The notes under the pieces are model-generated. The model was not told the origin of the DNA and ran no database searches. It saw only the letters and a list, made by a program, of their open reading frames with translations. A stretch of DNA of 64,000 bases, taken from Candidatus Oxydemutatoraceae bacterium. Its GTDB lineage: Bacteria; Pseudomonadota; Gammaproteobacteria; Poriferisulfidales; Oxydemutatoraceae. The translations under genes were made by a program, and so were the position numbers. Location of the stretch: positions 1,031,620 through 1,095,619 of the forward strand of contig OZ243040.1 in assembly GCA_965211995.1 (NCBI GenBank), given 5' to 3'. Positions 1-64,000 of the stretch are shown here, one piece after another; positions within the stretch are counted from its first letter, which is position 1, and each line of letters opens with the position of its first letter.

Positions 1-143
1 TTCAAGACGCCGTGGTAATGACCGAGATGTAGCTTGCCCGTCGGTCGCATACCCGAAAGGACGCGCTGGCCTTGAGAAGTGGAAACGTTCAAATGTTCGG
101 CAAACTGATACGCGCGGATGATATACGGAAAACCCCGAACAGT

Positions 144-1827
<1,684 letters not shown>

Positions 1828-1909
1828 TCAAGTCCGCAACGCAACCCGCCGCAGCCGCGGATAACGCGAATGAACGCAAAGCGGAAACGGCAAGAGACAG
1901 GTTGGATGC

Positions 1910-2010
1910 AAATCTGAAGTGCGGCGTTGACCCGCTGTCCCCCGGCGCCCGCCGCGTCGTCCTTTGCCTTTCCTCTCCCCCGCCGACCGGGCTGCGTGAA
2001 AGTGTCGTCA
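1910..2010. repeat. Partial copy of the roughly 190-bp MITE-like element (TIR-type end tctgaagtgcggcg...)
   Basis: The sequence aatctgaagtgcggcgttgacccgctgtcc...ccgccgaccgggctgcg matches the left portions of the copies at 43115 and 21866. Confidence 0.45.
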
Positions 2011-2171
2011 TGCGGGAGACACTTAAACCCGGGCCTATTTGTGACACGCTTTGCTTTACAGAACGCCGCACCCGGCCCCTCCGTTCATCCACGCCCCCCG
2101 GCGCCAGGCGACCCCAGTACGACCGCCACCACCCCACACCGATCTCCTCCGATCCCGCCATCTCATGTCAA

Positions 2172-2997
2172 TCATCCGGCCTCGCCATTGGACCCGGGCC
2201 GTTGCGCTTCACTTTGCGCGCCTGCGAGTGCTCCGGATACCGCATCCCCCACAGACGCCGCTCGCGGCAACTCCCCGGCGGGGACGGGTACGCGTCCCCC
2301 GGACCTTGACCCAATTTCAAAACCCTGGTGCGGTCGCTGCTCGTTGTATTCCCGGCGAAATTCATTAAACGCCCGCGGTTGTGCGCTGCGGTTGCCCGCA
2401 GGCGGACTCGCCGCCGCTTCCTCGAACGTGCGGTGCATATTTTGGAACTGTAGAATTAGTTGAACCAGCCATGAGGTCATAAAGGATGCCGACAACAGTT
2501 TTGGGTGCCGCGCAGGCTTACATTGAACGTTTCGGGTCGCTCGAGGTTAGTTTTATTACGCTTGGCGATGACAACGATTTTGGGAAACGTTTAATTCGCG
2601 TAAGCAAATGCGGCAGTGGAGTCAGGCAAGCGCATGAACGAAGCAGCCTTTGAACGGGACTTTCTGGCAACATTGCCCGCCGGCACTCTGCTGTAATGAT
2701 TAAGCGCATACACGTTAACCAGAACGTGATACGGGCAGCCGCTTCCTCAAGCGTGCGGTGCATACGCTCGCAACACCCGTTCTCCTGCGCACGCCCCCGC
2801 GCTGTTCGCGCCGGCATCACCTCCCGCTTCAGCCCCGCACCGTCTGCGGACTCAATCCCCCCCAAAGACACCGCCGCAAACGGCCGGCCGTTGTCCGTGC
2901 GTACCGTCTCCGGCAGACCGTATTCCTCAAACCCCCGCACCGACACCCGCCGCACCGCCTGTGCCTCAGGCACGTTGCAACACCGGCAGGCCGGCAA
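2172..2997 (-). pseudogene. IS481/IS3-superfamily transposase remnant (integrase rve core fragments)
   Basis: ORF 2518..2997(-) has GLPETVRTDNGRPFAA...ENGCCERMHRTLEEAAA, which is the integrase core. ORF 2172..2495(-) has MHRTFEEAA...FNEFRREYNEQRPHQ, which is the rve C-terminus. The two fragments share a duplicated roughly 22-nt segment (cttcctcgaacgtgcggtgcat / cttcctcaagcgtgcggtgcat) at 2420-2445 and 2745-2768, and there is no intact N-terminal HTH. I call it degraded. Confidence 0.55.
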
Positions 2998-3157
2998 GCA
3001 ACGGCCGGGGTTGGCGCTGAGCGTCGGCGGCTGACAATGCCGCGCGCCGCCCGTCTTGAAAAGTTGTCCTTAATCCGCGGGGGTTCGTGTAACCCGCACA
3101 TTCATCTTGACAATATAAAAACGATATAATCGCGGTTTCACCCGTCACTTTCCTGAA

Positions 3158-4426
3158 ATGCCGCGAAAACCGAATATCTTCTACGCCCAATCCGGCGGCG
3201 TCACCGCCGTTATCAATGCCACCGCCGCCGGCGTGATCGAAACCGCGCGCCGCCACCAGGACCAGGTCGGCAAAGTCATCGCCGGACTCAACGGCATCAC
3301 CGGCGCGCTCAACGAGGAACTCGTGGACACCGGCAGGGAAAGCGAGCGGGCGATTGCGGCGCTGCGCCACACGCCCGCGGGCGCTTACGGCTCGTGCCGC
3401 TACCGCTTGCAGGACCTCAAGCAAAACCGCGCGGAATACCTGCGCCTGATCGAAGTGTTCAAGGCCCACAACATCGGCTACTTTCTGTACAACGGCGGCG
3501 GCGACTCGCAGGATACGACCCATAAAGTGTCGCTGATCGGCAAGGCGCTCGACCACCCGATCACATGCATCGGCATCCCCAAAACGGTGGACAACGATCT
3601 CGCGCACACCGACAACTGCCCGGGCTTCGGGTCGGTCGCCAAATACGTCGCGGTGTCGGTGCGCGAAGCGAGTTTCGACGTCGCCTCGATGTGCGAAACC
3701 TCGACCAAGGTGTTCATCCTCGAAGTCATGGGCCGGCACGCGGGCTGGATCGCGGCGGCCGGCGGACTCGCAAGCGAGCGCGAGGGGGAAGCGCCGCACA
3801 TCATCCTGTTCCCGGAAATCCCCTTCGGCAAGCGCGAGTTTCTCGCGCGTGTCAAACGCTGCGTCAAACGCTGCGGCTACTGCGTGATCGTCGTCTCCGA
3901 GGGCCTGCGCAACAAACGCGGGCAATTGCTCGCCGACGCCGGCACCCGCGATGCGTTCGGTCACAAGCAACTTGGCGGCGCCGCGCTGACGCTCGCCGAG
4001 ATGGTCAAGCAGGCGCTGGGCTTCAAGTATCACTGGGCGGTCGCGGACTACCTGCAACGCTCGGCACGCCACGTCGCGTCGGCGGTGGACGTCGATCAGG
4101 CTTACGTGCTGGGCTGCGCCGCGGTCGAGTTCGCGTTAGCCGGCCGCCGCTCGGTGATGGCGACGATCGTGCGCAAGTCAAACCGGCCCTACCGCTGGAC
4201 GGTCGGCGCGATTGATCTCAAGCAAGTCGCGAACCGCGAAAAGAAAATGCCGAGAAACTACATTACCAAAGACGGCTTCCATATCACGCAACGCTGCCGC
4301 ACCTACCTGGAACCGCTGATACAAGGAGAAGCCTACCCCCCGTTCAAACGCGGCCTGCCGGATTACGTCAACTTGAAAAACGTCAGGCTCGCGAAAAAAT
4401 TGCGCGCGTGGAAGCCCTCCGGATAA
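3158..4426 (+). CDS. pfp: 6-phosphofructokinase, 420-aa group typical of PPi-dependent PFK of methanotrophs
   Basis: IFYAQSGGVTAVINA, NGGGDS and IGIPKTVDNDL are PFK motifs. The roughly 420-aa length with a C-terminal extension is as in Pfp. The PPi dependence is an inference. Confidence 0.8.
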   Translation: MPRKPNIFYAQSGGVTAVINATAAGVIETARRHQDQVGKVIAGLNGITGALNEELVDTGRESERAIAALRHTPAGAYGSCRYRLQDLKQNRAEYLRLIEVFKAHNIGYFLYNGGGDSQDTTHKVSLIGKALDHPITCIGIPKTVDNDLAHTDNCPGFGSVAKYVAVSVREASFDVASMCETSTKVFILEVMGRHAGWIAAAGGLASEREGEAPHIILFPEIPFGKREFLARVKRCVKRCGYCVIVVSEGLRNKRGQLLADAGTRDAFGHKQLGGAALTLAEMVKQALGFKYHWAVADYLQRSARHVASAVDVDQAYVLGCAAVEFALAGRRSVMATIVRKSNRPYRWTVGAIDLKQVANREKKMPRNYITKDGFHITQRCRTYLEPLIQGEAYPPFKRGLPDYVNLKNVRLAKKLRAWKPSG

Positions 4427-4454
4427 ACCCGGAGACCGACGCGGACCGGAACCC

Positions 4455-5267
4455 ATGCGGGCACATTCGCTCAAGCCGGAAGAGTATCTGTTTGAACGCG
4501 AGCCGTTTTACCGTGCGACCGGCGACGAGGTCGGGGTGTTCATGCGCGCTTATGACAACCGCCTGCCGGTGCTGCTCAAGGGCCCGACCGGCTGCGGCAA
4601 AACGCGCTTCATGGAATATATGTCGTGGCGGTTGCAACAGCCGCTGATCACAATCTCGTGCCACGACGACCTGACCGCGTCCGACCTGATCGGGCGCTAT
4701 CTGCTGAAAGGCGGGGACACCGTGTGGATGGACGGGCCGTTGACGCGCGCGGTACGCAAGGGGTGCCTCTGCTATCTCGATGAGATCGTCGAAGCGCGCA
4801 AGGACACCACCGTCGTAATCCACCCGCTGTGCGACGACCGCCGCGTCCTGCCGGTGGAAAAGCACGGCGAATTGATCAGGGCCGAAGACGGCTTCTGCAT
4901 GGCGATCTCATACAACCCGGGTTATCAGAGCGTGCTGAAAGATCTGAAGCAAAGCACGCGGCAGCGCTTTGTCGCGTTGACTTTCGACTATCCCGCGGCG
5001 GCGGCTGAAAGCGAGATCGTGCGCACCGAGACCGGCCTCGACGAAACCACCGCCGGGCGCCTGGTCAAGTTCGCGGGACTGACGCGCAACCTCAAAGGCA
5101 ACGGCCTGGACGAAGGCGCAAGCACGCGCCTGCTGGTGCACGCGGCAAAACTCATCGTCTCCGGCATCGCCCCCGTCGCCGCGGTGCGCTGCTGCATCTC
5201 AGAGTCACTGAGCGACGACCCGGAGATCCTCCGCTCGGTCGAAGAACTGAGCACCTCGGTGTTCTGA
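4455..5267 (+). CDS. CbbQ/NirQ/NorQ/GvpN-family MoxR-like AAA+ ATPase
   Basis: EPFYRATGDEVGVFMRAYDNRLPVLLKGPTGCGKTRFMEYM, 270 aa, which is the canonical CbbQ size. No CbbO/NorD von Willebrand-A partner is visible. Confidence 0.8.
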   Translation: MRAHSLKPEEYLFEREPFYRATGDEVGVFMRAYDNRLPVLLKGPTGCGKTRFMEYMSWRLQQPLITISCHDDLTASDLIGRYLLKGGDTVWMDGPLTRAVRKGCLCYLDEIVEARKDTTVVIHPLCDDRRVLPVEKHGELIRAEDGFCMAISYNPGYQSVLKDLKQSTRQRFVALTFDYPAAAAESEIVRTETGLDETTAGRLVKFAGLTRNLKGNGLDEGASTRLLVHAAKLIVSGIAPVAAVRCCISESLSDDPEILRSVEELSTSVF

Positions 5268-5397
5268 ACGCGCCCCGCGGGGAACGCGCGCGAACAACCG
5301 CGGCACACGGGATAAAAAATTTGCTTGTTTTAACCGGCGCCGTGAACAAGGTGCCGCGGCGGATCGCCCGGACTGCCGCCGCAGCGGCGCCGCGTCT

Positions 5398-6375
5398 TTA
5401 GTGTCTGGGTCTTTGAATATCCTTGACTTTCCGATACTTTAAATAAGCCAGCGTGCGCTCCAGAGATTTCCAAAGATCTCTTTCCCACCTTTTCTTAAGT
5501 TTCTTTTTTTCCTTGAGCGGAATGTAATTTATAAAATGCAATAACCTGCTCATGTTCCGTTGTTCCAAAAGCCACATCATCAGACGATTAAAAAACCCCT
5601 GATTCGACGCGTAGATATTGTCTTCGATCCGGGTAGGCCACGGCTGGTAAACACAGGAAAAATACTTGAAATCGGACGGCGCATAAGGAAACCTTTGCCT
5701 ATCCGGATGGAAATGCGTGCTGTACCGGTAAGTTTCCCTGAACTCCTCTTTTTTTGAATACTCGGGGCTGCAAAAATCGTCCACGTGCTTGGTCACCAGC
5801 GATAAACACGGATTGGCGACCCGGATCGAGGCTTCCACGGCTTTTTGAATCATATAACTGTCGCAGCCCAGCGTCCCGATCAAAACGTCGTCTTTGAACC
5901 TTTTGATCGGCGCGCAAAAAATATAATTGTCATAAGAGCCCAACACGCCGTTTTCCGTCAATTCCCACTCACCGGAGGCGAAGCGTTCGTAGCGGCAGAG
6001 CGCCCATAGATGATCGGGCTTGAGTTCCCGCACCCTCCCGACCGGCGTCTCCGGATCAAAGTAAACGTCGGCATTGCTGGCGATCACGTAATCCCCCGCC
6101 AGATGCTCGTTGGCGTAGTCAAAAAATACAGTGTACTTGGGGCGCTCCCGTATAAAGATCACCTCCACTTTTTCATGCGTCAAGCCGGAATATTTGGAGG
6201 CGGCCTCTTCGCTCCCCTGAAAAAACACGATGATCCTGTCTATCTCGGTGTTGCAGTTGTTCTCCAGGCACCGCTCAAACTCGGCTTTTCTGGCCTGCTG
6301 AAACTTGCTCGCAAGCAGCGGCTGCCGCGCGGGAATACTTGTGAGCATTACAATGTCTTTCATTTCAAAAACCAC
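5398..6375 (-). CDS. Hypothetical protein in a low-GC block (possibly glycosyltransferase-like); function unknown
   Basis: A 325-aa ORF whose AT-rich codon usage contrasts with its neighbours. I recognise no diagnostic motif. Confidence 0.45.
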   Translation of the reverse strand: MVFEMKDIVMLTSIPARQPLLASKFQQARKAEFERCLENNCNTEIDRIIVFFQGSEEAASKYSGLTHEKVEVIFIRERPKYTVFFDYANEHLAGDYVIASNADVYFDPETPVGRVRELKPDHLWALCRYERFASGEWELTENGVLGSYDNYIFCAPIKRFKDDVLIGTLGCDSYMIQKAVEASIRVANPCLSLVTKHVDDFCSPEYSKKEEFRETYRYSTHFHPDRQRFPYAPSDFKYFSCVYQPWPTRIEDNIYASNQGFFNRLMMWLLEQRNMSRLLHFINYIPLKEKKKLKKRWERDLWKSLERTLAYLKYRKVKDIQRPRH

Positions 6376-6619
6376 GCTCCGCTTTCCGGAAAAGCGGCCT
6401 CACCCGGCGCAACGGCTCACGGGTTTCCCCATCTGACTTGCGGATGTTTTTATCCCGGTTCATGTAAATCAACCTGCGATGCGCCGCTGTGGATTGCCGC
6501 TGCGCTCTTGCCGGCGGCGCCCGGCGCAATCGGCGGTAAAGCCGCCTGAGCCACCCTCCGCTCAGATAGCGGCCAAAACCTATTGCGGACGAATAAGCGT
6601 TGTCCTCAATACGTGAAAG

Positions 6620-7291
6620 TTACTTGTAAATGATCTCGACGCGGCGATTTTTAGCGTGGGCTTCCTCGCCGCCGCCCTCAACCGCCGGCCTTTCCTCGCC
6701 GTAACTGATCACCGACATCTGCAGCGCCTGCACCCCGTTGGCGCGCAGAAAGTTTTTCACCGCCAACGCGCGCCTCTCGCCGAGCGCCAGATTGTAGCCG
6801 GCGGAACCCCGCCTGTCGGCGTGGCCTTCGAGCGAAATTTCGACGTCCGGCTTCTCTGACAGATAATCGGCGTGCTGCATCAGCACTTCGCGGCTTGCGG
6901 GCTTGAGTTCCACCCGGTTGAAATCGAAATACACGATGATGTACCGCAGCAGCGGATTCTCGGCAATCGCGTCGCGATACGACTGGCGTTGCTCCAACTC
7001 GCCGCTGTCGCCGTACAACTCCCTGACCGTTCCCGCGACCTGTTCGGGGTAAGCCGCCGTCTCAGTCAGCTCAGTCGGCTCAGCCATCGCGTCCTCGTCC
7101 GCACTCTCCTTCACGCTCGCGGTTTCCTGCACGGGCTTGCGTTCGAGCGTTTTGGTCGCAGTGCAGCCGGCCACGGCGATGCACAACGCGATGACGAATG
7201 CGCAAAGAGAAAAGTTCACCGGGACGGGGGCCAACGGCGCACTTTCCCGGCGTGCTTGAGGGCGGGTTTCATTCTTAACCGGATTGTTCAT
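6620..7291 (-). CDS. OmpA-family lipoprotein (Pal-like peptidoglycan-associated protein)
   Basis: Lipobox LCIAVAGC, and an OmpA C-terminal domain NRVELKP...EGHADRRGSAGYNLALGERRALAV...RRVEI. Confidence 0.75.
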   Translation of the reverse strand: MNNPVKNETRPQARRESAPLAPVPVNFSLCAFVIALCIAVAGCTATKTLERKPVQETASVKESADEDAMAEPTELTETAAYPEQVAGTVRELYGDSGELEQRQSYRDAIAENPLLRYIIVYFDFNRVELKPASREVLMQHADYLSEKPDVEISLEGHADRRGSAGYNLALGERRALAVKNFLRANGVQALQMSVISYGEERPAVEGGGEEAHAKNRRVEIIYK

Positions 7292-7671
7292 TGCGTTCCC
7301 CATGGAAACAAAAATTCACGTTGCGGGTTCACGCTCCGACTCGCGATGAACGCCGAAACAGCGCGGATTATAGCAAACCCGGCGCCCGTCGGCGCACCCC
7401 GCAGCGTCCCCCCCGCAAGTTTCCACACCGGCTTTATCAGGCGTGCGCGCTTCTTCCATCTTGCCCGTGCGTGTGCGCCAAGGCAATAAAATGCAGGGTG
7501 CCGCGGGCGCCGACAACCGTGCACACGGTTATGCCGGCTGCGGTGCCGGAACAATTGGAAGGACAGGCGCGGCGGATGAGACCTGCGCCGGAGGAGCAGG
7601 CCGACCGGCGATTCTGAAACCGGGCGGTTCCCCGTAAGCGCGGCCGCGGTTGCACGCGGCTTACCCCCTCT

Positions 7672-7950
7672 TCATTCAGCAACCCTTGAGTTATTTTCAA
7701 AACTGATTCTCCAAATCCCGCAGGCCACGCTTGCCAATTTCCGTTGCCGTTGCTCGATCGTTGCGGGGGTCCATTCTGCATATCTCCCCGCGCAGTTCTT
7801 TGTTATTTGAAAACGGCTGACGGCATAAACGGGGCGCTTTTTTTCATAAGGATCGTTAGCCGCCTGTTGATTCCTTACTTCATAGAGGATGCTGTTGCCC
7901 AGCAGGGAACGCAGCGTTTTCGTTTCGGGGTTGACAATCGGCTGAGACAT
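7672..7950 (-). CDS. Small hypothetical protein (92 aa) at the edge of the low-GC island
   Basis: An ORF only, with no recognisable motif. Confidence 0.3.
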   Translation of the reverse strand: MSQPIVNPETKTLRSLLGNSILYEVRNQQAANDPYEKKRPVYAVSRFQITKNCAGRYAEWTPATIEQRQRKLASVACGIWRISFENNSRVAE

Positions 7951-8246
7951 CTTGTCTCTGTAGATTACAGAAAGGTTAACTTTGAGCCGATGATCTGCTC
8001 TTGTCTATTATAAACATTCGGACGGATTTGAAGCCCGGCGCCGTATCCAATGCACACAACACTACAGCGCGGAAAGCCGAAAAATTGCTGATTTTCCGGT
8101 GGCTGAGAATCTGGCAGAAACACACTAAAGAGAGCACAATCCCTGCCTCTTTAACCCGGAAAAACGACAGATTGCGGTTAGGATAATGATGCCGAAAAAC
8201 CCGATAACTTGAAAGCAGTTGAGATAATGTAGGCGGAGGCAAAACG

Positions 8247-9668
8247 ATGGCGGCAAAAAACAACATGAAAATTTCCGTTGAGAACTATGGCCCTATTGCA
8301 AAGGCGGAGAACATTGAACTTTGCCCGTTGACGGTGTTTGTCGGCCCTGGCAACACGGGGAAATCGTATCTTGCGATTCTGATTTACGCGTTGTTTAAGT
8401 CTTTTGAAGCAAAGCGCTTGATCTTATCGGGTTTCAGAAAGACCGGCGGGGAAAACAGCCAAAAATTAATTTTCGATGCCGAATCCATAACCGGAAATGT
8501 AGTTGATTTTCTAACAGAAATATTAGAAGAAAAGACTGAAGATATTAAATTATCAGATTTTCCTGAAGAACTGCAACAGTGGGTTAACGATGGAATTGCA
8601 CAAGCAGCGGAGCAAAATTTTCAGCGGGAGATTTCCCGTTGTATGGGGATGTCTCAAAAAGAAGGGCGTTCGATAAACACAAGATTGAAACTCAACTTGG
8701 AGGACGACCAAAAAAGACTGATGCTGGCCCCTTCCCCCACGCCCCCGAAGATGGAGATTAAAAATCCAGGCCCTGTAGGAAATATAATGGATAGATTGAT
8801 TGGATTTATGCACTTACAAAAAGATTTGGCACAAGAAATAGCAAAAAGAATGTTTCTCTATTTTATATCAGAGAAGATCCTGCGCCCCCACGGCGAGGTC
8901 AAGTCTTTCTACTTGCCTGCCGCAAGAGCAGGGATTATACAAAGCCAACGCGCTATCACGGGGGCTTTGGTGCAACGGGCCACTTTTGCGGAAACGGAAA
9001 CCTTTTCCGTGCCCCCCCTGAGCGGTATTGCGTCTGACTTCCTGCAGGAAATTATCGCTATGGATACAAGTGAAATTCCTTGCCCCGAAGTGGAAAAGAT
9101 AGCGCAGGAAATGGAAAGGGACATACTGCATGGCTCCATTAAGTCGAAAAGCCCGGAAAGGAATCAATACCCGCAATTTTCATACCAACAGAATGGGGTT
9201 GAAATTCCACTGCTGCGTGCCTCGTCCATGGTCTCGGAACTTGCCCCTGTTGTGCTGCTCATCAGACACCGGGTCGGAAAAGGCGATTTACTTATTATTG
9301 AAGAGCCTGAAGCGCATTTACACCCTGAAGCCCAGAGAAACATTGCAAAAGCGGTTGTCCATCTGGTTCGAGCGGGCGTTCGGGTCATGGTGACAACCCA
9401 CAGCGATTATTTTTTAGATCAACTTGTAAATCATGTCCGCGTTTCAAAATTGAAGAAAAATGAAGAGGGCGATCAACCGCTTCCTTTGCTGAAAGAAGAT
9501 CAAATTGGCGTCTATGTATTTAACAAGTGCACCCAGGGCACCCAGGGCACCATTACTAAAAGGTTGGATTTCGACAAAGAAAACGGATTTTCTCCCGAAG
9601 ATCATGACGAGGTGTCTTCCGGGTTGTATAACCAAACCGTCGAAATTCTGGAACAACTTGATCAATAG
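8247..9668 (+). CDS. ABC-type (AAA_21 / OLD-PtuA-AriA-GajA-like) ATPase; putative phage-defence ATPase with no nuclease partner
   Basis: N-terminal Walker A FVGPGNTGKSYLAILIYAL. C-terminal Walker B and H-loop LLIIEEPEAHLHPEAQRNIAKAVV...VMVTTHSDYFLDQL. 473 aa, in a low-GC context. The RBS is ggaggc 8 nt upstream of the start. Confidence 0.7.
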   Translation: MAAKNNMKISVENYGPIAKAENIELCPLTVFVGPGNTGKSYLAILIYALFKSFEAKRLILSGFRKTGGENSQKLIFDAESITGNVVDFLTEILEEKTEDIKLSDFPEELQQWVNDGIAQAAEQNFQREISRCMGMSQKEGRSINTRLKLNLEDDQKRLMLAPSPTPPKMEIKNPGPVGNIMDRLIGFMHLQKDLAQEIAKRMFLYFISEKILRPHGEVKSFYLPAARAGIIQSQRAITGALVQRATFAETETFSVPPLSGIASDFLQEIIAMDTSEIPCPEVEKIAQEMERDILHGSIKSKSPERNQYPQFSYQQNGVEIPLLRASSMVSELAPVVLLIRHRVGKGDLLIIEEPEAHLHPEAQRNIAKAVVHLVRAGVRVMVTTHSDYFLDQLVNHVRVSKLKKNEEGDQPLPLLKEDQIGVYVFNKCTQGTQGTITKRLDFDKENGFSPEDHDEVSSGLYNQTVEILEQLDQ

Positions 9669-9737
9669 GTGAGCAAGGCGGGGTGAATTTTTCATGCCGC
9701 GTCACAACGGGCAATTTATTTGCCGTCCGAACCTGAC

Positions 9738-10058
9738 TCATGCCCGGGCTTTTGCCCGGCTTGCTTTATGCTTTCCCGGGCGAAAGACTTGGACGTTGCT
9801 CAGAATCTTTTTCTTCCGCCGCTTCGCGCGGGCCATGGAATAGGCGTTTTGAAGACGCATCATGAATTCCGCTTCAGGCCCAAACGCTTTTTCAATCCGG
9901 AAAGCCATTTCAGCAGATAAATCCGCCCGCTCATTCACAAGAGCGGACAGTGCCTGGCGGCTTACGCCAAGCACCGCCGCCGCATTAGTGACGTTGACCT
10001 CCAAAGGCTTGAGTACTTCCTCTAGGAAGATCTAACCCGGATGCACCGGGTTCGCCAT
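9738..10058 (-). pseudogene. HigA-like (XRE-HTH) antitoxin interrupted by an in-frame TAG; no HigB toxin gene present
   Basis: ATG at 10058 encodes MANPVHPG, followed by an in-frame TAG at 10034-10032 where the family has Glu. The frame then continues ...FLEEVLKPLEVNVTNAAAVLGVSRQALSALVNERADLSAEMAFRIEKAFG...LQNAY, which is the plasmid-maintenance antidote HigA/VapI fold. The track ORF starts at a TTG at 10004. Confidence 0.55.
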
Positions 10059-10128
10059 GGGCATTTTTGTTCTCCTTTTATGGGGTTGGAACTTGATTTT
10101 GAACCGGGGGGAAATCAGTTAAACAGAA

Positions 10129-10419
10129 CTAGGAAGTAAAAAGCCTGAACAGCAAGGCGATCATCACCATGCCGACAGTGGCAAGCAACGGTATTAACCA
10201 CTTAAGAGTTTTCATCTCAGCATCCAATCGTCCGAAGTCTTCTTTAGTGGCTAATCCTTCTATTTTAGTTTCTACTCTAGTAAGCCTTTGAAGGATTTCT
10301 TTATCGCCTCCATTGCCACCATCATTATTACGGGATTGCCCCGTATTTATTCCAACAACATTATTGTTTTGTCGATTATCCATTAGACCAATGGCCTTTA
10401 TTTCTTTTGCCAATCCCAC
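10129..10419 (-). CDS. XhlA-like small membrane protein (phage-associated haemolysin/holin-like; coiled coil plus C-terminal TM)
   Basis: ILQRLTRVETKIEGLATKEDFGRLDAEMKTLKWLIPLLATVGMVMIALLF. Low GC. Confidence 0.45.
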   Translation of the reverse strand: MGLAKEIKAIGLMDNRQNNNVVGINTGQSRNNDGGNGGDKEILQRLTRVETKIEGLATKEDFGRLDAEMKTLKWLIPLLATVGMVMIALLFRLFTS

Positions 10420-10652
10420 AGGCTTACGTTATACCACCCGTTCAGGCTTTCTGCTTCTACTACAATTCCAGTACGTTTTTTTTCTTCATTAAAACCTGCA
10501 ACATCCATGACTTCATTGAGGGCACTATCAGTTTTAACAAAAAGCAAATTATCTTCTATTTGAAAACATTGCTCTTTTCCAAATTTTTTGGCTAGATCAT
10601 TCCGTAGAGAACCATTGGAACTGTCTCTTTCATATATTAGATAAACAGACAT
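10398..10652 (-). CDS. Hypothetical small protein (84 aa), low GC
   Basis: An ORF only; it overlaps the upstream gene by 22 nt. Confidence 0.3.
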   Translation of the reverse strand: MSVYLIYERDSSNGSLRNDLAKKFGKEQCFQIEDNLLFVKTDSALNEVMDVAGFNEEKKRTGIVVEAESLNGWYNVSLWDWQKK

Positions 10653-11295
10653 TTGTTAAGTACCGCTCATTAGTTGATGAAACGCTTTTTGTTAATCGTC
10701 TATTGGTTTAAGGGTTTGCGCCTTTCCTTTCAATTATTCAATTGCAGCAATAAAAAAATTCCTTTATTTTGCAATAGGCGCCATCAAAAGCAATGCAACG
10801 CACGCCCACTTGCTTGTTAATAAGCACGTAAATCTGCAGGGCGTGAGGCGCAGGCCATTGTATATAATTTCCCCAAACCAAGGCAATTGCCGTTGGTGGC
10901 GCAAGTCCGGCGCTGCCTCCTTTGCCATACATTTGGCAACAATGACGGCAGACTGTACCGCCTGACTTGATGAGACCCCTTGCGCGGCGCGGTGGCGCAG
11001 CACGAATACCTGCATTGCGTGGCCTGTTGACTCGGCGGAATGAATCGCGTTACGGGGGATATTACTTAACTTATTGATTTTTAATTAAAGTTAAGACATC
11101 TGCGGGAGGAATTTGCGGTCAACTCAACTCCTTCATTGTTGCGGAAATACAACGGCTTGTGGTGAAAACCCTTTACTTGTGGGTATTTAGTTTATATACT
11201 TTAGGGATACGTGCGCCGAGGGGAAGTGATTCCCTGATTTTCCAACAGGCGTGAAAGGTTAACTAACTTTTCAGAATAATTCTGAAAAAAAGAGG

Positions 11296-12726
11296 ATGAC
11301 AATGAAAAAGAAAATTGCGTCAATCCTTGTGTGCCTAAGCGCCACAATGTTTGGAGTCTCAACCGCGTACGGAGACGCTTTTGAGGGACTGTCCATGATG
11401 CGCATGGGCGCCTGGGAGGTGGACTTCAGCGGTAACGTCAACGCATTCTTCACCAATGGCGAGTGCGATTCCAGTGGGAATGGTGAAACCGTTTATCATG
11501 GTCTGGCCTGCGGGTCTGACGGCAACGATAGAGATTACGGCGACGTCAGAGACGGTCTGTTGCCGTCGTGGCTGAATTTCTCGGCGGCGACGACGACCGA
11601 CAACGGCATCCGCACCGCTATCCATTTGAGTTTTCAGCCGGGCACCGATACTGACAGCGGCTTCACCGAGCCTCTGGACGGTGCGCTCGGTCTAAGCAGC
11701 GTCAACTTCCGCCAGACATTTCTGACGTTCGGCAACGACGAGTTGGGCACGTTCAAGATCGGTCGGGATCTCGGGGTTTTCGGCTCCGACGCAATCCTGA
11801 ACGACATGACGCTCCTCGGCGTCGGCTCGGGTGCTCAAGGCAGCGGACATACCACGCTTGGTCGGATCGGCATCGGCTATCTGTACGCCGACTGGAAAGC
11901 CCAGGTGCAGTACCAGACGCCGAACTTCAACGGCTTTACGGTCACTGCTGCGATCGTTGATCCTTGGGGCGTAAGCACGTGGAACGGTTATGGCCCCCCA
12001 GCACCAGCAGGCGCCGCATACAGTGCCGATGACAATGACGCCGGAGGGCAGGAACAAGACACCTACGGGTTTGAAGCCAAAGTCAACTACAATACTGAGT
12101 TTGACGGCGGTTCCCTCGGTCTGTGGGTCGGCTACATCACTCAAAGCATAGACTTTGAAAACAACCTGCAAAGCGGTTGCGTTGATGGTAACGGTGCCTT
12201 TGATAGGCTAGAAACCTCGGACAACGATGCTAACCCTGATAATGTCATACCTGCCTGTACCGTTGCTAATAACAACTTTGCAGGTGACGACAGCGCAGAT
12301 GCCGATGGCTATGACATCGGTGCGAAAATCGTGTTCGGCAACTTTGACGTCGTAGCCTATTACTACGACGGCGAAGGCATCGGCACGACTTCGTTCCTGC
12401 TCGATGCTCTCGACCCGACCGGCGAGGAGCGCGATTCCGATGGCTACTACCTGCAAGCACGCTATCGTCTGCCAATCGGCACTTTGCTCGGCGTGAGCGT
12501 CGGCGAGAGCAATCTCGAAGAAACGCCTTTGGATCAAGCGCGGCTTAGTGCTGACGCTTCCTACAACCTCGTTGAAACCAGCGAGTCGTGGATTGTCGGC
12601 GCGTATCACCCGATTGGCGAGGCGTTGAACCTGGTGGTCGAATACACCAACACCGAAGCCGAGGCGCACAACGGCAACGAAGCCGAGGAAGACAGCATCG
12701 CGATCGGCGCGATCATGTTCTTTTAA
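11296..12726 (+). CDS. Outer-membrane porin (Gram-negative beta-barrel)
   Basis: Signal peptide MKKKIASILVCLSATMFGVSTAYG, alternating amphipathic beta strands rich in G/T/N/D, and a C-terminal aromatic ...AIGAIMFF. Confidence 0.75.
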   Translation: MTMKKKIASILVCLSATMFGVSTAYGDAFEGLSMMRMGAWEVDFSGNVNAFFTNGECDSSGNGETVYHGLACGSDGNDRDYGDVRDGLLPSWLNFSAATTTDNGIRTAIHLSFQPGTDTDSGFTEPLDGALGLSSVNFRQTFLTFGNDELGTFKIGRDLGVFGSDAILNDMTLLGVGSGAQGSGHTTLGRIGIGYLYADWKAQVQYQTPNFNGFTVTAAIVDPWGVSTWNGYGPPAPAGAAYSADDNDAGGQEQDTYGFEAKVNYNTEFDGGSLGLWVGYITQSIDFENNLQSGCVDGNGAFDRLETSDNDANPDNVIPACTVANNNFAGDDSADADGYDIGAKIVFGNFDVVAYYYDGEGIGTTSFLLDALDPTGEERDSDGYYLQARYRLPIGTLLGVSVGESNLEETPLDQARLSADASYNLVETSESWIVGAYHPIGEALNLVVEYTNTEAEAHNGNEAEEDSIAIGAIMFF

Positions 12727-12750
12727 TACTCTCCGGAGTATCGCTTAGAA

Positions 12751-12790
12751 CGGCGAAAGGAGCGTGGCAACCCCACGCTCCTTTTTTTTG
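12751..12790 (+). terminator. Rho-independent terminator after the porin gene
   Basis: aggagcgtggcaaccccacgctcc is a GC-rich hairpin, followed by a run of 8 T. Confidence 0.75.
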
Positions 12791-12993
12791 AATTGATCCA
12801 AAGGGACTAACCGGCAAAACCGGGGGCAATCTTCGGGGTTGTCGTTTATCCGGCGCCGGCCCTTGCGCCCGACGCTCAGCGCAAACTTCCGCTCCGAGTC
12901 TCCTTTGCCGGTTTCGGCGAACGCCCATGCTCCTTATCAATTAAGCACCGCGCAATAGCCTGTATAATCACCGCGCACACCGGCAATACCCCT

Positions 12994-13800
12994 ATGCGAC
13001 TTTTACACTTCGCCGCCTTCCGCGCACTTTGCCTCGCGTTCGCCTTTGCCACCGCGGCGGGTGCAACGGAAACTTTGTGGGAAAGCCGCGGTGAATACGT
13101 CAAGATCGCGCCGCGCGACGGCGGCACCGCCAACCAACACCCCCTCAAGATAGACCGGCAACTGCTCGCGCAGGCTTTCTCGAAACTCAGGGTCGAACCG
13201 GGTAAAAAGCAGTCGAAAGAACTGCTCGAAAGCGGCGAGGAACCCGAAATAGCACGGCTGTTCACGCCCGCGACCGCGCACCGCATCGCGAACTACGTCG
13301 CCGACGGCCTGCGCGACGCCGGCCCCGACGACGACGTCGTGTTCCGCAGCGTGGATACCGCACCGCTGCTGGGCAAACTCCTCGGCAAGCAAGTGTTCGT
13401 CACCGGGCGCGTGTTCTGGCGCAACCGCCACCTGCACGTCATCTTCGGCAAAATCCATAAGAACATAAAGAAACGCTGGCTGCTCGGCAAGGAACAAGGC
13501 TACCTGAACGCACCCGAACCGGGCGCACGCGGCAAAGCCGCCGCGCTGAAACTGCGCATCGTCGAAGGCGCCGGCATCAGCAACGCCAAGACCCGCGATG
13601 GCAAAAAGCGCCTGGATTGGGTGATGATCGAACCGCGCGCACTCGCCCGCTCCGAACCGGCAAGCAGGCGCCCCGCACCGCCGGCACGCGACCGCTCGAC
13701 CAAAGCGCGCCTGAAACGCCTGGAGCGCCTGCGCAAGGAAGGCGTGATCACCGGGAAAGAATACAAAACCAAGCGGAAAGAGATCCTCGACGAACTCTAA
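12994..13800 (+). CDS. Secreted hypothetical protein with a C-terminal SHOCT domain
   Basis: Signal peptide MRLLHFAAFRALCLAFAFATAAGA. The C-terminus LKRLERLRKEGVITGKEYKTKRKEILDEL is a SHOCT motif. Confidence 0.55.
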   Translation: MRLLHFAAFRALCLAFAFATAAGATETLWESRGEYVKIAPRDGGTANQHPLKIDRQLLAQAFSKLRVEPGKKQSKELLESGEEPEIARLFTPATAHRIANYVADGLRDAGPDDDVVFRSVDTAPLLGKLLGKQVFVTGRVFWRNRHLHVIFGKIHKNIKKRWLLGKEQGYLNAPEPGARGKAAALKLRIVEGAGISNAKTRDGKKRLDWVMIEPRALARSEPASRRPAPPARDRSTKARLKRLERLRKEGVITGKEYKTKRKEILDEL

Positions 13801-14266
13801 AGCGTGTCACGCTTGAGCGCCTTCCGAGTTGCGCCGATGCCTTTCCGAATTATTTTCTTAGGTGTCAATAGATTACGACTGCCATAGAAAAAATGTTGAA
13901 ATAGCGGAATCCCCACTTCAAGGATCACAATGAAACCCTTTTCAAGAGGAATGCTCTCTTTATGGCATCCCAGAGAATTGTCGCTGATCACCGATCCCGA
14001 GGAGATGCAAAGGGAGGTTTGGCAAGCGGTAGGAGACGCCCTGCGGTTCGCCATGAACACTTATGAGGCAACGGAAGAATATCAAGCCGCGGTTGACGCC
14101 GCCGGCCAAAGTCGTTCAGCCACGCCCAGTACTTCCACAAGGAAAGCGCAAGTCGTCGTACAAGAAGAACGTAGCGGCCCCCTGCCCGCGCCGGTAGATC
14201 CCCAGCCAAATACAATGCCAAATACAATGTGAAGTAGTCCCCGGTGCCGGGAATCGCATTATCAGC

Positions 14267-14494
14267 ATGGCCGAAAAACAGGCCGAACACCTGCAAAATA
14301 TACAAAATAAAATAACAACCGGCTATTTTAAGGAGACCGGACGCGGGCAGATTATGGCGTTTATTCTCGGGATACTCGGTATTTTGTGCGCTGCTTATCT
14401 TGGAATAAAAGGTCATGGATTTGTCGGGGTCGGATTAGGCATCATCGGCGTTTCATCAATGATGTCTCAATTTATCGTAAAACGAAAGAAATAA
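14267..14494 (+). CDS. Small two-TM membrane protein (75 aa), low GC
   Basis: FILGILGILCAAYLGIKGHGFVGVGLGIIGVSSMMSQFIV. Confidence 0.35.
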   Translation: MAEKQAEHLQNIQNKITTGYFKETGRGQIMAFILGILGILCAAYLGIKGHGFVGVGLGIIGVSSMMSQFIVKRKK

Positions 14495-14689
14495 AACGTT
14501 GAACCGGGAGCTTCTCACCAAAGAATGATGGTTTGAGATGAAACCAGTTTTGAGTTTCCGTGCGGTTATCGTTCCCCGGCGAAGAAGGCTTTCGCTTTGC
14601 TTAGGATTGCGCACTCGATCTTCAAGCGCTCATGTTCCTTGCGTGCCGGCTTTCCTCCTGAATGGAATTGGCCTTACCCCGTTTTAACG

Positions 14690-15311
14690 GACACCGGTTT
14701 AGACTGAGGCCTCCTGCTGTTCATACACGGTGGGCGGCGTGTAATTGACTCCGCATCGGTGTCGGGAAAGTTCGGCGCGCGCACCTGCTGTTCATACACG
14801 GTGGCGGCGTGTAATTGACGGCGGAATGCCGGCGCCGCTGATTATAAAAGACCTCGATCTACTCGAACACCGAAGTCCTTGCCTGCTCGCGGGTTGCATA
14901 GCGTTCAGAGTGCACCAGCTCCCGCTTCAGGGTGGCGAAGAAACTCTCCATCACCGCATTGTCGTGGCAGTTGCCGCGGCGCGACATCGAACAGGTGATG
15001 CCGTTGGACTCAAGCAGCCACCGATAGTCGTGCGAGGCATACTGACTGCCGCGGTCGGAGTGCAGCAGCAGTCCCTCGACTTTGCCGCGCCGCCACAGCG
15101 CCATCCTCAAGGCTTCGCCCGCCAGTTGCCGCGTCATGCGCTTCGCCATCGCCCGGCCCACCACCGCCCGTGAATACAACTCGAGCACCACGGCCAGTGA
15201 CTTTCCCCCGCTTCGACGGACACCGGCTGAGACTGAATCCCCCCGGCGCCGGGTCGGCGGTGCCGGACTTCCGCTACATCCGCCGCAAGCGGAACAACCC
15301 TTCCAGAACAC
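14690..15311 (-). mobile_element. IS3-family insertion-sequence remnant (OrfB integrase-core fragment with an in-frame TAG; duplicated end sequences)
   Basis: ORF 14859..15311 carries LLHSDRGSQYAS...GITCSMSRRGNCHDNAVMESFFATLKRELVHSERYATREQARTSVFE, then a TAG where the family has Tyr, then IEVFYNQRRRHSA. The N-terminal half is absent. The end-like sequence acggacaccggtttagactga(g/a) recurs at 14690 and 15222, and cctgctgttcatacacggtgg(g)cggcgtgtaattgac recurs twice at 14719-14757 and 14782-14819. Confidence 0.6.
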
Positions 15312-16482
15312 CGCCGTCGCTGGTGAAATACAGCGCGCCGTCAGGCCCGAACGCGACGCCGACAGGCCGCGCGAGGCGCTCGCCCGCGGCGTCCTGAAAG
15401 CCCTCGATCAGGGCCACGACGTCGCCGGCCCTGTCGCCGTTGAAGCGCACCAGCGCAACCCACGGCGGTCGGCGGGTGGCTCTCTCGCCGAAGAAGCCCC
15501 CGTGCGGGCGCGTCGCCCATGAACCGTGCAGTGCGACGGCCGCGTCGCCGGCTTTCACAACCCCCTGAACGCCCCCCTGATCACGCGTTGCAAACGCCAC
15601 GCCCATCGGCCCGTTACGCGCCGGAAACGTCGCGACGGGTGCGGCGGCGTCTTCACGCGGCGGCGTCCCGCCGATGCAGTGGTCACGCTTGATCTCGCGC
15701 CCGTCAAACCAGAACCACGGCATCCCGTGAAACGAGCCTGCTTCCAGGCGCGCGAAATACTCGGGCGGCTGCGCATAGCCGTGATGGTCGGGGCCATGAT
15801 TGCTTGCGTACAACACCCCGCTGCGCGGATGCCAGTCGAAGCCGATCGGGTTGCGCAGACCCGCGGCGTAGGGCTTCCAATACGGCTCCCTGCCTTTTTC
15901 GACCAACACAAACACCCCGCCGCGCCGGTCCTGAAAACGATAACCGTCGTCTAAATACTGATCGCTGCAGTTGCCGCTGATGCCGAGGCTCGCGTAAATC
16001 CGCCGGTCCGGCCCGACGCCGATGCTGCGGCTCGAGTGCCCGCCGCCCGGCGGCAACGCCGCGACCCGCGTGAAGTCGCCGTCTTTGAGAGCACCTTTGG
16101 GAGGGTCGCCCGGACGGTACGGCGCGCGATAAACGCCGTCGTTCTTTGCGACGAACAAGACACCGCTGCGCAACGCAACACCGTGCGGGAAATTGCTGAG
16201 CTCGGCATAGACCGACACGCGCGTATAAGGCGGCTCAATGCGATAGACGCGCCCCGCGTTCGAGCCGGCGAGCAACGCGCCGGTGCCGTCAAACACCATA
16301 AGCCGGGGGCCTTTCATCTCGGCGAGACGTTCGAGCACGTAACCCGCCGGCAGTTTCAACCGCCAAGTCTTGCCGCCGACTTCAAAAGGCTGCTCGGAAT
16401 ACTCAAAGGCCGCGGCGGGCGCGGCGGCGATCACCGCCGCTGCGATGACCGTTCCGAAAACTCTCGACTGCCTCGTGTTCAT
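15274..16482 (-). CDS. PQQ-dependent sugar dehydrogenase (soluble glucose/L-sorbosone dehydrogenase family, beta-propeller)
   Basis: Signal peptide MNTRQSRVFGTVIAAAVIAAAPAAA. Family motifs are present (...NHGPDHHGYAQPPEY..., RNPIGFDWHP). 402 aa. Confidence 0.7.
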   Translation of the reverse strand: MNTRQSRVFGTVIAAAVIAAAPAAAFEYSEQPFEVGGKTWRLKLPAGYVLERLAEMKGPRLMVFDGTGALLAGSNAGRVYRIEPPYTRVSVYAELSNFPHGVALRSGVLFVAKNDGVYRAPYRPGDPPKGALKDGDFTRVAALPPGGGHSSRSIGVGPDRRIYASLGISGNCSDQYLDDGYRFQDRRGGVFVLVEKGREPYWKPYAAGLRNPIGFDWHPRSGVLYASNHGPDHHGYAQPPEYFARLEAGSFHGMPWFWFDGREIKRDHCIGGTPPREDAAAPVATFPARNGPMGVAFATRDQGGVQGVVKAGDAAVALHGSWATRPHGGFFGERATRRPPWVALVRFNGDRAGDVVALIEGFQDAAGERLARPVGVAFGPDGALYFTSDGGVLEGLFRLRRM

Positions 16483-16945
16483 TGCGACGACTTAAAGACA
16501 CTTGATGCCGTCAAAATTATTTCCTTTGAGCAAAGCGCGTTCATCGCGGCACCTCAAAGCAGCGGCGGCGGCGCGTCTGCCGGCCTCAACCCCCCCGCTT
16601 GCGAATACAGTTTAACGGCAATCGCCTCGATTACGCGGGCGAGCGCGTCTTCAATGCCCCCCTCAAGTTGATTGTGCCCGACGCCGTTGACCGCCGCTGC
16701 GATGACCGCCCCGAAAACTTTCGACTGCCTCGTGTTCATCGCGACGACTTAAAGACACTCGATGCCGTCAAAATTATTCCCTTTGAGCAAGCGCGTTCAT
16801 TGCAGCCCCTCAAAGCAACGGCGGCGGCGCGCCTGCCAGCCTCAAACCCCCGCCTGCGAATACAGTTTAACGGCAATCGCCTCGATCACGCGGGCGAGCG
16901 CGTCTTCGATGCCCCTTTCGTGTTGATTGTGCCCGGCGCCGTTGA
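16436..16945. repeat. Roughly 255-bp tandem duplication (2 copies, about 92% identity) of the pip 3' end, the intergenic spacer and the gsdh 5' end
   Basis: The units begin accgccgctgcgatgaccg(t/c)(t/c)ccgaaaact at 16436 and 16691. Copy 1 creates the chimeric ORF 16554..16739 (MNTRQSKVFGAVIAAAV joined to the pip C-terminus GIEDALARVIEAIAVKLYSQAG). Confidence 0.75.
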
Positions 16946-17804
16946 CTATGGTCACCGAACCCTGCGGCCAACGCTGCGCCAGGGCGTAGGCCGACAGCGG
17001 CGGGCACAGCAGGTCGTAGCGCGCTTGCACGATTCCCCCCGGCACATCGCGCAGCCGGCCGGCCTCAGCGAGCAATTGCCCGGGCCGCAAAAAGCAGCCG
17101 TGCGAAAAATAATGCGCCTCCATGCGCGGCGTCGAAGGCCGCGGCCTGTCGTCCGCTGCACGTGCGCTGGCGGCGAGGTCGGGCAAGTCCGGACATAATT
17201 CCGACAACGCACGCTCGTAATCGTGCCATACGTAACTTGCGGGCAGCGACACCGCCGGGTCGTCATCCAGAATACGCCGGTAATACGCCGCGAGCGGCGC
17301 CGGCCTTTCGGCTTCGGGGAGATAAGCGATGAACGCCGCGTACAACTCAGGGTAGATCATCCGCGGCAGCGTGATGAACGCACACTGCAACTCGTCTGCG
17401 CCGCCGAGGAACAGCGAGCGCACGGCGATGCCGGTGGTGCGCTCGGGATGGGCTTCGGCGTAAGCAATCGCGAGCAGCGCACCCCACGAACCGCCGACCA
17501 CGAGCCAGCGTTCAATGCCGAAACGCTCGCGCACCGTCTCGAGGTCGGCGATCAAATCCTGCGTGGTATTGCTCTCGAGGCAGCCCTTCGGCGTGCTGTC
17601 GCCGGCGCCGCGCTGATCGGGCGCGATGATGCGGAAATAGCGCAGATCAAACAGGTCCCACAGCGAGGAATGGCAGCCGCTGCCCGGTCCGCCGTGCAGA
17701 AACACAACGGGGATGCCGTCGGCGTCGCCGTATTCCTTGACCGACAGCGTATGCGGAGGGGCGACGGCGATCTCGTGCCGGTCAACGGGTTCAACTTCCG
17801 GCAT
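16842..17804 (-). CDS. pip: Prolyl aminopeptidase (proline iminopeptidase, S33 alpha/beta hydrolase)
   Basis: MPEVEPVDRHEIAV...VVFLHGGPGSGCH and WLVVGGSWGALLAIAYAEAHPERT (the GGSWG nucleophile elbow). Start chosen at Met 17804; the track ORF extends to 17873. Confidence 0.85.
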   Translation of the reverse strand: MPEVEPVDRHEIAVAPPHTLSVKEYGDADGIPVVFLHGGPGSGCHSSLWDLFDLRYFRIIAPDQRGAGDSTPKGCLESNTTQDLIADLETVRERFGIERWLVVGGSWGALLAIAYAEAHPERTTGIAVRSLFLGGADELQCAFITLPRMIYPELYAAFIAYLPEAERPAPLAAYYRRILDDDPAVSLPASYVWHDYERALSELCPDLPDLAASARAADDRPRPSTPRMEAHYFSHGCFLRPGQLLAEAGRLRDVPGGIVQARYDLLCPPLSAYALAQRWPQGSVTIVNGAGHNQHERGIEDALARVIEAIAVKLYSQAGV

Positions 17805-18912
17805 GGACGACCTTGACCGGCACTTTGAAGCCGATGCGCCGGTAATCGAATCTTTCGTCCCGCCGGTCCGCATCGAGCATCGCGATATTCACGAGCCGCT
17901 CGTGATGGTCGGAGAACTCGCACGCCGGATCCATGTTGGCGGCGTCGCCGGTGATCGCGAACGCCTGGCAACGGCAGCCGCCCCAGTCTATTTCACGGCG
18001 CTCGCAGCCGCGGCACGTCTCGGGCATCCAATCGGTGCCGCGGTATTTCTCGAACGCTGTCGAATGTTGCCAGATATCCTTAAGGCTGCGCTCCTTGAGA
18101 TTGTCGAACTCAAGCGCGGTGATGCTTTCGGCCGCGTGGCACGGCAGCACCTTGCCCGACGGCGTCACGTTCAGGAACTGCCGCGCCCAGCCGCCCATGC
18201 AGGCTTTCGGGCGCCGCGCGTAGTAGTCGGGCACGACGTAGTCAATCACCAGTATGCCCTTGAGGCGCTCGCGTGCCTTCTCGACGACCCCGGTCGCCCA
18301 TTCGAGTTGATCGCGCTTCGGCATCAGCGCCGCGCGGTTGTGATACGCCCAGCCGTAATACTGCACGTGCGCGACTTCAAGACGCGAGGCGCCCATCTCG
18401 ACCGCGAGGTCAATGAGGGACTCGAGGTGGTGGAGGTTCATCTTGTGCACCGGCGCGTTGACGGTCAGCGGCAGGCCGTTGGCTTTGACCGCTTTCGCGA
18501 CCCTGAGCTTTTGCGCGAAACCGTCGTGGTAGCCGCCGATGCGGTTGGCGCTGTCCTCCTCGCTGTCCTGGATGCTGATCTGCACGTGGTCGAGGCCGAG
18601 TTCGGCGAACCGCGCCATGCGCGCGTCATCAATCAGCACCGCCGAGGTGATGAGGTTGGAATACAGTTTGAGTCTGCGGGCGGCGGCGATCAACTCCTCA
18701 AGGTCCTTGCGCACCGCCGGTTCGCCGCCGGAAAAGTGCACCTGCAAGACCCCCATCGCGACGGCCTGCTCGAACGCGTCTATCCATTGCTCGGTGTTGA
18801 GTTCACCGGACGAGCGCTCGAGTTCCATCGGGTTCGAGCAGTACGGACACCGCAAGGGGCAGCGGTGCGTCAATTCGCACAGCATGGACACCGGCATACC
18901 GACGCCGCTCAT
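17791..18912 (-). CDS. pqqE: PQQ biosynthesis radical-SAM protein PqqE
   Basis: MSGVGMPVSMLCELTHRCPLRCPYCSNP is the radical-SAM CxxxCxxC motif, followed by a SPASM Cys-rich C-terminus. About 373 aa from Met 18912. Confidence 0.85.
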   Translation of the reverse strand: MSGVGMPVSMLCELTHRCPLRCPYCSNPMELERSSGELNTEQWIDAFEQAVAMGVLQVHFSGGEPAVRKDLEELIAAARRLKLYSNLITSAVLIDDARMARFAELGLDHVQISIQDSEEDSANRIGGYHDGFAQKLRVAKAVKANGLPLTVNAPVHKMNLHHLESLIDLAVEMGASRLEVAHVQYYGWAYHNRAALMPKRDQLEWATGVVEKARERLKGILVIDYVVPDYYARRPKACMGGWARQFLNVTPSGKVLPCHAAESITALEFDNLKERSLKDIWQHSTAFEKYRGTDWMPETCRGCERREIDWGGCRCQAFAITGDAANMDPACEFSDHHERLVNIAMLDADRRDERFDYRRIGFKVPVKVVHAGS

Positions 18913-19440
18913 GTCCGTAAAAACCCCTTGTCGGCCAAGTCTTGAAACATCGCGGTCATGTCCTTCAATCTCCGCTCCGCGGGCGCGTTGTTGGTCGCGC
19001 TGAGTGTGGCCGGGCGAGGCGGCCATTGCAAGTTTGGATCAGCATCGTTGCACCCATCAGCAAACGCGCTGAATATGGCCGGGCGAGGCGGCCATTGCAA
19101 AAGACGGCGGTGCGTCAATTCACACAGCCCGGACACCGGCAGGCCGACGCCGCTCATGTCCGTAAAAACCCCTTGTCGGCCAGGTCTTGAAACATCGCGG
19201 TCATGTCCTTCAATCTCCGCTCCGCGGGCGCGTTGTTGGTCGCGCTGAGTGTGACCGGGCGAGGCGGCCATTGCAAGTTTGGATCAGCATCGTTGCACCC
19301 ATCAGCAAACGCGCTGAATATGGCCGGGCGACGCGGCCATTGCAAAAGACGGCGGTGCGTCAATTCGCACAGCCCGGACACCGGCAGGCCGACGTCGCTC
19401 ATGTCCGTAAAAACCCCTTGTCGGCCAGGTCTTGAAGCAT
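18900..19440. repeat. 245-bp tandem repeat, about 3 copies, duplicating the pqqD 3' end and pqqE 5' end junction
   Basis: Track ORFs 18909..19271, 19154..19534, 18942..19190 and 19187..19435 are offset by exactly 245 nt. Each copy encodes ...KDMTAMFQDLADKGFLRT (stop) then MSGVGLPVSGLCELTHRRLLQWPPRPA.... There is a nested 24-nt sub-repeat tgcaatggccgcctcgcccggcca. Confidence 0.8.
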
Positions 19441-19671
19441 CGCGGTTATGTCCTTCAATATCTGCTCCGCGGGCGCGTTGTAGGCCGCGCTGAGCTTGGC
19501 GGAAATATCTTTCACCGTTGTGCGCCCGTCGCATAGTTTCAGGGTGTCAAGCGCCGGGGCGTCGGGCTCAAGCAAACGCTCCGGCGCGAGCAGCACCCAG
19601 CGCCCGCGCGTCTCGTCGTGGTGCAGTCTGACGTGGTCGGGCAGAAATGGCATCGAGCCTGCCGACACCAT
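19399..19671 (-). CDS. pqqD: PQQ biosynthesis protein PqqD
   Basis: RWVLLAPERLLEPDAPALDTLKLCDGRTTVKDISAKLSAAYNAPAEQILKDITAMLQDLADKGFL. The start is uncertain; candidates are the Met at 19671 or 19653, and the track ORF extends to 19749. Confidence 0.75.
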   Translation of the reverse strand: MVSAGSMPFLPDHVRLHHDETRGRWVLLAPERLLEPDAPALDTLKLCDGRTTVKDISAKLSAAYNAPAEQILKDITAMLQDLADKGFLRT

Positions 19672-19732
19672 GCAGCGCGCACGGTCGCCGCTTGGGGCGC
19701 CGTTTTGACCGCCGTTCTGAGCGGTCGCCGGG

Positions 19733-20476
19733 TTATTCATCGGACACAAAGCAGCCGGGCGGCGTCAGCCCCGGCTCGACGTAGGCAAAATGCAGCGCGT
19801 CCAACTGGCTCCACAGCACGTCGCACTTAAAGCTCAACGCATTCAGTGCGCTTTCCTGCTGCTCGGCGGTGCGCGCATTGTCGAGCACGTATTGCAGCGC
19901 AAAGTCCACGTCGCGGCGCGCCTGCGTCAGCCGCGGCTTGAAATACGCGAGCAGTTCCTCGGTGATGAAGTCGTAATTGGCAAGCATCCCGGCCATGCGC
20001 TCGGCGATGATCACCGGTGAGAAGATCTCGGTCAGCGACGACGCAACCGCGTCGAGCAACGGCGCCTCGGAAACGAAATGAACGTAGGCGTCCGCCGCAA
20101 AGCGCGCAGCCGGCAGCACGCCGTCCTGCGAGACCACGTAGGCGCGGTCGAGGCCGAGACCGTCGGTCAACTTAAGCCAGCGCTCGATGCCGCCCTTGCC
20201 CGGTTCGTCGCCGTCGTGATCGGCGATGCGCCGGCGCCACTCGCGCCTCAGGTCGTGGTCGGGAATGCGCGCCATCAGCCGCGCGTCCTTGACCGGGATC
20301 GCCGCCTGGTAGCAATAGCGGTTCAGCGCCCATGCCCGCACCTGCCCCTTGTTCAACTTGCCGGTGTGCAGCAAGCGGTGAAACGGGTGTTTGTCGTGAT
20401 AGCGCTCCTCGCCAATCCTGCGCAGGCGCCGTTCGAGTTGCTCGGCGCTCACCGGCCGGTCAAGTTGGATTTTCAT
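19733..20476 (-). CDS. pqqC: Pyrroloquinoline-quinone synthase PqqC
   Basis: 247 aa with the HDKHPFHRLLHTGKLNKGQVRAWALNRYCYQAAIP family signature. Confidence 0.85.
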   Translation of the reverse strand: MKIQLDRPVSAEQLERRLRRIGEERYHDKHPFHRLLHTGKLNKGQVRAWALNRYCYQAAIPVKDARLMARIPDHDLRREWRRRIADHDGDEPGKGGIERWLKLTDGLGLDRAYVVSQDGVLPAARFAADAYVHFVSEAPLLDAVASSLTEIFSPVIIAERMAGMLANYDFITEELLAYFKPRLTQARRDVDFALQYVLDNARTAEQQESALNALSFKCDVLWSQLDALHFAYVEPGLTPPGCFVSDE

Positions 20477-21402
20477 AAGTCAATGACCTGCCCGTCGTAC
20501 GACACCCGCCACCCCGCGTCCTCGACGATCCTGCGCTCGGGCGAGTCCTCGAGCAGCACCGGGTTGGTGTTGTTGACGTGGATATAGACCTTGCGCCCGA
20601 CCGCGACGTCGCGAAAGGCCGCGAGCGAACCGCCCTCGCCGTTCATGCTCATATGCCCCATCCTCGCGCCGGTCTTGTGGCCGACGCCGGCGGTGATCAT
20701 CTCGTCGTCGCGGAACAAAGTGCCGTCAAAAAGCACCAGGTCGGCACCGTCGAGACGCCGCTTCAGATCATCGGGCAAGTCGGCGCAGCCGGGGATGTAA
20801 TAGAACACGGCGTCTTGATGCAGGCTGCGGATGCGCAGGCCGACCGTGTCGCCTTCGCGGGTGCCGAAATCCGCCCCCCGGCTTGCGTCTTCCATGAACA
20901 GCGCAACCTTGCCGGGTACCGCGAAAGGCTCGATCTCGAGGCCGAGCGGCGCACCCGCGGCGTCGGCGACTTCAAACGGCGACGACAGCACAAAGGTGTC
21001 GCGCTTGACGTATTCGGGATTGAGCACGTTGAAAATCGAATTGTTCGCGAGGATTGACCGCACCCGGTCCGAGGTGTAGAGCCGGAAAGGCTCACTCTCG
21101 CGCATCGTCAGCAGCCCGGCGATATGGTCCACGTCACCGTTGGTCAGCACCACGGCCTTGATCGGGCTGCTTCTGAGGCCTTCGCGGGGATGCAGTTGCT
21201 CGGTTTGGTTGATCTGCTGGCGCAGGTCGGGCGAGCAGTTTAAGAGAACGAAGTTTTTACCGTCTGCGGTGACGGCAACGGAAGATTGGGTTCTTGAAAA
21301 AGCCCGAACACTGCCGCCCCTCGCGAGACGACAGTGTTCAGTATTACAGTTCCACTGGGGGAAACCTCCTCCGGCTGCTGCGCCCAGAACGATGATCCGC
21401 AT
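20473..21402 (-). CDS. pqqB: PQQ biosynthesis protein PqqB (metallo-beta-lactamase fold)
   Basis: MRIIVLGAAAGGGFPQWNCN...NGDVDHIAGLL, 309 aa. ATGA overlap with pqqC. Confidence 0.85.
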   Translation of the reverse strand: MRIIVLGAAAGGGFPQWNCNTEHCRLARGGSVRAFSRTQSSVAVTADGKNFVLLNCSPDLRQQINQTEQLHPREGLRSSPIKAVVLTNGDVDHIAGLLTMRESEPFRLYTSDRVRSILANNSIFNVLNPEYVKRDTFVLSSPFEVADAAGAPLGLEIEPFAVPGKVALFMEDASRGADFGTREGDTVGLRIRSLHQDAVFYYIPGCADLPDDLKRRLDGADLVLFDGTLFRDDEMITAGVGHKTGARMGHMSMNGEGGSLAAFRDVAVGRKVYIHVNNTNPVLLEDSPERRIVEDAGWRVSYDGQVIDL

Positions 21403-21460
21403 GGTTACGTTTCACTGTCTGACCGCCGGCTTTGGAGACGGAAAACCCCCTATCTGACGA

Positions 21461-21544
21461 TTAGGAAATTTCCGCGCATGCGTAGCAGTTGATTTCCATG
21501 CCAACTGCGGTTTCCTTAATCGAAGGTGCTTTCCATAATTTCAT
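21461..21544 (-). CDS. pqqA: PQQ precursor peptide PqqA (27 aa)
   Basis: My translation of the minus strand gives MKLWKAPSIKETAVGMEINCYACAEIS, with the E-x-x-x-Y pair (EINCY) that is crosslinked in PQQ. There is a ggagga RBS 7 nt upstream. It lies immediately upstream of pqqB and is not in the ORF track because it is under 60 aa. Confidence 0.7.
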   Translation of the reverse strand: MKLWKAPSIKETAVGMEINCYACAEIS

Positions 21545-21865
21545 GGTTAGTCCTCCATATTACGTTGTTAGCTAACAATCCCCGGAGATTGCCGACGCTT
21601 CAACAGCGCCTTCTCTCACCGAGCACGGCATTATATCTTTTGGGAGGGGAAAGACTCAAGCGGAATCTATGCTGATTTTGAATACATGGTATGGCGAAAT
21701 CCGATAAAATCCGCATCAAACCGCCAAAAATCGCCCTTCGGAGAGGTGTTCATCCCGAGGCGCTCCGGCAGAACCGTTCACGTCGCTCTCTGCGTGGTTG
21801 CATTGGCCTTGCGTAAGGTGGTCGTCCTGAGACGCCTCGGCAGGGGCAACGGGGCGCGCGGGCTA

Positions 21866-21995
21866 AGTCTGAAGTGCGGCGCCCGCCCGTTATCCTCCGG
21901 TGCCCGCCCGCGTCGTTTTCTGGATTCCCCCCGCCGCTGACCGGGCCGACAATACGCCGGGTAGCGGCACTCCCTCCCGGAAAGTGCGGAATCAA
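21866..21995. repeat. MITE-like element copy (partial or degenerate)
   Basis: agtctgaagtgcggcgcccgcccgttatcctccggtgcccgcccgcgtcg...ggaaagtgcgg resembles the left half of the copy at 43115. Confidence 0.4.
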
Positions 21996-22336
21996 AAGCA
22001 GCGGATCTCTGCTTCGGCTTGCGCTTCCTTGAGTTTCTCGACCGACTTCCTCACCCACTCGACGTCCCGGAACATCGCGGTGCGGTCGCCCGGCATCAGC
22101 CGCATCCTCACGGCGGTTTCAGCATCAACGTATTCGTCGTAAGACATCCGCTCCGCGATCGTATCCACCGCACAGGAACATCTGCCGATCATGATCTCGG
22201 ACGCGCCGTTGCTGCTCATGCAGGCGAACACGTACTCGGCGCGCGCACGGGTCGGGAAGTCGTTGGCGGACGCCGCCGCCAAGCCCAGCATCAGCGCAAC
22301 GGCCGCCGCTCCCGTAATCATTTTGTTCATTGCCAT
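21992..22336 (-). CDS. Small secreted (signal-peptide) protein of unknown function in the xox cluster
   Basis: MAMNKMITGAAAVALMLGLAAASA is a signal peptide. 114 aa including 4 Cys. Confidence 0.45.
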   Translation of the reverse strand: MAMNKMITGAAAVALMLGLAAASANDFPTRARAEYVFACMSSNGASEIMIGRCSCAVDTIAERMSYDEYVDAETAVRMRLMPGDRTAMFRDVEWVRKSVEKLKEAQAEAEIRCF

Positions 22337-22349
22337 AACACGTTTCCCC

Positions 22350-23639
22350 CTATTCTTTCGGCTCCGCCGGTTCGAGGCGGTTAAAAACCATGCGCACGGA
22401 TTCCAGCGGCTCGGCGTCGGTCTCTTCCCCCACGATCAGTGTCGAGATGCTGTAGATGTATCCGGGGATGGATGCGCTCAGTATAAATTCGTAGAGTTTG
22501 CCTGTATAGCCCTGATACCTCTTGTCGTCGCCCCTGCCCGCCAGCGGCCGCATAAACACCTTGCGCGCTTTCAGTTTGCGCCCGCCGCGGGTCACGGTCA
22601 CTTCTTCGCTGTGTGTGCCGGTGCGAAACGCCTGCCGCAGTAGATGGCGGAAGTGATGGTGCGTGACGCGGCGACCGCCGCTCATTTTCTCCACGTCCCA
22701 TTGCAGGAAATACATGATCGCCGGATTGGAGTGGAAGTTTGTGATGTCGGCGAACGGCCTTTTGTTGACGCCGCTCAAAAACTCGACGCTTAAATTTTTA
22801 GCCCCGTCTTCGGCGACCCGGGTGATCTCGAGCGTCACCTGGTCTTCGATCTCGCGGGCGTGCGATCCCGCTTGGCGAAAATCGTAATGCAGCACGGACT
22901 CGGAAGCCACGTTCTCGAGGTGGGGAGTGTCGAACAGCAGCCGCTGCTCTTTGGTGTATTCATCATCAGCGCCGGGGGCGGCTTTAGGCGCGGTGTCCGC
23001 AACGGCGGCGCGCACGCCATCGGCGGCGGCGGTTTGAGGCGCCCGCGGAATCTCTCTGAATTCAGGCATCTTCACCGGGTCGCTGAGCTCAAGCGGATAG
23101 CCCATCAACTCCCACTCGTCGGTGCCGCCCGGAAACCAATAAACGTTACGGTAACCCAGCGCGATCGCTCTTTTAGCGGAGTTCCACGACATCCAGCAGT
23201 CAATCAGGCAGTAAAACACGAGCGGGCGTTGTTTGTTCCGCGCCGTCAGCCGCTCGAGGTTCTCGTTCAGGTATTCCTCAAACACCGGCGAGATGTCGCC
23301 GTCGCCGACGTTCGGCAACCATGCGCTGCCTGGGATATTGCGCCGCGGCGGCGTCCGCCACAAGTTCCCGGGCGGAAAGTCCGGCGGCTTGCGCATCAGC
23401 GGCAGCACGTCGATCAGCGCGGGTTCGCGTTCAAGCAAAACGTGCAACTGCCGGGCATTGACCACGGTCGCGCCGCGCAGGGTCGCGGGCGTCGGCGTGC
23501 GGTATTCGTCCATGCGGTAGCCTTCCGGCTCTGCGACGAAATCGGCGGCGGCGGCAACGCGCGCGCACGCCATCCACGCGAGCGCACACAGCAGCGCCAA
23601 TGTATATCGGTATCCGGCTGCGCGTCCCACCGCGTTCAT
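22350..23639 (-). CDS. Periplasmic rhodanese-domain protein resembling the PQQ-dependent-catabolism-associated CxxCW-motif family
   Basis: Signal peptide MNAVGRAAGYRYTLALLCALAWMACARVAAAADF. Rhodanese-like segment PLVFYCLIDCWMSWNSAKRAIALGYRNVYWFPGGTDEWE. The C-terminal roughly 250 aa are unassigned. I chose the start at Met 23639 because the 75 aa upstream of it in the track ORF look non-coding. Confidence 0.5.
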   Translation of the reverse strand: MNAVGRAAGYRYTLALLCALAWMACARVAAAADFVAEPEGYRMDEYRTPTPATLRGATVVNARQLHVLLEREPALIDVLPLMRKPPDFPPGNLWRTPPRRNIPGSAWLPNVGDGDISPVFEEYLNENLERLTARNKQRPLVFYCLIDCWMSWNSAKRAIALGYRNVYWFPGGTDEWELMGYPLELSDPVKMPEFREIPRAPQTAAADGVRAAVADTAPKAAPGADDEYTKEQRLLFDTPHLENVASESVLHYDFRQAGSHAREIEDQVTLEITRVAEDGAKNLSVEFLSGVNKRPFADITNFHSNPAIMYFLQWDVEKMSGGRRVTHHHFRHLLRQAFRTGTHSEEVTVTRGGRKLKARKVFMRPLAGRGDDKRYQGYTGKLYEFILSASIPGYIYSISTLIVGEETDAEPLESVRMVFNRLEPAEPKE

Positions 23640-24559
23640 TGTTCCACCAAAGGCACGTTGTACTCGGCCAGAATCGCGTTTATTTTCTCCTGATTCTTGC
23701 GGATCAACTTGTTCAATTCGCGCTTCCATTGTATTTCGCCGCTCCTGACTCCCATCGTGATCCGAAACACCATGCGGTGTTCGTCGCTGTTGTCGGCGGC
23801 CATCGGCACGACTTTGAAGCGCGAGCCGTTGCGCCGGTTCAGCCAGCCCGCGACCGGCCCCCACAAAACGGCGACGTCGAGATTGCCGGCGAGCACGTCC
23901 TTGAGGATCCGCTCCGAGGGCAACTCCGTGCCGGTATTCGTCACCGGCCGGTACGACACCATCTGCGTAATCAGGCCGTTCTCAAGCAGCAGCCCCGTCG
24001 GCGGCGCGCCCCCGATCAGGCCGATGCGCAGTTCGCGGTCTTTCAGCACCTTGTCGGACAGCGAAGCCAACTCGAAATCGGCGTCGGCGCGATACACCAA
24101 TGCAAACGCCGAAGAGTAATACGGATTGGTGTTCAAAAGCAGTTCGTGAGCCGCCGATATGCCGACGATCAAGTCGCAGCGCCTGGCGTTCAGCGTATCG
24201 CGCACGAACCTCGGGCCGAGGCTTTGGGAAAACCACGCGTAGGTCAGCGGAATACCGAGTTCGGCGGCGACCAACTCGGCGATCTTGTTCTCGAAACCTT
24301 CGCCGGCACGGTTGGAGTAAGGCAGATTGTCCGGGGCGCTGCACACGAGCAGCGTGGCGCGCCCTTTGATTTCAGTGCCGCCGTCAACCGCGCGTGCCTC
24401 AACGGCGGTGAACAACGCCGCCCCGGCAAACGCCGCGGCGAAAACCGCGGCCGCGGCCGCGCCCGCGACGACCCGCAAAAAAAAGCGGCCGGGCGGATTC
24501 AAGTTCGCAGTACGGCGTTGGCCCGTCATTCTTTTATGCCTATCCGCTTCATCTGCGGA
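23636..24559 (-). CDS. xoxJ: MxaJ/XoxJ periplasmic binding protein of the methanol-oxidation system
   Basis: LLVCSAPDNLPYSNRAGEGFENKIAELVAAELGIPLTYAWF...RCDLIVGISA...LDVAVLWGPVAGW is the MoxJ family signature. Start inferred at Met 24559. Confidence 0.75.
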   Translation of the reverse strand, partial: SADEADRHKRMTGQRRTANLNPPGRFFLRVVAGAAAAAVFAAAFAGAALFTAVEARAVDGGTEIKGRATLLVCSAPDNLPYSNRAGEGFENKIAELVAAELGIPLTYAWFSQSLGPRFVRDTLNARRCDLIVGISAAHELLLNTNPYYSSAFALVYRADADFELASLSDKVLKDRELRIGLIGGAPPTGLLLENGLITQMVSYRPVTNTGTELPSERILKDVLAGNLDVAVLWGPVAGWLNRRNGSRFKVVPMAADNSDEHRMVFRITMGVRSGEIQWKRELNKLIRKNQEKINAILAEYNVPLVEQ

Positions 24560-24760
24560 TTTATTCTTAACTGCATCAATCTGCGGATTGATCTTTTGGC
24601 CCCACAAACTGCGCGGATCGCCGCAGACGCCAAGCCGTCCTGTTTGAGCCTCAGGCGAGGCCGCAAAGCGCCCGCCCCTCTTTCTTCTGTCGCACTCCGG
24701 GCTGGAATCCGCCCTGCGGCTTTTCGTCACTTGTCGGCCCCGGCGATGACCCAACCGCAC
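24545..24760. repeat. Dispersed repeat family 2 (catctgcggatttat... tgtttgagcctcaggcga.gccgc ...gcactccgg.ctg.aa), copy A
   Basis: About 75% of its positions match 52925-53080. It shares the gcactccggactgaaag-type end with the MITE family. Confidence 0.5.
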
Positions 24761-24792
24761 TGAGCAATATGCAAAAACGGCGCTTGGAAAAC

Positions 24793-25293
24793 TCAGCTGC
24801 CCAAACAGACGTCGTCGCGCTCTTTCGCCGCCGCCGGCTTGGGCTGCTTGTTCGCCGGACGGTTGGTGCCGAGCACGCCGTCGGCCCTGGCGACGAGGTA
24901 GGCGTAGATGTCATCCACGAAACACATCACGTTGGGGTCCGTCGCGAAAGAAGGCATGCTGCTTTGCGCGGTCGTGCTCATGGTGGTAAGCCCGTTGACC
25001 ACTACTTCGAAGTATCTCTCGTAAGTCAGCCCTTTCTTATTGAAAGCATCGAGCAGACTCGGGGCGAATGAACCGCCGAGGCCCGCCGGGCCGTGGCAGG
25101 TGTGGCAGACCGCGTGATAGCGGCGATAGCCGTTGAACGTGTACCAGTCAATCCTGCTTTCCGCGTCCAGGTTGTACGGCTTGTCTTCGGCCACGGCGTC
25201 GGACGCCGGAAAAGAAATCAAAAGCACGCCCGCCAACAGCGCGAAAAACGCTCCGGTCAGGCGGCGGCCGGTCACCGTTTGCTTAACTTGCAT
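24793..25293 (-). CDS. xoxG: Cytochrome cL (MxaG/XoxG), electron acceptor of methanol dehydrogenase
   Basis: A single haem site CHTCHG, a signal peptide, and about 166 aa. Confidence 0.75.
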   Translation of the reverse strand: MQVKQTVTGRRLTGAFFALLAGVLLISFPASDAVAEDKPYNLDAESRIDWYTFNGYRRYHAVCHTCHGPAGLGGSFAPSLLDAFNKKGLTYERYFEVVVNGLTTMSTTAQSSMPSFATDPNVMCFVDDIYAYLVARADGVLGTNRPANKQPKPAAAKERDDVCLGS

Positions 25294-25418
25294 CCGCGTA
25301 TCCATTTTTTTAAAGCCTTATAACAATCAAAAAATCGTCGTTAAAAAAATACCCGGGGGTTGCACTAGGTGCGCCCCCGGGTACCGGATAAAAACGTTCT
25401 CTTTCTAAACGTCTGCGA

Positions 25419-27218
25419 TTAAAGAGAGAACACAGTCAGAGCACCGCCGAGGCGGGTGTAGTCCGAAAGACGGCGATAGCCGCCCACGGCACCGAGACCG
25501 TCAGTGTCATTTGTCAGACCCGCGGCCATGCCGATGCCGGCCCAACCACCGACGCCCGACAGGATGGCAATATATTGCTTGCCCTTATGCTCGTAGGTCG
25601 TGACGTTGCCGATGATGCCCGACGGGGTTTTGAACTTGTACAGCTCTTTCCCGCTCTTGGCGTCAACCGCTTTGAGATAGCCTTCCAGCGTGCCGTAGAA
25701 AACGACACCGCCCGCCGTCGCAAGCGCGCCGCTCCAAACCGAGAATCTCTCGGGCTTGGACCAGACGATCTTGCCTTTGCTGGCGTCCCAGGCGATGAAG
25801 TTGCCCATGTGATCGCCGCCCGGGGCGGGATACATTTTCAGCGTGGCGCCGACGTACAACTGACCCACCGTGTAACTCACCCGATGCGGCTCGTAGTCCA
25901 TGCACACGTGATTCGTGGGCACGTAGAACAAACCGGTCTGAGGCGAGAAAGAAGCGGGCTGCTGGTCTTTGGTTCCCAGAGCGGCGGGGCAGATGCCCGT
26001 GGTATTCACGTCTTCACCCTGGTGACCCGTGCTGTACCTGTCCACCACCTGCGGACGACCCGTCTTCATGTCAACGTGGGTAGCCCAGTTGACCGCGGGA
26101 TCGAATTTTTCCGCGACCAGCAATTCGCCCGACTCGCGGTCCAGCGTGTAGCCGAAACCGTTGCGGTCGAAGTGCACCAGCGCTTTGCGCGTTCTCCCGT
26201 TGACCTCAATATCGGCCAGGATCATCTCGTTGATGCCGTCATAGTCCCACTCGTCGTGAGGCGTCATCTGATAAACCCATTTGGTATGGCCGGTGTCGGG
26301 GTCGCGCGCAAAAATGGTCATTGACCATTTGTTGTCGCCCGGACGCTGAACCGGATTCCACGTGCTCGGATTACCCGAGCCGTAATAAATCAAATTCAGT
26401 TCGGGGTCGTATGAAAACCAACCCCAGGTCGTGCCGCCGCCGATTTTCCATTGGTCGCCTTTCCAGGTTTTGACACCGGAATCGGTACCGACGGATTGGC
26501 CGAGATGGGTGGTCTTCGCACTCATCAGGGTGTCCGAATCGGGACCCATCGAGTAGCCGCGCCACACTCGCTTGCCGCTCTTGATGTCGTACGCGGTCAA
26601 ACTGCCGCGGACGCCGTACTCGCCGCCGCTGATGCCGACGTAGATCTTGTCGTTGACGACCATCGGCGCCGCGGTTCCGGTTTCGGCCTTGCTGACGTCA
26701 CCGTTGGTGGCGCTCCACTCGACCTTGCCGCTCTTGGCGTTCAGAGCGACCAGTTTGGTGTTGGCCTGGTACAGGAAAACCTTGCCGTCGGCGTAAGCCA
26801 ACCCGCGGTTGACGGTGTCGCAGCACAAAACCCCGACCCCGTACTCGTGCTCGAGCACTTCGGGCTGTGACGGCACGTATTCCCAAACGATCCTCGCGTC
26901 CTCGTCCAAATCGAGCGCGAACACCTTGTTCGGAAAAGGCGTGTGCACGTACATCATGCTGCCGATGATCAACGGGCCGCCTTCGTGGCCACGAAGAACT
27001 CCCGTCGAGAAAGACCAGGCAACGTTCAAGTCATTGACGTTGCCGGCGTTGATTTGATCGAGTTCAGAGTAACGGTGATTGGCGTAATTACCGGTAGGCA
27101 TCACCCACTGCTTAGCATCGTGTTGCAACTTCAGCAGTTCACTGTTTGCCTGCGCGACGGACGCCGCACCGAAACTCAGAACTATGGCGATCAGAAGAAA
27201 TTTCGTCGATATCTTCAT
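25419..27218 (-). CDS. xoxF: PQQ-dependent methanol dehydrogenase large subunit, lanthanide (XoxF) type
   Basis: 599 aa, signal peptide, the vicinal disulfide [10 protein letters not shown], and the tryptophan-docking propeller. It has DEWDYDG (Asp-x-Asp after the catalytic Asp, i.e. the lanthanide ligand). There is no mxaI small-subunit gene, and the gene order is F-G-J. Confidence 0.8.
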
Positions 27219-27536
27219 GATCGACTACCCTCCTTTATTTAAATAAAGATTCAGGCCGCTGTACCTGCAAAAACAAGGCCAAACCGCCCGAAGCCGGAAG
27301 AGAATAACACATTTTGGATATTCCTTACGGAATACGCCCGATTAGACAACCCCCGGACAGTTCCGGCCAGAATAGCCCGTACAAAAGCGTTTTTAATAGA
27401 TTATTCCGGTCTCAACGATTCCCGGCCGCCCCGTGCCCCAAGCCTCCCAATGGAGCCGGCAGCCCTGATTCTGTGAAAATGTCCCATTCTTCGTATGATA
27501 GTGCTGCAAACCGCACAGCCGGAGGCGCCAGCCCTC

Positions 27537-29231
27537 ATGCCGGATAAACCAAGCCAGCCGAGCGACATCGAAATCGCCGCGCAAGCGAAAATGCGCCGCA
27601 TCTCGGACGTCGCCGCAGAAAAACTCGGGATCGACGCCGGCGTCCTCGAACTCTTCGGCCACCACAAAGCCAAAATCCCTCTCGACTTCATCGCCTCGCT
27701 GAACGAGCGCCCGACGGGCAAGCTGATCCTGGTCACCGCGACGCACCCGACGCCGCGCGGCGAAGGCAAAACCACGACCACGATCGGCCTCGGCGACGCA
27801 CTCAATCGCATCGGCAAAAAAACGATTATGTGCATCCGCGAGCCGTCGCTGGGCCCGTGCTTCGGGATCAAGGGCGGCGCGGCCGGCGGCGGGTACGCGC
27901 AAGTCGTGCCGATGGAGGACATCAACCTGCACTTCACCGGCGATCTGCACGCGGTTTCCCTCACGCACAACCTGCTCGCGGCCCTGATCGACAATCATAT
28001 CCACCACGGCAACGCGCTCGGGCTCGACCCGCGGCGCACCAGTTGGAAACGGGTGGTTGACCTCAACGACCGCTCGCTGAGAAAAATCGTCGTCGGCCTC
28101 GGCGGCACCGTCAACGGCTACCTGCGCGAAGACGGCTTCGACATCGTCACCGCCTCCGAAGTGATGGCGATCCTGTGCCTGTCGTCGTCGCTTGCGGAGC
28201 TCAAGCGCCGCCTCGGCAGCATCGTCATCGGCTACAACTACGCGGGCGAGATGGTGCGCGCCGCCGACCTCAAGGCGCACGGCTCGATGGCCGCGCTGCT
28301 CAAGGACACGCTCAAGCCCAACCTCGTGCAGACGCTGGAGAACAACCCAACGCTGGTGCACGGCGGCCCGTTTGCGAACATCGCCCACGGCTGCAACTCG
28401 ATCATCGCGACCAAGTGCGCGCTCAAACTCGCCGACTACGTGATCACCGAAGCGGGCTTTGGCGCCGACCTCGGCGCCGAGAAGTTCTTTGATATCAAGT
28501 GCCGCAAGGCCGGCCTCGCACCCTCGCTCGCCGTCATCGTCACCACGGTGCGCGCGTTGCAGTACCACGGACATCACCACCCGCGACGCCGGGAAGCCGA
28601 CACGCTCAAAACGCTCGAAAAAGGCATCGCCAACCTCGAACGCCACATAGACAACATCCGCAACTGCTTCCAACTGCCGTGCCTGGTCGCGATCAACCGC
28701 TTCAGCGAAGACCGCGACGAGGAATTGGCCTTGATCATCGAAAAAGCGGCGGCGCACGGCGCCGAAGCGGTGATCGCCGACCACTGGGCCGGCGGCGGCG
28801 CCGGCGCCGAAGATCTCGCCCGCGCGGTGGTTGACGCGACCGCCGGCGAACCGCCGCCGCTGCAATTCGCCTACGATGAAAGAGACACCCTGTGGCAGAA
28901 AATCGAAAAAATCGCCAAGAAGATCTACGGTGCCGGCGAAGTGATCGCGGACATGAAAATACGCAACCGCATCCACTACTATCAGGAAAACGGCTACGGC
29001 CACTTCCCCGTCTGCATCGCCAAAACCCAGTACTCTTTCTCTACCGACCCGCAACTGCGGGGCGCGCCGTCCCGGCACATCGTGCGCCTCAACGACATCT
29101 CGCTGTCGGCGGGCGCCGAATTCTTCGTCGTCGGCTGCGGGCATATCCAAACCATGCCCGGTTTGCCCAGGGAGCCGGCGGCCAACTTCATAGACGTTGA
29201 CAAAGACGGCAAGATCAGCGGGCTGTTCTGA
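27537..29231 (+). CDS. fhs: Formate--tetrahydrofolate ligase
   Basis: [41 protein letters not shown], about 564 aa. Start chosen at [17 protein letters not shown]; the track ORF starts 14 codons earlier. Confidence 0.9.
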
Positions 29232-29459
29232 ACCCGGCGGCGGGGTTCAAGCCGGGGCTCAGGGCAACCCGCCCGGGTTGCGGGGTAAACCCGTCCCTGT
29301 GCGCCGCCGCCTGAGCCGCGATTTGCGCCAAACGACACCGGGCGGGCTTATGACCCGACCCGCCAAACGCCCCGCACTACTTGGAATGCCTTAGCCGGCG
29401 GGGGTTAAAAGAAACGTGCTCGTTAATAAAGAGGACAAGAAAATTCTCTACTTCCTTTT

Positions 29460-30518
29460 CTATCTTTCGGTAAGCATCCGTATAGAAAATCTTGCTCCTT
29501 TGCGGCATAACGATTTATTGCCAAATAAAGATGTCTGAGTTTCTGAGTGGCCGCTGTTTTTACCGTTGCCGGATTGTTCATTGAGGGTATTTCGATCCCA
29601 AAAAACGCCGTCGGAATAACCTTGTATCGCTTTGTTTAATTCCGCCATTTCCAGCCGTTTTTCGGCAAGGCAGCTATAGAGTTCATCTATTTCAATGCCC
29701 ACGTAATTTCTTCCCAGCTTTTTTGCAACAACGGAGGTAGTCCCAGAGCCGAGAAAGGGATCAAAGACGACATGACCGGGTTTTGAACTTGCGAGAAGAA
29801 TTTTTGCAATCAACTTCTCCGGTTTCTGAGTCGGATGATCCGTGTTTTCCGGCATCGACCAAAAAGGAATCGTGATATCGGTCCAAATGTTTGATGGGTG
29901 CGTCAGGCGGTATTTTCCGTTTTCCTCCTCGCTCCAATCTTTGGCTTTTCCAGAATCATCGCGATAAGGAGCGATGACCTTTCTTTTCATTTTTACCGCC
30001 GCAACGTTAAAATAATAATCTTTTGACATCGTGCAAAACCACATATCCTCAGAGTTGTTTTTCCAGTTTGTTTTTGCGCCGCGCCCTTTCTCTCTTTCAA
30101 ACGTTATGCGGTTTTGAATTTCAAAATGCTTCCCGGCAACATTGAAAATCCCCCCGGACGATTTCCAATCCCCGCAAATGTAAACAGAGGCCGTCGGCTT
30201 CAACAGGCGCACCATTTTGCTTATCCATGAATCCAGCCAGTTCTCGTATTTTTCCGATTCCATTTCCTTAAACACGGCAAGATTGAAAGTTTTATTGAGA
30301 TTATATGGAGGATCGACAAAGGCAATATCCACAAACTTATCAGGCAAATAGTCCAACACTTCAAAAGTATCCTGCTGTATTGTTTTATTCAAGACCTCAC
30401 CGACGGAAGCCGGCCCGTCAATTTTGACAAGCCGTTTCTTGTATTTAGCCCAGTCGTTATCGCTTAAATCAATGGTGCGATTGCGCGGGGCTTTTTCTTT
30501 TGGCTTTTCACTATTCAC
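29460..30518 (-). CDS. Orphan beta-class DNA methyltransferase (N6-adenine or N4-cytosine), low GC
   Basis: Motif IV DPPY (FVDPPYN) precedes motif I FDPFLGSGTT, which is the beta-class order. AT-rich codon usage. No adjacent restriction endonuclease ORF. Confidence 0.8.
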   Translation of the reverse strand: MNSEKPKEKAPRNRTIDLSDNDWAKYKKRLVKIDGPASVGEVLNKTIQQDTFEVLDYLPDKFVDIAFVDPPYNLNKTFNLAVFKEMESEKYENWLDSWISKMVRLLKPTASVYICGDWKSSGGIFNVAGKHFEIQNRITFEREKGRGAKTNWKNNSEDMWFCTMSKDYYFNVAAVKMKRKVIAPYRDDSGKAKDWSEEENGKYRLTHPSNIWTDITIPFWSMPENTDHPTQKPEKLIAKILLASSKPGHVVFDPFLGSGTTSVVAKKLGRNYVGIEIDELYSCLAEKRLEMAELNKAIQGYSDGVFWDRNTLNEQSGNGKNSGHSETQTSLFGNKSLCRKGARFSIRMLTER

Positions 30519-30546
30519 GCTTGCTTTGCTCAGTCCACCAAACGGT

Positions 30547-30634
30547 TGGCGGAGAGGGAGGGATTCGAACCCCCGGACCGTCGCCGGTCAACGGTTTTCA
30601 AGACCGCCGCTTTAGACCACTCAGCCACCTCTCC
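30547..30634 (-). tRNA. tRNA-Ser: tRNA-Ser (anticodon UGA), class II with long variable arm
   Basis: RC is GGAGAGGTGGCTGAGTGGTCTAAAGCGGCGGTCTTGAAAACCGTTGACCGGCGACGGTCCGGGGGTTCGAATCCCTCCCTCTCCGCCA. It has a 7-bp acceptor stem, a 3-bp D stem, anticodon loop CT-TGA-AA, a 16-nt variable arm, a TPsiC loop TTCGAAT and an encoded CCA. Confidence 0.85.
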
Positions 30635-30848
30635 CGGACGGAATCCACGCATATTACACAAAACCGGCGGCGGCGGCGGCGATCCCGGCGCTCAGCCGCG
30701 GCAAACACTACCCGGCGCTCGCACAAGGCGGCAGCGGCAATCCCGGCGCCCACCCCCCGTGAATCCCTTGTTTTTTTGAACGCCGCCCCCATCTTTGATA
30801 GACTAACGGATGGTTTTCAACGCCCCGATATAAACCTGCAATAAAGAG

Positions 30849-31517
30849 GTGAAAAACATGGAATACGCTTCAACTCAATCGCGCGCCGGCGTACTCGCGA
30901 CCAACAAGGTCATACGCAACACCTATCTGTTGCTGACCATGACCTTGCTGACGTCCGCGATCACCGCGGCCATCGCGATGGCCAGCCGCGCAAGTTTCGT
31001 GAACCCGATCCTGATGCTGGTGGTGTTCATCGGCATGCCGTTCGTGATCTATCGCCTCAGAAACAGCGCCTGGGCATTGCCCGTCACTTTCCTGTTCACC
31101 GGCTTCATGGGCTACGTACTCGGCCCGATCCTCAATGTGTATCTTGGGTTGCCGAACGGGCCGCAGGTCGTGATGGCGGCATTCGCGACCACCGCCGTCA
31201 TGTTCTTCGGCCTGTCGGGCTACGCGCTGATGACGCGCCGCGACTTCAGTTTCATGGGCGGCTTTCTCTTCACCGGCTTGCTCGTGCTGATCGGCGCAGT
31301 CATCCTCAACCTGTTCATGTCCATCCCGGCGCTGTCGCTGACGATTTCGGCGGCGGCCGTGATCCTGATGACCGGCATGATCCTGTATGACACCAGCCGC
31401 ATGGTGCACGGCGGCGAAACCAACTACATCGTGATGACGGTTTCGATGTTCGCCAGCATCTACGTGCTGTTTATACATTTGTTGAACCTGTTCTCGTTCT
31501 TCGGCGGCAACGATTAA
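30849..31517 (+). CDS. Bax inhibitor-1/YccA-family membrane protein
   Basis: Seven predicted TM segments, and YDTSRMVHGGETNYIVMTVSMFASIYVLFIHLLNLF is the family C-terminal motif. Confidence 0.75.
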   Translation: MKNMEYASTQSRAGVLATNKVIRNTYLLLTMTLLTSAITAAIAMASRASFVNPILMLVVFIGMPFVIYRLRNSAWALPVTFLFTGFMGYVLGPILNVYLGLPNGPQVVMAAFATTAVMFFGLSGYALMTRRDFSFMGGFLFTGLLVLIGAVILNLFMSIPALSLTISAAAVILMTGMILYDTSRMVHGGETNYIVMTVSMFASIYVLFIHLLNLFSFFGGND

Positions 31518-31537
31518 CCCGCAATTCCCCCGCGCCG

Positions 31538-32356
31538 ATGCAAAGGCCCGCTTCGGCGGGCCTTTTTCTGAGCCCCCCACAAGCGGCGCTCACCGGTCGC
31601 CTCAACGACGCCTCTCCTTCAATCCGCCTCGGGTTTGACTCGGTAAAAAATTTATTCTTGAAACCGGGAAAGAATTACGGCTGGCCGCACGTATTGTACG
31701 GAACGAACTACGGGCAACACATCTGGCCGCCGAGCGCGAGGCAAGACGAACACCAGGGGTATGAACAGCCCGCGTTTGTCTGGACTCCCTCGATCGGCGT
31801 ATCCAACCTGATCGCAGTGGAGGGGGATTTATTTCCGCTGTGGAAAAACGACCTGCTGGTCGGCTCACTCAAAAAGATGACGCTGTTCCGGCTGCAAATG
31901 CATGAGCACCGCGTCATCTACAGCGAGCCCATTAAAATTGGGCGGAGAATCCGGGATCTGACGGAAACCCCCAACGGGGAAATTTTTATCTGGACGGACG
32001 CACAAAGCATGATCCGGCTGCGCCCGGCGGACGCCTTGCCGAAAAAGGGCGAAACCATTGCCGCAGCCGGCAAGCGGCTGTTTTTCAAATGTATCGGCTG
32101 CCACAGCATCAAGCCGAACGTCCCGCACGGCATCGGACCCAATTTGCACAGCGTCTATAACAGCCCGATTGCACGGCAGGCCGGATACAACTACTCGCCG
32201 GCGCTGCGAGCCAGGTCCGCACAGCGGTGGACTCGCGCAAACCTCGATCTTTTCCTGCAAGACCCCGCGGCTTTCGCTCCCGGCACCACCATGCAAATAA
32301 ACACCCCCGACGACTACGAGCGCCGGGCGCTGCTGCATCACCTGCAAAACAATTGA
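31538..32356 (+). pseudogene. 5'-truncated remnant of a PQQ-dependent sugar dehydrogenase fused to a cytochrome c domain
   Basis: It begins mid-propeller (...GKNYGWPHVLYGTNYG...), so about 250 aa of the GSDH domain are missing. The C-terminus is a class-I cytochrome c (KCIGCHSIKPNVPHGIGPNLHSV...). It has no signal peptide and starts 21 nt after the upstream gene's stop. Confidence 0.5.
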
Positions 32357-32361
32357 CGGCG

Positions 32362-32856
32362 CTACTGCGGCGGCGTCTCGCCCGCGTCGGCGGCGATTAC
32401 CGCGTCCCCGACGGTCACGCGTCCGCCGACGCGCACAACCGCGGTCAGGCCGCCGTGACCGCGCATCGCATTCAAGCCGCCGCGCCCGACCGTCTCCTCC
32501 ATGCGTGCACACGGATGGCAGTCGCCGGTGCTTTCAAGCACCACCTCGCCAATACGAAAGCGCCTGCGCTTCAGCGCGCACAAATTAACGCCGGACACGA
32601 CAAAATTGCGCCTCAGCGCGGCGGGCTCGACGGCGGCGGCGCCGGCAAAGCGCGCAATCAACGGCAGGTGTTCGTGCTGGATCAGCGTCACCTGGCGCCG
32701 GCCCGCCCGGCGGGCGGCGTGGTCGCCGACGAGGCCGCGCCCGGCGATCAACTCGGCGGACTCGACCGCAACGACGCTGCCGCGATGCGCCTTGCGGAGG
32801 CCGATCCATTCGAGGCGTCCGGCGGCGGTCGCACGCGTCTCAGACAAGGGCGCCAT
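32362..32856 (-). CDS. MOSC-domain protein (YiiM-like)
   Basis: RNFVVSGVNLCALKRRRFRIGEVVLESTGDCHPCARMEE is the MOSC signature with its conserved Cys. Confidence 0.7.
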   Translation of the reverse strand: MAPLSETRATAAGRLEWIGLRKAHRGSVVAVESAELIAGRGLVGDHAARRAGRRQVTLIQHEHLPLIARFAGAAAVEPAALRRNFVVSGVNLCALKRRRFRIGEVVLESTGDCHPCARMEETVGRGGLNAMRGHGGLTAVVRVGGRVTVGDAVIAADAGETPPQ

Positions 32857-32889
32857 CAGGCCGCGTGCCGGCACGCGCACCGGCTCCGC

Positions 32890-34578
32890 TCAATCGTCCA
32901 GGTGGTGCTTCTCGTGCACCGGTTTCATCAAGGCGTTGCTGATCAAAGCGATGAACAGCAGCGCCGCCATCAGGTACATCGTCGTATTGTACAAAGACGG
33001 CGTCGGGTCAACCGTGCCCGGTGGCGCGATCTCCATCAGTTTCGCGATCGTCACGGTCTTGCTTTCCACCAATATCTCGAGCTCTTCAATGCCCGCGCCG
33101 AACGTCTCCATAAACTTCTGCGGCGACACTTTCTCGACGATCCGGCTGATCTCGCTGAGCATCGTGTTCTTGCGCAGCGAGGTGATCGCGAGCGGGCCAA
33201 GCACCCCGGCGACGCTCCACGCGGTCAGCAGCCGCCCGTGGATCCCGCCGACGTAGCGGGTGCCGAAAATGTCGGCGAGATAGGCCGGTATCGTCGCGAA
33301 GCCGCCGCCGTAGAAAGTGAAAATGATCATCGTCGCCGCGTAAAACACCACCAGCCAGAAGACCGACGGATGCAGATTCACCTGTTGCGCGGTCAGCGGG
33401 ATCGACAGATACAGCAGAATGCCGGCCGCAAAAAACACCCAGTAGGTGTTGCGCCGCCCCAATTTGTCGGACGCGCTCGCCCAAATAAGGCGCCCGACCA
33501 TGTTGAACACGCTGATCATCAGGACGTAGGTCGCGGCGAACGCGCCGTCCACGATGTTCGGCAGCGTGGTGCCGAAGATCTCGCTCATCATCGTCTTGGC
33601 GACGCCGATCACGCCGATGCCGGCGGTCACGTTGAAGCACAGCACGATCCACAACTGATAGAACTGCGGGGTCTTCAGCGCCTGGTCGATGTCCACGTCG
33701 CGGTGGGAGATCATGCGCTTCGCCGCGTCTTCCTTGCTCGGCGGCTCCCAGTCTTTCGGCTTCCAGCCCGGCGCCGGCAGACGATAGGCGAACGCGGCGA
33801 TTATCATCACCGTGAAATAGATCAGGCCCAGCGCGAAAAACGCTTGGGCGACGCCGACCGAACCGGTGCCGACCACGTACACCCCTTCGGGTCCCGGCAC
33901 GATCATCTGCGCGGCTTCGCCGGCGCCGACAACGACGACTTCCTTGAGTTCGCCGCCGATCTCGGCAAAGCGCCGCCCGAGGCGGGTAACCAACTGCACC
34001 GTGTCGGTCGCGCCCAGATACTGCGGCGCTTCATGAAACGCCTTGATAAAGAATTCCTTGAGCGGCGCACCGATCATCGCGCCGCCGCCGAAACCCATGA
34101 TCGCCATCCCGGTCGCCATGCCGCGCCGGTCGGGGAACCAGCGGATCAGGGTGCTCACCGGCGAGACGTAACCGAGGCCGAGGCCGCAGCCGCCGATCAC
34201 GCCGTAACCGAGATACACCAGCCACAACTGATGCAAAGCGATGCCGCAACCGCCGACGATGTAGCCGCCGCCCCACAGGCACGCCGCCGTCACGCCGACC
34301 GTGCGCGGCCCGACCGTTTCGAGCCAGCGCCCGGCAAACGCCGCCGCAAGCCCCAGAAACACGATCGAAACCGTGAAGATCCACACCACGCCGCGCAGGC
34401 TCCAATCGTCCGCCGCGCTGGTGGCAACGCCCAGCACCTTGACCAGCGCCGGGTTATAGATGCTCCAGGCGTACACCGAACCGATGCACAAGTGAATTGC
34501 GACCGACGCCGGCGGCACCCGCCAGCGGTTGAAATCCGGCCCGGCAATGATGCGCTCTTTTGACAGCAAACCCGCCAT
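32890..34578 (-). CDS. MFS transporter, oxalate/formate antiporter (OFA)-like family
   Basis: 12-plus TM segments, an MFS 2-3 loop motif GRWLETVGPR-type, 562 aa with an extended central loop. Confidence 0.65.
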   Translation of the reverse strand: MAGLLSKERIIAGPDFNRWRVPPASVAIHLCIGSVYAWSIYNPALVKVLGVATSAADDWSLRGVVWIFTVSIVFLGLAAAFAGRWLETVGPRTVGVTAACLWGGGYIVGGCGIALHQLWLVYLGYGVIGGCGLGLGYVSPVSTLIRWFPDRRGMATGMAIMGFGGGAMIGAPLKEFFIKAFHEAPQYLGATDTVQLVTRLGRRFAEIGGELKEVVVVGAGEAAQMIVPGPEGVYVVGTGSVGVAQAFFALGLIYFTVMIIAAFAYRLPAPGWKPKDWEPPSKEDAAKRMISHRDVDIDQALKTPQFYQLWIVLCFNVTAGIGVIGVAKTMMSEIFGTTLPNIVDGAFAATYVLMISVFNMVGRLIWASASDKLGRRNTYWVFFAAGILLYLSIPLTAQQVNLHPSVFWLVVFYAATMIIFTFYGGGFATIPAYLADIFGTRYVGGIHGRLLTAWSVAGVLGPLAITSLRKNTMLSEISRIVEKVSPQKFMETFGAGIEELEILVESKTVTIAKLMEIAPPGTVDPTPSLYNTTMYLMAALLFIALISNALMKPVHEKHHLDD

Positions 34579-34717
34579 GTTGCCTCCTAAAAAATAATGG
34601 TCAGTTGTTGAAGCCGCTGAGAGACGCCGGCACCGCTTTGATCTCCTGTGCGTGAAAGCGCCTTAGAGCAAAGCGTCTTCAGCCGGCGAATTCTCGCGTA
34701 TTCCGCCCCTGAAACCA

Positions 34718-35308
34718 TCAGTTGTTGAAACCACTGAGATACGCCGACACCGCTGCGATCTCCTCTGCGCTGAAAGTCTTGAGCAAGGTGTTTTTAGCCG
34801 GCGAATTCTTGCGTATTCCGGCCTTGAAGTCGAGCATGGTTTTCAAAAGATATTCATAATGCTGACCCGAGGCCCGCGGGACGCGGCTGTTGCCTTCAAA
34901 GCCGCCGAGGTGGCACTGCACGCACTGTCCCGCGCCGACGACCCGCTTGCCAAGCGCGATCTGCTCCGGCGTCGCCTTGAAAGCGGCGGCGGCCCATGCC
35001 TGCTCGGAGAAATACTCCGCGATCAGCAACATTTCATCTTTTTCCAGCGCCGCGGCCAGCGGCTGCATGATCGGGCTCTCCCTGAGACCCGACTTGAAGT
35101 CCTTGAGTTGAACGTACAGGTAATACAGATGTTGTCCGGCAAGTACCGGGTTTTGAGGGATTTGCGAGACGCCCTTCTCGCCGTGGCACACGATACAGGT
35201 CGTGAGTTTGTCGCGCACCGGCGCGTACTTGTCGTCCGCGGCGTGCAACCATGAAGAACACAACACGACGGCGGCAAATATCGGCCATTTGAAGGCAGCC
35301 CCGTTCAT
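34718..35308 (-). CDS. Dihaem cytochrome c (c4/c553-like), probable electron acceptor of the adjacent PQQ-ADH
   Basis: Two CxxCH motifs (CIVCHG and CVQCHL) plus a signal peptide. Confidence 0.7.
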   Translation of the reverse strand: MNGAAFKWPIFAAVVLCSSWLHAADDKYAPVRDKLTTCIVCHGEKGVSQIPQNPVLAGQHLYYLYVQLKDFKSGLRESPIMQPLAAALEKDEMLLIAEYFSEQAWAAAAFKATPEQIALGKRVVGAGQCVQCHLGGFEGNSRVPRASGQHYEYLLKTMLDFKAGIRKNSPAKNTLLKTFSAEEIAAVSAYLSGFNN

Positions 35309-35382
35309 GCCGTAAAAAAGCACCCGCACGACCCCCGTGCGGGTGCTTGCATTCCATCTGCGTCGAACCCGGCGGCGCGCCG

Positions 35383-37092
35383 TCAGTGCGCCAGGGAATA
35401 CGCAATGATCTCGTTGCCGCGCTTGTAGTTCAACTGAACGTTGCCGCCGGCGGCCACGACGATGTACTGCGTGCCTTTCACGTTATACGCGGCCGGCGGC
35501 GCATTCACGCCGGCGTCGGCTTGGTCCTGCCACAACAACTCACCGGAAGTCGAGTCGTAAGCCTTGAACAGGCCGTTGCCCTCGCCGGTGAACAACAGAC
35601 CGCCGGCCGTCGCCAGAATGCCGCCGATCATCGGCTGCTCGGTCTTGACCTTCCAGGCGATTTTCCCGGTGTTGTAGTTGACCGCCGTGACGTTGCCCCA
35701 CTGCTCTTCGCTCTCGATCACCTTGAAAGCGCCGCCGAGCCAGAGTTTGCCGCCCGGATAAGGGGTTTCCTCGACGTGGTAGGTCATCGGCTGGTGCAGA
35801 TTGATCGCATACGCAAGATGCTGCGTCGGGTCAATCGCCATCGGCGACCATTCGACCCCGCCGTTGGCACCCGGCAGCATGCGCGCACCTTCGGCCGTCG
35901 GCAGCACCCAGCGATTTTCCTGCGACACCATCGGCTCGGAGAACCGGATCAGGCTGCAATCATCGGCGCGATGAACATAGACGTAGCCGGTCTTGCCGCC
36001 GTGCAGAATACCCTTGACCTTGTTGCCGCGTGCGTCCTCGACCGTCGTAATGACCGGGGGGCTGACCGCGTCCAGATCCCAAACGTCGTGGGCGATGTAC
36101 TGGAAGTGGCATTGGTATTCGCCCTTTTCGAGGTCAACCGCAACCAGCGAATTGGTGTACAGATTATCTCCGGGGCGGATCGCGCCGTACAGGTCCGGCG
36201 ACGGGTTGCCCACCATGAAATAGACCATGCCGGTCTCGCGGTCAATCGCCATGTTCTGCCACACGCCGCCACCCAGCGTTTTATACGGGTCGCCCAGTTT
36301 CTTGAGCGCCGCTTTCTCAGCCTTGATGTCGCGCAGCATATCCTTGCCGGTCGCGTCGGTCTTCGCCCAAACGCCGACCGAGTTCTCCGGAATCGTATGG
36401 AAAGTCCACAGCAGTTTGCCGGTATCGGCGGCGTAAGCCTTCACGAACCCGCGGATGCCGTATTCGCCGCCGTTGGTGCCGATCAGCACTTTGCCTTCGA
36501 CCACGGTCGGCGCCATCGTTTCGCTGTAGCCGAGTTCCGGGTCGGCAATCTGCCGCTCCCACAGCAGTCTGCCGTTGCCGGCGTCGAGCGCAACCAACTT
36601 GGCGTCGAGGGTGCCCATGAAGACCTTGCCGCCGTAAACGGCTACGCCGCGGTTATTCGGCCCGCAGCAGTAGGTCGTGATCGGCCCCATCTTGTGCTTG
36701 TAATGCCACAACTGCTCGCCGGTCGCGGCGTCCAGCGCATAGGCGTGGTTGAACGAGGTGGTGACGTACATCACGCCGTCAACGACGATCGGCGTCACCT
36801 CCATGGATTCCACCACTTCGGTTTTGAAGACCCACGCCCGTTTCAGATGCCTTACGTTGGAGCGGTCGATCTGCCGGGCACGGTAATACCGGGTCTGGCT
36901 GTAATTGCCGTTGGTGTGAAGAAAATTATTGGAGTCCCCCGCGGCATGGTCAAGCATATCCTGAGTGACCGTCCGCATATTGCCGTACAGGGTGCCACCG
37001 CCGACTTCCTCCCCCGCCCAAACGCAAACGGCGGAAAACGAAAACAGACAGCCAACCAACATCCTCCAAGTCAAAGATTGATAGCGTTTCAT
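35383..37092 (-). CDS. Second PQQ-dependent alcohol dehydrogenase (type I quinoprotein, lanthanide-type Asp; XoxF/PedH/ExaF-like)
   Basis: Signal peptide, the vicinal disulfide YCCGPNNRG, tryptophan-docking repeats, and [10 protein letters not shown] (Asp-x-Asp). Start chosen at [11 protein letters not shown]. The antisense 597-aa ORF 35347..37140 is spurious. Confidence 0.75.
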
Positions 37093-37304
37093 ACCGAAAC
37101 CCCTCCTCGGTGGTTTATTGAGAAACAAAAGAATCGCTGATTATAGCCCCAAACCCGAGACCCGCCCGCCGCCGCGGCAGTCAAAATCAACTGCCTGCCT
37201 GCAACAATATGCTAAAAATATATGTAAAATCGCATTTATGAATATTGCACCGCCTCCGCCGGAACCTTGACAACGGGAACTGCGAGTGACCGACAATAGC
37301 CGGC

Positions 37305-38297
37305 ATGAACAGAAGGACTTTTTTAGAGCTGAGCGCCGGCTTGCTGCTCGGCAGCGTCTCCGCCGCGGGGTTGCCCACGCCCGCTCATCCAAAGCCCGCG
37401 GGCACCGGGCTTGCTTATGACCCGCTGTTTCTCGAACACCAACTCGAGCCGGGACATCCGGAGTCGCCGCACCGCTTGCACGCCGCGAGGGACGGCCTCA
37501 AACGCAACGGCCTGCTCGCAAGAACCGTAAAACTGAATCTGCTTGAGGATATCGAGCCGCACATGCTGCGCGTTCATACCGCTGAGCACGTCGCCTCCAT
37601 CAAGCGCCGTTACGGACACAGCCACAAAGTGGCGATGGCGGCGACCGCGGCGGGACTCGCGGCGACCGCGGCGGTCTGCGAGAGCCGGCTCGGCAACGCG
37701 TTCTGCCTGACCCGCCCGCCCGGACACCACGCTTTGAACACCGGGCGCGAAGAGGGCTTTTGCTATTACAACACGGTGGCGGTCGCCGCGCGCTACGCCC
37801 AGAAGACCCACGGACTTGCAAAAATACTTATAGTCGATTGGGATTATCACCACGGCAACGGCACCGAAGCCGCCTTCTACGACGACCCGTCGGTGCTGTT
37901 CTTCTCAACCCACGACCGCCGCGCGTATCCGGGCACCGGCGACCCGCGCAGAACCGGCGCGGGCAGAGGGGAAGGCTACAACATCAACGTCCATCTCGAC
38001 TGCGGCGCCACCGACGCGGACCTCGCGGCGGCGTTCAACCGGCACCTGCTGCCCGCGGCCGACGCCTTCAAGCCCGACCTCGTGATCATCTCCGCCGGCT
38101 TCGACAGCCGCAAGGATGACACCCTCGGCTGCTTCGATGTCAGCGACGACGGTTTTGCCGAACTGACGAAAATAATGACGCGCTTCGCCGGACGGCACTG
38201 CGAAGGGCGTTTGGTGTCGGTGCTCGAAGGCGGGTACAATCCACCGGGGCTGGCGAGCGCGGTCGCGTCTCACGTTAAAGCCCTGTTGGACGCCTGA
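37305..38297 (+). CDS. Histone-deacetylase-family (HDAC/AcuC-like) amidohydrolase with a Tat signal peptide
   Basis: The twin-arginine leader MNRRTFLELSAGLLLGSVSAAG, and HDAC motifs ...RPPGHHA...DWDYHHGNGTE...ISAGFD...EGGY. Confidence 0.75.
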   Translation: MNRRTFLELSAGLLLGSVSAAGLPTPAHPKPAGTGLAYDPLFLEHQLEPGHPESPHRLHAARDGLKRNGLLARTVKLNLLEDIEPHMLRVHTAEHVASIKRRYGHSHKVAMAATAAGLAATAAVCESRLGNAFCLTRPPGHHALNTGREEGFCYYNTVAVAARYAQKTHGLAKILIVDWDYHHGNGTEAAFYDDPSVLFFSTHDRRAYPGTGDPRRTGAGRGEGYNINVHLDCGATDADLAAAFNRHLLPAADAFKPDLVIISAGFDSRKDDTLGCFDVSDDGFAELTKIMTRFAGRHCEGRLVSVLEGGYNPPGLASAVASHVKALLDA

Positions 38298-38301
38298 CAC
38301 T

Positions 38302-39165
38302 TTGAACTCACCGCTCACAACCGCCGGCAAAACCGCGCTGCTTGCCTGCCTGCTGTCGCTCCTGCCGTCAATTCCGGGCGCAGCCGAAGACGCCCGGCAA
38401 TTGAACTTCCGCCTGTTCGAGGCCGCCGGGAAAGGCGATTCGGATGAGGTGCGCACGCTGCTCGGTCGGGGCGCTTCGGTCAAGGCGCGCAACCGTTTCG
38501 GCAACACCGCGCTGATCTACGCCGCGCGAGGAGGACACGCCGCCGTCTTGAAGTTGCTGGTCAAACGCGGCGCGGACGTTAATCAGCCCAACCTCAACCG
38601 GGAGTCGGCTTTGATCAACGCCGCGAAGAACGGCCACTTGGAGGCCGCGAAATTCCTGATCGCCACAGGCGCGGACGTCAATCAAAACAGCCTCAGGCAC
38701 ATTACCGCGCTGACCGAAGCGGTTTACGCCGAACACGCGGCGCTGGTCAAACTGCTGCTCGCGCACGGCGCCGACGTCAACGTGATGGACAACTCGGACA
38801 AAACCGCGCTGGTGTACGCGGCGAGTCACTGCAACCGCGAGATCTTCGACGCGCTGATGGAAAACAAACCCGACGTGAACCGCCGCCTCGGCAACGATTT
38901 AACGCTGTTGATATGGGCGGCGGCGTACGGACACCGGCATTGTGTTGACCGGCTGATCCACGCGGGCGCCGAACTCGACGCACAGGACAACCGCGGACGC
39001 AACGCCGTGATGGCGGCGGCGGAAGCGGGCTTTAAGGGAGTCGTCGAATTGCTCGCCGCAAACGGCGCCCCTCTCGAAAGCCGCGATCTGCAAGGCAGCA
39101 CCGCCGCCGATTTGGCACGAGCCAACGGCAAACAAGACGTCGTGCGCTACCTCCTGTCCCGATAA
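38302..39165 (+). CDS. Secreted ankyrin-repeat protein (about 7 ANK repeats)
   Basis: A signal peptide, then repeated GNTALIYAARGGHAAVLKLLVKRGADVN-type units. Confidence 0.8.
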   Translation: MNSPLTTAGKTALLACLLSLLPSIPGAAEDARQLNFRLFEAAGKGDSDEVRTLLGRGASVKARNRFGNTALIYAARGGHAAVLKLLVKRGADVNQPNLNRESALINAAKNGHLEAAKFLIATGADVNQNSLRHITALTEAVYAEHAALVKLLLAHGADVNVMDNSDKTALVYAASHCNREIFDALMENKPDVNRRLGNDLTLLIWAAAYGHRHCVDRLIHAGAELDAQDNRGRNAVMAAAEAGFKGVVELLAANGAPLESRDLQGSTAADLARANGKQDVVRYLLSR

Positions 39166-39640
39166 AACGAGTCTCACCCCCGCGAAGCCGGCCCGGCGCC
39201 GTGTTGCCCGCCCGCAGGCATCCGCGAATGACGCGGGTTCGCCCGCCGCTTCAAGCCAGTGGCCGCACCGCGACGCACACCTTCTTTCATTGGACGTCAC
39301 CCGCTATCTTCTGAACCGATATAGCGAGTCTCACCCCCGCGAAGCCGGCCCGGCGCCGTGTTGCCCGCCCGCAGGCATCCGCGAATGACGCGGATTCAGT
39401 CCACCGCTTCAAGCCAGCGGCCGCACCGCACGCACACTTTCTTTCATTGGATGTCACCCGCTATCTTCTGAACCGATATAGCAAGTTTCACCCCCGCGAA
39501 GCCGACCCGGCGCCGTGTTGCCCGCCCGCAGGCATCCGCGAATGACGCGGGTTCAGTCCGCCGCTTCAAGCCAGCGGCCGCACCACGAAACGAGGCGTCT
39601 TTTTATTGCCGCGTCACCGTGCTCGATGATCTCCCGGCCG
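39166..39640. repeat. 155-bp tandem repeat, 3 copies, intergenic
   Basis: The unit starts (a/g)acgagtctcacccccgcgaagccggcccggcgccgtgttgcccgcccgcaggcatccgcgaatgacgcgg at 39166, 39321 and 39477. Confidence 0.75.
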
Positions 39641-39680
39641 TCCATATACGGCGCGAGCGCTTCAGGCAGACGCCAATTTC

Positions 39681-39830
39681 CAGTCCGAAGCGCGATAAAA
39701 GAAAGCAGAGCAGACCGCTGAAAACCGCTCCCCTCTCAAGGGGAAGCCGGCCGGTGGGGGGAATACAAAAGACGACGCGGGCGGGCGCCGGAGGATGACG
39801 CCGGGCCAACGCCGCACTTCAGACTTGAAA
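39681..39830. repeat. MITE-like element copy with TIRs (cagtccgaagcgcg ... cgccgcacttcagacttg)
   Basis: It is flanked by a roughly 65-bp divergent duplicate of the serS 3' end (39606-39670 against 39907-39975). Confidence 0.6.
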
Positions 39831-39899
39831 CCGGCGGCGCACGCGGCCTTGTTGCCGATCTTAAGGCTTCAATTGGCGGATGCCGCCCGTTGCAATGCG

Positions 39900-41180
39900 T
39901 CACGCATCGCCGCGCTCAATGATCTCCCGGCCGTCCATGTACGGCACGAGTGCTTCGGGCAGGCGCACGCGGCCTTTCTCATCCTGGAAGTTTTCGAGCA
40001 CGGCGACCAACGTGCGCCCGACCGCGAGGCCGGAGCCGTTCAAACTGTGCACAAGTGCGGGCTTGCCCCCGCCCTTGCGTACGCGCGCCTGCATCCGCCG
40101 CGCCTGAAAATCCGTCATATTGCTGCACGACGAGATCTCACGGTAACGCCGCTGTCCCGGCAGCCACACTTCAAGATCATAAGTCCGGGCCGACGCAAAC
40201 CCGAGATCGCCCGCACACAACTCCATCACCCGGTAAGGCAGCCCCAGAGCCTGCAATACCGCTTCGCCGTGGCCGGTCAACTCTTCCAGCGCCGCCGCCG
40301 AATCCCCGGCCCGAACGATCTGCACCATTTCGACTTTCTCGAACTGATGCTGACGGATCAACCCGCGCGTGTCCTTGCCGTAGGAGCCGGCTTCCGAGCG
40401 AAAGCACGGCGTGTGCGCGACCCACTTCACCGGCAACTCGTCTTCCGCGAGGATCTTGTCGCGGCACAGATTCGTCAACGGCACTTCCCCCGTCGGGATC
40501 AGGTAATAACCGCCCGCGGTCAGCGCAAACAAATCTTCCTCAAACTTCGGCAACTGCCCGGTGCCGTAGAGACAATCGGCGTTCGCGATATACGGCGCAT
40601 AAACCTCGCGGTAGCCGTGCCGATCGACCTGCACGTCGAGCATGAAACGGGTCAGCGCGCGCTGCAACTTCGCGAGTTCCCCGAACAGCACCGTGAAACG
40701 CTTGCCGGCGAGTTTCGCCGCGGCCTGGTTATCCATCAGCCCCAGACCTTCCGCGACCGCAACGTGGTCTTTGACCTCGAATGCAAACGCCGGCGGCTCG
40801 CCCCAGCGCCTTCTCTCGACGTTGTCGCTTTCGTCCTTGCCGTCCGGCACCGCGGCGTCCGGCAGATTCGGCACGCCCGACAACAGCGCGTCCAGCGTCG
40901 CCTGCGTTTGCGTCAGTTGCCCCGCGCACGCCTCAAGCCGGCGTTTGAGGTCCTCCCCCGATCGCAGCAACTCATCCGCGTCCGCGCCTTCGGCTTTCGC
41001 TGCGCCGACGGCCTTGGCGTTCAACCTGCTCTGATTTTTTAATTCCTCGACTTCGACCTGCCCCCGCTTGCGCCGCTCCTCGGCCTTGCGGTAAGCCTCG
41101 CGATCGAAGCCGAAGCCTCTGCGCCTGAGCGCGGCGACGACGCTTTCGTGATCGGTTCGCAGTAACTTCGGGTCGAGCAT
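39900..41180 (-). CDS. serS: Seryl-tRNA synthetase
   Basis: 426 aa, an N-terminal coiled-coil arm, and class II motifs (...[27 protein letters not shown]...). Confidence 0.92.
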
Positions 41181-41254
41181 GGTGGAAATTTAGACAACCG
41201 CGGGAGGGTCTGCCTATAATTGAACCGCGGATATTGCAACAAAACCCGCTGAAA

Positions 41255-41830
41255 TCCAAACGCAAGCGTCGGACGATGCTCAACGCCTGCCTCGTGCCCG
41301 GCACGTCCGCCCGGCTCAATCGGCGCCGGGCTGAGCGAGGACGCCGACCGGGTCGGGAAAATGCCAAAGACCAGCCTCGTGTTTCCGCTGTCACTGAACG
41401 CGCCGCCCTCGTCCGCCGCCATCGCGGCTGTTCATATCATCCACCCTGTTTGAAACCCCCGTCACAGCACTTCCCGGCGGTCATTTCGGAACCGATGTCT
41501 TTTTGACCCGCACCAGCGCTGTACGCGCGCCAAACGATGATCGCCGCCTGCCTCGTGCCCGGCAGGTCCGCCTGGCTCAATCGGCGCCGGGCTGAGCGAG
41601 GACGCCGACCGGGTCGGGGAAATGCCAAAGACCGGCCCCGTGTTTCCGCTGTCACTGAACGCGCCGCCCTCGTCCGCCGCCGTCGCGGCTGTTAATATCA
41701 CCCCCCATGTTTGAAAACCCCGCCACCCGGTAATACCATCGGCAGGTCCGGGTTCATATCATCCACCATGTTTGAAACCCCCGTCACAGCACTTCCCGGC
41801 GGTCATTTCGGAACCGATATCTTTTTGATC
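41255..41830. repeat. Roughly 265-280-bp tandem duplication (2 degenerate copies plus the functional copy) of the promoter and 5' coding region of the downstream antiporter gene
   Basis: cctcgtgcccggca(c/g)gtccgcc(c/t)ggctcaatcggcgccgggctgagcgaggacgccgaccgggtcggg...tgtttgaaacccccgtcacagcacttcccggcggtcatttcggaaccgat(g/a)tctttttga recurs at about 41288, 41549 and 41768 (the real start codon). Confidence 0.7.
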
Positions 41831-42958
41831 TACACCGGCGCGGCGCTGCTGGCGACACTGGCGCTGTACGCGCGTCAAACGATGATCGTCGCCTACATCG
41901 TGGTCGGCATGCTGCTCGGCCCGGTCGGCGCCGGACTGATCGAGGACGCCGACCAGGTCAGGGAAATGTCGGAGATCGGCATCATGTTCCTGCTGTTTCT
42001 GTTGGGGCTCGATCTGTCGCCGGTCAAACTGATGAAATTGCTGCGCTCGATGACGCTGATCACCGGCGCCAGTTCGCTGCTGTTCGGCGCTCTCGGCGTC
42101 GTGTTCGGCCTGCTGTGGGGAGCCGCCGTGAACGATGCGCTGGTCCTCGGCGCGGCGCTGATGTTTTCGAGCACGATCATCGGCCTGAAACTGTTGCCGA
42201 CAACCGTCCTCCACCACAAGCCCACCGGCGAGACCATCATCAGCATTCTGCTGTTGCAGGACGCGCTCGCGATCCTGGTGCTGCTCGGGATCCGCCTCGC
42301 CGGCGAAGACCTGTCGCGGGCCGCCGCCGCCGTGCCGCTGCTCGCATTGCCGCTGCTTGCCGGCGGCGTCTATCTGGTGCAGAAACACGTGATCAGCCGC
42401 TGGTTTGAAAAATTCGACACCATCCGCGAATACCTGCTGCTGCTCGCGATCGGCTGGAGCGTCGGCGTCGCCGAACTCGCGGAATTCGTCGGCCTGTCGC
42501 GCGAGATCGGCGCCTTCATCGCCGGCATCACGCTCGCCGCCAACCCGATCGCCCTGTACATCGCGGAATCGCTCAAGCCGATCCGCGACTTCTTTTTGAT
42601 CATCTTCTTCTTCTCCTTAGGCGCGAGCGTGGACCTCGACGTGATGATCGAGGTCGCGGTCCCCGCGCTGATCCTCGCGGCGCTGATCCTTACGCTCAAG
42701 CCTGCAACGTTCAACTTTCTGCTGCGGAGATCGGGCGAAGAGCGGCAGCGCTCGCTCGAAACCGGCGTGCGCCTCGGCCAGGGCAGCGAGTTCTCGCTGC
42801 TGATCGCGGCGCTCGCGGTCAACGTCGGCGTGATCTCACTCACAACCGCGACGCTGATCCAGACCGTCGTGCTGCTGACCTTCCTGATCTCGCCCTACCT
42901 GATTGTGATGCGCTACCCGACGCCAATCGGGCTGACCGAGAAACTGCGCCGCGATTAA
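41768..42958 (+). CDS. CPA2-family cation:proton antiporter (KefB/NapA-like)
   Basis: 12 TM segments with the Na_H_exchanger fold (IVAYIVVGMLLGPVGAGLIEDADQVREMSEIGIMFLLFLLGLDL). Start chosen at Met 41768; the track ORF starts 19 codons upstream, inside the repeat. Confidence 0.75.
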   Translation: MFETPVTALPGGHFGTDIFLIYTGAALLATLALYARQTMIVAYIVVGMLLGPVGAGLIEDADQVREMSEIGIMFLLFLLGLDLSPVKLMKLLRSMTLITGASSLLFGALGVVFGLLWGAAVNDALVLGAALMFSSTIIGLKLLPTTVLHHKPTGETIISILLLQDALAILVLLGIRLAGEDLSRAAAAVPLLALPLLAGGVYLVQKHVISRWFEKFDTIREYLLLLAIGWSVGVAELAEFVGLSREIGAFIAGITLAANPIALYIAESLKPIRDFFLIIFFFSLGASVDLDVMIEVAVPALILAALILTLKPATFNFLLRRSGEERQRSLETGVRLGQGSEFSLLIAALAVNVGVISLTTATLIQTVVLLTFLISPYLIVMRYPTPIGLTEKLRRD

Positions 42959-43114
42959 CACCGCCGCCGCCCCCGCGTCGCCCGCCTGAATCAAGGCCGC
43001 AGCGAAGCGAGCCGGAAGGGAAAAGCCGGAAGATCAATCCGCGGATTTTGCAAATGAACGCAACTCGGGAGCGTGGCAAAACCGGGCGGCGCGGCGGAGT
43101 CGCCGGATCCACAA

Positions 43115-43345
43115 GCCTGAAGTGCGGCGTTGACCCGTCATCCTCCGGCGTCCGCCGCGTCGCCCTGCATTTCCCCCCCTGCCCGGTTGCGGGCGGCGGC
43201 GACACGCCGGCCCTGTTGGCGCCCGCCCGCGTCGTCTTTTGTCTTTCTCCCCGCCGGTCGGGCTGCACCCGGCCGACTCCCCCTTGAGGGTGGATGATTT
43301 TCAACGGCCTGCTCTGCTTCCTTTGCCGCACTTCGGACTGAAAGT
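43115..43345. repeat. MITE-like element copy (longest copy; perfect TIRs ctgaagtgcggcg / cgccgcacttcgg)
   Basis: About 230 bp, between the antiporter and the adhesin gene. Confidence 0.6.
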
Positions 43346-43394
43346 CGGCGCATCCCCGCTGAGCGCAGCAAACCTTACCCGCCTGCGTCATCTG

Positions 43395-43625
43395 CGAATC
43401 ATTTCAGACTGTTTCATCTCCGCTTTAACCGCGGCTTTATCTGAGGGTCATTGCACCCCGTTTCATCTCTGCCTTAACCAATCGCCTTATCTGCGGGGCA
43501 TTGCGCCCCGTTTCGTCTCCGCCTTAACCAATCGCCTTATCTGCGGGGCATTGCGCCCCGTTTCGTCTCCGCCTTAACCCATCGCCGCATCTGCGGAAAT
43601 CCGCGTCATCCGTGGATCATTACAA
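43395..43625. repeat. Roughly 58-bp tandem repeat, 4 copies
   Basis: The unit is gtttc(a/g)tctc(c/t)gcc/tttaacc.atcgcc.tatctgcggggcattgcgcccc. The last copy degenerates into the palindrome gcggaaatccgc. Confidence 0.65.
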
Positions 43626-43752
43626 ACCGTTTTGGCTGCGCTCGAACGAGCGGCTTTATCTGCGCGACCCGGCGTCGTCCGCCCGCTTCACGGATAGAGA
43701 AATTAAACCGCGAAAGTGCGCAGAAGCGCCGGAGTCAGTCAGGAAACAGTAT

Positions 43753-46700
43753 CTAACCCGTGGTTAGACAACGACGGAGAGCCGTGCGCCGGCGATTGGC
43801 GCCGGAAACCAGAAAACCCATTGCCAGTATCAGCAGCCAGCCCCACTCCATTGCGCCGCCGCCGCCACCGCCGCCACCGGTGCTACCGCCACCGCCACCG
43901 CCACCGCCGCCGCCACTGCCGCCGCTCAGCGCGCTGGGGTCATGAATCACCCCGTTTCTCAATCTGTCCGCGTCATTGATGCGGCCGTCCTGGATCTCCA
44001 CCAGCAGGCACTCGTCCCCCACGTTCATGCCGGAGTCACTCGCCCGGCGCCAGATGCCGGGAAGCGACTCCCTGTCATCTCTCCGCTGCGCGTTAAGTCC
44101 GGGGCACGGCGCCGGCGCGCCGTAGTAATCATCTAACGGCGCTATCGCCCCGGTCGTGAATCGGCCGTTCCAGCCGTCTTCACCGGTGTACTTGCGCAGA
44201 CGTGCGCCGGCGAACTCCACCGCGCGCGCCAGCGGGATCACCACGCTTGCCAGGCCGCCGTTCCCTACCCCGCTCACGTGGAAATCAAACACCCCGGTCT
44301 CCGCGTAGCGCGGCGGCGTGCTGACCCCTCCGGTCGCGGCATCTACAGGCGTACTGCCGTCCGGGATCTGCGCCGACTCAGGCGCGACCTGCATCGCCGC
44401 CAAGGCATAGCCGCCGTACCCGACCCGAGGATCTCCCGTGCCGGATATCTCCAGAAACGCATTATCCCTTACCCGCAGCCGCCGAGTGCCTTCGCCAAGA
44501 TCCGGGTCGGGGCTCATCACGGGACCGAAACCAAACAAGACGTTGCCTCTCAATTGGATCCCGCACGCCAGAGAAATTCCGAGGTCCGGGTTGTCAGGGT
44601 CTATACCAAAAGTAGCGGGCACGGTTAATTCCAAGTCCAATCTCATCGCCGGCGAAAAATCCCCAAGTAGGATATTTCCATCAGACGGGAAAGTAACACT
44701 AGCCGTTCCCGTTTCCGTTGTTATCGTTATTTCAGGACTTCCGACGAAATTCTCATCCAGCCTCATGCCGTTAAAGGATACCTCCGCGGTGACGCGCTGC
44801 ACGCCGCTGCCGCGATTGGTAATGTCGGCCCCCATCATAATCACGGTCGCACCGGTATTCGCGTCAAGTGTGGCTTCGCATTGGTCAATGTTCACCGTGA
44901 AGAGCGAGGTGACATCAATATTCCTGGGGGGATCATCACCTTCGTCGATCTCATTATCGGCAACCACCGACACGAGCAGTCTTCCTGGTTCTATTTCATC
45001 CTCGCCGCTTGGGACGATGCCCCGGATCAGCACCTCGATCAAATCGCCCACCCGAATGTCGCTAACATCCAGGAAACTCACCCCCACCGCCGTTGCCGTC
45101 CCGGCGGTCGCAGGCACCGTCGCCATTCCCGGCACGCCATTGACCGTCAGCGGCGTCGTTGACACGCGGTTGCGCAGCATCGCCGTCACCTGATAGTGGA
45201 GGATGGTTTCCTCTGTGGGCCCAATCGTGAACACAAAACCCCCGCTCCCGATCGCCACCCGGGTCAAATCGGGAGGATCCGCAAAGAGCAGGACGCGGTC
45301 GGAAGAGGGCGGCGGCTCGTCCTCGACCTCGACCTCGACGTTGCCTGTTGTGACCCGCTGCGCGAGGGGAAGACCGGGCGGCACCCGACTCACCAACTCC
45401 ATGAACGGCGTGAAATCGGCAATGCGCAGCGACAGATCTGCCGTCCCCAACGTGACCTCGGCGGTCATGCGGGTGGCGGCCTGGGTCAGCGTGAGCGTAA
45501 CGGGCGGCGTGACGCCGGTAACCTCCACTTCCAACGTGAATTCGAACGACGACTCGTCCAGAATATCCTGCGACACGGCCACCGACACCGGCACCATCAC
45601 CTGCGCATTGGCGTTGGTCACCGAGTTCACCTCAAACCCCACCAGCGGCTGAACGTAGAAAATCTGTGTCCGCATCGTCAGTTCGCCGTTTACATCGGTG
45701 GCGACCCACAGCACCGACCTCAAAAACGAACCCAAATCAATAGAGCGATCATCCGCATCTCCATTGGGCCCCACCCTCGTGCAGTGTTCGTCGAGTGTTT
45801 CCAGCACTCGCACCGGCGCCGGCCCGGCAATCCTGTCCAACTCCATCCTGCACTCATCCGTGTACTCATAGGCGCGCAATTCCACGCAGCGGTCGCAACT
45901 CGTCTCCGGCACCGGTATCCGGGACGTCCGCCCCGGGCGGATAAAGATCGTTTCGCCACGGACCAACGTCCCCCCTCCCACCGTGTCAACCGTGATCACC
46001 GCTTCCGAGGCGCTCACCCTGAGTTGGAACGTCCGCATCACCGTTGAGGTCTCGCCGTCGTACGCCGAGATCGTCACCGTGTAGCCTCCCAGATCCGCGT
46101 CGTTATCCACCGTGCCGCTGACCGCGCCCGTCGCTATGCCCGTCGTCCCGTCCATCTTTGGATCGTAGGTGAGGCCGGCGGGCAGGCCGGTCACGGTCAC
46201 AGTCACCGCGTTGTTGTCCGTCGCCACGACTCGAAACGGCGTGATCGTCTGACCGCGGGAGTAGAACCTGTATCCCGGAGGCCTGTCGGCCGGGGGCATC
46301 GTAATCACCGGCGGCACACCGTTCACTCTCATTGTGAACGTCGCCACCACCGGATCGTTCACGCCGTCGTTCGCCGTGACCGTCACCAGGTAGTCCCCTG
46401 CGGCCGCGTCGTTATCCACCGTGCCGCTGACCATGCCCGTTGCCAAGTCGTAATTGAGGCCGGCGGGCAAACCGGCTACGTCCGCCGTCACCGCGTCGTT
46501 GTCCGTCACCGTGACCGGAAACGCCGTGATCGGCTGCGCCTGAGTGGTTTCTACAATGTTTTCCGGGACCGTGATCACCGGCGCCCTGTTGGTTATCGTC
46601 ATCGTGAACTGCACCTGAACCTCTGGATTCACTTGGTCGTTCACTGAGATCACCACCGTGTAGTCCTGCTCCCTGACTGTGTCGGACGCCACTGTGCCGC

Positions 46701-49098
46701 TGATTATGTCCGTCCTTGGGGTGTAGATGAGGCCGGAAGGCAGGGGGGCCACCCTCTTTCTCGCATCCGTGCCGGTGTTTGTAATCGTCAACTGCAACAC
46801 GACTGTCTCGCCCTGATCGTATTCCTGGTCCCCCGGGTGGGTGATATCCGGCGGCGCATCAATCAACGTTATGGTGAACTCCGCCATCGCGCTCTCCCCC
46901 ATCTCATCGGTCGCCGTGACCACCACCGTGGTGACCCCTATGGGCGCGTTGGGTCTCACCGTGCCGCTTACCACTATCATGCCCATGCCGTCGTTGTTGA
47001 TGGTTAGTGGTTGATCGTTGTCTGGTGTTGCGCTAAGGCCGTTGCTCGGCAAGCCGCCCACGTCCACCGTCACCACTCCGCTATCAATCACTTCGATATT
47101 GAACGGCTCAATTCTCTGGCTTTGCTTGTAAATCCTGTTCCCCGGCTCGGTGATGGTAATATCCGGCGGCGCATTCGTTATTTCTATATCAAACGCCTCC
47201 TCCGTCACCGGACTGTTCACGCCGTCGTTCGCCATGATCCTCACTGAGTAGATCTGCACCGGCGCGTTGCGCGCCACTGTGCCGCCGACATTGCCCGTCT
47301 CCGCATTGTAGTTGAGGCCGTTGGGCAAGTTGGTTACCGTCACCGTCAGCGGGTCGCCGTCATCCGTCACCGTGATCTGAAACGGCTCAATCATCTGCCC
47401 CTGGGTGAATACAAAGCCCCCCGGGCCAGTAATTTCCGGCGGCGCATTCGCCTCCACTGTCATCAGAAACGTGCTTGCCACCGCACCCTCTTCGTCTGTC
47501 GCCATAACCATCACTATGTAATCTCCCACCCGCGCGTTGTCATTCACCGTGCCGCTTATTTCCGCTCTGCCGCCGGTCAGCAGTGCAGGGTCACCTGGCG
47601 AAACCGGAACTTCAGTTGCGACGAGGCCGACGGGCAGGCTGCCGGCGTCCACGGTCACGCTGACCGGGTCGGTATCGTCCGCATGAATCACGAACGGCGT
47701 AATGTCCCGGCCCTGAGTCACACTTCTGCCATTTATCTGGTCCAGGTTGGTGAACACCGGCGGCACATTGGTCACCGTCATTTGGAATGTTGCCGTCGGC
47801 GAGTTCGCGCCGTCGTTCGCCGTCACCGTCACCGTGTAGTCCCCTGCCTGCGCGTTGCGCGCCACCCTGCCTGTCACTTCGACTGTTGCTTCACTGCCAC
47901 CGGGCGGCTGTCCGCTATTGAAACGGAATACCGGTTCGTCGAGGCCATCGGGCAGACCGTCCACCGTCACCGTCAGCAGGTCGCCGGCTATGTCCGTTAC
48001 CGTGATCGTGATCGACGGGAGGATCTCCTGCCCCTGGGTGAATTCTAAAATCTCCGTCGGGACCGTGATCACCGGCAGCGCGTTGAGCACCCTGAGGTCG
48101 AACATCACCGTCGGCGTGCTCACGCCGTCGCCCGCCGTGATTATCGCCGTGTAGGCCCTCACTTCCGCGTTGTTCTCCACCGTGCCGCCCACGCTCTCCG
48201 CCTCCGGATCATACTCAAGGCCGGCAGGCAGGTCGTCCACCGTCACCATCAGCAAGTCATCGGCTATGTCCGTCACCACGATCGGGATCGGCGGGGAAAC
48301 CGTCTCGCCCTGGGTGAATACGAAGTCCCCCGGGTCAGTAATTTCCGGCGGCGCATCGTTCACCGTCATCTGGAACGTTGCCGTCGGCGTGCTCGCGCCA
48401 TCGCCCGCCGCAATCGTCACCGTATAAGTCCCCGCTTCCGCGTTGTTCGCCACCTGGTCATCAATCGTGACCTCGACTGTGACCACGGCCACAGCCGGGG
48501 CGCCGGCCGTGCTTGTCTCCAGGCTGTGGCTGAGGCCGTCGGGCAGACCGACCACCGTCACCGTTGGTAAGTCGTTGCCAATGTCCGTCACCTGAACCGT
48601 GATCGGCGGGAAAACCGTCTCGCCCTGGGTGAACGTGAAAGTCTCCGCCGGGACAGGAATCACCGGCGGCGCATTGAGCACCGCTATGTCAAACGTTACT
48701 GGCTGGAACTCCTGCGTGCTCCCGCCCTGCTCCTCGCTCAGCCGAAAAGTCGCACTAATCGTCGTCATGTAGGTCATCGCTTCCACGTTGTTCGCCACCG
48801 TGCCGACCAATCCTTCCGTCGCCGAGTCATACTCAAGACCGGCAGGCAGACCGGTCACAGACACCATCACATTGCTAATGCCCAGCACTAGAGCGCCGTC
48901 ACTGTCGCGCACCCCCGTTAACACAATCGGGACCGGGAGAATCGTCTGGCCTTGGGTGAACACCTGGTTCCCCGGAGGAGTGATCGCGGGGCCGGGGAAT
49001 GCTTGGGCGGCGGCAAAATCAGCCTGCAACAACAAGCCGAGCGCCAAGACCGCGAAGCCGCCCGGAAATATCAGCGATAAAAGCCGCGACCGTCTCAT
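43753..49098 (-). CDS. Giant secreted adhesin-like protein (1781 aa) with 11-12 Ig-like (cadherin/He_PIG-type) repeats and a GlyGly-CTERM-like C-terminal sorting signal
   Basis: Signal peptide MRRSRLLSLIFPGGFAVLALGLLLQADFAAAQA. Repeats of about 95 aa follow (APPxIT.PG.FVFTQGETV.P..I.VTD...DLLTVTV.GLP.GLEYD....VGGTV.NNA..G.YTV.ITA.DG...PTATF.MTV.N), then a roughly 700-aa non-repetitive region. The C-terminus is SGGSGGGGGGGGGGSTGGGGGGGGAMEWGWLLILAMGFLVSGANRRRTALRR (Gly run, TM helix, Arg cluster). Confidence 0.8.
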   Translation of the reverse strand: MRRSRLLSLIFPGGFAVLALGLLLQADFAAAQAFPGPAITPPGNQVFTQGQTILPVPIVLTGVRDSDGALVLGISNVMVSVTGLPAGLEYDSATEGLVGTVANNVEAMTYMTTISATFRLSEEQGGSTQEFQPVTFDIAVLNAPPVIPVPAETFTFTQGETVFPPITVQVTDIGNDLPTVTVVGLPDGLSHSLETSTAGAPAVAVVTVEVTIDDQVANNAEAGTYTVTIAAGDGASTPTATFQMTVNDAPPEITDPGDFVFTQGETVSPPIPIVVTDIADDLLMVTVDDLPAGLEYDPEAESVGGTVENNAEVRAYTAIITAGDGVSTPTVMFDLRVLNALPVITVPTEILEFTQGQEILPSITITVTDIAGDLLTVTVDGLPDGLDEPVFRFNSGQPPGGSEATVEVTGRVARNAQAGDYTVTVTANDGANSPTATFQMTVTNVPPVFTNLDQINGRSVTQGRDITPFVIHADDTDPVSVTVDAGSLPVGLVATEVPVSPGDPALLTGGRAEISGTVNDNARVGDYIVMVMATDEEGAVASTFLMTVEANAPPEITGPGGFVFTQGQMIEPFQITVTDDGDPLTVTVTNLPNGLNYNAETGNVGGTVARNAPVQIYSVRIMANDGVNSPVTEEAFDIEITNAPPDITITEPGNRIYKQSQRIEPFNIEVIDSGVVTVDVGGLPSNGLSATPDNDQPLTINNDGMGMIVVSGTVRPNAPIGVTTVVVTATDEMGESAMAEFTITLIDAPPDITHPGDQEYDQGETVVLQLTITNTGTDARKRVAPLPSGLIYTPRTDIISGTVASDTVREQDYTVVISVNDQVNPEVQVQFTMTITNRAPVITVPENIVETTQAQPITAFPVTVTDNDAVTADVAGLPAGLNYDLATGMVSGTVDNDAAAGDYLVTVTANDGVNDPVVATFTMRVNGVPPVITMPPADRPPGYRFYSRGQTITPFRVVATDNNAVTVTVTGLPAGLTYDPKMDGTTGIATGAVSGTVDNDADLGGYTVTISAYDGETSTVMRTFQLRVSASEAVITVDTVGGGTLVRGETIFIRPGRTSRIPVPETSCDRCVELRAYEYTDECRMELDRIAGPAPVRVLETLDEHCTRVGPNGDADDRSIDLGSFLRSVLWVATDVNGELTMRTQIFYVQPLVGFEVNSVTNANAQVMVPVSVAVSQDILDESSFEFTLEVEVTGVTPPVTLTLTQAATRMTAEVTLGTADLSLRIADFTPFMELVSRVPPGLPLAQRVTTGNVEVEVEDEPPPSSDRVLLFADPPDLTRVAIGSGGFVFTIGPTEETILHYQVTAMLRNRVSTTPLTVNGVPGMATVPATAGTATAVGVSFLDVSDIRVGDLIEVLIRGIVPSGEDEIEPGRLLVSVVADNEIDEGDDPPRNIDVTSLFTVNIDQCEATLDANTGATVIMMGADITNRGSGVQRVTAEVSFNGMRLDENFVGSPEITITTETGTASVTFPSDGNILLGDFSPAMRLDLELTVPATFGIDPDNPDLGISLACGIQLRGNVLFGFGPVMSPDPDLGEGTRRLRVRDNAFLEISGTGDPRVGYGGYALAAMQVAPESAQIPDGSTPVDAATGGVSTPPRYAETGVFDFHVSGVGNGGLASVVIPLARAVEFAGARLRKYTGEDGWNGRFTTGAIAPLDDYYGAPAPCPGLNAQRRDDRESLPGIWRRASDSGMNVGDECLLVEIQDGRINDADRLRNGVIHDPSALSGGSGGGGGGGGGGSTGGGGGGGGAMEWGWLLILAMGFLVSGANRRRTALRRCLTTG

Positions 49099-49461
49099 GG
49101 GACGATGGCGCGGAAACGGGTGTTAAATTGGCACATTCGGTGGTTTCGAATCCAATCTATAAGCGCGGAACTTTACGGGAAAAAACGGCTGAAAGCAATA
49201 AACGCCCTCCCCATGCCGCCATAGACCGCGAGTTATAGCGCGGAATTTTATCACAGCCTCGTCCGGGAGGGCGCGGCTTCACAGCCCCCGACGAGGCTGT
49301 GGAAACGGCGAGAGGACGCGGAAACAGTGGCTTTCGCAACCGGTCGCCCCGGTTCCTCAAGCGGACTTGAAGCGTTGCGTATTGCCGGTGTGGAAGACTC
49401 GCCGGTTTTCCACCGCGGTCGCCGCAATCACGGCGCCGCCGGTCAAAGATTTTCGGCCACA

Positions 49462-49670
49462 GGCACCGCCCTTAAAATCAAACCCGCCGGTAAAACCGTG
49501 CAATGATTCTTGCGCCGGCACGTGAAGCATTGGATTAAAATCAAACCCGCTGATACATCTTCGCAACGATTCTTTCGTTAGCGCGTGAAACACTTGCTCA
49601 AAATCAAAACCGCCGGTAACACTTCGCAACAGCGATCCCCGCTTATTCGCAACGCCCGAAAATCAGGGGC
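49462..49670. repeat. Roughly 63-bp tandem repeat, about 3.5 copies, upstream of the adhesin gene
   Basis: The unit starts aaaatcaaa(a/c)ccgc(c/t)g(g/a)ta.....tt.gcaa.g.ttc. Track ORF 49357..49629 shows the resulting repeated GGFDF peptide, which is spurious. Confidence 0.6.
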
Positions 49671-50106
49671 CGGACAAAGATTTGAGCAGCCCCAGACAGG
49701 CGTCTTCGACAAAGTCCAGCACCGTGTCGTATCCGCGCCCCCCGTCCGTGAACAGCACCTCCTCCGCGTCGAACGCGCGTGAGTATTCCATCAGCAGGCC
49801 GGCGCGCGCGCCCTGCGCCCGCACGCACAGCAAGTTGTCCTTGTCGGCGGCGAGAATCAGATCAAACCGCGCGGCGGCGGTGAACGGACACGAGCGCAGT
49901 CCCGACAGGTCATAGCCGCGCAACGCCGCCGTCGCGCACATCTTCGGGTCCGGCAGGCAACCCGGCAATGCGTGCGTGCCCGCCGAAGCCACTCGCATCG
50001 CAAGCCCCGCGTTCTCGCTCAGATAACGAAACACCGCCTCGGCCGCAATCGAGCGGCAGATATTCTGCGAGCAGACGAACAACACGGATCGAGCGGACTT
50101 AAACAT
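49663..50106 (-). CDS. Low-molecular-weight protein-tyrosine phosphatase (or arsenate-reductase-like LMW-PTP)
   Basis: MFKSARSVLFVCSQNICRS is the CX5R P-loop. 147 aa from Met 50106; the 227 N-terminal codons of the track ORF are antisense to epmA and spurious. Confidence 0.8.
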   Translation of the reverse strand: MFKSARSVLFVCSQNICRSIAAEAVFRYLSENAGLAMRVASAGTHALPGCLPDPKMCATAALRGYDLSGLRSCPFTAAARFDLILAADKDNLLCVRAQGARAGLLMEYSRAFDAEEVLFTDGGRGYDTVLDFVEDACLGLLKSLSGP

Positions 50107-50195
50107 CGGCCCAGTCGAAGCGGCAGAGACTCTGCGGACAAACGAACAACACGGATCGGGTGGACTCAGGCATCGGCCCAGTCGAAAGCAAGTGT
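50075..50195. repeat. Roughly 65-bp direct duplication of the epmA stop / PTP start junction
   Basis: acgaacaacacggatcg(a/g)g(c/t)ggact(t/c)a(a/g)(a/g)catcggcccagtcgaa appears twice. One copy keeps the epmA TGA and the other keeps the PTP ATG. Confidence 0.65.
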
Positions 50196-51074
50196 CGCAG
50201 CGACGCTGTCGGCGCCGGCGATGCACATCAGCGCGCGGTCCACGCCGAGCGACGCGCCGGCGCAGTCCGGCAGGCCTCGCTCGAATGCATTGAGCAGGGC
50301 CTCGCTGACGACGCGCCTGGGTTTGCCGGCCTCGCCGCGGCGGTCGTTGTCGGCCGAGAAGCGGCGGCGGCACTCGGCGGCGTCGGTTAATTCGGTGTAG
50401 CCGTTGACCAACTCGACCGCGCCGAGATAGACCTCGAAACGCTCGGCGACGCCCTGCGTGACGCGCGCGAGCAACGCCTGATCGGGCGGGTAGCCGCTGA
50501 CGAAAGTCAGCCGGTCGCCGGGGAAGCGCGTGCGCGCGACCGTATCCATCAGAAAATCCAGCGCGGCGGCGCGGTCGCGACAAGTGCCGAAGCCGTGCTC
50601 GCGCGCCTGCGCGATGCAGACGTCGGCGCCGGCCCGCCACGGGTCGAGCCCGAGCGCGTCGGCGAACACCTCGCGCAACGCAACGAAGTCGGAGCCGGGC
50701 AGCGGACGGCGCAGGCCGAACAAACGGTGCAGCAACTCGTCGGTCTCCCCGGTCAAGCGGCGGCAGTCCCAGCCGCAGCGGTACCATTCGAGCATCGTGA
50801 ACTCCGGGTTGTGCAAAGCGCCGACTTCGTGCGCGCGGAAAACCTTGCCGATCTGATAGATGTCGCCGCTGCCCGCGACGAGCAGGCGCTTCATCGCGAA
50901 CTCGGGCGAGGCGCGCAGGTAGCGGCCGTCCGCCGCGATCAATTCAACGTGCGGGTCGCTCGCGGGCGCCGACTCGAGGCACGGGGTCTCGACCTCAAGC
51001 ACGCCGCGGCGGTGGAAGAACTCCCGAATCGCCGCGAGCGCCGCGGCGCGCAACCGGAGAGATGACGATGCCAC
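50166..51074 (-). CDS. epmA: EF-P--(R)-beta-lysine ligase (PoxA/GenX/YjeA, class II lysyl-tRNA-synthetase paralogue)
   Basis: 302 aa with the class-II aaRS core motifs (FRAHEVGALHNPEFTMLEWY..., GYTELTDAAE...). Confidence 0.85.
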   Translation of the reverse strand: MASSSLRLRAAALAAIREFFHRRGVLEVETPCLESAPASDPHVELIAADGRYLRASPEFAMKRLLVAGSGDIYQIGKVFRAHEVGALHNPEFTMLEWYRCGWDCRRLTGETDELLHRLFGLRRPLPGSDFVALREVFADALGLDPWRAGADVCIAQAREHGFGTCRDRAAALDFLMDTVARTRFPGDRLTFVSGYPPDQALLARVTQGVAERFEVYLGAVELVNGYTELTDAAECRRRFSADNDRRGEAGKPRRVVSEALLNAFERGLPDCAGASLGVDRALMCIAGADSVAATLAFDWADA

Positions 51075-51088
51075 CGGCGTCCCCCCGC

Positions 51089-51655
51089 CTACTTCACTCT
51101 GCCGATGTACTCCCCGGTGCGCGTCTTGATGCGGAGGGTTTCGCCTTGCTCGATGAACAACGGCACTTTTACGGTCGCGCCGGTTTCGAGCAGCGCCTGC
51201 TTGGTACCGCCGGTTGCGGTGTCGCCGCGCACGCCGGGGTCGGTTTCGGCGACCTTGAGTTCGACAACGTGCGGCGGCTCAACCGCGATCGGCGCGCCGT
51301 TGTAGAGCACCGCGACGCACTTGTCCTGTTCCTTGAGCCAGTAGCGGGCGTCGCCGACAACACTCGCGGGCGCGGCGTGCTGGTCGTAGGTCGCGGGGTT
51401 CATGAAGTGCCACTCACCGCCGTCGTTGTACAGATACTGCAATTCAAGTTCCATCACGTCGGCGGCCGCGACGCTCTCACCCGACTTGTAAGTGCGGTCA
51501 ACCACGCGCTGCGTCAGCAGGTTCCTGAGCTTGACGCGGTTGAACGCCTGCCCCTTGCCCGGCTTTACGAACTCGTTCTCGAGGATTGCGTGCGGTTCTC
51601 CATCCACGATGATCTTGAGACCGCCTTTGAATTCATTGGTGCTATAGTCCGGCAT
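51089..51655 (-). CDS. efp: Elongation factor P
   Basis: 188 aa, with the modified-lysine loop VKPGKGQAFNRVK, and three OB/KOW domains. Confidence 0.92.
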   Translation of the reverse strand: MPDYSTNEFKGGLKIIVDGEPHAILENEFVKPGKGQAFNRVKLRNLLTQRVVDRTYKSGESVAAADVMELELQYLYNDGGEWHFMNPATYDQHAAPASVVGDARYWLKEQDKCVAVLYNGAPIAVEPPHVVELKVAETDPGVRGDTATGGTKQALLETGATVKVPLFIEQGETLRIKTRTGEYIGRVK

Positions 51656-51711
51656 CGCGCCCCGCCCCGCGGAAAATCGGTCGGCCCGGTTGGGAACCGC
51701 GCATACTACAC

Positions 51712-52722
51712 TTGATGAACGACCGCTGGCAACAAGAATTGCAAAACTCGGTCACGCGCGTCGCCGATCTTTTGCACGCGCTCGAACTCGACCCCGACGA
51801 GTTGCCGTTCGCCCGCGATATCAAAGACTTCCCGACGCGGGTGCCGCGCCCTTATCTCGCGCGCATACGCAAGCGCGACGCCGGCGACCCGCTGCTGCGC
51901 CAGGTGCTGCCGGTCGCCGACGAGACCATTCATTCCCCCGGATACGCCGTTGATCCGGTCGGCGATCTCGGCGCGCACCGCGGCGGCGGCGTCCTGCACA
52001 AATACCACGGCCGGGTGCTGCTGGTCGTCACCGGCGCCTGCGCGATCCACTGCCGCTACTGCTTCCGCCGCCACTTCCCCTACGCCGGGCACGCGCTCGC
52101 ACGCAGCCTCGACCGCGCGCTCGCCTACGTCGCGCGCGACGCGAGCGTCGAGGAAGTCATTCTGAGCGGCGGCGACCCGCTGAGCCTGAGCAACCCGCGG
52201 CTGTTTGAGTTGTGCCGGCGGATCGAAAGCATCGCCCACGTACGGCGCATCCGCATACACACCCGCCTGCCGATCGTCGTGCCGTCGCGTCTGGAAGACG
52301 AGTTATGCAACTGGCTCAACCGCCGCCCGAAACGCTACCTCGTGGTCTTCCACATCAACCATCCGGCGGAGATCGCAACCGACGTCGAGCGCGCGGTATC
52401 ACGCCTGACGGCGCCGACGCTGATGAACCAGGCGGTGCTGCTCAAAGGCGTGAACGACGACGCCCGCACCCTCGCCGACCTGAGCCGCAAGTGCTTCGGC
52501 GCGGGCATTTTGCCGTATTACCTGCACCTGCTCGACCGCGTGCGGGGCGCGGCGCATTTCGAAGTCGACGCGGCGCGCGCGCAGGCGCTGATGCGCGAAC
52601 TTGCAACCCTGCTTCCGGGGTATCTCGTACCGCGGCTTGCACGCGACGACGGCGGCCCCTCAAAACAATTCCCGCTGCAACACGCCGGCAGTGAACGCCC
52701 GCGTCCTTCGCGCACAACTTGA
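51712..52722 (+). CDS. epmB: EF-P beta-lysylation protein EpmB (lysine 2,3-aminomutase-like radical SAM, YjeK)
   Basis: CAIHCRYCFRR is the radical-SAM motif. The C-terminus LPGYLVPRLARDDGGPSKQFPL matches the YjeK end. It is divergent from efp-epmA. Confidence 0.88.
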   Translation: MMNDRWQQELQNSVTRVADLLHALELDPDELPFARDIKDFPTRVPRPYLARIRKRDAGDPLLRQVLPVADETIHSPGYAVDPVGDLGAHRGGGVLHKYHGRVLLVVTGACAIHCRYCFRRHFPYAGHALARSLDRALAYVARDASVEEVILSGGDPLSLSNPRLFELCRRIESIAHVRRIRIHTRLPIVVPSRLEDELCNWLNRRPKRYLVVFHINHPAEIATDVERAVSRLTAPTLMNQAVLLKGVNDDARTLADLSRKCFGAGILPYYLHLLDRVRGAAHFEVDAARAQALMRELATLLPGYLVPRLARDDGGPSKQFPLQHAGSERPRPSRTT

Positions 52723-52880
52723 TCCACCCGTGCCGAGGCTTGCACGCGACGACGGCGGCCCTTCAAAACAATTCCCGCTGCAACACGCCGGCAGTGAACG
52801 CCCGCGTCCTTCGCGCACAACTTGATCCACCCGTGCCGAGGCTTGCACGCGACGACGGCGGCTCTTCAAAGCAGTCCTCG
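52632..52880. repeat. 102-bp tandem repeat, about 2.5 copies, duplicating the last roughly 30 codons of epmB
   Basis: cttgcacgcgacgacggcgg.c.ttcaaaacaattcccgctgcaacacgccggcagtgaacgcccgcgtccttcgcgcacaacttgatccacccgtgccgagg is repeated. Track ORFs 52601..52825 and 52719..53468 re-encode ...VPRLARDDGGPSKQ.... Confidence 0.7.
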
Positions 52881-52924
52881 GATTCAAGCCTGAACACAAC
52901 GTCTGCCCGTCATCCTCTTGTGCC

Positions 52925-53080
52925 TGTCCGCCTCATCTGTGGATTTATCTTTGACCGGGCTGTCTTGTTTGAGCCTCAGGCGATGCCGCGCAACGCTTGC
53001 CTTCTTCCTTTTACCGCACTCCGGACTGAAAGAAGTCCCCGCTCCCGCATCAACCGCAAGCCGTCGTCGAAAGACGCCGG
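52925..53080. repeat. Dispersed repeat family 2, copy B
   Basis: cgcctcatctgtggatttatctttgacc...cttgtttgagcctcaggcgatgccgcgc...gcactccggactgaaag matches 24545-24760. Confidence 0.5.
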
Positions 53081-53173
53081 CGCGACCGCCGCGAGCCTGG
53101 TCCAAACCCGCCCCCCAATGCTTGTCGGCAACGAATTGCCGGCCGGCGGGAACTTTGCGTCACTTGGCCCGGA

Positions 53174-54058
53174 TTACCTCCGCTCGAGTGCGCCGATGCG
53201 CTCGGCGAGCGGTGGATGGCTCATGAACAGGCGCTTCAGCCCCGTAGCGCCGCCGCCCCTGATGCCGAAAGCCGCGAACTGCTTCGGCAGGTCGGGGGTT
53301 TCGTGCACCGCTTGCAGGCGCTTGAGCGCGGCGATCATCCGGTCGCGTCCCGCGAGGCGCGCACCGCCCTCGTCGGCACGGAATTCACGGCGGCGTGAAA
53401 ACCACATAACGATAGTCGTCGCCAGGATCGACAAGACGATCTGCGCGAGGATCGAAGTGATGAAGTAGGCCGGACCGTAGCCGTGTTGCGATCTGAACAC
53501 CACGCGGCTCACGATATGGCCGATGATGCGCGACAGGAAAATCACGAACGTATTGATCACGCCCTGGATCAGGGTCAGCGTCACCATATCGCCGTTGGCG
53601 ACGTGGCTGATCTCGTGGCCGAGCACCGCCTCGACCTCGCCGGGTTCCAGCGTGTGCAACAGCCCCTCGCTGACCGCGACCAGCGCCTTGTTGCGGAACA
53701 TCCCGGTTGCGAACGCGTTCGGCTGCGACGACGGAAAAACCCCGACTTCGGGCCTCGCGATGCCCGCGGCTTCGGCCTGCCGTGCGACCGTATCAAGCAG
53801 CCATTTTTCCTTGCCGCCGCCCGGCCCGGCGATGACTCTGACACCCAGCGAGCGCTTCGCCATCGCCTTCGACATCGCGAGCGAAATAAAGGCGCCGGAC
53901 ATGCCGAACGCCGCCGAGATGATCAGCAAACCGGTCAGGTTGAGATCCGATCCGCTTCTTAAGAGCAGGTTTTCAACGCCGAACAGGCTCAGCGTAATGT
54001 TCAATACGAACAAAACCGCGAGGTTGGTCGCCATCAGCAAAGCGATCCTTGTCAACAT
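53174..54058 (-). CDS. htpX: Protease HtpX (M48 zinc metalloprotease, membrane)
   Basis: HEISHVANGD is HExxH. Four TM segments. 294 aa. Confidence 0.9.
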   Translation of the reverse strand: MLTRIALLMATNLAVLFVLNITLSLFGVENLLLRSGSDLNLTGLLIISAAFGMSGAFISLAMSKAMAKRSLGVRVIAGPGGGKEKWLLDTVARQAEAAGIARPEVGVFPSSQPNAFATGMFRNKALVAVSEGLLHTLEPGEVEAVLGHEISHVANGDMVTLTLIQGVINTFVIFLSRIIGHIVSRVVFRSQHGYGPAYFITSILAQIVLSILATTIVMWFSRRREFRADEGGARLAGRDRMIAALKRLQAVHETPDLPKQFAAFGIRGGGATGLKRLFMSHPPLAERIGALERR

Positions 54059-54640
54059 AGCGCATCCTCCACTTCGAGACGGTCAATGCTGCGGCAGCTC
54101 TGAGGCAACTTGTGCCCGCGCCGCAATGTTCAATACGAACAAAACCGCGAGGTTGGTCGCCATCAGCAAAGCGATCCTTGTCAACATAGCGCGTCCTCCA
54201 CTCCGAGACGGTCAACGCTGCGGCAGCCCTGAGGCATCTTGCGCCCGCGCCGCAATGTTCAACACGAACAAAACCGCGAGATCAGTCGCCATCAGCAAAG
54301 CGATCCTCATCAGCATAGCGCGTCCTCCACTTCGAGACGGTCAACGCTGCGGCAGCCCTGAGGCAACTTGTGCCCGCGCCGCAATGTTCAACACGAACAA
54401 AACCGCGAGATCAGTCGCCATCAGCAAAGCGATCCTCATCAGCATAGCGCGTCCTCCACTTCGAGACGGTCAACGCTGCGGCAGCCCTGAGGCAACTTGT
54501 GCCCGCGCCGCAATGTTCAACACGAACAAAACCGCGAGATCAGTCGCCATCAGCAAAGCGATCCTCGTCAGCATAGCGCGTCCTCCACTTCGAGACGGTC
54601 AACTTTGCGGCAGCCCTGAGGCAACTTGCGCCCGCGCTGC
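54057..54640. repeat. 129-bp (43-codon) tandem repeat, about 4.5 copies, duplicating the htpX promoter-proximal region and first roughly 20 codons
   Basis: The unit boundaries, marked by atagcgcgtcctccact(t/c)cgagacgg, are at 54057, 54186, 54315, 54444 and 54573. On the minus strand each unit contains ATG CTG ATG AGG ATC GCT TTG CTG ATG GCG ACT GAT CTC GCG GTT TTG TTC GTG TTG AAC ATT GCG ... TGA. That is a 34-aa [37 protein letters not shown], which is a copy of the HtpX TM1. Confidence 0.8.
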
Positions 54641-57156
54641 CCGCGCCGGCCGCGGTAATGCGCCAGATCGGCGAACGCGATGCGCTTGAGGCGGCGCCCG
54701 GCATGCACGATCAGCGTCTGTCCCGGCTGCACGCAGATCGCGGCCGCAAGGCTTTCCTCGCCTGAAGCCAGGCGGCTTTTCGGTATATTGATCAACTTGT
54801 TGCCCCGCCCCTTTGACAATACCGGAATCTCCGCCAGCGGCACGACCAGCATATAGCCTGCGCTGCCGACCGCCACGGCGAGACCGGTCTTCGGGTCGCC
54901 CGCGGACGCCGCGGCGAGCGCGTGCGCGCCTTGGGGCACGCTCAACACTTGCTTGCCGGCGCGCTTGTGCGAGACGGTGTCGCCGAAACGCACCAGCAGT
55001 GCATAGCCGTGGCTGCTCGCGAGCAGATGCAAGCGGTCGCCGCCGCCGGTCATCACGCCGACGAAGTTCGTCGCTTCCGACAATGAAAAACAACTGCTGA
55101 GCGGCTCGCCCTGCCCGCGCGGCGACGGCAGGCTGCGCGCAGGCAGGCTGTAGCAACGGCCGCGCCCGTCGAGGAAAACCGCGTCGCGGCGGTTGTCGCC
55201 GCGCGCGATCGCGAGGAAAGCGTCTTTGGTGCGGTATTCAAGCGCCGCGGCGTCAACCTCGTGCCCGCGCACCACGCGCACCCACCCCATCCTCGACAAT
55301 ACGATCGAAAGATTTTCGACCGGCACCAACTGTTCATGTTTAAGTTCCTCGGCCGCGCCGCGCGCGACCAGCCGGGTGCGCCGTTCGTCGCCGCAGGCTG
55401 CGACGTCCGCCTTGAGTTCTTTTTTGACCAGGGTCTTCAGGCGCCGCGCCGACTTCAGGTACGCTTCGACGTCTTTTTTCTGCGCGCTCAGTCTCCGCTG
55501 CTCCTCGCGGATACGGATTTCCTCGAGTTTCGACAACTGGCGCAAACGGATCTCGAGGACCGCGCGCACCTGCACCTCGCTGAGCTTGAAGCGGCGCATC
55601 AACTCGGCCCCGGGGTCGTCCTCCTTGCGAATGATCGCGATCACCGCATCGAGATTGAGATACACGATCATCAGCCCGCCGAGTTCTTCGAGACGGCGGT
55701 TGATCTTAGCGAGGCGCCACGCGAGGCGGCGGCGGACCGTGTCCTTCCTGAAGTCGAGCCATTCGCCGAGCAGTGCCTTGAGCGTTTTGACCTGCGGCTT
55801 GCCGTCGTTGCCGATCACGTTGAAATTGACGCGGCGGTTGTATTCGAGGTCGGTGGTCGCGAACAGGTGCGACATCAGGCGCTCGCGGTCAACGCGCTTG
55901 CCGCGCGGCACCAGCACGAGCCTGACCGGATGCTCCTGGTCGGACTCGTCGCGCAGGTCCTCGATCCACGGCAATTTTTTGTCCCTGACCTGCGCCGCGA
56001 TCTGCTCGAGCACGCGCGTCGCCGACACCTGGTACGGCAGCGAAGTGATTACGATCTCGCCCCGCTCGACAACGCAGGTCGCGCGGATGCGGATCATCCC
56101 GGCGCCGTGCTCGTAGATCCCGCGCACGTCCCCGGTGTCGCTGACAATCTCGGCGCCGCCCGGAAAATCCGGCCCGCGCACGTCTTCAAGCAACTCGGCC
56201 AGCGTCGCTTTGGGCGAGTCGAGCAGGCGGATGCACGCCGCCGCCACTTCGCCGAGGTTGTGCGGCGGGACATCGGTCGCCATGCCGACGGCGATGCCCG
56301 AGGTGCCGTTCAGCAACAGGTTCGGCAGCCGCGCCGGCAGGCGCACGGGCTCCTCGAGCGTGCCGTCGAAGTTCGTGCGCCAGTCGGTCGTGCCCTGATC
56401 CAACTCTTCGGTCAGCGTCTTGGCGTAGGCGCTCAGGCGCGCTTCGGTGTAGCGCATCGCCGCGAACGACTTGGGGTTGTCAATCGAGCCCCAGTTGCCC
56501 TGTCCGTCGATCAGCGGGTAGCGGTAACCGAAAGGCTGCGCCATCAGCACCATCGCCTCGTAGCAGGCGGCGTCGCCGTGCGGGTGATACTTGCCGATCA
56601 CGTCGCCGACCGTGCGTGCGGACTTTTTCGGTTTGGCGCCGGCGTTGAGTCCGAGTTCGGACATCGCATAAACGATCCGCCGCTGCACCGGCTTCAGACC
56701 ATCGCCGAGAGCGGGCAGCGCGCGGTCGAGCACGACGTACATCGAGTAGTCGAGGTAGGCGCGCTCGGCGAACTCGACCAGCGGAACCCGGCTGGCGGGG
56801 GCGGCGGGGACGGCTTGCCGCGGGGGCTTGCCGCCGCCTTTCTTGACCGGGGCGCCGGCTTCAAGTTTGAACGCCGGCCCGTCGTCCTCTTGCGTCCGTC
56901 CGCGGCGTCTTTTGTATTTCCCCCCACCGCCCGGGCTGCGCCCGGCCGACTTTCCCTCAAGGGGAGAGTGTTCTTCAGCGGCCTGCGCTTTTTTCTTTGG
57001 CCGCACTTCGGACTGGAAGTTGGCGGCTTCCTTTACGACAGATTTCTTTGCGCCGGCTTTAGCGGATTTTTTCTTCGCGGCCACCTTGACGGATTTTTTC
57101 TTCGCGGCTTCCTTAGCGGCTCTCCGGACGGCGCCTTTTGCAACGACTCTTGCCAC
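54568..57156 (-). CDS. parC: DNA topoisomerase IV subunit A (ParC), with an unusual N-terminal extension
   Basis: The conserved core starts ...[44 protein letters not shown] at about 56800 and carries the active-site Tyr region ...[10 protein letters not shown]. There is no ATG/GTG/TTG between the MITE copy and the core. The only in-frame starts are a GTG inside the MITE (about 56990) or the GTG at 57156, which lies 5 nt after the HAD-gene stop. The latter would add an Ala/Lys-rich tail, [22 protein letters not shown]. Confidence 0.8.
56865..57020. repeat. MITE-like element copy (inverted orientation relative to the copy at 58155) inside the parC 5' region
   Basis: ggcttcaagtttgaacgcc...gtcttttgtatttcccccc...ccctcaagggg...ccgcacttcggactgg. 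Confidence 0.6.
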
Positions 57157-57160
57157 CGCG

Positions 57161-58090
57161 TCACTCGCTCAAATGACCGGGCGCAGTGCCGACGCTGCTT
57201 TCGAGTTGGCGCGCGCGCCGCTCGACGATGCCGTCGGCGACGTCTCTCGCGGTGCGCATCAGCCAGCGCCAGGTCGGCGTATCGGTGCGGTAGTCGGCCG
57301 GCCCCATCGCATCTACGCGCCGCTCCTTGTGCAGCAGGTCGTAGGCCTGGTCGTAGGCGAGTTCGGAGTGCGGATTGTGCACCGCGTAAGTGCGTCCGCC
57401 GAGGCGCTTGACCACCGAAAACACCGGCACGTCGCTCGGCCCGTCGGCGACGTAGATCATCTGCGGGATCGGCACGCGCCGCTCGCTTTCCTCCATGCGC
57501 GCGTTCACGTCGATGCCGGGCTCGACGTTGACGCCCTTGTTGATCTCGAAAATCGCGCGCGTCTTGGTGGTGTGATCGAGCACGTAGCCGATCGAAGACA
57601 AGCGCGTGCGCCCGTCGCCGCCCCGCTCGTCGAGCAACTCGCAGCCCCACACCCCGTCGAGATGACCGTGCAACGCGCTGCCGGCGATCATCTGCCGCAG
57701 GCCGGTGCTGACGACGTAGTGCTCGACCTTGATGTCGTGCGCTTGGTACGGCTCGCGTTCCAGCACCCGCTTCATCTCGTCGAAAAATTCCGGCAACCCC
57801 GGATAGAACTCAAGTTCGGCGCCGAGCGCGCGCAATTTGTCGTTGTTCAGCCCCTCGAAGACGCCGCGGCGCACGTAATCGAGAATATGACTCAGGTACA
57901 GCACCTCGTTGGACGTCTGATCGCAACCCTGCTCCTTGTACTTATCGGGCAGTTGATTGACTTCGTCCCAGAAAGCGCGCTCCTCAATGCCGTAGGCGGC
58001 GAACAGCGGCGCCTGCATGTGACCCGGAATCAGGGTCTTGTCAAAATCCCAGATCACCGCGACGATGTTTTGCGAAAAAAACTGCGTCAT
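57161..58090 (-). CDS. HAD-superfamily hydrolase
   Basis: Motif [13 protein letters not shown] (DxDxT). 309 aa. It lies between parE and parC and is bracketed by an inverted MITE pair. Confidence 0.65.
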
Positions 58091-58154
58091 GCCGGAGCCT
58101 GCGCGAGATTGCCCCTGCCGGCGAGCCGTCCGCGGCGCCCGTAGCCGGGAATTT

Positions 58155-58320
58155 CAACTGCCAGTCCGAAGCGCGGCCAACGGCAGAAAAGCAGGCCGCC
58201 GAAAATCACTTTTTCCCTGAGGGGAAGCCGGCCGGGCGCAGTCCGGCCGGTGGGGGGAAATACAAAAGACGCCACGGACGGACGCAAGAGGACGGCGGGA
58301 CGGCGTTCAAACTTGAATCC
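58155..58320. repeat. MITE-like element copy, flanked by a roughly 155-bp divergent duplication of the parE 3' end / HAD 5' end junction (57985-58140 against 58340-58500)
   Basis: ccagtccgaagcgcgg...ccctgaggggaagccggccggg...ggtggggggaaatacaaaagacgcc...cgttcaaacttgaatcc. The upstream duplicate retains the first roughly 35 HAD codons (MTRLFSQTLVAVIRDFGKTLIPG...) fused to nothing. Confidence 0.6.
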
Positions 58321-58445
58321 GGCGCCCCGGAAAGCGCGCTCCCCGAAGCCGCAGGCGGCGAACAGCGGCGCCTGCACGCAGCCCGGGATCAGGGTCTTGC
58401 CGAAATCCCGGATCACCGCGACGAGGGTTTGCGAAAACAACCGCG

Positions 58446-60335
58446 TCATGCCAGATCCTGCGCGAGGTTGCCCTTGTCGGCGAGCCATGCGCGGCGCTCG
58501 GACGCACGCTTGCGTGCAAGCAGCATGTCCATCGTCTCCTCTTCGGCGGCGCCCGCTGCGTGCACCAGTTGCAGCAGGCAGCGGCGCTCCACGATCATCG
58601 TGGATTCCCTGAGTTGTTGCGGGTTCATCTCGCCGAGTCCCTTGAAGCGCGTGATCCGCGCGCGCGCCGCGTCCCTCTGCGTAAGACCCGCGAGGCAGCG
58701 GTCGCGCTCCTCTTCGTTGTTCGCGTAGTGCACGTCCTTGCCGACGTCGATGCGAAACAGCGGCGGCACCGCGACGTAGGTGTGCCCGGCGGCGACCAGT
58801 TTCGGAAAGTGCCTGACGAACAGCGCGGCGAGCAAAGTCGAGATGTGCAGCCCGTCGGCGTCGGCGTCGGCGAGGATGCAAACCTTGCCGTAACGCAGCC
58901 CGGCGAGGTCGTCGCTGCCGGGCTTGACCCCGATCGCGGTCGCGATGTCGTGGATCTCCTGCGATGCGAGCACGTCGTCGGTGGCGGCCTCCCAGGTGTT
59001 CATGATCTTGCCGCGCAGCGGCATCACCGCTTGGAAGCGCCGGTCGCGCGCCTGCCGCGCCGAGCCGCCCGCCGAGTCGCCCTCGACCAGGAACAACTCG
59101 TTCTCGCCGAGGTCGCTCGAAGCGCAGTCGGCGAGTTTGCCCGGCAGCGCGAGGTTCAGGAACATGCTTTTGCGCGGCTGCTTTGCGTTCTTGCGGCGGC
59201 GCTTGTGCGCGTTCGCGAGCGCGAGTTCGACGATGCGTCCGCCCTCGCGCGGGTGGCGGTTCAGCCACAGGCTCAGCGCGTCTTTGGTCACGCTTTGCAC
59301 CACCGCGGCCGCTTCCTTGTGGGTCAGGCGCTCCTTGGTCTGGCCCGCGAACTGCGGATTTTCGATCTTCAAGGACAGCAGGTAGCAGACGTTCGACCAA
59401 AAGTCGTCGGGCGCCGGCTTGACGTTCTTCGGCGTCAATTCATGGAACTGCATGAACTCGCGCACCGCCTCGACAACCCCCGCGCGCAGGCCGCTGACGT
59501 GGCTGCCGCCCTGCGGCGTCGGCACCAGATTGACGTAACTCTCGGCGGGCGGCGGCGCGTCCTCGCCGACCCAGTTCAAGCACCACGCCAGTTCGTGGTC
59601 CTCGCCCGCGTGGCTGTCGCTGATGTTCTCGCCGAGCAGCAAGACGCACCCGTCGGCGAGCGAGTTGAAGTATTCGGGCAGCCCGTTCTGATAGCACCAC
59701 TCGCTGCGGTCGCCGCCGCGCTCGTCTTCGAGCGTGATGCGCAAGCCCGGACACAGCACCGCCTTTGCGCGCAGCAACCGGCGCAGACGTTTGCGGTCGA
59801 AGCGCACGCTGTCGAAAAACTCAGGGTCGGGGCGGAAGCGGATAGCCGAGCCCGAGGCGCGTTTTGCCGTCTTGCCGACCTCTGCGAGCGGACCCGTCGC
59901 CTTGCCGCCGCTGAAAGCCATGTTGTATTCCTTGCCGCCGCGCTTGATCCAGATCTCGAGGTGCTGCGACAAGGCGTTGACCACCGACACGCCGACCCCG
60001 TGCAGGCCGCCGGCGTAGCGGTAATGGCGGTCCGAGAACTTGCCGCCCGAATGCAGCGTCGTCAAAATCACCTCGACGCCGGAGCATTTGCGCTGAGGGT
60101 GCTTATCCACCGGCATGCCGCGCCCGTCGTCGCGCACGCTCAGCGAGTGGTCGCGGTGCAGCGTGATCTCGATCACGCCGGCGTGTCCCGCCAGCGCTTC
60201 ATCCACGCTATTATCTATGACTTCCTGCGCAAGATGGTCGGGGCTCGCGGTGTCGGTGTACATGCTCGGGCGCTTTCGCACCGGGTCGAGCCCGCTCAGG
60301 ATCTCGATTGAAGCCGCATCGTAGGAGGCGTGCAT
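58446..60335 (-). CDS. parE: DNA topoisomerase IV subunit B (ParE)
   Basis: MHASYDAASIEILSGLDPVRKRPSMYTDT...EVIDNSVDEA are the GHKL ATPase motifs. A Toprim EGDSAGGS is present. 630 aa, matching ParE size rather than GyrB. The 50 extra N-terminal codons in the track are Arg-rich junk. Confidence 0.88.
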   Translation of the reverse strand: MHASYDAASIEILSGLDPVRKRPSMYTDTASPDHLAQEVIDNSVDEALAGHAGVIEITLHRDHSLSVRDDGRGMPVDKHPQRKCSGVEVILTTLHSGGKFSDRHYRYAGGLHGVGVSVVNALSQHLEIWIKRGGKEYNMAFSGGKATGPLAEVGKTAKRASGSAIRFRPDPEFFDSVRFDRKRLRRLLRAKAVLCPGLRITLEDERGGDRSEWCYQNGLPEYFNSLADGCVLLLGENISDSHAGEDHELAWCLNWVGEDAPPPAESYVNLVPTPQGGSHVSGLRAGVVEAVREFMQFHELTPKNVKPAPDDFWSNVCYLLSLKIENPQFAGQTKERLTHKEAAAVVQSVTKDALSLWLNRHPREGGRIVELALANAHKRRRKNAKQPRKSMFLNLALPGKLADCASSDLGENELFLVEGDSAGGSARQARDRRFQAVMPLRGKIMNTWEAATDDVLASQEIHDIATAIGVKPGSDDLAGLRYGKVCILADADADGLHISTLLAALFVRHFPKLVAAGHTYVAVPPLFRIDVGKDVHYANNEEERDRCLAGLTQRDAARARITRFKGLGEMNPQQLRESTMIVERRCLLQLVHAAGAAEEETMDMLLARKRASERRAWLADKGNLAQDLA

Positions 60336-60473
60336 GATTAAAAGCAAGGTGATAAACGATGAATTATAAACCAGGCCCTCCGACGTCGGACGCCGACCGG
60401 CCCGCGCCGCGGCACGCCCGCAGCGGCGGCGGCGGGCATTAACGCGACGACGACACCGAACGCTGCGGCGGCG

Positions 60474-63400
60474 ATGAACACCCACACCACGACGGCCCTA
60501 AACGTAATTGAGGCGGCGGCGCCGAACGTCAACGCGGCGGTGTCGGCTTCCGCCGGCACCGGCAAGACCTGGCTGCTGGTGACGCGGCTGCTGCGGCTGC
60601 TGCTCGCCGGGGAACCGCCCGCCTCGATCCTCGCGATCACGTTCACGCAGAAAGCCGCCGCTGAGATCCGCACAAGGCTGACCTCGACGCTGCGCGACTG
60701 GACGCGCGCCGACGACGCCGCGCTCAAGCGCGAACTCGAGCACCTCGGCGCCGCGCCCGCGCAGGTGCGGCGCGCGCGCGCACTGTACGAAACGCTGATC
60801 TACGCCGAAAACGACATCCGCATCCTGACCTTCCACGCGTTCTGCGCGGAGATCCTCGAGCGCTTTCCGTTCGAGGCCAAAGTCCCGCCGGGGTTCGAGA
60901 TCTGCACCGAGGAATGGGAGTTGCAGGACGAGGCGCTGAACCGGTTGTACACGGCGGCGGCCGGTCCCGCTCAGGCCACGGCGCGGGCGCTGCAAACGTT
61001 GTTTGAAGCCTGCGGCGGGCTGGCCAGCACCAACCTCGCGCTCAGGAACTTCCTGAACCACCGCAACGACTGGCTCGCCTACGTCGAACCGGACACACAA
61101 ACGCCGGCGCAGACCGCGACCCGGCACTTGAGCGAAATGCTCGGCGTCGAGCCCGAAGACGCCGAACGCGGCATCGTGCTCGACGCGCCGACGCGCGAAC
61201 TGCTCGCACGGCACGCGCGGCTGCTCGCGCTGCACGACACCCAAACCTTCCGCGGACACACCGCTGCGATCGACCACTTTCTCGCGTCCGGCGCGGAAGC
61301 CGGCGCGGAAACGCTGCCGGCGCTGCTCGACTGCTTTTTCAAACGGGACGGCGGCGAGCGAGCGCACGAATTCACGGGCAACGCGTTCCGCCAGGCGCTG
61401 GGCCCCGAGTACGCCGAGTTTGACGCCGGGCGGGCGGCGCTGGCCGCAACGCTGACGACGCTCAAGGAAGTGTTACTCAAGCGCCGGACCTTGTGCCGCA
61501 ACCGCGCGTGGTACGTCGCGGGACAGCACCTGGCCGACATCTACCGCGAACTCAAACTCGCGCGCCGCCAACTCGACTTCAACGACCTCGAATGGCTCGC
61601 GTGCCGCGTATTGAACCGCGAAGACGACGCGCAGTGGATCCAGTACCGCCTGAACGAGCGCATCCGCCACGTATTGGTTGACGAATTCCAGGACACCAAC
61701 CCGCAGCAGTGGCAACTGCTCAAGCCGCTGCTCGAAGAAATGGCGTCGCAGCAGGACGGCGGCAGCGCGTTCATCGTCGGCGACGTCAAGCAGTCCATCT
61801 ACGGGTTCCGCCGCGCCAGCCCGGAGTTGCAGGACGAAGCCGGGAACTGGCTGTGCCGGCACATGGGCGGGCGGCTTTACACCACCGACGTCTCGCGGCG
61901 CTCCTCGCCGGCGGTGGTCGAATTCGTCAACCGCGTGTTCGACCCGGCCGGCGGGAACGAGGACGGCGGCGGCGGTGAACGCGGCAAAGCGCCGATGCTG
62001 CCCGGCTTCAGGACGCACGTCAGTCATCTCGATACGCCGGGCGGCGTCATCGTGCTGCCGTTCGCCGAAAAACAACCGGCCGCGGAGGCGCCGCGCGAGT
62101 GGCGCCGCATCCTGCGCGACCCGCCCGCGCCCGGCGGCGCTTTGCCCGCGCTCGCGGAAGGCGAGCGGATCGCCGCGTACATCGCGCGCATGGTCGGCGA
62201 CCGCGTCGCCGTGCACGACCGCGACGGCCGCGTGCGCCCGCTGCGCTTCGGCGACGTCACCTTGCTGTTGCGGAGACGCACGCGGCTCGACTGCTACGAG
62301 CAGGCGCTGGTCAAGGCCGGCATCCCCCACACCAGCGGGCGCACGGAAAAACTGTTCGGCTCGCTCGAAATCGCGGACCTGCTCGCGCTGCTTCAATTCC
62401 TGGTCAACCACGAGCGCAATCTCGATCTTGCGCAGGTGCTGCGCAGCCCGATCTTCGCCGCCACCGACGAGCAGTTGATCGCGCTGGCGCAAACCGCGGA
62501 CGGCTGCTGGTTCGCGCGTCTCGGGCGGCAGCACGGCGACGCCGGCCTGCAACGCGCACACGCATTGCTCAGCGACTGGATCGAGGCCGCGCGCACGCGG
62601 CTGCCGGCGCACGACCTGCTCGACCGCGTCTATCGCGAAGGCGACGTAATCCACCGCTACCGCTGCGCCGCGCCGGACGAGGAACAAGACCTGGTCGAGA
62701 AAAACCTGGTGAGCCTGCTCGACCACTCGCTCGAATTTGAAAGCGGGCGCTACCCGGACGTCGCGCATTTCGCGCGCAGCCTGAAGCGCCGCATCGCGCG
62801 CGCCCGCGGCGGGCGCGCGGCGCTGACGACGAGCATCGAACCCGACGACCTCGACCGCGTGCGCATCCTGACCATCCATCAGGCGAAAGGCCTCGAAGCG
62901 CCGGTGATCGTCCTCGCCGACTGCGGCAAGCAGAAAAAAAAAGCCGGCGCCTACGGCGTGCTCGCCGACTGGCCGCCCCACGGCGAACAGCCCGCCAACT
63001 TCCGGCCCGAAACGCGGCCCAAGGAAGCCGGGCAGGCCGCTGAAAATCGCCCCCCCCTCGGGGGGGAGGCGCCCGGGTTGCACCCGGCCGGTGGGGGGGA
63101 ATACACAAAACAACGCGGGCGGGCGCCGGAAGACGACGGGGCTACGCCGCACTTCAGACTTGAATCCGGCCCCGCGCATTTCCTGCTGGTGCCGAAATCC
63201 GGCCACGTTGACGCTTTCACCGAACAGTGCAAGCGCCGCCTCGAACAACGCGAAGCGAGAGAAGACGCGAACCTGCTGTACGTGGCGTTGACGCGCGCGC
63301 GCCAGTACCTGGTCATCTCAGGCAGCGGCAGCGAGCCCGCGGCCGACTGGTACGGGCTGCTCGAATCTCGCGCACCGAAAACGGTGACGGAGTTTGAAAC

Positions 63401-64000
63401 GGTGGCCGCCGAAGTCCCGGCGGATCAGGCGGCGGCCGCCGAAACCGCCGCCGAGAACGCCGCCGAATACAAGCCGCTGCCGGCGGCGCCCGCACTCGAG
63501 ATCCGCCCGCACGCGCTGGTCGGTGCAACGCCCGGCCGCGCAAGCGCCGCCGCGCGCATCGAAGACGAGGACGGGCAACTGCGCGGACAGGTGATCCACT
63601 ATGCCCTGAAACTGTTGAGCGAGCGCGCCGCAGAAGACGAACTGCAAAGCACCCTCGCCGCGCGCTTCCCGCAGGCTTCGGCGCACCTGCACGAGTGGCT
63701 CGAGCGCGCACGCGCGCTGGTCGCCGACGAGTCGCTGCGCGAATTGTTCGACGACGCGCGCTACGAACAGGTATTGAACGAAGCGCCGATCTCGTTCGTG
63801 CACGACGGCGACTCGTATTTCGGCGTGATTGACCGGGTGTGCGTCGGCCGTGACGCGATCTGGCTGGTTGACTACAAAACGCACGCGGCGCCGGACGCAC
63901 GCGCCGCGGCGCTCAAGGCACACTACGCCGCACAGATGCACGCCTACTACCTGGGCGTGGCGAAACTATGGCCGGGACGCACGGTGCGCACCTCGCTGCT
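60474..64000 (+). CDS. AddA/RecB/UvrD-family helicase-nuclease (SF1 helicase plus C-terminal PD-(D/E)XK nuclease), 3' partial at the window end; carries a MITE copy within the coding frame
   Basis: It is not in the ORF track, consistent with an ORF that never terminates inside the window. ATG at 60474 gives MNTHTTTALNVIEAAAPNVNAAVSASAGTGKTWLLVTRLL (Walker A). Further in, in the same frame as 60474 and 63864 by line-anchored position counts, are VLVDEFQDTNPQQW (motif II, 61671), RILTIHQAKGLEAPVIVLAD, LLYVALTRAR.QYLVISG and the terminal nuclease motif HDGDSYFGVIDRVCVGRDAIWLVDYKTH. The track shows no ORF in that frame between 60115 and 64000. Confidence 0.7.
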   Translation, partial: MNTHTTTALNVIEAAAPNVNAAVSASAGTGKTWLLVTRLLRLLLAGEPPASILAITFTQKAAAEIRTRLTSTLRDWTRADDAALKRELEHLGAAPAQVRRARALYETLIYAENDIRILTFHAFCAEILERFPFEAKVPPGFEICTEEWELQDEALNRLYTAAAGPAQATARALQTLFEACGGLASTNLALRNFLNHRNDWLAYVEPDTQTPAQTATRHLSEMLGVEPEDAERGIVLDAPTRELLARHARLLALHDTQTFRGHTAAIDHFLASGAEAGAETLPALLDCFFKRDGGERAHEFTGNAFRQALGPEYAEFDAGRAALAATLTTLKEVLLKRRTLCRNRAWYVAGQHLADIYRELKLARRQLDFNDLEWLACRVLNREDDAQWIQYRLNERIRHVLVDEFQDTNPQQWQLLKPLLEEMASQQDGGSAFIVGDVKQSIYGFRRASPELQDEAGNWLCRHMGGRLYTTDVSRRSSPAVVEFVNRVFDPAGGNEDGGGGERGKAPMLPGFRTHVSHLDTPGGVIVLPFAEKQPAAEAPREWRRILRDPPAPGGALPALAEGERIAAYIARMVGDRVAVHDRDGRVRPLRFGDVTLLLRRRTRLDCYEQALVKAGIPHTSGRTEKLFGSLEIADLLALLQFLVNHERNLDLAQVLRSPIFAATDEQLIALAQTADGCWFARLGRQHGDAGLQRAHALLSDWIEAARTRLPAHDLLDRVYREGDVIHRYRCAAPDEEQDLVEKNLVSLLDHSLEFESGRYPDVAHFARSLKRRIARARGGRAALTTSIEPDDLDRVRILTIHQAKGLEAPVIVLADCGKQKKKAGAYGVLADWPPHGEQPANFRPETRPKEAGQAAENRPPLGGEAPGLHPAGGGEYTKQRGRAPEDDGATPHFRLESGPAHFLLVPKSGHVDAFTEQCKRRLEQREAREDANLLYVALTRARQYLVISGSGSEPAADWYGLLESRAPKTVTEFETVAAEVPADQAAAAETAAENAAEYKPLPAAPALEIRPHALVGATPGRASAAARIEDEDGQLRGQVIHYALKLLSERAAEDELQSTLAARFPQASAHLHEWLERARALVADESLRELFDDARYEQVLNEAPISFVHDGDSYFGVIDRVCVGRDAIWLVDYKTHAAPDARAAALKAHYAAQMHAYYLGVAKLWPGRTVRTSL
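63000..63170. repeat. MITE-like element copy located inside the helicase coding sequence (between helicase motifs V and VI)
   Basis: ...gccgctgaaaatcgccccccc(c)tcggggggaggcgcccgggttgcacccggccggtgggggggaatacacaaaacaacgcgggcgggcgccggaagacgacggggctacgccgcacttcagacttgaatccgg aligns to copy 39681-39830 across its length. Confidence 0.6.

Follow-up and report, generated by a model that had tools for sequence, protein, structure and literature searches.

A 1781-residue Ig-repeat protein of Candidatus Oxydemutatoraceae with a long-spacer, GlyGly-CTERM-like tail as a candidate rhombosortase substrate

C-terminal sorting signals decide surface display in Gram-negative bacteria, and their annotation depends almost wholly on short profile hidden Markov models (HMMs). 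A gene for a very large Ig-repeat protein, found in the 64-kb stretch of DNA analysed here (the window), raises the question of what kind of signal stands at the end of a protein when its tail has the form of a GlyGly-CTERM signal and scores under the curated cut-off of the model for that signal. The reading that we hold, with moderate confidence and from sequence comparison, is that the protein is a surface protein and a rhombosortase substrate whose GlyGly-CTERM tail is divergent and has a long spacer.

The gene is an uninterrupted reading frame at exactly 43753-49098 on the minus strand, which translates into 1781 amino acids (ORF list and translation); the preliminary description gave its coordinates and size exactly and did not state the strand. 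The codon-position GC contents (GC1 0.62 > GC2 0.48, GC3 0.76) are those of a real coding frame, and a public protein collection contains an identical protein (P0001). The organism is Gram-negative, probably a gammaproteobacterium of methylotrophic habit from an uncultured-type lineage akin to Chromatiales or Ca. Oxydemutatoraceae. The domain order is signal peptide, ten He_PIG domains, a near-orphan region of ~520 aa, a choice-of-anchor U domain, a Gly run, a transmembrane (TM) helix and RRR; the earlier outline of Ig-like repeats, an unassigned region and a Gly run/TM helix/basic cluster was right. The features of the gene and its flanks are:

43753..49098, minus strand: whole gene, 1781 codons plus stop (ORF list and translation)
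49000..49098, minus strand: predicted Sec signal peptide, residues 1-33, MRRSRLLSLIFPGGFAVLALGLLLQADFAAAQA then F (read from the sequence)
46015..48993, minus strand: ten tandem He_PIG (PF05345) Ig-like domains, residues 36-1028 (Pfam, domain-start motifs and repeat HMM)
44464..46014, minus strand: near-orphan beta-rich region, residues 1029-1545, ~520 aa (HMMER, BLASTP and AF2)
43924..44316, minus strand: pre-anchor beta-sandwich of the choice-of-anchor U family, residues ~1595-1725 (~130 aa), ending ...CLLVEIQDGRINDADRLRNGVIHDPSALS
43855..43923, minus strand: Gly-rich linker, residues 1726-1748, GGSGGGGGGGGGGSTGGGGGGGG (translation, AF2 and alignment)
43795..43854, minus strand: predicted transmembrane helix of the sorting tail, residues 1749-1768, AMEWGWLLILAMGFLVSGAN (hydrophobicity and AF2 helix)
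43753..43794, minus strand: basic cluster, predicted cytoplasmic end and stop, residues 1769-1781, RRRTALRRCLTTG (translation)
43385/43411-43596: 50-bp unit repeated in tandem ~4 times on the 3' side of the gene (4 exact-core matches where chance predicts 0)
49252..49301: single palindrome with 16-nt arms and an 18-nt loop, 5' intergenic (one copy in the window)
49471..49630: 63-bp unit repeated in tandem 2.5-3 times on the 5' side of the gene, in the interval up to the LMW-phosphatase-like gene upstream

Residues 1-33, in which a hydrophobic core and an A-x-A site follow a basic n-region, would serve as a Sec signal peptide. Beyond them, Pfam He_PIG matches the protein in nine stretches with 147.5 bits (E 1.6e-43), past the gathering score of 24 bits, and an HMM derived from the repeats themselves recognizes exactly ten domains (E 1e-28 to 1e-38) and no further Ig-like domain beyond residue 1028; the Ig-like nature of the repeats was thus correctly seen earlier, but the count of 11-12 given then is reduced to ten by the repeat HMM. 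The domains are 88-107 aa long and 28-59% identical in pairwise comparison, and the repeat families seen inside the gene at the DNA level have a spacing of 270-318 bp. Ten tandem He_PIG domains of ~95 aa after a signal peptide liken the protein to the He_PIG/cadherin-like Ig-repeat surface proteins, among which it is of a fairly ordinary kind; it differs from them in its anchor, a C-terminal sorting tail, and shows neither an RTX/T1SS signal nor an autotransporter barrel nor LPXTG. By analogy with other proteins carrying Ig-like repeats, it is possibly an adhesin.

After the repeats, Pfam and NCBIfam yield nothing but one sub-threshold choice_anch_U match, and the PDB contains no sequence relative of the post-repeat region, which bears out the large unassigned part described earlier. 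An exhaustive HMMER search with the near-orphan region (residues 1029-1545) recovered relatives in P0002, P0003, P0005, P0047 and P0085 only, and no detectable homologue for its last ~150 residues (~1393-1547); by BLASTP, the target and its paralogue P0002 are 32% identical across residues 1048-1389. Structure prediction, proposed in the preliminary description for residues 1050-1750, delineates a choice-of-anchor U beta-sandwich at ~1595-1725 but is of low confidence for residues 1029-1545: for residues 1028-1600, AF2 with a five-sequence alignment gives a mean pLDDT of 46, insufficient for a fold search, and only the first ~230 residues of the near-orphan region reach a pLDDT of 60-80, mostly as strands.

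The last folded domain of the protein matches choice-of-anchor U (NF041766; cut-off 32 bits), with the target below the cut-off at 28.2 bits and profile positions 49-90 alone matched, and the paralogues P0002 (42.4 bits) and P0007 (41.1 bits) above it; the pre-anchor domain of the target is 48-49% identical to those of both paralogues, and its clade adds a conserved Cys pair (APCP ... GDxC) and an insert outside the 92-position model. For the C-terminal part of the protein, AF2 predicts an ordered beta-sandwich joined to a helix by a disordered Gly linker. In a survey of homologues, choice-of-anchor U precedes GG-type tails, Cys-type tails, beta-barrel-like ends and extra domains; since the domain accepts several kinds of anchor, homology in the pre-anchor part alone cannot fix the type of tail. 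A literature search found no paper whose title or abstract treats this family.

The tail itself reads ...GGSGGGGGGGGGGSTGGGGGGGGAMEWGWLLILAMGFLVSGANRRRTALRRCLTTG* in translation, in agreement with the letters quoted earlier except for five extra residues, CLTTG. Its layout is ...GGGGGGGG-AMEWGWLLILAMGFLVSGAN-RRRTALRRCLTTG*, with Cys absent before and within the helix, and with 5 residues after the last basic pair (RR), or 10 after the RRR cluster; 0-5 residues follow the basic cluster in the published GlyGly-CTERM set (PMC3237569). The Gly run is 23 residues long, its final Gly residues forming the Gly-Gly signature; at the Gly-rich linker, a tandem repeat finder detects an array of CCGCCA type (43856-43925), and AF2 pLDDT values <50 are consistent with disorder of the linker. 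Across 20 homologues, column after column of the tail is conserved, with three invariant or nearly invariant Gly and one invariant Leu; the Gly columns directly before the helix are among the invariant or nearly invariant ones, and the basic cluster is kept. The tail of P0007 is almost identical to that of the target, and the same tail is common to the target, P0002, P0007 (both apparently on the same contig of 1,943,614 bp as the target) and ~20 relatives, which come from MAGs of Chromatiales and Ca. Oxydemutatoraceae. Several proteins carrying one tail make up the many-to-one pattern that a sorting signal would be expected to show. The complete Ca. Oxydemutatoraceae chromosome OZ245010.1 encodes at least five proteins of this kind.

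In the clade, the signal follows the motif GG[GS]GA[MIL][DENG]xxWL, also written as GG[GS]GA[MI][DE]PxWL followed by ~15 hydrophobic residues and RRR. The distance from Gly-Gly to the basic cluster is 19-21 residues in the clade and 20 in the target, whereas tails passing TIGR03501 (GlyGly-CTERM) have 13-16; across all tails, spacings run without a break from 13 to 22 residues. The helix composition of the clade, taken over 20 sequences (Leu 32%, Ala 15%, Gly 10%, Ile 6%, Val 6%), agrees with the unusual composition published for GlyGly-CTERM (Leu 34%, Gly 13%, Ala 10%; PMC3237569).

A search with TIGR03501, the check put forward in the preliminary description, left the target tail short of the cut-off: the best score is 9.0 bits against 15.5, over profile positions 1-17 of 22, and longer tail fragments gave no match. 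Close homologues, at 8.6-12.5 bits, all remain under 15.5 as well, and on the target tail none of the other curated models for sorting signals reaches its cut-off. The helix is longer by ~5 residues, which would explain why these tails fall below the TIGR03501 cut-off. For sub-threshold cases, a manual assignment to GlyGly-CTERM has been described that asks for a C-terminal position, a tripartite form, at least one Gly without Cys and one or more basic residues, and further for homology running into trusted GlyGly-CTERM instances (PMC3237569). The target tail lies at the C-terminal end, is tripartite, and has Gly without Cys and basic residues. As to homology, pre-anchor homologues in Shewanella, Enterovibrio, Thalassotalea and Oleiphilaceae precede tails that pass TIGR03501 with 17-28 bits, but linker lengths vary and the same domain also stands before Cys-type tails, so that homology is not unambiguous through the tail itself.

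Set beside the GlyGly-CTERM/rhombosortase system (RssP/RrtA; Vibrio cholerae VesB; TIGR03501, TIGR03902), the target shares the extreme C-terminal position of the signal, the Cys-free Gly signature, the single Leu/Gly/Ala-rich helix, the basic cluster and the disordered linker (PMC3237569, PMC13393428), as well as the occurrence of several candidate substrates per genome and of homologous passenger-proximal domains that bear bona fide GlyGly-CTERM tails beside rhombosortase genes. It differs in missing TIGR03501, in its ~5-residue longer helix and spacing of 20 rather than 13-16 residues, in the characteristic start of its helix (A-M-E-W-G-W; A-[MI]-[DE]-P-x-W), in its much longer Gly run of 23 residues, and in its passenger, which is a huge Ig-repeat protein and not a hydrolase.

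The window has no rhomboid or rhombosortase gene according to a screen of multi-TM ORFs and a local rhombosortase HMM applied to ORFs of at least 80 aa, just as had been stated earlier. Rhombosortase is also absent within ±10 kb of P0004, P0005, P0011, five Oxydemutatoraceae loci and two Chromatiales loci (~200 kb), the flanks of P0004, P0005 and P0011 consisting of housekeeping neighbours only, without a sorting enzyme. In a database-wide search with a 38-sequence rhombosortase profile, none of the best 120 of 1702 matches was on a contig of interest.

Among related loci, tail type and the type of neighbouring protease are paired. Two bona fide GlyGly-CTERM homologues are followed by a rhombosortase, one 94 bp downstream (locus L082; TIGR03902 150.9 bits, cut-off 84) and one ~180 bp downstream (L118). 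In a third locus (L009), 3.9 kb separate a rhombosortase (TIGR03902 117.4 bits) from a 922-aa homologue whose tail, GGSGALDRWWLIMLAPLLLTHRRFR, has a motif resembling that of the target and no TIGR03501 match; its spacing of 17 residues is between the classes and outside the 19-21 of the target clade. Rhombosortase is found near tails in 3/59 GG-type loci versus 0/105 other loci (P ~0.05 as a rough estimate, two of the three loci being close relatives of each other), and in 0/48 Cys-type loci. Cys-type tails instead stand beside MrtJ (L047; 80.6 bits, cut-off 75) and beside an Mrt-core match of the myxosortase-family CPBP proteases (L010). Two other neighbours were considered and set aside: a rhomboid beside a Cys-type tail (L050) is GlpG-like and not a rhombosortase (TIGR03902 57 bits, cut-off 84), and a 259-aa membrane protein, recurrent among the multi-TM neighbours scanned with NCBIfam in 80 loci and considered as a sorting enzyme, is PssA in the conserved ilvH-ilvC-pssA-leuA synteny.

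Another known system as the destination of this tail, be it MYXO-/JDVT-CTERM with myxosortase, PEP-CTERM with exosortase, IPTL-CTERM or LPXTG with sortase, is close to refuted. MYXO-CTERM (TIGR03901) does give the best curated match, at 16.9 bits for the target within a range of 14.9-16.9, and the target shares with the MYXO-/JDVT-CTERM proteins the Gly stretch, the helix, RRR and the pre-anchor domain family, many members of which bear Cys-type tails beside myxosortase-family proteases. The match stays below the cut-off of 20 bits, however, and covers profile positions 9-32 only, the Cys-less part, skipping the expected signature Cys; that Cys is invariant in the Myxococcus-type signal, which always has it whereas the GlyGly type never does (PMC3237569), and in the target Cys is absent both ahead of the helix and inside it. 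The myxosortase-family proteases, moreover, were found solely beside Cys-type tails. A PEP motif is absent from the last 60 residues and the PEP-CTERM model (TIGR02595, cut-off 16 bits) gives no match; the IPTL and LPXTG motifs are absent as well and their models silent, and the multi-TM ORFs of the window include no exosortase-like or CPBP protein. The earlier preference for a GlyGly type over PEP-CTERM and LPXTG was accordingly sound, the signature being free of Cys. A plain stop-transfer anchor is fairly unlikely: the helix and basic cluster would suffice to keep the protein uncleaved in the inner membrane, its repeats facing the periplasm, or non-specific proteolysis in the Gly linker could set it free, given that GlpG of V. 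cholerae can cut the VesB linker without RssP (PMC13393428). A generic anchor, however, would neither preserve Gly-Gly-x-Gly-Ala and a Trp-Leu at the beginning of the helix across ~20 divergent proteins and three paralogues nor show the Leu/Gly/Ala bias, and an Ig-repeat protein of 1781 residues would have no obvious role if it stayed in the periplasm.

We consider it unlikely that the tail is processed by a dedicated enzyme of another kind and forms a sister class to GlyGly-CTERM. That the target and its close relatives miss all curated tail models, that their spacing is systematically 19-21 against 13-16 residues in TIGR03501-passing tails, that ~200 kb of flanking DNA of the closest relatives lacks a rhombosortase and that choice-of-anchor U pairs with more than one sorting system would all agree with it, and the longer helix and the A[MI][DE]PxW motif would suit another intramembrane protease. 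No alternative enzyme recurs in the flanks, however, where transporters and a PssA-type phosphatidyltransferase make up the multi-TM neighbours; the spacing is continuous from 13 to 22 residues and does not fall into two classes; a similar motif occurs 3.9 kb from the rhombosortase of L009; and the composition of the helix is GlyGly-CTERM-like. That the long-spacer tail is no rhombosortase signal at all and belongs to an undescribed C-terminal sorting system, distinct and served by an enzyme of its own, is quite unlikely, and the milder reading, a class of rhombosortase signals that TIGR03501 systematically misses, is more likely than such a system.

If the target is a rhombosortase substrate, its cleavage, lipidation, transport by the type II secretion system, surface exposure and adhesive role may be pictured by analogy with V. 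cholerae VesB (PMC13393428, PMC6219818); VesB and its relatives are the only proteins for which rhombosortase cleavage and T2SS-dependent surface localization are known. The protein would be exported via Sec by its N-terminal signal peptide, and the C-terminal helix and RRR would retain it in the inner membrane with its body in the periplasm. Rhombosortase would then cut the tail, and the new C-terminus would probably be joined to a glycerophosphoethanolamine-type lipid; the lipid-tethered protein would move to the outer surface, probably through the type II secretion system. There the choice-of-anchor U beta-sandwich would sit next to the membrane with the disordered Gly run as a flexible tether, and from there the ~520-residue region and the ten Ig-like domains would reach outward, forming a stalk or binding array.

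The tails of this clade have the position, tripartite form and residue make-up published for manual assignment to GlyGly-CTERM yet score under the curated cut-off, so automatic annotation would miss the sorting signal on large surface proteins. A missed class of tails could make genomes look as if they had a rhombosortase without a substrate and, if TIGR03501 does miss this class, would explain genomes reported in that state. Thioalkalivibrio HL-EbGr7, a member of Chromatiales, is listed with a rhombosortase and no detected GlyGly-CTERM protein (Haft and Varghese, PMC3237569), an entry that fits a tail class missed by the model in Chromatiales. A tail model specific to the clade would correct this gap in annotation and sharpen the phylogenetic profile of the partner enzyme.

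Promoter-like and terminator-like sites around the gene are no commoner than in shuffled sequence, and the MITE reported in the preliminary description could not be substantiated: its sole candidate is the palindrome at 49252-49301, present in one copy and followed by no T-run on either strand, and no other sign of a mobile element was seen in the window. Both flanking tandem arrays noted earlier are present, with sizes that need correction, from 58 bp x4 to 50 bp x ~4 on the 3' side and, for the 63-bp unit, from 3.5 to 2.5-3 copies on the 5' side; the 50-bp array is probably not part of the function of the gene. Long-unit tandem arrays stand at gene boundaries seven times in the 64-kb window, and the two that flank this gene are therefore not special to it.

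The Ig-repeat protein is encoded on the minus strand (43753–49098, the position given in the preliminary description) by a single unbroken ORF of 1781 codons plus stop. Its codon-position GC pattern is consistent with a real coding frame (window GC, 62%), and an identical protein (P0001) is present in the public protein collection. The product is a genuine surface protein, large and Ig-repeat-based, that ends in a GlyGly-type sorting tail of divergent, long-spacer form, preceded by the following regions:

Residues 1–33, putative Sec signal peptide
Residues 36–1028, ten tandem He_PIG Ig-like domains (Pfam PF05345 and a repeat-derived HMM)
Residues 1029–1545, near-orphan region (exhaustive HMMER search)
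Residues ~1595–1725, conserved beta-sandwich, the choice-of-anchor U domain of NCBIfam (HMMER, NCBIfam, AlphaFold)

The first 33 residues, read from the sequence, look like a Sec signal peptide (basic n-region, hydrophobic core, A-Q-A). PF05345 matches nine stretches (E 1.6e-43) and the repeat-derived HMM yields exactly 10 Ig-like domains (88–107 aa each; pairwise identity 28–59%), with none past residue 1028; the earlier count of 11–12 was thus too high. When 1.84 billion representatives were searched exhaustively with HMMER, residues 1029–1545 had relatives in just a handful of proteins, among them the paralogue P0002 (32% identity over target residues 1048–1389), and residues ~1393–1547 had no match; the PDB holds no sequence relative of the near-orphan region. 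AlphaFold modeling of this region from a 5-sequence alignment gave a mean pLDDT of 46, with values of 60–80 in the first ~230 residues only, chiefly as beta strands. Nearly all of the 86 HMMER matches are due to the pre-anchor beta-sandwich, which scores 28.2 bits with the choice-of-anchor U model (cut-off 32; paralogues P0002 and P0007, 42.4 and 41.1 bits). Modeled from 20 sequences, pLDDT is ~90 across this domain and <50 in the Gly run, and a helix spans residues 1752–1778.

The C-terminus, quoted correctly in the preliminary description, reads ...HDPSALS-GGSGGGGGGGGGGSTGGGGGGGG-AMEWGWLLILAMGFLVSGAN-RRR-TALRRCLTTG, followed by the stop codon. TIGR03501 (GlyGly-CTERM) gives at most 9.0 bits (cut-off 15.5) over profile positions 1–17 only, and MYXO-CTERM gives 14.9–16.9 bits (cut-off 20) over positions 9–32 only; Cys is absent before and within the helix of the target, and MYXO-CTERM tails always have Cys in that position (PMC3237569). 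The PEP-CTERM, LPXTG, and IPTL models have no match on the target, and its closest homologues likewise fail with every curated tail model. The proposed TIGR03501 check is therefore negative at face value, and because the target falls short of the curated family model, we class it as a variant of GlyGly-CTERM, not as a member by the curated cut-off.

Haft and Varghese accepted sub-threshold tails that are C-terminal and tripartite, with Gly but not Cys and with a basic residue, on the further condition of protein homology running into trusted instances (PMC3237569). The translated target tail has each of these architectural traits. In GlyGly-CTERM, the helix has an unusually high content of Leu (34%), Gly (13%), and Ala (10%; PMC3237569), and that of the target clade consists of Leu (32%), Ala (15%), Gly (10%), Val (6%), and Ile (6%), among others. 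The Gly-Gly-x-Gly-Ala signature and the Trp-Leu helix start are conserved in each column of the 20-sequence alignment. From Gly-Gly to the first basic residue there are 19–21 residues in the target clade vs. 13–16 in TIGR03501-passing tails, with a continuum between; TIGR03501 misses the clade because its 22-position profile cannot span the longer helix to the basic cluster. The main value of this result lies in curation, as it exposes a tail class in Chromatiales-related lineages that TIGR03501 overlooks.

The pre-anchor domain alignment, used to scan GTDB genomes and JGI metagenomes, recovered 160 loci, the nearest being those of uncultured Chromatiales and of a complete Ca. Oxydemutatoraceae chromosome (five copies). 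The 166 domain-carrying ORFs end in GG-type tails (59), Cys-type tails (48), an extra domain or beta-barrel-like end (43), or other helices (14); the choice-of-anchor U domain thus truly pairs with alternative anchors. Among the homologues, the tails of those from Shewanella, Enterovibrio, Thalassotalea, and Oleiphilaceae clear the TIGR03501 cut-off, at 17–28 bits. P0001, P0002 (1743 aa), and P0007 (869 aa) share the pre-anchor domain and tail, that of P0007 (GGGGGGVIEWGWLWVLAMGLLAATGGRRR) being almost identical to the target's; the contig recorded for each has 1,943,614 bp and is probably one and the same. On related MAG contigs, too, there are several of these proteins apiece, giving a many-to-one pattern.

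Rhombosortases were sought in the loci with a published motif and then a local HMM of 38 rhombosortases, and were found in only three. In L082 the gene lies downstream of a GlyGly-CTERM protein at a distance of 94 bp (TIGR03902, 150.9 bits; cut-off 84), the related L118 has the same arrangement, and in L009 the gene is downstream of a 922-aa homologue, 3.9 kb away (117.4 bits). The tail of this homologue (GGSGALDRWWLIMLAPLLLTHRRFR) resembles the target's in motif and has no TIGR03501 match either, and its spacing of ~17 residues falls between the two spacing classes. Two ORFs intervene in L009 (10396–13320), one of 324 aa (outer-membrane-protein-like, with weak similarity to an outer membrane protein of a PEP-CTERM system) and one of 648 aa (N-terminal Cys, at least three CxxCH motifs); both are possible accessory components of a dedicated sorting locus. 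Cys-type tails adjoin myxosortase-family CPBP proteases in two gammaproteobacterial MAGs, each directly downstream of a Cys-tail choice-of-anchor U protein:

L047, 10511–10969, MrtJ (80.6 bits; cut-off 75)
L010, 471–1097, Mrt-core match

These neighbors show that two sorting systems make use of this domain family. With rhombosortases near GG tails (three loci, two of them mutually related), CPBP proteases near Cys tails, and rhombosortase in none of the 48 Cys-type loci, the type of tail follows the type of adjoining enzyme; the target tail is of the Cys-less type. A rhomboid beside the Cys-type tail of L050, considered as a rhombosortase, is GlpG-like only.

That the target is a rhombosortase substrate is the reading we consider most likely, with moderate confidence; there is a small chance that the long-spacer tail marks a separate sorting system. 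Rhombosortase is absent from ~200 kb of sequence flanking the closest relatives, and a multi-TM ORF screen and the local HMM found no rhomboid or rhombosortase gene within the 64-kb window, in agreement with the preliminary description; rhombosortase-free flanks would be expected of an enzyme acting alone on many unlinked substrates and are not positive evidence. Haft and Varghese noted one Chromatiales genome with a rhombosortase and no detected substrate (PMC3237569), as would fit a class of tails that TIGR03501 misses.

With V. cholerae VesB (PMC13393428) as the analogue, the target would be exported via Sec and kept in the inner membrane by its tail; rhombosortase would cut directly after Gly-Gly, probably coupled to attachment of a glycerophosphoethanolamine-type lipid, and type II secretion (T2SS) would carry the protein to the cell surface. 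For the target, cleavage, attachment of the lipid, transport, and any part in adhesion are all inferred. In Steroidobacteraceae (L165, 3969–10618, and L166), the rhombosortase gene and a gspG-H-I-J-K-L-M-N type II secretion cluster are arranged head to head; this connects rhombosortase and T2SS directly at the genome level and fits the proposed route.

The target's neighbors are housekeeping genes: serS and a Na+/H+ exchanger on one side; an LMW-phosphatase-like gene, epmA, efp, epmB, htpX, and parC on the other. This context differs from the conserved synteny of Chromatiales and Oxydemutatoraceae relatives with large GG-tail proteins (L002, L003, L007, L008, and L083: GG-tail protein, M48-TPR peptidase, tusA, ilvH, ilvC, pssA, and leuA; in L002 with six small DUF16/DUF2730-like genes inserted). 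Tandem arrays do flank the gene, with different dimensions from those first described (58 bp x4 and 63 bp x3.5):

43385/43411–43596, tandem array, 50 bp x ~4
49471/49472–49630, tandem array, 63 bp x 2.5–3
18862–19494, 39145–39588, 50039–50186, 52626–52870, and 53996–54637, five more long-unit tandem arrays

The seven arrays have units unrelated to each other (245, 157, 67, 103, 129, 50, and 63 bp; 2.2–5 copies, 75–97% matches) and all lie at gene boundaries within 64 kb, some spanning gene starts or ends (pqqE start, LMW-phosphatase-like/epmA junction, epmB end, and htpX start). Such a density of junction duplications is unusual; as members of this set, the target-flanking arrays are uninformative on the target gene specifically. 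The reported MITE was not confirmed, its sole candidate, a palindrome at 49252–49301, occurring once in the window.

Elsewhere in the window, a low-GC island (8000–12000; 47% vs. ~62%) carries an AAA_15/AAA_21 (AbiEii-like) ATPase gene (8247–9668) and a 476-aa ORF without family assignment (11296–12726); the island probably arrived by horizontal transfer and may have to do with defence. A gene for an N6/N4 DNA methylase (PF01555; 29460–30518) lies within a lower-GC stretch. What looks like a methylotrophy-type gene set (17791–21402, 25419–29231, and 35383–37128) comprises pqqB/C/D/E-like genes (pqqD judged by eye), formate-tetrahydrofolate ligase, and two PQQ-dependent alcohol or methanol dehydrogenase-like beta-propellers, which suggests that the source of the window is a methylotrophic gammaproteobacterium.

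Follow-up and report, generated by a model that had tools for sequence, protein, structure and literature searches.

The start region of htpX in an uncultured high-GC gammaproteobacterium is repeated five times in tandem, which raises the question of what such an array stands for: a device tuning the expression of htpX, a set of new small genes, an error of assembly, a mobile element or a by-product of DNA duplication. The locus was analyzed within a stretch of 64,000 nucleotides (64 kb, hereafter the window) belonging to a contig of 1,943,614 bp, the database HtpX of which is identical to that of the window. A preliminary description of the same DNA reported amplification of the htpX start with a unit of 129 bp, and this is corroborated by TRF, which places a tandem array scoring 1123 at 53996..54637, its period being 129 and its 5.0 copies matching at 96% with 0% indels.

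The repeated unit and its genomic setting

All genes of the parC/htpX locus are encoded by the minus strand, and both genes flanking the array are intact. The product of the upstream gene is recognized as ParC by TIGR01062 (958 bits at a cutoff of 629, with residues 123-855 of 862 matched), and the product of the downstream one as protease HtpX by NF003965 (400 bits versus a cutoff of 245), full-length homologues being found for the latter. The features of the locus are as follows.

54568..57156, minus strand: parC (DNA topoisomerase IV subunit A), intact, 862 aa, assigned by TIGR01062 parC_Gneg
53174..54058, minus strand: htpX (M48 zinc metalloprotease), intact, 294 aa, assigned by NF003965 and Pfam Peptidase_M48
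53996..54640, minus strand: array of 129 bp x 5, defined by TRF, unit register and pairwise differences
54640-54512, minus strand: array unit U1, 129 nt
54511-54383, minus strand: array unit U2, 129 nt
54382-54254, minus strand: array unit U3, 129 nt
54253-54125, minus strand: array unit U4, 129 nt
54124-53996, minus strand: array unit U5, 129 nt, carrying the real htpX start
54065..54070, minus strand: GGAGGA Shine-Dalgarno sequence (SD) of the real htpX, 6 nt 5′ of ATG
54194-54199, 54323-54328, 54452-54457 and 54581-54586, minus strand: GGAGGA copies in U4 to U1, located as SD..ATG strings
54470..54574, minus strand: mini-ORF 1, 34 aa, its ATG overlapping the parC stop
54341..54445, minus strand: mini-ORF 2, 34 aa, from the ORF list
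54212..54316, minus strand: mini-ORF 3, 34 aa, from the ORF list, ending ...AARAQDASGLPQR
54083..54187, minus strand: mini-ORF 4, 34 aa, from the ORF list

Every unit is made of the last 66 nt (22 codons) of parC and the first 63 nt (21 codons) of htpX, so that on the minus strand it reads 5′-GCGGCGCGGGCACAAGTTGCCTCAGGGCTGCCGCAGCGTTGACCGTCTCGAAGTGGAGGACGCGCT, continues with ATGCTGA and ends with ...TTGAACATT-3′. The parC part includes GGAGGA, i.e., the SD of htpX, as well as the TGA of parC overlapping the htpX ATG (ATGCTGA). The array is a gene-junction repeat combining the parC 3′ end with the htpX 5′ end, and not htpX plus “upstream sequence”; of the composition initially proposed, the htpX start is retained, and the upstream part is the end of parC with its stop overlapping the ATG. 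Neither this junction nature of the unit nor the sibling duplications present in the window were mentioned at that stage. The units, 645 bp altogether in the assembly, follow each other head-to-tail and without spacer, as is characteristic of a VNTR or minisatellite. GGAGGA situated 6 nt 5′ of ATG and TGA at unit positions 40-42 are encountered in five of five units, which secures for each of them the ribosome-binding and start context on which the preliminary proposal depended.

Positioning of the array relative to its neighbors also deserves refinement. The native C-terminal tail of ParC and its TGA stop (54570-54568) belong to U1, where the stop overlaps the first ATG, and this tail aligns with the tails of relatives and is conserved. 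The SD, the ATG and the first 21 codons of the real htpX sit in U5. Thus the placement of the array directly upstream of the htpX start holds for the upstream copies but not for the entire array, which reaches 53996 and incorporates the real start in U5. The array was likewise described as in-frame; 129 is indeed divisible by 3, but this has no consequence, as in the sense strand no frame remains open across the units. A meaning for the multiple-of-3 period was rejected in view of the sister arrays at junctions and gene ends, with periods of 245, 272, 371, 157 and 103. On the plus strand, a 388-aa ORF passing through the array (53523-54689) was considered as a gene and discarded: its codon-position GC of 0.51/0.61/0.70, compared with 0.60/0.45/0.82 for htpX, is non-coding, and its only Pfam match is sub-threshold and spurious.

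Divergence of the copies and the ancestral junction

Sixteen sites vary among the units, which represent four distinct sequences with pairwise differences from 0 to 13 of 129, U2 and U3 being identical. U1 deviates from U2/U3 at 5 sites; U4 and U5 deviate from each other at 6, all of them within the parC part, the htpX parts being identical; and the two sub-families, U1-3 and U4-5, are 10-13 of 129 sites apart. The existence of two diverged sub-families together with the identity of U2 and U3 implies that the array took shape over several rounds and is not of very recent origin.

Polarization of the substitutions with three outgroups revealed a difference between terminal and inner copies. In the functional ParC tail of U1, ancestral Q and R are kept and one change is found, and the ParC-tail copies in U2-U5, read in the parC frame, have 7 non-synonymous (Q>R, R>H, N>S, L>M, G>S, V>I, and E>G) and 1 synonymous changes. 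The htpX start of U5, common to U4, departs from the inferred ancestor by synonymous replacements only (CTG>TTG, ACG>ACA, and GTG>GTA), and U1-U3 carry N12D, U2/U3 additionally T3M, with V/D, G/E and R/H variation in the tails of mini-ORFs. Such distribution suggests that the end copies, as parts of real genes, are under purifying selection and that the inner ones are pseudo-copies; with numbers this small it is supportive, not decisive. At the same time SD, ATG and stop are all intact in the four mini-ORFs and no indels occur, the sub-families being up to 10% apart. The array has therefore persisted for some time without decay, which could be due either to selection or just to concerted evolution combined with the shortness of the ORFs.

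The state preceding amplification was approached using eight relatives (L081-L086, L087, and L088) with 73-86% identity in HtpX, the contigs of which measure between 73 kb and 2.4 Mb and in six cases exceed 1 Mb. The operon parE / HAD-like gene / parC / htpX is common to eight of eight, each having a single parC/htpX junction; the end of parC falls within htpX by 7 or 4 nt or precedes it by 2 nt, leaving no space for an array. In L081-L086 the 129-bp unit aligns once and contiguously over this junction, with 70-80% identity. The single contiguous junction in relatives allows considering the parC/htpX array as a derived amplification of local sequence. Distant htpX loci found by a wider contig scan (identity of at most 64%) served as a baseline rather than as relatives, and a second htpX start was present in none of the 54 proteobacterial loci of this set that had a detectable N-terminus. 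In JGI metagenomes, a probe specific for the amplification junction and a copy-number-independent SD-ATG probe gave 0 matches each, nor did an exact look-up of HtpX bring up another genome of the species. To judge from the loci compared, the array is strain- or species-specific.

These data bear on the assumption that a MIRU-like mobile or dispersed repeat was inserted at the htpX start codon. The array does occupy a stop/start overlap within an operon, and its small ORF begins in overlap with the stop of the preceding gene, an arrangement described for MIRUs (PMC12548453). It shares with them tandem units between operon genes, a small ORF coupled by such overlap and variable copy number, seen here in a sister array (PMC12548453, PMC2734929). 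MIRUs, however, constitute one family of 40-100 bp distributed over ~41 loci and thought to be mobile, whereas the unit described here is 129 bp long, comes from the flanking genes and occupies one locus: a BLAST search of the 64-kb window with the unit returned the five array copies and no further match. The ORFs differ too, since the mini-ORF shares an overlap with the upstream stop alone and terminates 24 nt short of the following ATG, and the MIRU ORF overlaps both neighbors. As the unit is confined to the array within the window and is local sequence colinear with the ancestral junction, which is single-copy in relatives, insertion of this type was rejected and retains practically no probability.

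Regulatory signals and products of the inner junctions

A strong SD placed 6 nt from ATG in every unit makes it tempting to regard the repeated SD/ATG/TM1 modules as leader peptides, attenuators or decoy promoters adjusting htpX expression, for instance, to membrane stress. Moreover, translational coupling with parC would be taken over by mini-ORF 1, leaving htpX cut off from parC by four short ORFs, and a precedent exists in M. tuberculosis, where the fpg1 mRNA level correlates with how long the tandem repeat preceding this gene is (PMC2734929). The search for the corresponding signals was nevertheless unproductive. Within 53900-54900, sigma70-like promoters number 0 on both strands and no terminator-like site is found on the coding (minus) strand. 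The best site in a scan with the sigma32 consensus matches 9/14 positions, a score reached by 97% of shuffled sequences and hence not above chance, which, as regards sigma70 and sigma32, withdraws support from decoy promoters. Rfam has no match in the array, its sole match in the window being a tRNA elsewhere, and the 701-nt RNA of the array folds with a minimum free energy weaker than that of dinucleotide shuffles (z = +3.46), i.e., it is less structured than expected.

Conservation points in the same direction. The upstream ORF, which would serve as a leader, is missing from all 8 relatives and from 54 other htpX loci, and the inner copies change in the manner of pseudo-copies, mostly non-synonymously. 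Similar duplications are found at unrelated junctions (pqqD/pqqE and parE/HAD), so nothing ties the array to the biology of htpX specifically. Leader peptides and translational attenuators, proposed alongside decoy promoters, fare no better against this evidence; the regulatory reading is left unsupported, and the array appears not to be a regulatory device. We regard such a role as very unlikely.

The inner junctions are worth considering in their own right. The four mini-ORFs of 34 codons mentioned in the preliminary description are confirmed by the ORF list, and each codes for a chimera composed of 21 aa of the HtpX N-terminus and 13 aa of the parC tail read out of frame. They share with HtpX the first 21 residues alone; the 34-aa peptide has no match in Pfam, so the M48 catalytic domain is absent. 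The copy of the N-terminal helix is preserved as a hydrophobic core with a Kyte-Doolittle mean of 2.23 over 19 aa, compatible with a membrane helix. The presence of good SD and ATG in every unit renders translation plausible, and mini-ORFs probably give rise to hydrophobic peptides of 34 aa.

Whether these peptides have become functional small membrane proteins, being HtpX-TM1 chimeras that modulate HtpX/FtsH or are otherwise used, is a different matter. In favor of gene birth, one may adduce the membrane-compatible core and the integrity of start, stop and SD in four of four mini-ORFs, which are annotated by gene callers. Against it, the four 34-aa copies exhibit five amino-acid differences, including a charged D in the middle of the helix (N12D) and V/D and G/E in the tail, and synonymous changes specific to the inner copies are few. 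Nor are there homologues on other contigs: in a collection of 15 billion proteins the peptides are called as genes on the source contig only, and their 90% cluster has no member off it. The tail is merely parC read out of frame. Judged by these sequence features, nothing points to a use of the mini-ORFs in the cell, and their recruitment as new genes seems highly improbable.

Junction duplications in the lineage and the proposed origin of the array

The array at parC/htpX is not the only duplication of its kind in the window, where the following were found in addition to several purely intergenic arrays.

18862..19494, minus strand: 245-bp x 2.6 array composed of the pqqD 3′ end and the overlapping pqqE start (TRF, unit layout, and PqqC/D/E profile assignments)
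57964..58500, minus strand: decayed two-copy duplication with period 359, composed of the parE tail and the start of the HAD-like gene (self-BLAST and frame translations)
52626-52870: array starting in the epmB 3′ end (TRF)
39145-39588: array starting in the 3′ end of an ankyrin-repeat ORF (TRF)

No gene is interrupted by any of the listed duplications. That at parE/HAD belongs to the same operon as the htpX array; its segment 58500-58323 matches 58141-57964 with 85% identity over 178 nt, and it is decayed and older than the young five-copy array at parC/htpX. In relatives, L081 has independent duplications at the parE/HAD junction and a 371-bp x 2 duplication over the 5′ end of a transporter gene downstream of htpX. 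Three other contigs, L084, L087 and L088, originate from one sample, are 98.3-99.0% identical over parC+htpX and contain a 272-bp array at the parE/HAD junction in 2.0, 4.0 and 5.0 copies, respectively. Each added unit of this array forms a chimeric ORF of 91 aa, in which 14 codons come from the next gene and 76 codons from the ParE tail, and these ORFs are chained through GTGA overlaps. The 272-bp array shows directly that in this lineage arrays at gene junctions are true VNTRs.

The abundance of such elements was estimated for long-period arrays, defined by a period of at least 40 bp and at least 85% match. The window contains 5 of them in its 64 kb, the relatives 9 over 77 kb and htpX neighborhoods from 80 other Proteobacteria 0 over 851 kb; if only 17 loci on contigs longer than 200 kb are taken, 0 arrays are found in 219 kb versus ~17 expected at the window rate (Poisson P ~4e-8). 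Among the relatives, L081 and L084 are, like the window, rich in repeats, and L082 and L083 are poor in them. Repeat coverage, calculated with TRF set as in a published survey, reaches 3.74% in the window versus 0.25-0.27% in the baseline. The published values are 0.38% for E. coli K-12 and 1.6% for Wolbachia wMel (PMC3287509), so the high repeat load is among the features likening this lineage to Wolbachia.

Existence of these arrays is also relevant to the suspicion that the true copy number is one, or some other, and that the array or its count was produced by the assembler or by strain mixing. The source is a metagenome-assembled contig, and assemblers are prone to miscount tandem arrays. 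The units, however, are non-identical (four distinct sequences), and the novel junction of htpX codon 21 with parC codon -22 must occur in real molecules. The array takes only 645 bp of a 1.94-Mb contig, and equivalent arrays are contained in contigs of relatives, which seem to be long-read assemblies by their naming style and include the three strains with 2, 4 and 5 copies. An artefact accordingly has a very small probability.

Among named systems, the closest analogue is represented by VNTRs of repeat-rich intracellular bacteria (Wolbachia and E. ruminantium). In the Ehrlichia ruminantium genome papers by Collins in 2005 and by Frutos in 2006, the repeats reportedly also duplicate gene ends. 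The likeness comprises long head-to-tail units (~100-300 bp) with 88-99% identity, copy number differing between close strains, as exemplified here by the 272-bp sister array, and hints of association with a host (ankyrin and LRR proteins). Between strains of Wolbachia, the copy number of VNTR-141 and VNTR-105 ranges from 0.8 to 7.3, which was attributed to slipped-strand mispairing, and the tandem-repeat content of E. ruminantium is described as the highest on record (PMC3287509). There are differences as well: Wolbachia VNTRs are described as intergenic and E. ruminantium repeats are mostly non-coding, whereas the unit of the array studied here, in a compact genome, is cut from two adjacent coding sequences over a stop/start overlap, every added unit is a chimeric ORF equipped with an SD, and the bearer, uncultured and high in GC, belongs to the Gammaproteobacteria rather than to the Alphaproteobacteria. 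Boundary-spanning partial-gene duplications offer another parallel, having an intact upstream gene, chimeric fragments and an intact downstream gene; the segment amplified at parC/htpX differs in being very short (43 codons), in its five copies and in being one of many in the lineage.

As to the way of life of these bacteria, one may note, besides the ankyrin-repeat ORF, a 1781-aa He_PIG/PKD protein, and LRR proteins of more than 2000 aa adjoin htpX in L084, L087 and L088. Together with genome sizes of ~1.7-2.4 Mb, the ankyrin, He_PIG/PKD and LRR proteins give only a hint that the lineage is host-associated.

Taking these observations together, we consider it likely that the array is a junction-spanning VNTR which arose from local sequence and is tolerated, with variation in copy number seen in the sister 272-bp array. 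The mutational mechanism that we infer would include two steps. In the first, illegitimate recombination or slippage during replication would have led to a single duplication of a 129-bp segment over the parC stop and htpX start, joining htpX codon 21 to parC codon -22. At the breakpoints, homology between the flanks and the ends of the unit does not exceed 2-3 nt, and such limited microhomology argues against a long direct repeat, already present, as the driver of the first duplication. In the second, slippage or unequal recombination between the copies would have raised their number to five and homogenized them, as suggested by the identity of U2 with U3 and of the htpX parts of U4 and U5.

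Tolerance of the duplication follows from the position of its breakpoints, which flank the gene junction in such a way that the first unit completes parC and the last one starts htpX, both remaining intact; a duplication lying wholly within one gene would disrupt it. Repeat periods fit a filter for intact genes, being mostly arbitrary at junctions or between genes and multiples of 3 inside genes. The periods of 12 junction or intergenic arrays are 129, 245, 157, 103, 50, 63, 67, 371, 161, 272, 115 and 85, with divisibility by 3 in two cases (129 and 63), and both kinds of intragenic arrays found have periods divisible by 3, namely 93 bp in the N-terminal extension of ParC in L081 and 144 bp in the L084 LRR protein.

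The four inner junctions would then be by-products, in which the htpX SD, ATG and 21 codons are continued by the parC tail out of frame. The ParC product would be unchanged, translational coupling from parC would now feed mini-ORF 1, and translation of htpX itself may rely on the SD of this gene or else on re-initiation in series, since the TGA of each mini-ORF lies 24 nt before the following ATG. The array as such is probably a neutral, tolerated by-product of a lineage-wide tendency toward short tandem duplications. A bolder interpretation, in which junction duplications form recurrent strain-variable chains of mini-ORFs whose copy number tunes the coupling or stoichiometry of flanking genes (ParC versus HtpX) and which serve as a nursery for small membrane proteins, seems to us very improbable.

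With its strain- or species-specific occurrence and the lack of regulatory signs, the array presumably matters little for the biology of htpX. Outweighing it is the pattern displayed by the lineage, i.e., duplications at gene junctions, copy-number shifts between co-occurring strains and chains of ORFs supplied with SDs, and a single operon shows duplications of both ages, a young one in five copies at parC/htpX and an old one, decayed, at parE/HAD. For annotation this implies a warning, as 34-aa “genes” and 91-aa “DNA_gyraseB_C” proteins are fragments of duplications. For biology, the lineage may be considered a natural model of how tandem duplications are tolerated in compact genomes, where only those spanning gene boundaries or in-frame within disordered regions survive, how translational coupling is broken or extended, and how chimeric small ORFs are born with SD and ATG already in place.

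Duplications at the parE/HAD-like and pqqD/pqqE junctions

The apparent gap of ~350 nt that separates parE from the next gene of the operon, the HAD-like gene preceding parC, arises because a decayed period-359 duplication lies there, in which 178 nt are still retained at 85% identity. Duplications at this junction are also found in the htpX loci of related genomes: independent ones in L081 (96% and 92% identity), and a 272-bp array in L084, L087 and L088, three strains co-occurring in one sample (ERZ25070786), whose parC and htpX are 98.3-99.0% identical and whose arrays range from 2.0 to 5.0 copies. Every additional 272-bp unit is annotated as a 'DNA_gyraseB_C' protein of 91 aa, the units being chained by GTGA stop/start overlaps. 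A further junction array, of 245-bp units, is located between pqqD and pqqE.

Junction duplications (window or locus coordinates)
Window 57964-58500, minus strand: decayed parE tail plus HAD-like gene start, two copies, period 359
L084 2208-2748: 272-bp parE/HAD-like array, 2.0 copies
L087 1682-2766: the same, 4.0 copies
L088 1407-2763: the same, 5.0 copies
Window 18862-19494, minus strand: pqqD/pqqE tandem duplication, 245 bp x 2.6

The 245-bp unit comprises the 3′ end of pqqD (..LQDLADKGFLRT and stop) and the overlapping start of pqqE (ACATGA; MSDVGLPVSGLCELTHR), and the array holds ~100 nt of additional DNA, within which lies a repeat/inverted repeat (TTGCAATGGCCGC.TCGCCCGG.CA twice). Chimeric ORFs of 120 and 126 aa arise from this duplication upstream of the real pqqE.

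Repeat load and the ParC extension

Other long-period repeats of the window are intergenic or begin within the last codons of a gene (the ankyrin-repeat ORF, epmA, epmB).

Other tandem repeats of the window
39145-39588: 157 bp x 2.8
43411-43596: 50 bp x 3.7
49472-49630: 63 bp x 2.5
50039-50186: 67 bp x 2.2
52626-52870: 103 bp x 2.4

The tandem-repeat share of the window is 3.7%, compared with 0.25-0.27% for the htpX loci of 80 other Proteobacteria. Among the relatives the load is sharply uneven (many in L081 and L084, none in L082 and L083).

Repeats are also present within parC, where the part covered by the ParC model is preceded by a Lys/Ala-rich extension.

Window 56790-57156, minus strand: ParC N-terminal extension, ~120 aa (residues 1-~122)

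It contains 27-bp repeats (57043-57106), and its L081 counterpart carries an in-frame 93-bp x 3.7 array (L081 3385-3729); the extension is probably disordered, an expanding histone-H1-like tail on topoisomerase IV.

Genomic setting and lifestyle

Despite the syntenic operon, GC content of the relatives' loci (L081-L088) varies from 41% (L085) to 65% (L083). A Na+/sulfate-type transporter gene follows htpX in L081-L083 and is missing in the window (region compared, 53174-51712), L085 and L086. In the window, htpX is immediately followed by convergent epmB, the 103-bp array separating them.

Several proteins encoded in the window and in the relatives' loci are eukaryote-like or adhesin-type.

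Window 38302-39165, plus strand: ankyrin-repeat ORF
Window 43753-49098, minus strand: He_PIG/PKD protein, 1781 aa
L084/L087/L088 6970-12885, minus strand: LRR_8 proteins, >2000 aa, adjoining htpX

Against Legionella Dot/Icm Ank effector models, the ankyrin-repeat ORF gave weak, below-cutoff matches. Taken together with contig sizes of ~1.7-2.4 Mb, the eukaryote-like and adhesin-type proteins suggest a host-associated lifestyle.

Follow-up and report, generated by a model that had tools for sequence, protein, structure and literature searches.

In-frame insertion of MITEs into genes is an established phenomenon (PMC10969869). The Rickettsia palindromic elements (RPEs), repeats of ~150 bp, are inserted in frame into protein-coding genes, and intragenic ERIC, BOX, Anabaena MITEs and QMITE1 have been described as well (PMC10969869). 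Among DNA topoisomerases, the lysine repeats of actinobacterial topoisomerase I (TopA) confer DNA-complex stability and processivity (PMC7398561), and GyrA's N-terminal arm lies at the TOPRIM domain, adjoining the G-segment (PMC6821735). We analysed a stretch of 64,000 nucleotides (the window) from an uncultured GC-rich gammaproteobacterium and consider it probable that its ParC protein has an ancestral basic N-terminal tail, translated from a GTG at position 57156 and containing a MITE-like insert that is read through in frame. The kind of event, an in-frame repeat in a protein gene, is already known from Rickettsia. The locus would extend it to a GC-rich gammaproteobacterial lineage and would provide a comparatively anchored case in which selfish repeat DNA was absorbed by an essential enzyme without disabling it, the pre-insertion state being visible in relatives.

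The parC open reading frame (54568-57156, minus strand) encodes 862 amino acids, and its product is topoisomerase IV subunit A. The NCBIfam profile TIGR01062 (parC_Gneg) scored 958.1 bits against a curated equivalog cut-off of 628.9, and gyrA models scored under their cut-offs. Residues 123-855 align to profile positions 3-734 of 735, so that the conserved core runs from residue 123 onward (54568-56790, minus strand) and the extension lies outside the profile. The C-terminus is intact and agrees with the C-termini of relatives. Like canonical Gram-negative ParC, such as that of E. coli, the protein matches the profile over its full length and has its parE partner in the same operon (58449-60350, minus strand; TIGR01055 parE_Gneg, 811 bits); it differs in having 122 additional N-terminal residues. 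Directly upstream of parC lies a gene for a HAD-family hydrolase (57161-58090, minus strand; ORF list), for many of whose homologues (P0121-P0240) the precomputed Pfam annotation gives PF12710. The ORF list also contains long antisense ORFs that overlie parC.

The GTG start codon of parC (57154-57156, minus strand) lies 4 nt past the HAD-gene stop, in the arrangement TGA cgcg GTG, with the TGA at 57163-57161. No start earlier than this GTG is possible because an in-frame stop for the parC frame is present at 57171-57169, 15 nt upstream of it. The arrangement fits a translational-coupling geometry within a parE-HAD-parC-M48 operon, and the HAD gene, judged by position, fits the role of coupling partner of parC. 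A weak purine-rich sequence, GAGCGAG, is found 8-14 nt upstream of GTG 57156 and overlaps conserved codons of the HAD C-terminus. The original prediction, that the open frame runs on to this GTG and that the GTG is placed for coupling to the HAD stop, was borne out in both respects, with the repeat at codons 42-104 of the ORF. It had also placed the conserved ParC start at about 56800, with no ATG, GTG or TTG for 60 codons upstream. The V of VEFAERAYL is at 56778, and the absence is real but extends over 75 codons (codons 52-126). The lysine- and alanine-rich codons said to precede the GTG do exist; in gene orientation they follow it.

The in-frame candidate starts are GTG at codon 1 (57156), codon 25 (57084) and codon 51 (57006, within the repeat) and CTG at codon 126 (56781); the next ones, ATG 56742 and GTG 56733, already fall within the conserved YSMYV motif. 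Since GTG 57084 and GTG 57006 are both in the parC frame, ParC might start at one of them, which would make the upstream lysine- and alanine-rich codons dispensable; from GTG 57006, the repeat itself would provide the start codon and some of the N-terminal residues. We regard such a start as improbable. None of the internal candidates has a Shine-Dalgarno-like sequence, a purine-rich stretch 5-12 nt upstream being missing for both GTG codons, and no promoter-like or terminator-like site was found on the parC strand between 56600 and 57400. Moreover, GTG 57156 keeps a conserved coupling geometry, so ribosomes would read through the internal GTG codons anyway.

To place the extension in an evolutionary context, related loci were retrieved via the HAD neighbour, which is less conserved than ParC, together with their contigs, and 10 related loci were compared; a ParC-based genome scan gave, among the matches listed, relatives of 60% identity or less. 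The gene order parE-HAD-parC-M48 is kept in all 10 loci. In 8 of them parC starts 3-9 nt past the HAD stop, as in the window, with GTG or ATG. The ParC tail varies from 22 to 147 amino acids, and in 9 of the 10 loci it is a basic, A/K/G/P-rich tail of 32-147 amino acids with a net charge of +7 to +40. The longest, in L085, contains a tandem repeat of 93 bp in 3.7 copies. The repeat element of the window has no match in any of the 10 loci, nor did nhmmer detect one over the 821 kb of loci fetched. The comparison of orthologues that had been proposed as a check on the extension thus reveals a basic tail in relatives that all lack the repeat. In the spacer between the HAD stop and the conserved motif, the parC frame of the 10 relatives is free of stops over 633 codons; the two other frames together contain 22 in 1253 codons (Poisson P about 1.5e-5).

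This frame conservation bears directly on a further possibility, namely that ParC starts at the non-canonical CTG 56781 beside the core and that the upstream frame is an untranslated leader, open by chance. The CTG is in frame and directly ahead of VEFAERAYL, and open frames are common at the GC content of the window. A supposed leader, however, that is open in the parC frame in 10 of 10 relatives, carries stops off-frame and has its first codon, a start codon, at the HAD stop makes this reading highly improbable. A CTG-started protein would also miss residues that the profile covers from 123 onward, while 107 database ParC homologues have a median of 19 residues, of neutral or acidic charge, ahead of the FAERAYL-type motif (F/Y-A/T-E-K/R-A-Y-L). 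The original prediction had named a non-canonical start with its own ribosome-binding site next to VEFAERAYL as the finding that would overturn it; CTG 56781 is the sole such codon, and the sequence upstream of it (cccccgccagccgggttccg) contains no purine-rich, Shine-Dalgarno-like stretch. From this comparative anatomy we infer that the long ORF opening at the HAD stop is the translated product. For annotation this would mean that the long ORF, and not a trimmed version, is the right gene model.

Within the window, the ancestral tail is found in two parts. The proximal Lys/Ala-rich part (codons 2-41; 57034-57153, minus strand) begins with seven codons, VARVVAK, that are homologous to VAKVAAK of the closest relative, L081, a conservation that again speaks against a start at an internal GTG. 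It contains a 27-bp tandem duplication of 2.4 copies (57043-57106; Tandem Repeats Finder), which gives AAKKKSVKV / AAKKKSAKA. The distal part (about codons 105-122; 56791-56845, minus strand) is homologous at both DNA and protein level to L081 (APAAPVSRVALVE) and to L082 (AAPSRVPLVE); SRVPL, the codons right after the distal tail, is already part of the conserved core. Both ends of the tail are thus homologous to the L081 tail and the repeat is an in-frame insertion between them. Because the start geometry and the basic tail are kept in repeat-free relatives and both tail ends have homology to L081, we take the lysine-rich tail to be ancestral and translated, with the repeat inserted within it. 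Of the two alternatives offered initially, a start inside the repeat, which has neither a ribosome-binding site nor comparative support, is disfavoured, and a lysine- and alanine-rich tail followed by repeat-derived sequence is the one that the relatives support.

Taken as a whole, the 128-aa tail including the repeat insert has 34 K+R versus 11 D+E. A Pfam scan of the tail returned no family, and GC3, used as a coding signal, did not discriminate among frames in the tail. An AlphaFold2 model of residues 1-419 has residues 2-47 as a helix (pLDDT 69-86) and residues 48-125 as low-confidence coil; as the model is poor overall (mean pLDDT 58), it was used as a weak indication, and so is its call of disorder.

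The MITE-like repeat in parC occupies codons 42-104 (56846-57033, minus strand; 173-188 bp), as delimited by blastn, nhmmer and alignment of the copies; its terminal inverted repeats alone would give limits of 56853-57025. In the 64-kb window there are five good copies, including that in parC, and four degenerate ones, in both orientations. The closest sister copy (58149-58331, plus strand; blastn and nhmmer), 87% identical and inverted relative to the parC copy, lies between parE and the HAD gene and is bordered by a 175-bp duplication. The other good copies, found with nhmmer, are a full-length one with terminus motifs at both ends (62989-63179, plus strand), an intergenic one between an ankyrin-repeat gene and serS (39662-39836, plus strand), and one truncated at one end, in the intergenic region between a Na+/H+ exchanger gene and a large gene with a He_PIG domain (43212-43356, minus strand). 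Local duplications and tandem arrays accompany copies of the repeat. Several copies are overlain by long ORFs (61473-63248, 39795-41042, 42840-43391, 1785-2309 and 52719-53468), which were treated as spurious high-GC ORFs because none has a Pfam family. The pentapeptide NFQSE was considered as a relic of an ancestral ParC N-terminus (compare NFEGVE of other ParC proteins) and was excluded, since every copy of the repeat encodes it within its conserved terminus.

Whether the label MITE is appropriate was evaluated separately. The element is small, dispersed and present in both orientations, and its conserved terminus motif, present at both ends, occurs 9 times in the window against 0.17 expected by chance, all of which fits a MITE. 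The match between the terminal inverted repeats is imperfect. The parC copy has 19 of 27 positions alike, as many as in 3 of 500 shuffles, and the copy at 39662-39836 has 19 of 24, a value that none of 500 shuffles attained; in two other copies of the four tested by shuffling the inverted repeats are not significant, and a seed-based repeat finder did not report them. No consistent short target-site duplication was seen in the flanks that were inspected, and within the 64-kb window no parent IS or transposase with matching termini was seen. Predicted RNA folding of the repeat (-77.8 kcal/mol) is no more stable than that of shuffled sequences (mean -74.5 kcal/mol, z = -0.73); together with the lack of an Rfam match, this led us to reject a reading of the repeat as an RNA gene. 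It is therefore possible, though doubtful, that the repeat is not a transposase-mobilised MITE but belongs to a different class of dispersed repeats, either propagated through recombination or duplication or of REP/RPE type, a reading to which the inverted repeats, the missing target-site duplication and parent IS, the RNA fold and the surroundings of the copies all lend some weight; the effect on parC would be the same and the origin different. The description of the element as a MITE in the original prediction accordingly holds for its small size, copy number and dispersal, and less well for its imperfect termini and for the duplication and transposase that were not found. Compared with intragenic ERIC, BOX, Anabaena MITEs and QMITE1 (PMC10969869), the element is alike in being small and multicopy, in having a frame that stays open inside it and, as far as two of the four copies tested show, in its imperfect terminal inverted repeats, and it differs in that neither target-site duplication nor parent transposase was identified in the window. 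A 23-nt core of the repeat had no match in two exact-pattern scans of JGI metagenome contigs, and its absence from that collection suggests a lineage-restricted family.

The translation of the repeat in the parC frame is open and strongly hydrophilic (net charge +5, mean hydropathy -1.45), and the equivalent frame is also open in the copies at 58149-58331 and 62989-63179. Of the element's six frames, four are open in DNA of 65% GC; as open frames are cheap at such composition, an open frame alone proves little. Compared with its closest sister, the parC copy differs at 6, 12 and 5 sites in codon positions 1, 2 and 3. The repeat peptide therefore shows no sign of purifying selection, and it may be a neutral passenger or a linker and not a domesticated domain. 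Judging from the frame and the relatives, about 60 amino acids of ParC most likely derive from the repeat, and the suggestion that a repeat has become part of the 5' end of an essential gene is upheld insofar as the element lies in frame within the predicted ParC tail.

A second in-frame case was found in a riboflavin synthase (P0244), in which an insert of ~64 amino acids separates residues 82 and 83 (numbered as in the solved structure 4e0f). The insert is identical to the ParC repeat peptide at 30 of 54 residues (56%) and is read in the same frame; P0244 is probably from the same genome as the window. An exhaustive HMMER search with the repeat peptide gave four matches, three from probably the same genome and one to an unrelated repeat protein, and a word-index search gave none. 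Because the same peptide in the same frame also interrupts riboflavin synthase, the repeat family behaves like the RPEs. As with RPEs, short dispersed repeats have a sense frame that gives a conserved hydrophilic peptide, and they are placed in frame in housekeeping genes, away from the folded cores, here in the N-terminal tail of ParC and an inter-domain linker of riboflavin synthase. The host, however, is not Rickettsia and the likeness is functional rather than drawn from sequence comparison, the element is not markedly palindromic by its fold, and two or three in-gene cases have been seen so far as against dozens for RPEs.

The second case also bears on whether the ORF could owe its continuity to homopolymer runs that were wrongly assembled or called in the consensus, or could belong to a parC allele decaying to a pseudogene. 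The parC 5' region contains A6, G6 and C5 runs, and the relatives are metagenome assemblies with contig names that suggest long reads. Sequence errors, however, would break a frame rather than make a perfect 862-aa ORF, the riboflavin synthase case is probably on the same contig, and decay is at odds with a core that matches the full-length profile with 958 bits and an intact C-terminus. We give next to no credence to either version.

In the scenario that we favour, an ancestral tail with a read-through insert, the ParC of this lineage would have had a highly basic, Lys/Ala/Gly/Pro-rich N-terminal tail of variable length, with translation beginning at a GTG or ATG 3-9 nt past the HAD stop and coupled within the parE-HAD-parC-M48 operon. 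In the genome of the window, the 173-188 bp repeat would then have inserted into the tail-encoding DNA. Its orientation and phase give an open hydrophilic frame, so ribosomes from GTG 57156 would read through the element, and the resulting protein would consist of about 41 tail residues, about 62 repeat-derived residues and about 20 tail residues, followed by the normal core. The insertion would be tolerated because the tail, being of low complexity, stands apart from the catalytic fold and already differs in length among relatives.

The lysine repeats of actinobacterial TopA offer an analogy, and the GyrA/ParC N-terminal arm is placed around the TOPRIM domain; on these grounds the tail may bind DNA non-specifically near the DNA gate, as a histone H1-like module. 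It resembles the histone H1-like lysine repeats found in topoisomerase I and in HupB/HupS (PMC7398561) in that a DNA topoisomerase from a GC-rich organism bears a low-complexity extension, rich in Lys and Ala, that is of variable length and able to grow by tandem repeats, as in L085. In the actinobacterial case the repeats are at the C-terminus of a type IA enzyme, and here the tail, known from sequence, is at the N-terminus of a type IIA subunit. A broader reading, tentative and rather doubtful, is that an RPE-like family arose independently of Rickettsia with a sense frame pre-adapted to give a harmless, charged, disordered peptide, so that copies could persist in housekeeping proteins (ParC, riboflavin synthase and others), and that, separately, a rapidly expanding, histone H1-like N-terminal tail of topoisomerase IV might bind DNA and tune decatenation, the repeat being co-opted as tail or linker length. 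In the literature searched, no description of a clade-wide lysine-rich N-terminal ParC tail was found; it is a secondary point here, and an influence of such tails on DNA binding or processivity could be assayed in the way it was for the TopA lysine repeats. The contigs of the relatives measure 1.7-2.4 Mb and some are flagged circular, which points to small genomes.

The parC ORF on the minus strand encodes 862 aa and runs from a GTG at 57156 to the stop at 54568 (ORF list). Its product was identified as topoisomerase IV subunit A (NCBIfam TIGR01062, 958 bits vs. a cut-off of 629). The TIGR01062 match begins only at residue 123, and residues 1-122 are therefore an extension. That the ORF is an artefact or a pseudogene is unlikely, as the ParC core is full-length and intact and the C-terminus is intact as well. 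The GTG at 57156 (codon 1) follows the TGA of the upstream HAD-family hydrolase gene at a distance of 4 nt, in agreement with the original prediction of a start just past the HAD stop. An in-frame stop is present 15 nt upstream, which makes this GTG the sole possible opening of the ORF. It was also predicted that no canonical start adjoins the conserved ParC N-terminus, and indeed ATG, GTG and TTG are absent from codons 52-126. The other in-frame candidates on the minus strand are GTGs at codon 25 (57084) and codon 51 (57006) and a CTG at codon 126 (56781), the latter being the kind of rare start near the core that it had been suggested to look for. No purine-rich ribosome-binding sequence precedes these internal candidates. 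Translation from the internal GTGs or from the CTG next to the core is not supported by comparison with relatives either. No promoter-like or terminator-like sites were found on the parC strand between 56600 and 57400. Very long ORFs of 716, 438 and 437 aa [55261-57411 (+), 56828-58144 (+) and 58087-59400 (-)] overlap parC, HAD and parE on the opposite strand or in another frame. An open frame alone is no evidence of coding in DNA of 65% GC as in this window.

With residues 1-300 of the parC product as the query, no protein matching the extension was identified, and a genome scan with ParC gave, among the matches listed, distant relatives only. Relatives were found via the less conserved HAD neighbor, which yielded a graded series (84 to 61% identity), and ten contigs of these relatives form the comparison set. 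The gene order parE-HAD-parC-M48 peptidase is present in all ten. In eight, parC starts with a GTG or ATG 3-9 nt past the HAD stop. The predicted basic extension was recovered in orthologs, with an A/K/G/P-rich tail of 32-147 aa (net charge +7 to +40) before the conserved core in 9 of the 10 relatives; the tail as called in L090 is 22 aa long and not basic, and in L091, the most distant relative, the N-terminus is short and ordinary. Between the HAD stop and the conserved motif, the parC frame of the related loci contains 0 stops in 633 codons, compared to 22 stops in 1253 codons in the other two frames (Poisson P ~1.5e-5).

The repeat predicted within the parC 5′ region was located at 56846-57033 (~188 bp) by blastn and an nhmmer profile, and it is absent from the ten related loci. 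The ParC tail of the closest relative is VAKVAAKKSQSRAGGTAGARRPPGKTGGKARASAAPAAPVSRVALVEF; in the window 41 tail residues are followed by the repeat and then by 26 residues. Both tail ends are homologous to those of the closest relative at the DNA level, with the repeat as an insertion between them. The comparison of loci and the homology at both ends argue that the basic tail and the start at the HAD stop are ancestral and that the repeat landed inside tail-coding DNA. Of the two alternatives originally proposed, a tail followed by repeat-derived sequence is thus favored by the tails of the relatives and the homology on both sides, whereas a start inside the repeat is disfavored by the lack of a ribosome-binding sequence. 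The length of the tail is naturally plastic. The tail in the window contains a 27-bp tandem duplication, and the L085 tail (147 aa, net charge +40) derives from a 93-bp x 3.7 tandem array (L085 4937-5380) with a period of 31 aa, e.g., GSARKPAKKPGKKPATGTAKKLAKVAGKSAT.

Further copies of the repeat were detected with blastn and nhmmer at 62989-63179, 39662-39836 and 43212-43356, a copy 87% identical to that in parC lies in opposite orientation at 58149-58331, and four degenerate copies are found at 21864-21987, 52879-53034, 1898-1995 and 43098-43179. The terminus motif TTCCAGTCCGAAGYGCGG occurs nine times in the window (0.17 expected). Imperfect terminal inverted repeats match at 19/27 positions in the parC copy (equaled by 3/500 shuffles) and at 19/24 in the copy at 39662-39836 (0/500 shuffles). 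The repeat may or may not be a genuine MITE mobilized by a transposase: inverted repeats of two other copies are not significant compared to shuffles, inspection of the flanks showed no target-site duplication, and the RNA fold is no better than that of shuffles (z = -0.73). The small dispersed copies and the terminus motif make 'MITE-like', rather than MITE, a fair label. No Rfam match was found at the repeat. Two other copies are clearly intergenic, and long ORFs overlapping other copies are probably spurious since they contain no Pfam family.

In the parC frame the repeat encodes a stop-free peptide with 14 K+R and 9 D+E, a mean hydropathy of -1.45 and no cysteine. The second sense frame is likewise open and hydrophilic, and the antisense frames are more hydrophobic. 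Two other full copies are open in the frame equivalent to that of parC, and a third has a single stop there. An open frame is therefore a trait of the repeat family and was not selected after insertion. Differences between the parC copy and its closest copy are distributed 6/12/5 over codon positions 1/2/3, and selection on the peptide is thus not apparent from this comparison. In the AlphaFold2 prediction, residues 2-47 form a long helix (pLDDT 69-86) and residues 48-125 an unstructured, low-confidence chain; the model is poor overall (mean pLDDT 58).

When 1.84 billion representatives were searched exhaustively by HMMER with the parC-frame repeat peptide, four matches were obtained. Three of them (P0241, P0242, and P0244) are probably from the source genome, as their contig equals in length (1,943,614 bp) the one that carries the 100%-identical HAD protein. 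P0244, a riboflavin synthase, contains two Lum_binding domains. In the alignment to the enzyme of solved structure 4e0f, its residues 1-78 correspond to 1-82 and its residues 143-264 to 83-199. The ~64-residue insert between the two lumazine-binding domains is 56% identical to the ParC insert. In P0241 (409 aa), a signal-like N-terminus is followed by three tandem copies of the peptide and then by a C-terminal region, and P0242, a probably spurious 147-aa ORF, contains the peptide twice. The occurrences in P0244 and P0241 indicate that the family recurs in frame within genes, a frame preference not being claimable from a one-frame query. In this respect it resembles the Rickettsia palindromic elements, which also recur in frame within genes (PMC10969869). 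In-frame insertion of a repeat into a protein gene is therefore a known phenomenon; the host of the insertion is here a basic N-terminal ParC tail, for which no description was found in the literature searched.

Only a minority of ParC proteins carry a basic tail, a feature that arose in some lineages: among 107 other homologs with a recognizable N-terminus (median tail 19 residues, not basic), eight have basic tails of 30-52 aa, e.g., MAKKKSVGKSKSGKKKTPPARRK... (P0012, P0020, P0056, P0062, P0083, P0053, P0035, and P0005, all gammaproteobacterial and outside the clade). Given the anatomy of the locus, the relatives without the element, the retained start geometry and basic tail, and the tail homology on both sides, ribosomes coupled from the HAD gene would initiate at GTG 57156 and pass through the repeat, yielding a ParC with a longer tail. 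By analogy, the tail may be a non-specific DNA-binding appendage: it can be likened to the histone H1-like lysine repeats of actinobacterial TopA, which stabilize that enzyme's complex with DNA (PMC7398561), and GyrA/ParC's N-terminal arm wraps around the TOPRIM domain next to the G-segment (PMC6821735).

The other junctions of the operon contain repeats as well. At the parC/M48 junction a 129-bp unit is present 5.0 times at 96% identity (53996-54637). It consists of the last ~22 parC codons, the overlapping stop/start ATGCTGA and the first ~21 M48 codons, with the parC stop (54568) in the first unit and the M48 start ATG (54058) in the last. Most relatives show a 4-7 nt overlap of these genes, which in L083 are separated by 40 nt. 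A 175-bp direct duplication (57967-58141 and 58326-58500, 85.7% identical) of the parE-3′/HAD-5′ junction lies on either side of the repeat copy at 58149-58331. Of this duplication, the upstream copy serves parE and the downstream copy HAD, while the halves not in use are decaying. Together with the repeat in parC, this means that all three junctions of parE-HAD-parC-M48 have been remodeled by repeats. In L085, two small ORFs lie between parE and HAD, one matching the GyrB C-terminal domain, which suggests a junction duplication similar to that in the window. The inverted copies at 56846-57033 and 58149-58331 bracket the whole HAD gene (~1.1 kb), a potential substrate for inversion or composite-element behavior; in relatives the HAD gene is at the same place without repeats.

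The window is unusually repeat-rich, with tandem arrays of 157 bp x 2.8 (39145-39588), 50 bp x 3.7 (43411-43596) and 103 bp x 2.4 (52626-52870), each adjoining a repeat copy, and of 245 bp x 2.6 (18862-19494). It also encodes an ankyrin-repeat protein with several Ank families [38302-39165 (+)] and a 1781-aa protein with He_PIG/PKD Ig-like domains [43753-49098 (-)]. Together with the size of the relatives' contigs (1.7-2.4 Mb, some flagged circular), these proteins hint at a small-genome, possibly host-associated lifestyle.

Follow-up and report, generated by a model that had tools for sequence, protein, structure and literature searches.

MITE-like repeats as late arrivals around a HAD-hydrolase gene in a conserved topoisomerase IV operon

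Background

Bacterial MITEs and other small dispersed repeats (Correia, ERIC, RUP, Nezha) provide the nearest comparison for a repeat found twice in a topoisomerase IV operon of the window, by which we mean the whole 64-kb stretch of DNA that was analysed. The likeness covers length (~165-180 nt), lack of a transposase, many dispersed copies, imperfect terminal inverted repeats of ~24 nt, presence or absence at orthologous sites and a frequent position within transcription units. The window repeat differs in showing no consistent target-site duplication, no parent insertion sequence identified within the window, no long hairpin (fold z ~0) and no sequence match in the databases scanned.

Rickettsia palindromic elements (RPEs) lie in frame and free of stops in housekeeping genes, where they add a peptide and do not destroy the host protein (PMC10969869). 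Copies in the ParC and AddA-like helicase genes of the window are likewise in frame and stop-free, with the host domains of the predicted proteins intact. However, the host lineage is unrelated, the likeness is one of structure (Rfam yields no match), and one window copy sits in a disordered tail rather than in a folded domain.

Two further systems combine a mobile element with duplication or with cargo. IS1549 and IS1634 generate direct repeats of 8-514 bp on insertion by no known mechanism (PMC2266710). The window also holds a mobile element directly flanked by a long direct duplication, but only a single copy shows it, no transposase is known, and duplications without any repeat suggest a simpler origin. 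A composite transposon has two inverted copies of one element around a gene, as is the case here; the differences are that the would-be cargo is ancestral, that an outer target duplication is missing and that one arm falls within a neighbouring essential gene's coding sequence.

Finally, tandem duplication across overlapping gene junctions leaves both genes whole and makes a neutral spacer. It occurs also at parC/htpX and pqqD/pqqE and in the related loci L083 and L001. The parE/HAD junction of the window is different in that a repeat occupies the joint, and the window itself has such duplications at about 20-fold the density of related loci.

Results

The HAD gene is an old member of the operon

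The cluster runs parE-HAD-parC-htpX, tightly packed and entirely on the minus strand of the 64-kb window:

58446 to 60335, minus strand: parE (topoisomerase IV subunit B), 629 aa, TIGR01055 match, start codon checked
57161 to 58090, minus strand: HAD-family hydrolase gene, 309 aa, intact, PF12710
54568 to 57156, minus strand: parC open reading frame, 862 aa, GTG start, TIGR01062 match
53174 to 54058, minus strand: htpX-like M48 peptidase gene, PF01435, final gene of the conserved cluster

This is a topoisomerase IV operon with an embedded HAD gene: both subunits score above their equivalog cutoffs (ParE 811 bits against 723 for TIGR01055; ParC 958 bits against 629 for TIGR01062, residues 123-855), the HAD protein scores above its gathering cutoff (29 bits against 27 for PF12710), and the gene order is conserved. 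ParE carries the Pfam domains HATPase_c, DNA_gyraseB, Toprim and DNA_gyraseB_C. For the HAD protein 6892 homologs were found, and in an alignment of 14 sequences it retains every invariant column; the htpX-like gene is 83% identical to its ortholog in L082. The parE stop (TGA, 58446-58448) is overlapped by an ATG (58447-58449) to give ATGA, and the GTG start of parC follows 4 nt past the HAD stop.

The same arrangement is found well outside the window. A search with the HAD protein returned 80 genome loci, 20 of which have parE within 3.4 kb upstream of HAD, all of them gammaproteobacterial or unclassified Pseudomonadota. In 12 loci parC follows; these parE-HAD-parC clusters come from Ca. Oxydemutatoraceae, Thiotrichales, Chromatiales and Ectothiorhodospiraceae MAGs. 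The window's nearest relatives are Ca. Oxydemutatoraceae MAGs. Six closer relatives (L081-L086) show a compact parE-HAD-parC-htpX cluster with genes overlapping or nearly abutting and with a HAD identity of 71-84%. They share the ATGA overlap of parE stop and HAD start with the window, but have neither its repeat nor its duplication there; the spacing from HAD stop to parC start is 4 nt in five of the six and 9 nt in L086, and parC and htpX overlap by 4-7 nt, except in L083, where a 40-nt gap is seen instead. Their ParC proteins measure 766-783 aa against 862 aa in the window. In the 12 genome loci and the six closer contigs no significant repeat match is seen. Since the HAD gene has the same orientation in the window as in all relatives, there is no sign of an inversion. 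In this gammaproteobacterial lineage the HAD gene has long belonged to the conserved parE-HAD-parC-htpX operon, to which the repeats are secondary.

A repeat at the joint of a junction duplication

The preliminary description had placed two repeat copies in inverted orientation around the 309-aa HAD gene, next to a duplication of the parE/HAD junction of about 155 bp at about 80% identity. The inverted pair is borne out (56847-57022 and 58155-58330; 176 nt, 87% complementary, 1132 nt apart). The duplication is real as well, and proves to be longer and more similar: a direct repeat of 178 nt at 85% identity (57964-58141 and 58323-58500, spacing 359) that covers the parE stop and HAD start. The features around this junction are as follows:

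58323 to 58500, minus strand: upstream copy of the junction duplication, with the functional last 17-18 parE codons and decayed first ~42 HAD codons
58151 to 58330, plus strand: MITE-like repeat, upstream copy (nhmmer E=5e-51), at most ~10 nt from the joint of the duplication copies
57964 to 58141, minus strand: downstream copy of the junction duplication, with a decayed parE 3' end and the functional HAD start
58087 to 58449, minus strand: 120-codon 'relay' open reading frame that opens at the pseudo-HAD start, crosses the repeat and closes at the end of pseudo-parE

Local alignment of the two flanks of the upstream repeat reaches a score of 226, the best of 30 shuffles being 28, which excludes chance as the source of their similarity. 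Alignment with L081 and L082, whose parE/HAD junction is uninterrupted, shows that the window carries a 359-bp insert that consists of duplication plus repeat. As the junction is present on both sides of the upstream repeat, it is older than the arrival of the repeat.

The two duplicates decay reciprocally, each half being closer to the orthologs in the part still joined to its gene. Compared with the L081 ortholog, the upstream duplicate matches at 47/54 positions over parE and 101/127 over HAD, the downstream duplicate at 42/54 and 110/127. In the upstream pseudo-HAD the catalytic WDFDKT has become RDFGKT, by which the DxD motif is lost. Because decay is confined to the redundant part of each duplicate, parE and HAD both stay intact. 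Beside the upstream repeat we also note a possible short duplication of 7-9 nt (CCGGGAA / CCGGAAA).

The ATGA that overlaps the parE stop supplies the start of the relay frame, and its end lies in the ATGA where the real HAD gene begins. One frame of three is open (~7% expected by chance), and there is no Pfam match. A putative role of the relay would be to keep HAD translation coupled to that of parE.

An in-frame copy in the ParC tail

The second copy of the pair lies within parC, beside a short tandem array:

56847 to 57025, minus strand: MITE-like repeat, downstream copy (nhmmer E=2.4e-51), in frame and stop-free within parC
57043 to 57123, minus strand: 27-nt tandem repeat of ~2.4-3 units, encoding the Lys/Ala-rich ParC tail just upstream of the in-frame repeat

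This copy corresponds to ParC codons ~45-104, a segment ending in FKLEAG, and adds ~59 residues ahead of the conserved core, which begins at residue ~123 and whose domains are intact. Its host stretch is the basic, low-complexity, Lys/Ala-rich N-terminal tail. In the alignment the insert is absent from L081-L083 and L001, and the position of the parC start is conserved with relatives. The segment encoded by the repeat is predicted to be translated as part of ParC, a non-canonical start downstream of the repeat being the alternative; between repeat and core there is no ATG, GTG or TTG in frame.

A lineage-specific repeat family

About 10 copies are present in the 64-kb window (10 nhmmer matches, E 2e-51 to 3e-8). 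They measure 166-178 nt, plus one copy of 248 nt with an internal duplication; all copy statistics rest on these ~9-10 copies from a single 64-kb stretch of the host genome. The copies on either side of HAD (56847-57025 and 58151-58330, 87-88% identical over 176 nt) are each other's closest relatives, at 88% against 69-86% for other pairs. As read from alignments, the terminal inverted repeats are imperfect, the left end CCAACTTCCAGTCCGAAGCGCGGC and the reverse-complemented right end CCGGATTCAAGTCTGAAGTGCGGC agreeing at ~17/24 positions.

The family gives no significant match in 86 related loci totalling 939 kb, nor in two metagenome scans, Rfam or plasmids. It has no coding capacity for a transposase, and Pfam finds nothing in the frame that runs through the upstream copy. 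An autonomous transposase partner was not found; within the 64-kb window the terminal-repeat pattern occurs only at the repeat copies. Candidate target-site duplications are seen at the parC copy (GTAAAGGAAGCCG / GTCAAGAAAGGCG, 10/13) and at the copy in an AddA-like gene (CCCGCCAACTTCC / CCCGCGCATTTCC), where the target itself looks like the end of the repeat, and no rule is consistent across the copies in the window. Given the lack of both a consistent target-site duplication and an autonomous partner, 'MITE' is used here as a structural label. In that sense the earlier reading holds: the repeat has the small size, the dispersal and the imperfect terminal inverted repeats of a MITE, and three sites that carry it in the window are empty in relatives, one at the parE/HAD junction, one in the parC tail and one in the AddA-like gene. 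It is a MITE-like repeat specific to this lineage. Of the frames of full copies 4 of 6 are stop-free, which makes tolerance of in-frame copies plausible, and folding is no better than for shuffled sequence (z = -0.06 and -0.57).

A third full copy lies in the last of these sites:

62993 to 63170, plus strand: full repeat copy, in frame inside a divergent UvrD/AddA-like helicase-nuclease gene

The gene has its ATG at 60474 and extends beyond 64000. The copy is read in the same frame as that in ParC, a single tblastn HSP spans the insert, and the site is empty in L001, L002, L082 and L083. These two are the only clearly intragenic repeats among the ~10 in the window. Two further copies lie inside dead gene-end duplicates, at serS and at a radical-SAM gene, where the repeat interrupts the dead copy and does not separate two copies. 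Overall, long direct repeats abut both ends in just one of nine copies (the 178-bp case), the serS case being an interrupted dead copy; for the remaining seven, flank alignments do not exceed shuffle scores.

Junction duplications without the repeat

Duplication of gene junctions is also common where no repeat is present. One case lies in the same operon:

53996 to 54637, minus strand: tandem array of five 129-bp units of the overlapping parC-stop/htpX-start junction, without MITE

This array is absent in the relatives. Further MITE-free junction duplications in the window are found at pqqD/pqqE and at abhydrolase/GSDH-like genes, and the 3' end of an ankyrin gene shows a gene-end duplication without MITE. 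The window holds 7 long-period tandem arrays, whereas related loci average 0.35 per 64 kb (~20-fold). The parE/HAD junction itself has been duplicated independently, again without MITE, in L083 (11 bp) and L001 (456 bp).

Discussion

We favour, with a probability of roughly 78%, the reading of an ancient operon in which MITE-like repeats arrived later and two sister copies have been tolerated. A family of ~170 nt would have proliferated in the window's lineage, with two sister copies landing in the operon, where they survive because neither destroys a gene. At the parE/HAD junction, the duplicate attached to parE keeps a functional parE 3' end and the one attached to HAD a functional HAD 5' end, while the redundant halves are decaying. 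The second sister copy lies in frame and without a stop in the ParC tail.

The event is of an ordinary kind with unusual details. It corrects a tempting misreading, in that a gene bracketed by a repeat pair need not have been mobilised, and it offers a natural example of mobile repeats that persist inside an operon of essential genes. Two routes to persistence can be seen: an overlapping stop/start junction is duplicated so that both genes remain whole, or the insertion is in frame in a disordered tail or loop (ParC, AddA-like helicase), much as with the RPEs of Rickettsia. The host probably belongs to a sponge-symbiont lineage. If the ~20-fold excess of junction duplications holds genome-wide, it would be a useful system to study new non-coding space and the uncoupling of overlapping genes in compact genomes.

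As to the order of events, a junction-spanning tandem duplication may have come first, with the repeat then entering the resulting dead DNA; we would put even odds on this order. It is favoured because such duplications are common in the window, because L083 and L001 have duplicated this junction with no MITE present, and because the copies at serS and the radical-SAM gene also lie in dead duplicates. On the other hand, random landing in a 178-nt dead zone would bring a repeat this close to the joint (~10 nt) only ~5-6% of the time, which argues for a coupled event. In such an event, very long staggered cleavage of the target, or template-switch repair of a break at the repeat end, would create the 178-bp flanking duplication at the insertion itself, and selection would have kept this rare outcome because an ordinary insertion there would truncate parE or HAD. 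The repeat does lie exactly between the duplication copies, the ages of repeat pair (12% divergence) and duplication (15%) are similar, and IS1549 and IS1634 set a precedent (PMC2266710). However, none of the other ~8 copies is bordered immediately on both sides by a long direct repeat, those at serS and the radical-SAM gene interrupt a dead copy instead of separating two, junction duplications without any repeat abound in the window, and the possible 7-9-nt duplication would suit an ordinary insertion. We therefore regard one-step coupling as rather unlikely. More doubtful still is a general form of it, in which some property of the repeat family, or of DNA repair in this host, couples insertion to long, variable local duplications, the repeat-free ones (parC/htpX, pqqD/pqqE and others) being footprints left, for example, after repeat loss. 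Were it true, insertions at overlapping junctions of needed genes would be 'self-healing', and tandem duplication and the spread of repeats would jointly relax the gene boundaries of a streamlined symbiont genome.

Tolerance, as in the favoured reading, also has to be weighed against retention for a function, such as partial attenuation between parE and HAD, coupling through the relay frame, or a useful disordered insert in ParC or the AddA-like protein. The relay frame is open in exactly the frame required, a weak terminator-like stem with a T-rich stretch lies in operon orientation at 58285-58269, and both intragenic copies use one reading frame. Nevertheless, the open relay has a chance expectation of ~7%, terminator-like matches are not enriched (5 against 2.7 +/- 1.7 expected), the repeat folds like shuffled sequence, and a shared frame in two cases is not significant. 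Retention for function is improbable on this evidence.

The preliminary description had gone further, seeing a composite-transposon-like geometry around HAD and suggesting MITE-mediated insertion or rearrangement in the operon. Repeats did enter the operon and a duplication accompanies them; HAD was not carried in. HAD as transposon cargo was rejected, the gene being ancestral at the site in repeat-free relatives, distant gammaproteobacteria as well as the six close ones, an outcome that the preliminary description itself had named as refuting. The geometry of two sister copies inverted around a single gene fits a composite transposon, but the duplicated parE/HAD junction predates the repeat, and the downstream copy lies within parC and not at a gene boundary. 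A direct repeat immediately outside the pair is not present either: ...cctttcttga, which runs up to 56846, and aaagcgcgct..., which follows from 58331, have no sequence in common. A role of the pair as a composite transposon, or any other part in bringing HAD between parE and parC, is highly improbable.

Equally remote is mis-assembly of a metagenome-derived genome as the source of duplication and repeats. The sequence probably does come from a MAG, since the closest relatives are MAGs, but artefactual duplicates would be near-identical, whereas these copies differ by 12-15% in a pattern consistent with selection, and all three genes are intact and in frame.

Structure of the parE-HAD-parC locus

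The genes concerned are encoded on the minus strand as follows:

54568-57156, minus: parC ORF (TIGR01062, 958 bits)
57161-58090, minus: HAD-family gene, 309 aa (PF12710, 29 bits against a cutoff of 27)
58446-60335, minus: parE (TIGR01055, 811 bits)

Repeat finding over 56000-59200 yields an inverted pair (56847-57022 and 58155-58330; 176 nt, 87% complementary) and a direct repeat (57964-58141 and 58323-58500; 178 nt, 85%, spacing 359). The former consists of two copies of a MITE-like dispersed repeat, one inside parC (downstream copy) and one at the parE/HAD junction (upstream copy), which bracket the 309-aa HAD gene just as the preliminary description had stated. The duplicated parE-stop/HAD-start junction that it had reported beside the upstream copy is present as well, measuring 178 nt at 85%. 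Alignment of the flanks of this copy scores 226, against a shuffle maximum of 28.

Ancestry of the HAD gene

Homologs of the HAD protein number in the thousands, and a genome scan with a 14-sequence HAD alignment returned 80 loci. parE is located upstream of HAD within 3.4 kb in 20 of these, all labelled gammaproteobacteria or unclassified Pseudomonadota and including Ca. Oxydemutatoraceae, Thiotrichales, Chromatiales and Ectothiorhodospiraceae MAGs. The gap between the two genes is at most 65 nt in 15 of the 20 loci, and parC comes next in 12. All six closer relatives (L081-L086, HAD identity 71-84%) have a compact cluster with genes that overlap or almost abut, L081 being a short contig that covers the parE-HAD-parC part only. 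Gene order in the relatives is an AddA-like gene on the minus strand followed by parE-HAD-parC-htpX on the plus strand, with a ParC of 766-783 aa.

In the window, the ATGA junction of parE stop and HAD start is found on either side of the upstream repeat, which makes the junction older than the repeat. This comparison shows that the HAD gene is ancestral between parE and parC and that the repeats came secondarily. From the geometry of the pair the preliminary description had suggested repeat-mediated insertion or rearrangement inside the operon; it had named parE-parC synteny as the comparison to make, and HAD between parE and parC in distant relatives without the repeat as the refuting case. 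The relatives show just this case, and entry of HAD with the repeat pair is refuted. Direct repeats outside the repeat pair were looked for as well and none were found. A composite transposon was rejected: of three features that define one, two were tested for and neither was seen. That the HAD gene was flipped between the two inverted copies was also rejected, as its orientation is unchanged with respect to all relatives.

The HAD protein (57161-58090) matches the PADLOC candidate defence family PDC-S34 (E=3e-57). Searches for its function matched no NCBIfam family, and a PDB sequence search gave no informative match. Homologs beyond the gammaproteobacteria (Desulfobacterales, Bacillota, Verrucomicrobiota and Actinomycetes MAGs) do not adjoin parE.

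Insertion at the parE/HAD junction

Compared with L081 and L082, the junction in the window is interrupted by 359 bp of inserted sequence. Read in gene direction, parE with its real last ~18 codons is followed by ATGA, decayed HAD codons 1-42, the repeat, ~10 nt, a decayed parE 3' end, the second ATGA and finally the real HAD. In the decayed HAD copy WDFDKT has become RDFGKT, and several other invariant residues are altered. Compared to L081, the parE part matches at 47/54 positions in the gene-contiguous half against 42/54 in the other half, and the HAD part at 110/127 against 101/127; L082 and L083 point in the same direction, so that for all three orthologs compared the halves contiguous with their gene are better conserved. 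Selection on both genes, together with dead inner halves, would be expected to leave this pattern. The junction duplication keeps parE and HAD whole. An assembly artefact was rejected because the divergence of the copies follows this selection-consistent pattern.

A 120-codon ORF (58449 down to 58087) begins in the first ATGA, runs through the repeat and ends in the second. The region is open in one of three frames only; as 21% of all stretches of that length in the sequence are open, multiplication by 1/3 for phase gives a chance expectation of ~7%. A role for this ORF in translational coupling is conceivable as a possibility only.

The same junction has been altered in other loci that lack the repeat: L083 (4985-5005) shows an independent 11-bp duplication of GGCATGA, and L001, another relative, has a 456-bp spacer (5547-6000) in which the last ~260 nt of parE recur as nested copies.

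Order of duplication and insertion

The order of events is inferred. With a probability of about 0.5, a junction-spanning tandem duplication would have arisen first, and the repeat would later have landed in its dead inner half. Such duplications are frequent in the window and neutral because both genes stay intact, and in a compact operon their dead inner halves would be among the few safe landing sites. Three of the ~7 non-genic copies are located in or at dead duplicates, which roughly equals the share of such duplicates in non-coding DNA.

Alternatively, insertion and 178-bp duplication might have occurred in a single step, a reading we consider less likely. The repeat lies within ~10 nt of the joint, a position that random landing would give only ~5-6% of the time, and the bacterial elements IS1549 and IS1634 are able to generate direct repeats that range from 8 to 514 bp (PMC2266710). 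The long direct repeats of the IS1634 type are a partial precedent for the junction duplication, which is one unusual structural detail of the locus; however, no other copy of the repeat is directly flanked by a long direct repeat. At 12% between the paired repeats and 15% between the duplicated halves, divergence is similar, which is compatible with a single episode and does not separate the coupled event from duplication preceding insertion. Unequal crossing-over between two separately inserted copies was rejected, as each parental insertion would disrupt parE or HAD.

Gene-boundary duplications in the window

The main lead from this analysis is a putative genome-wide excess of gene-junction duplications, which may be linked to the repeats. 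Counting periods of at least 50 nt, the 64-kb window holds 7 tandem arrays; the related loci L001-L083 (912 kb) hold 5, equivalent to 0.35 per 64 kb, and two of these five are found in L001, one of the nearer relatives (HAD identity 72%). An array is present within ~100 nt of 5 of 9 repeat copies, both features being confined to non-coding DNA. Four duplications have no repeat:

Gene-boundary duplications without a repeat copy
16419-16946: alpha/beta-hydrolase 3' end / GSDH-like 5' end, ~256 bp x 2
18862-19494: pqqD-stop/pqqE-start junction with ATGA overlap in a pqqC-pqqD-pqqE cluster, 245 bp x 2.6
39145-39588: 3' end of an ankyrin-repeat gene, 157 bp x 2.8
53996-54637: parC/htpX junction array, 129 bp x 5, units 96% identical

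Each parC/htpX unit joins the last 22 parC codons to the first 21 htpX codons, resulting in four decoy 34-codon ORFs before the real htpX. The array is absent from the close relatives, where a short overlap (five relatives) or a 40-nt gap (L083) is found.

At two other sites a repeat copy interrupts a duplicate. Beside the ankyrin array, the copy at 39670-39835 splits a dead duplicate of the serS 3' end (39610-39668 and 39836-39849); the intact serS end is located at 39900-39975. Within 52626-53140 a radical-SAM gene has its 3' end in repeated form (103 bp x 2.4), and a third, degenerate and much more diverged copy is interrupted by the repeat at 52879-53032; from ~53042 on, the right half of that copy gives an alignment score of 48, where shuffles reach at most 45.

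A stop-to-stop ORF of ~1789 codons (43753-49122, minus) contains many internal repeats of ~270-320 nt. Downstream of it lies a 50-nt x 3.7 tandem array (43411-43596), adjoined by a repeat copy with an internal partial duplication (43103-43350). A 200-nt segment occurs twice immediately upstream of a Na+/H+ exchanger gene (41266-41726, 91% identity, spacing 261), with a third copy, 77% identical, in the 5' region of that gene (41914-42001); this is possibly another gene-start duplication.

Judged by its nearest relatives, the host probably falls within or close to Ca. Oxydemutatoraceae. Ankyrin genes are linked to sponge symbionts, and the ankyrin-repeat gene in the window agrees with such a lifestyle. 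A description of Oxydemutator presents it as a symbiont of sponges (PMC11685487).

The repeat family

An HMM based on four full copies detects ~10 members across the 64 kb of the window. Alignment gives a unit of ~170 nt whose terminal inverted repeats are imperfect and ~24 nt long. Within the family the HAD-flanking copies resemble each other most (88%, other pairs 69-86%) and both have a 6-nt deletion in one terminal repeat; by these sequence features they are sister copies, though not recent ones. Orthologous sites of three copies are empty in relatives.

Searches outside the window gave no match to the repeat among plasmids (blastn), in 86 related loci totalling 939 kb (no significant match) or in metagenome contigs (0 hits in two exact-pattern scans, with core plus terminal repeat and with the terminal repeat alone). 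An alignment of the repeat-encoded peptides, used to search 5.8 billion proteins, found no match at E<=0.01, but is too short as a query. No Rfam family matches the repeat: nothing was obtained at E<=1 over 56700-58600, and one tRNA only at gathering thresholds. DNA and RNA folding is no better than for shuffled sequence, and a structured RNA or long hairpin was dropped for this reason. A promoter scan found none, and terminator-like hits show no enrichment. No consistent short target-site duplication could be defined across the copies, nor was a parent insertion sequence found in the window.

On structural grounds "MITE-like" is a fair label, short of proof, and the repeat is a lineage-specific family of this kind that acts as known families do. 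Like ERIC and Correia elements it resides within operons, and its in-frame copies inside genes resemble the Rickettsia RPEs (PMC10969869).

In-frame copies in ParC and an AddA-like gene

The parC GTG start lies 4 nt past the HAD stop, as it does in 5 of 6 close relatives, and the ParC profile match starts at residue 123. Before the core, the predicted protein comprises a Lys/Ala-rich stretch with 27-nt repeats, the in-frame repeat (codons 45-104) and ~18 further residues. No in-frame ATG, GTG or TTG is present between repeat and core, so any canonical start includes repeat-derived residues in the predicted ParC. The reading frame shows an open passage through the repeat. Since four of the six frames are stop-free in full repeat copies, an in-frame, tolerated insertion in a disordered tail would not be surprising. 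The basic tail measures ~40 aa in L081-L083. In L001 it reaches ~135 aa and is built from 93-nt tandem repeats, and the tail in the window has ~120 aa if the repeat is counted. In this lineage (57026-57156; L001 6937-7340) the tail is Lys/Ala/Pro-rich and histone-H1-like; more distant ParC proteins are without it.

A third full copy (62993-63170) is in frame in a divergent UvrD/AddA-like helicase-nuclease gene, using the same reading frame as the ParC copy, and its site is empty in four relatives (L001, L002, L082 and L083). The gene extends from 60474 to beyond 64000 on the plus strand, and the copy lies within its UvrD_C (C-terminal helicase) region. Its target sequence resembles the left end of the repeat itself.
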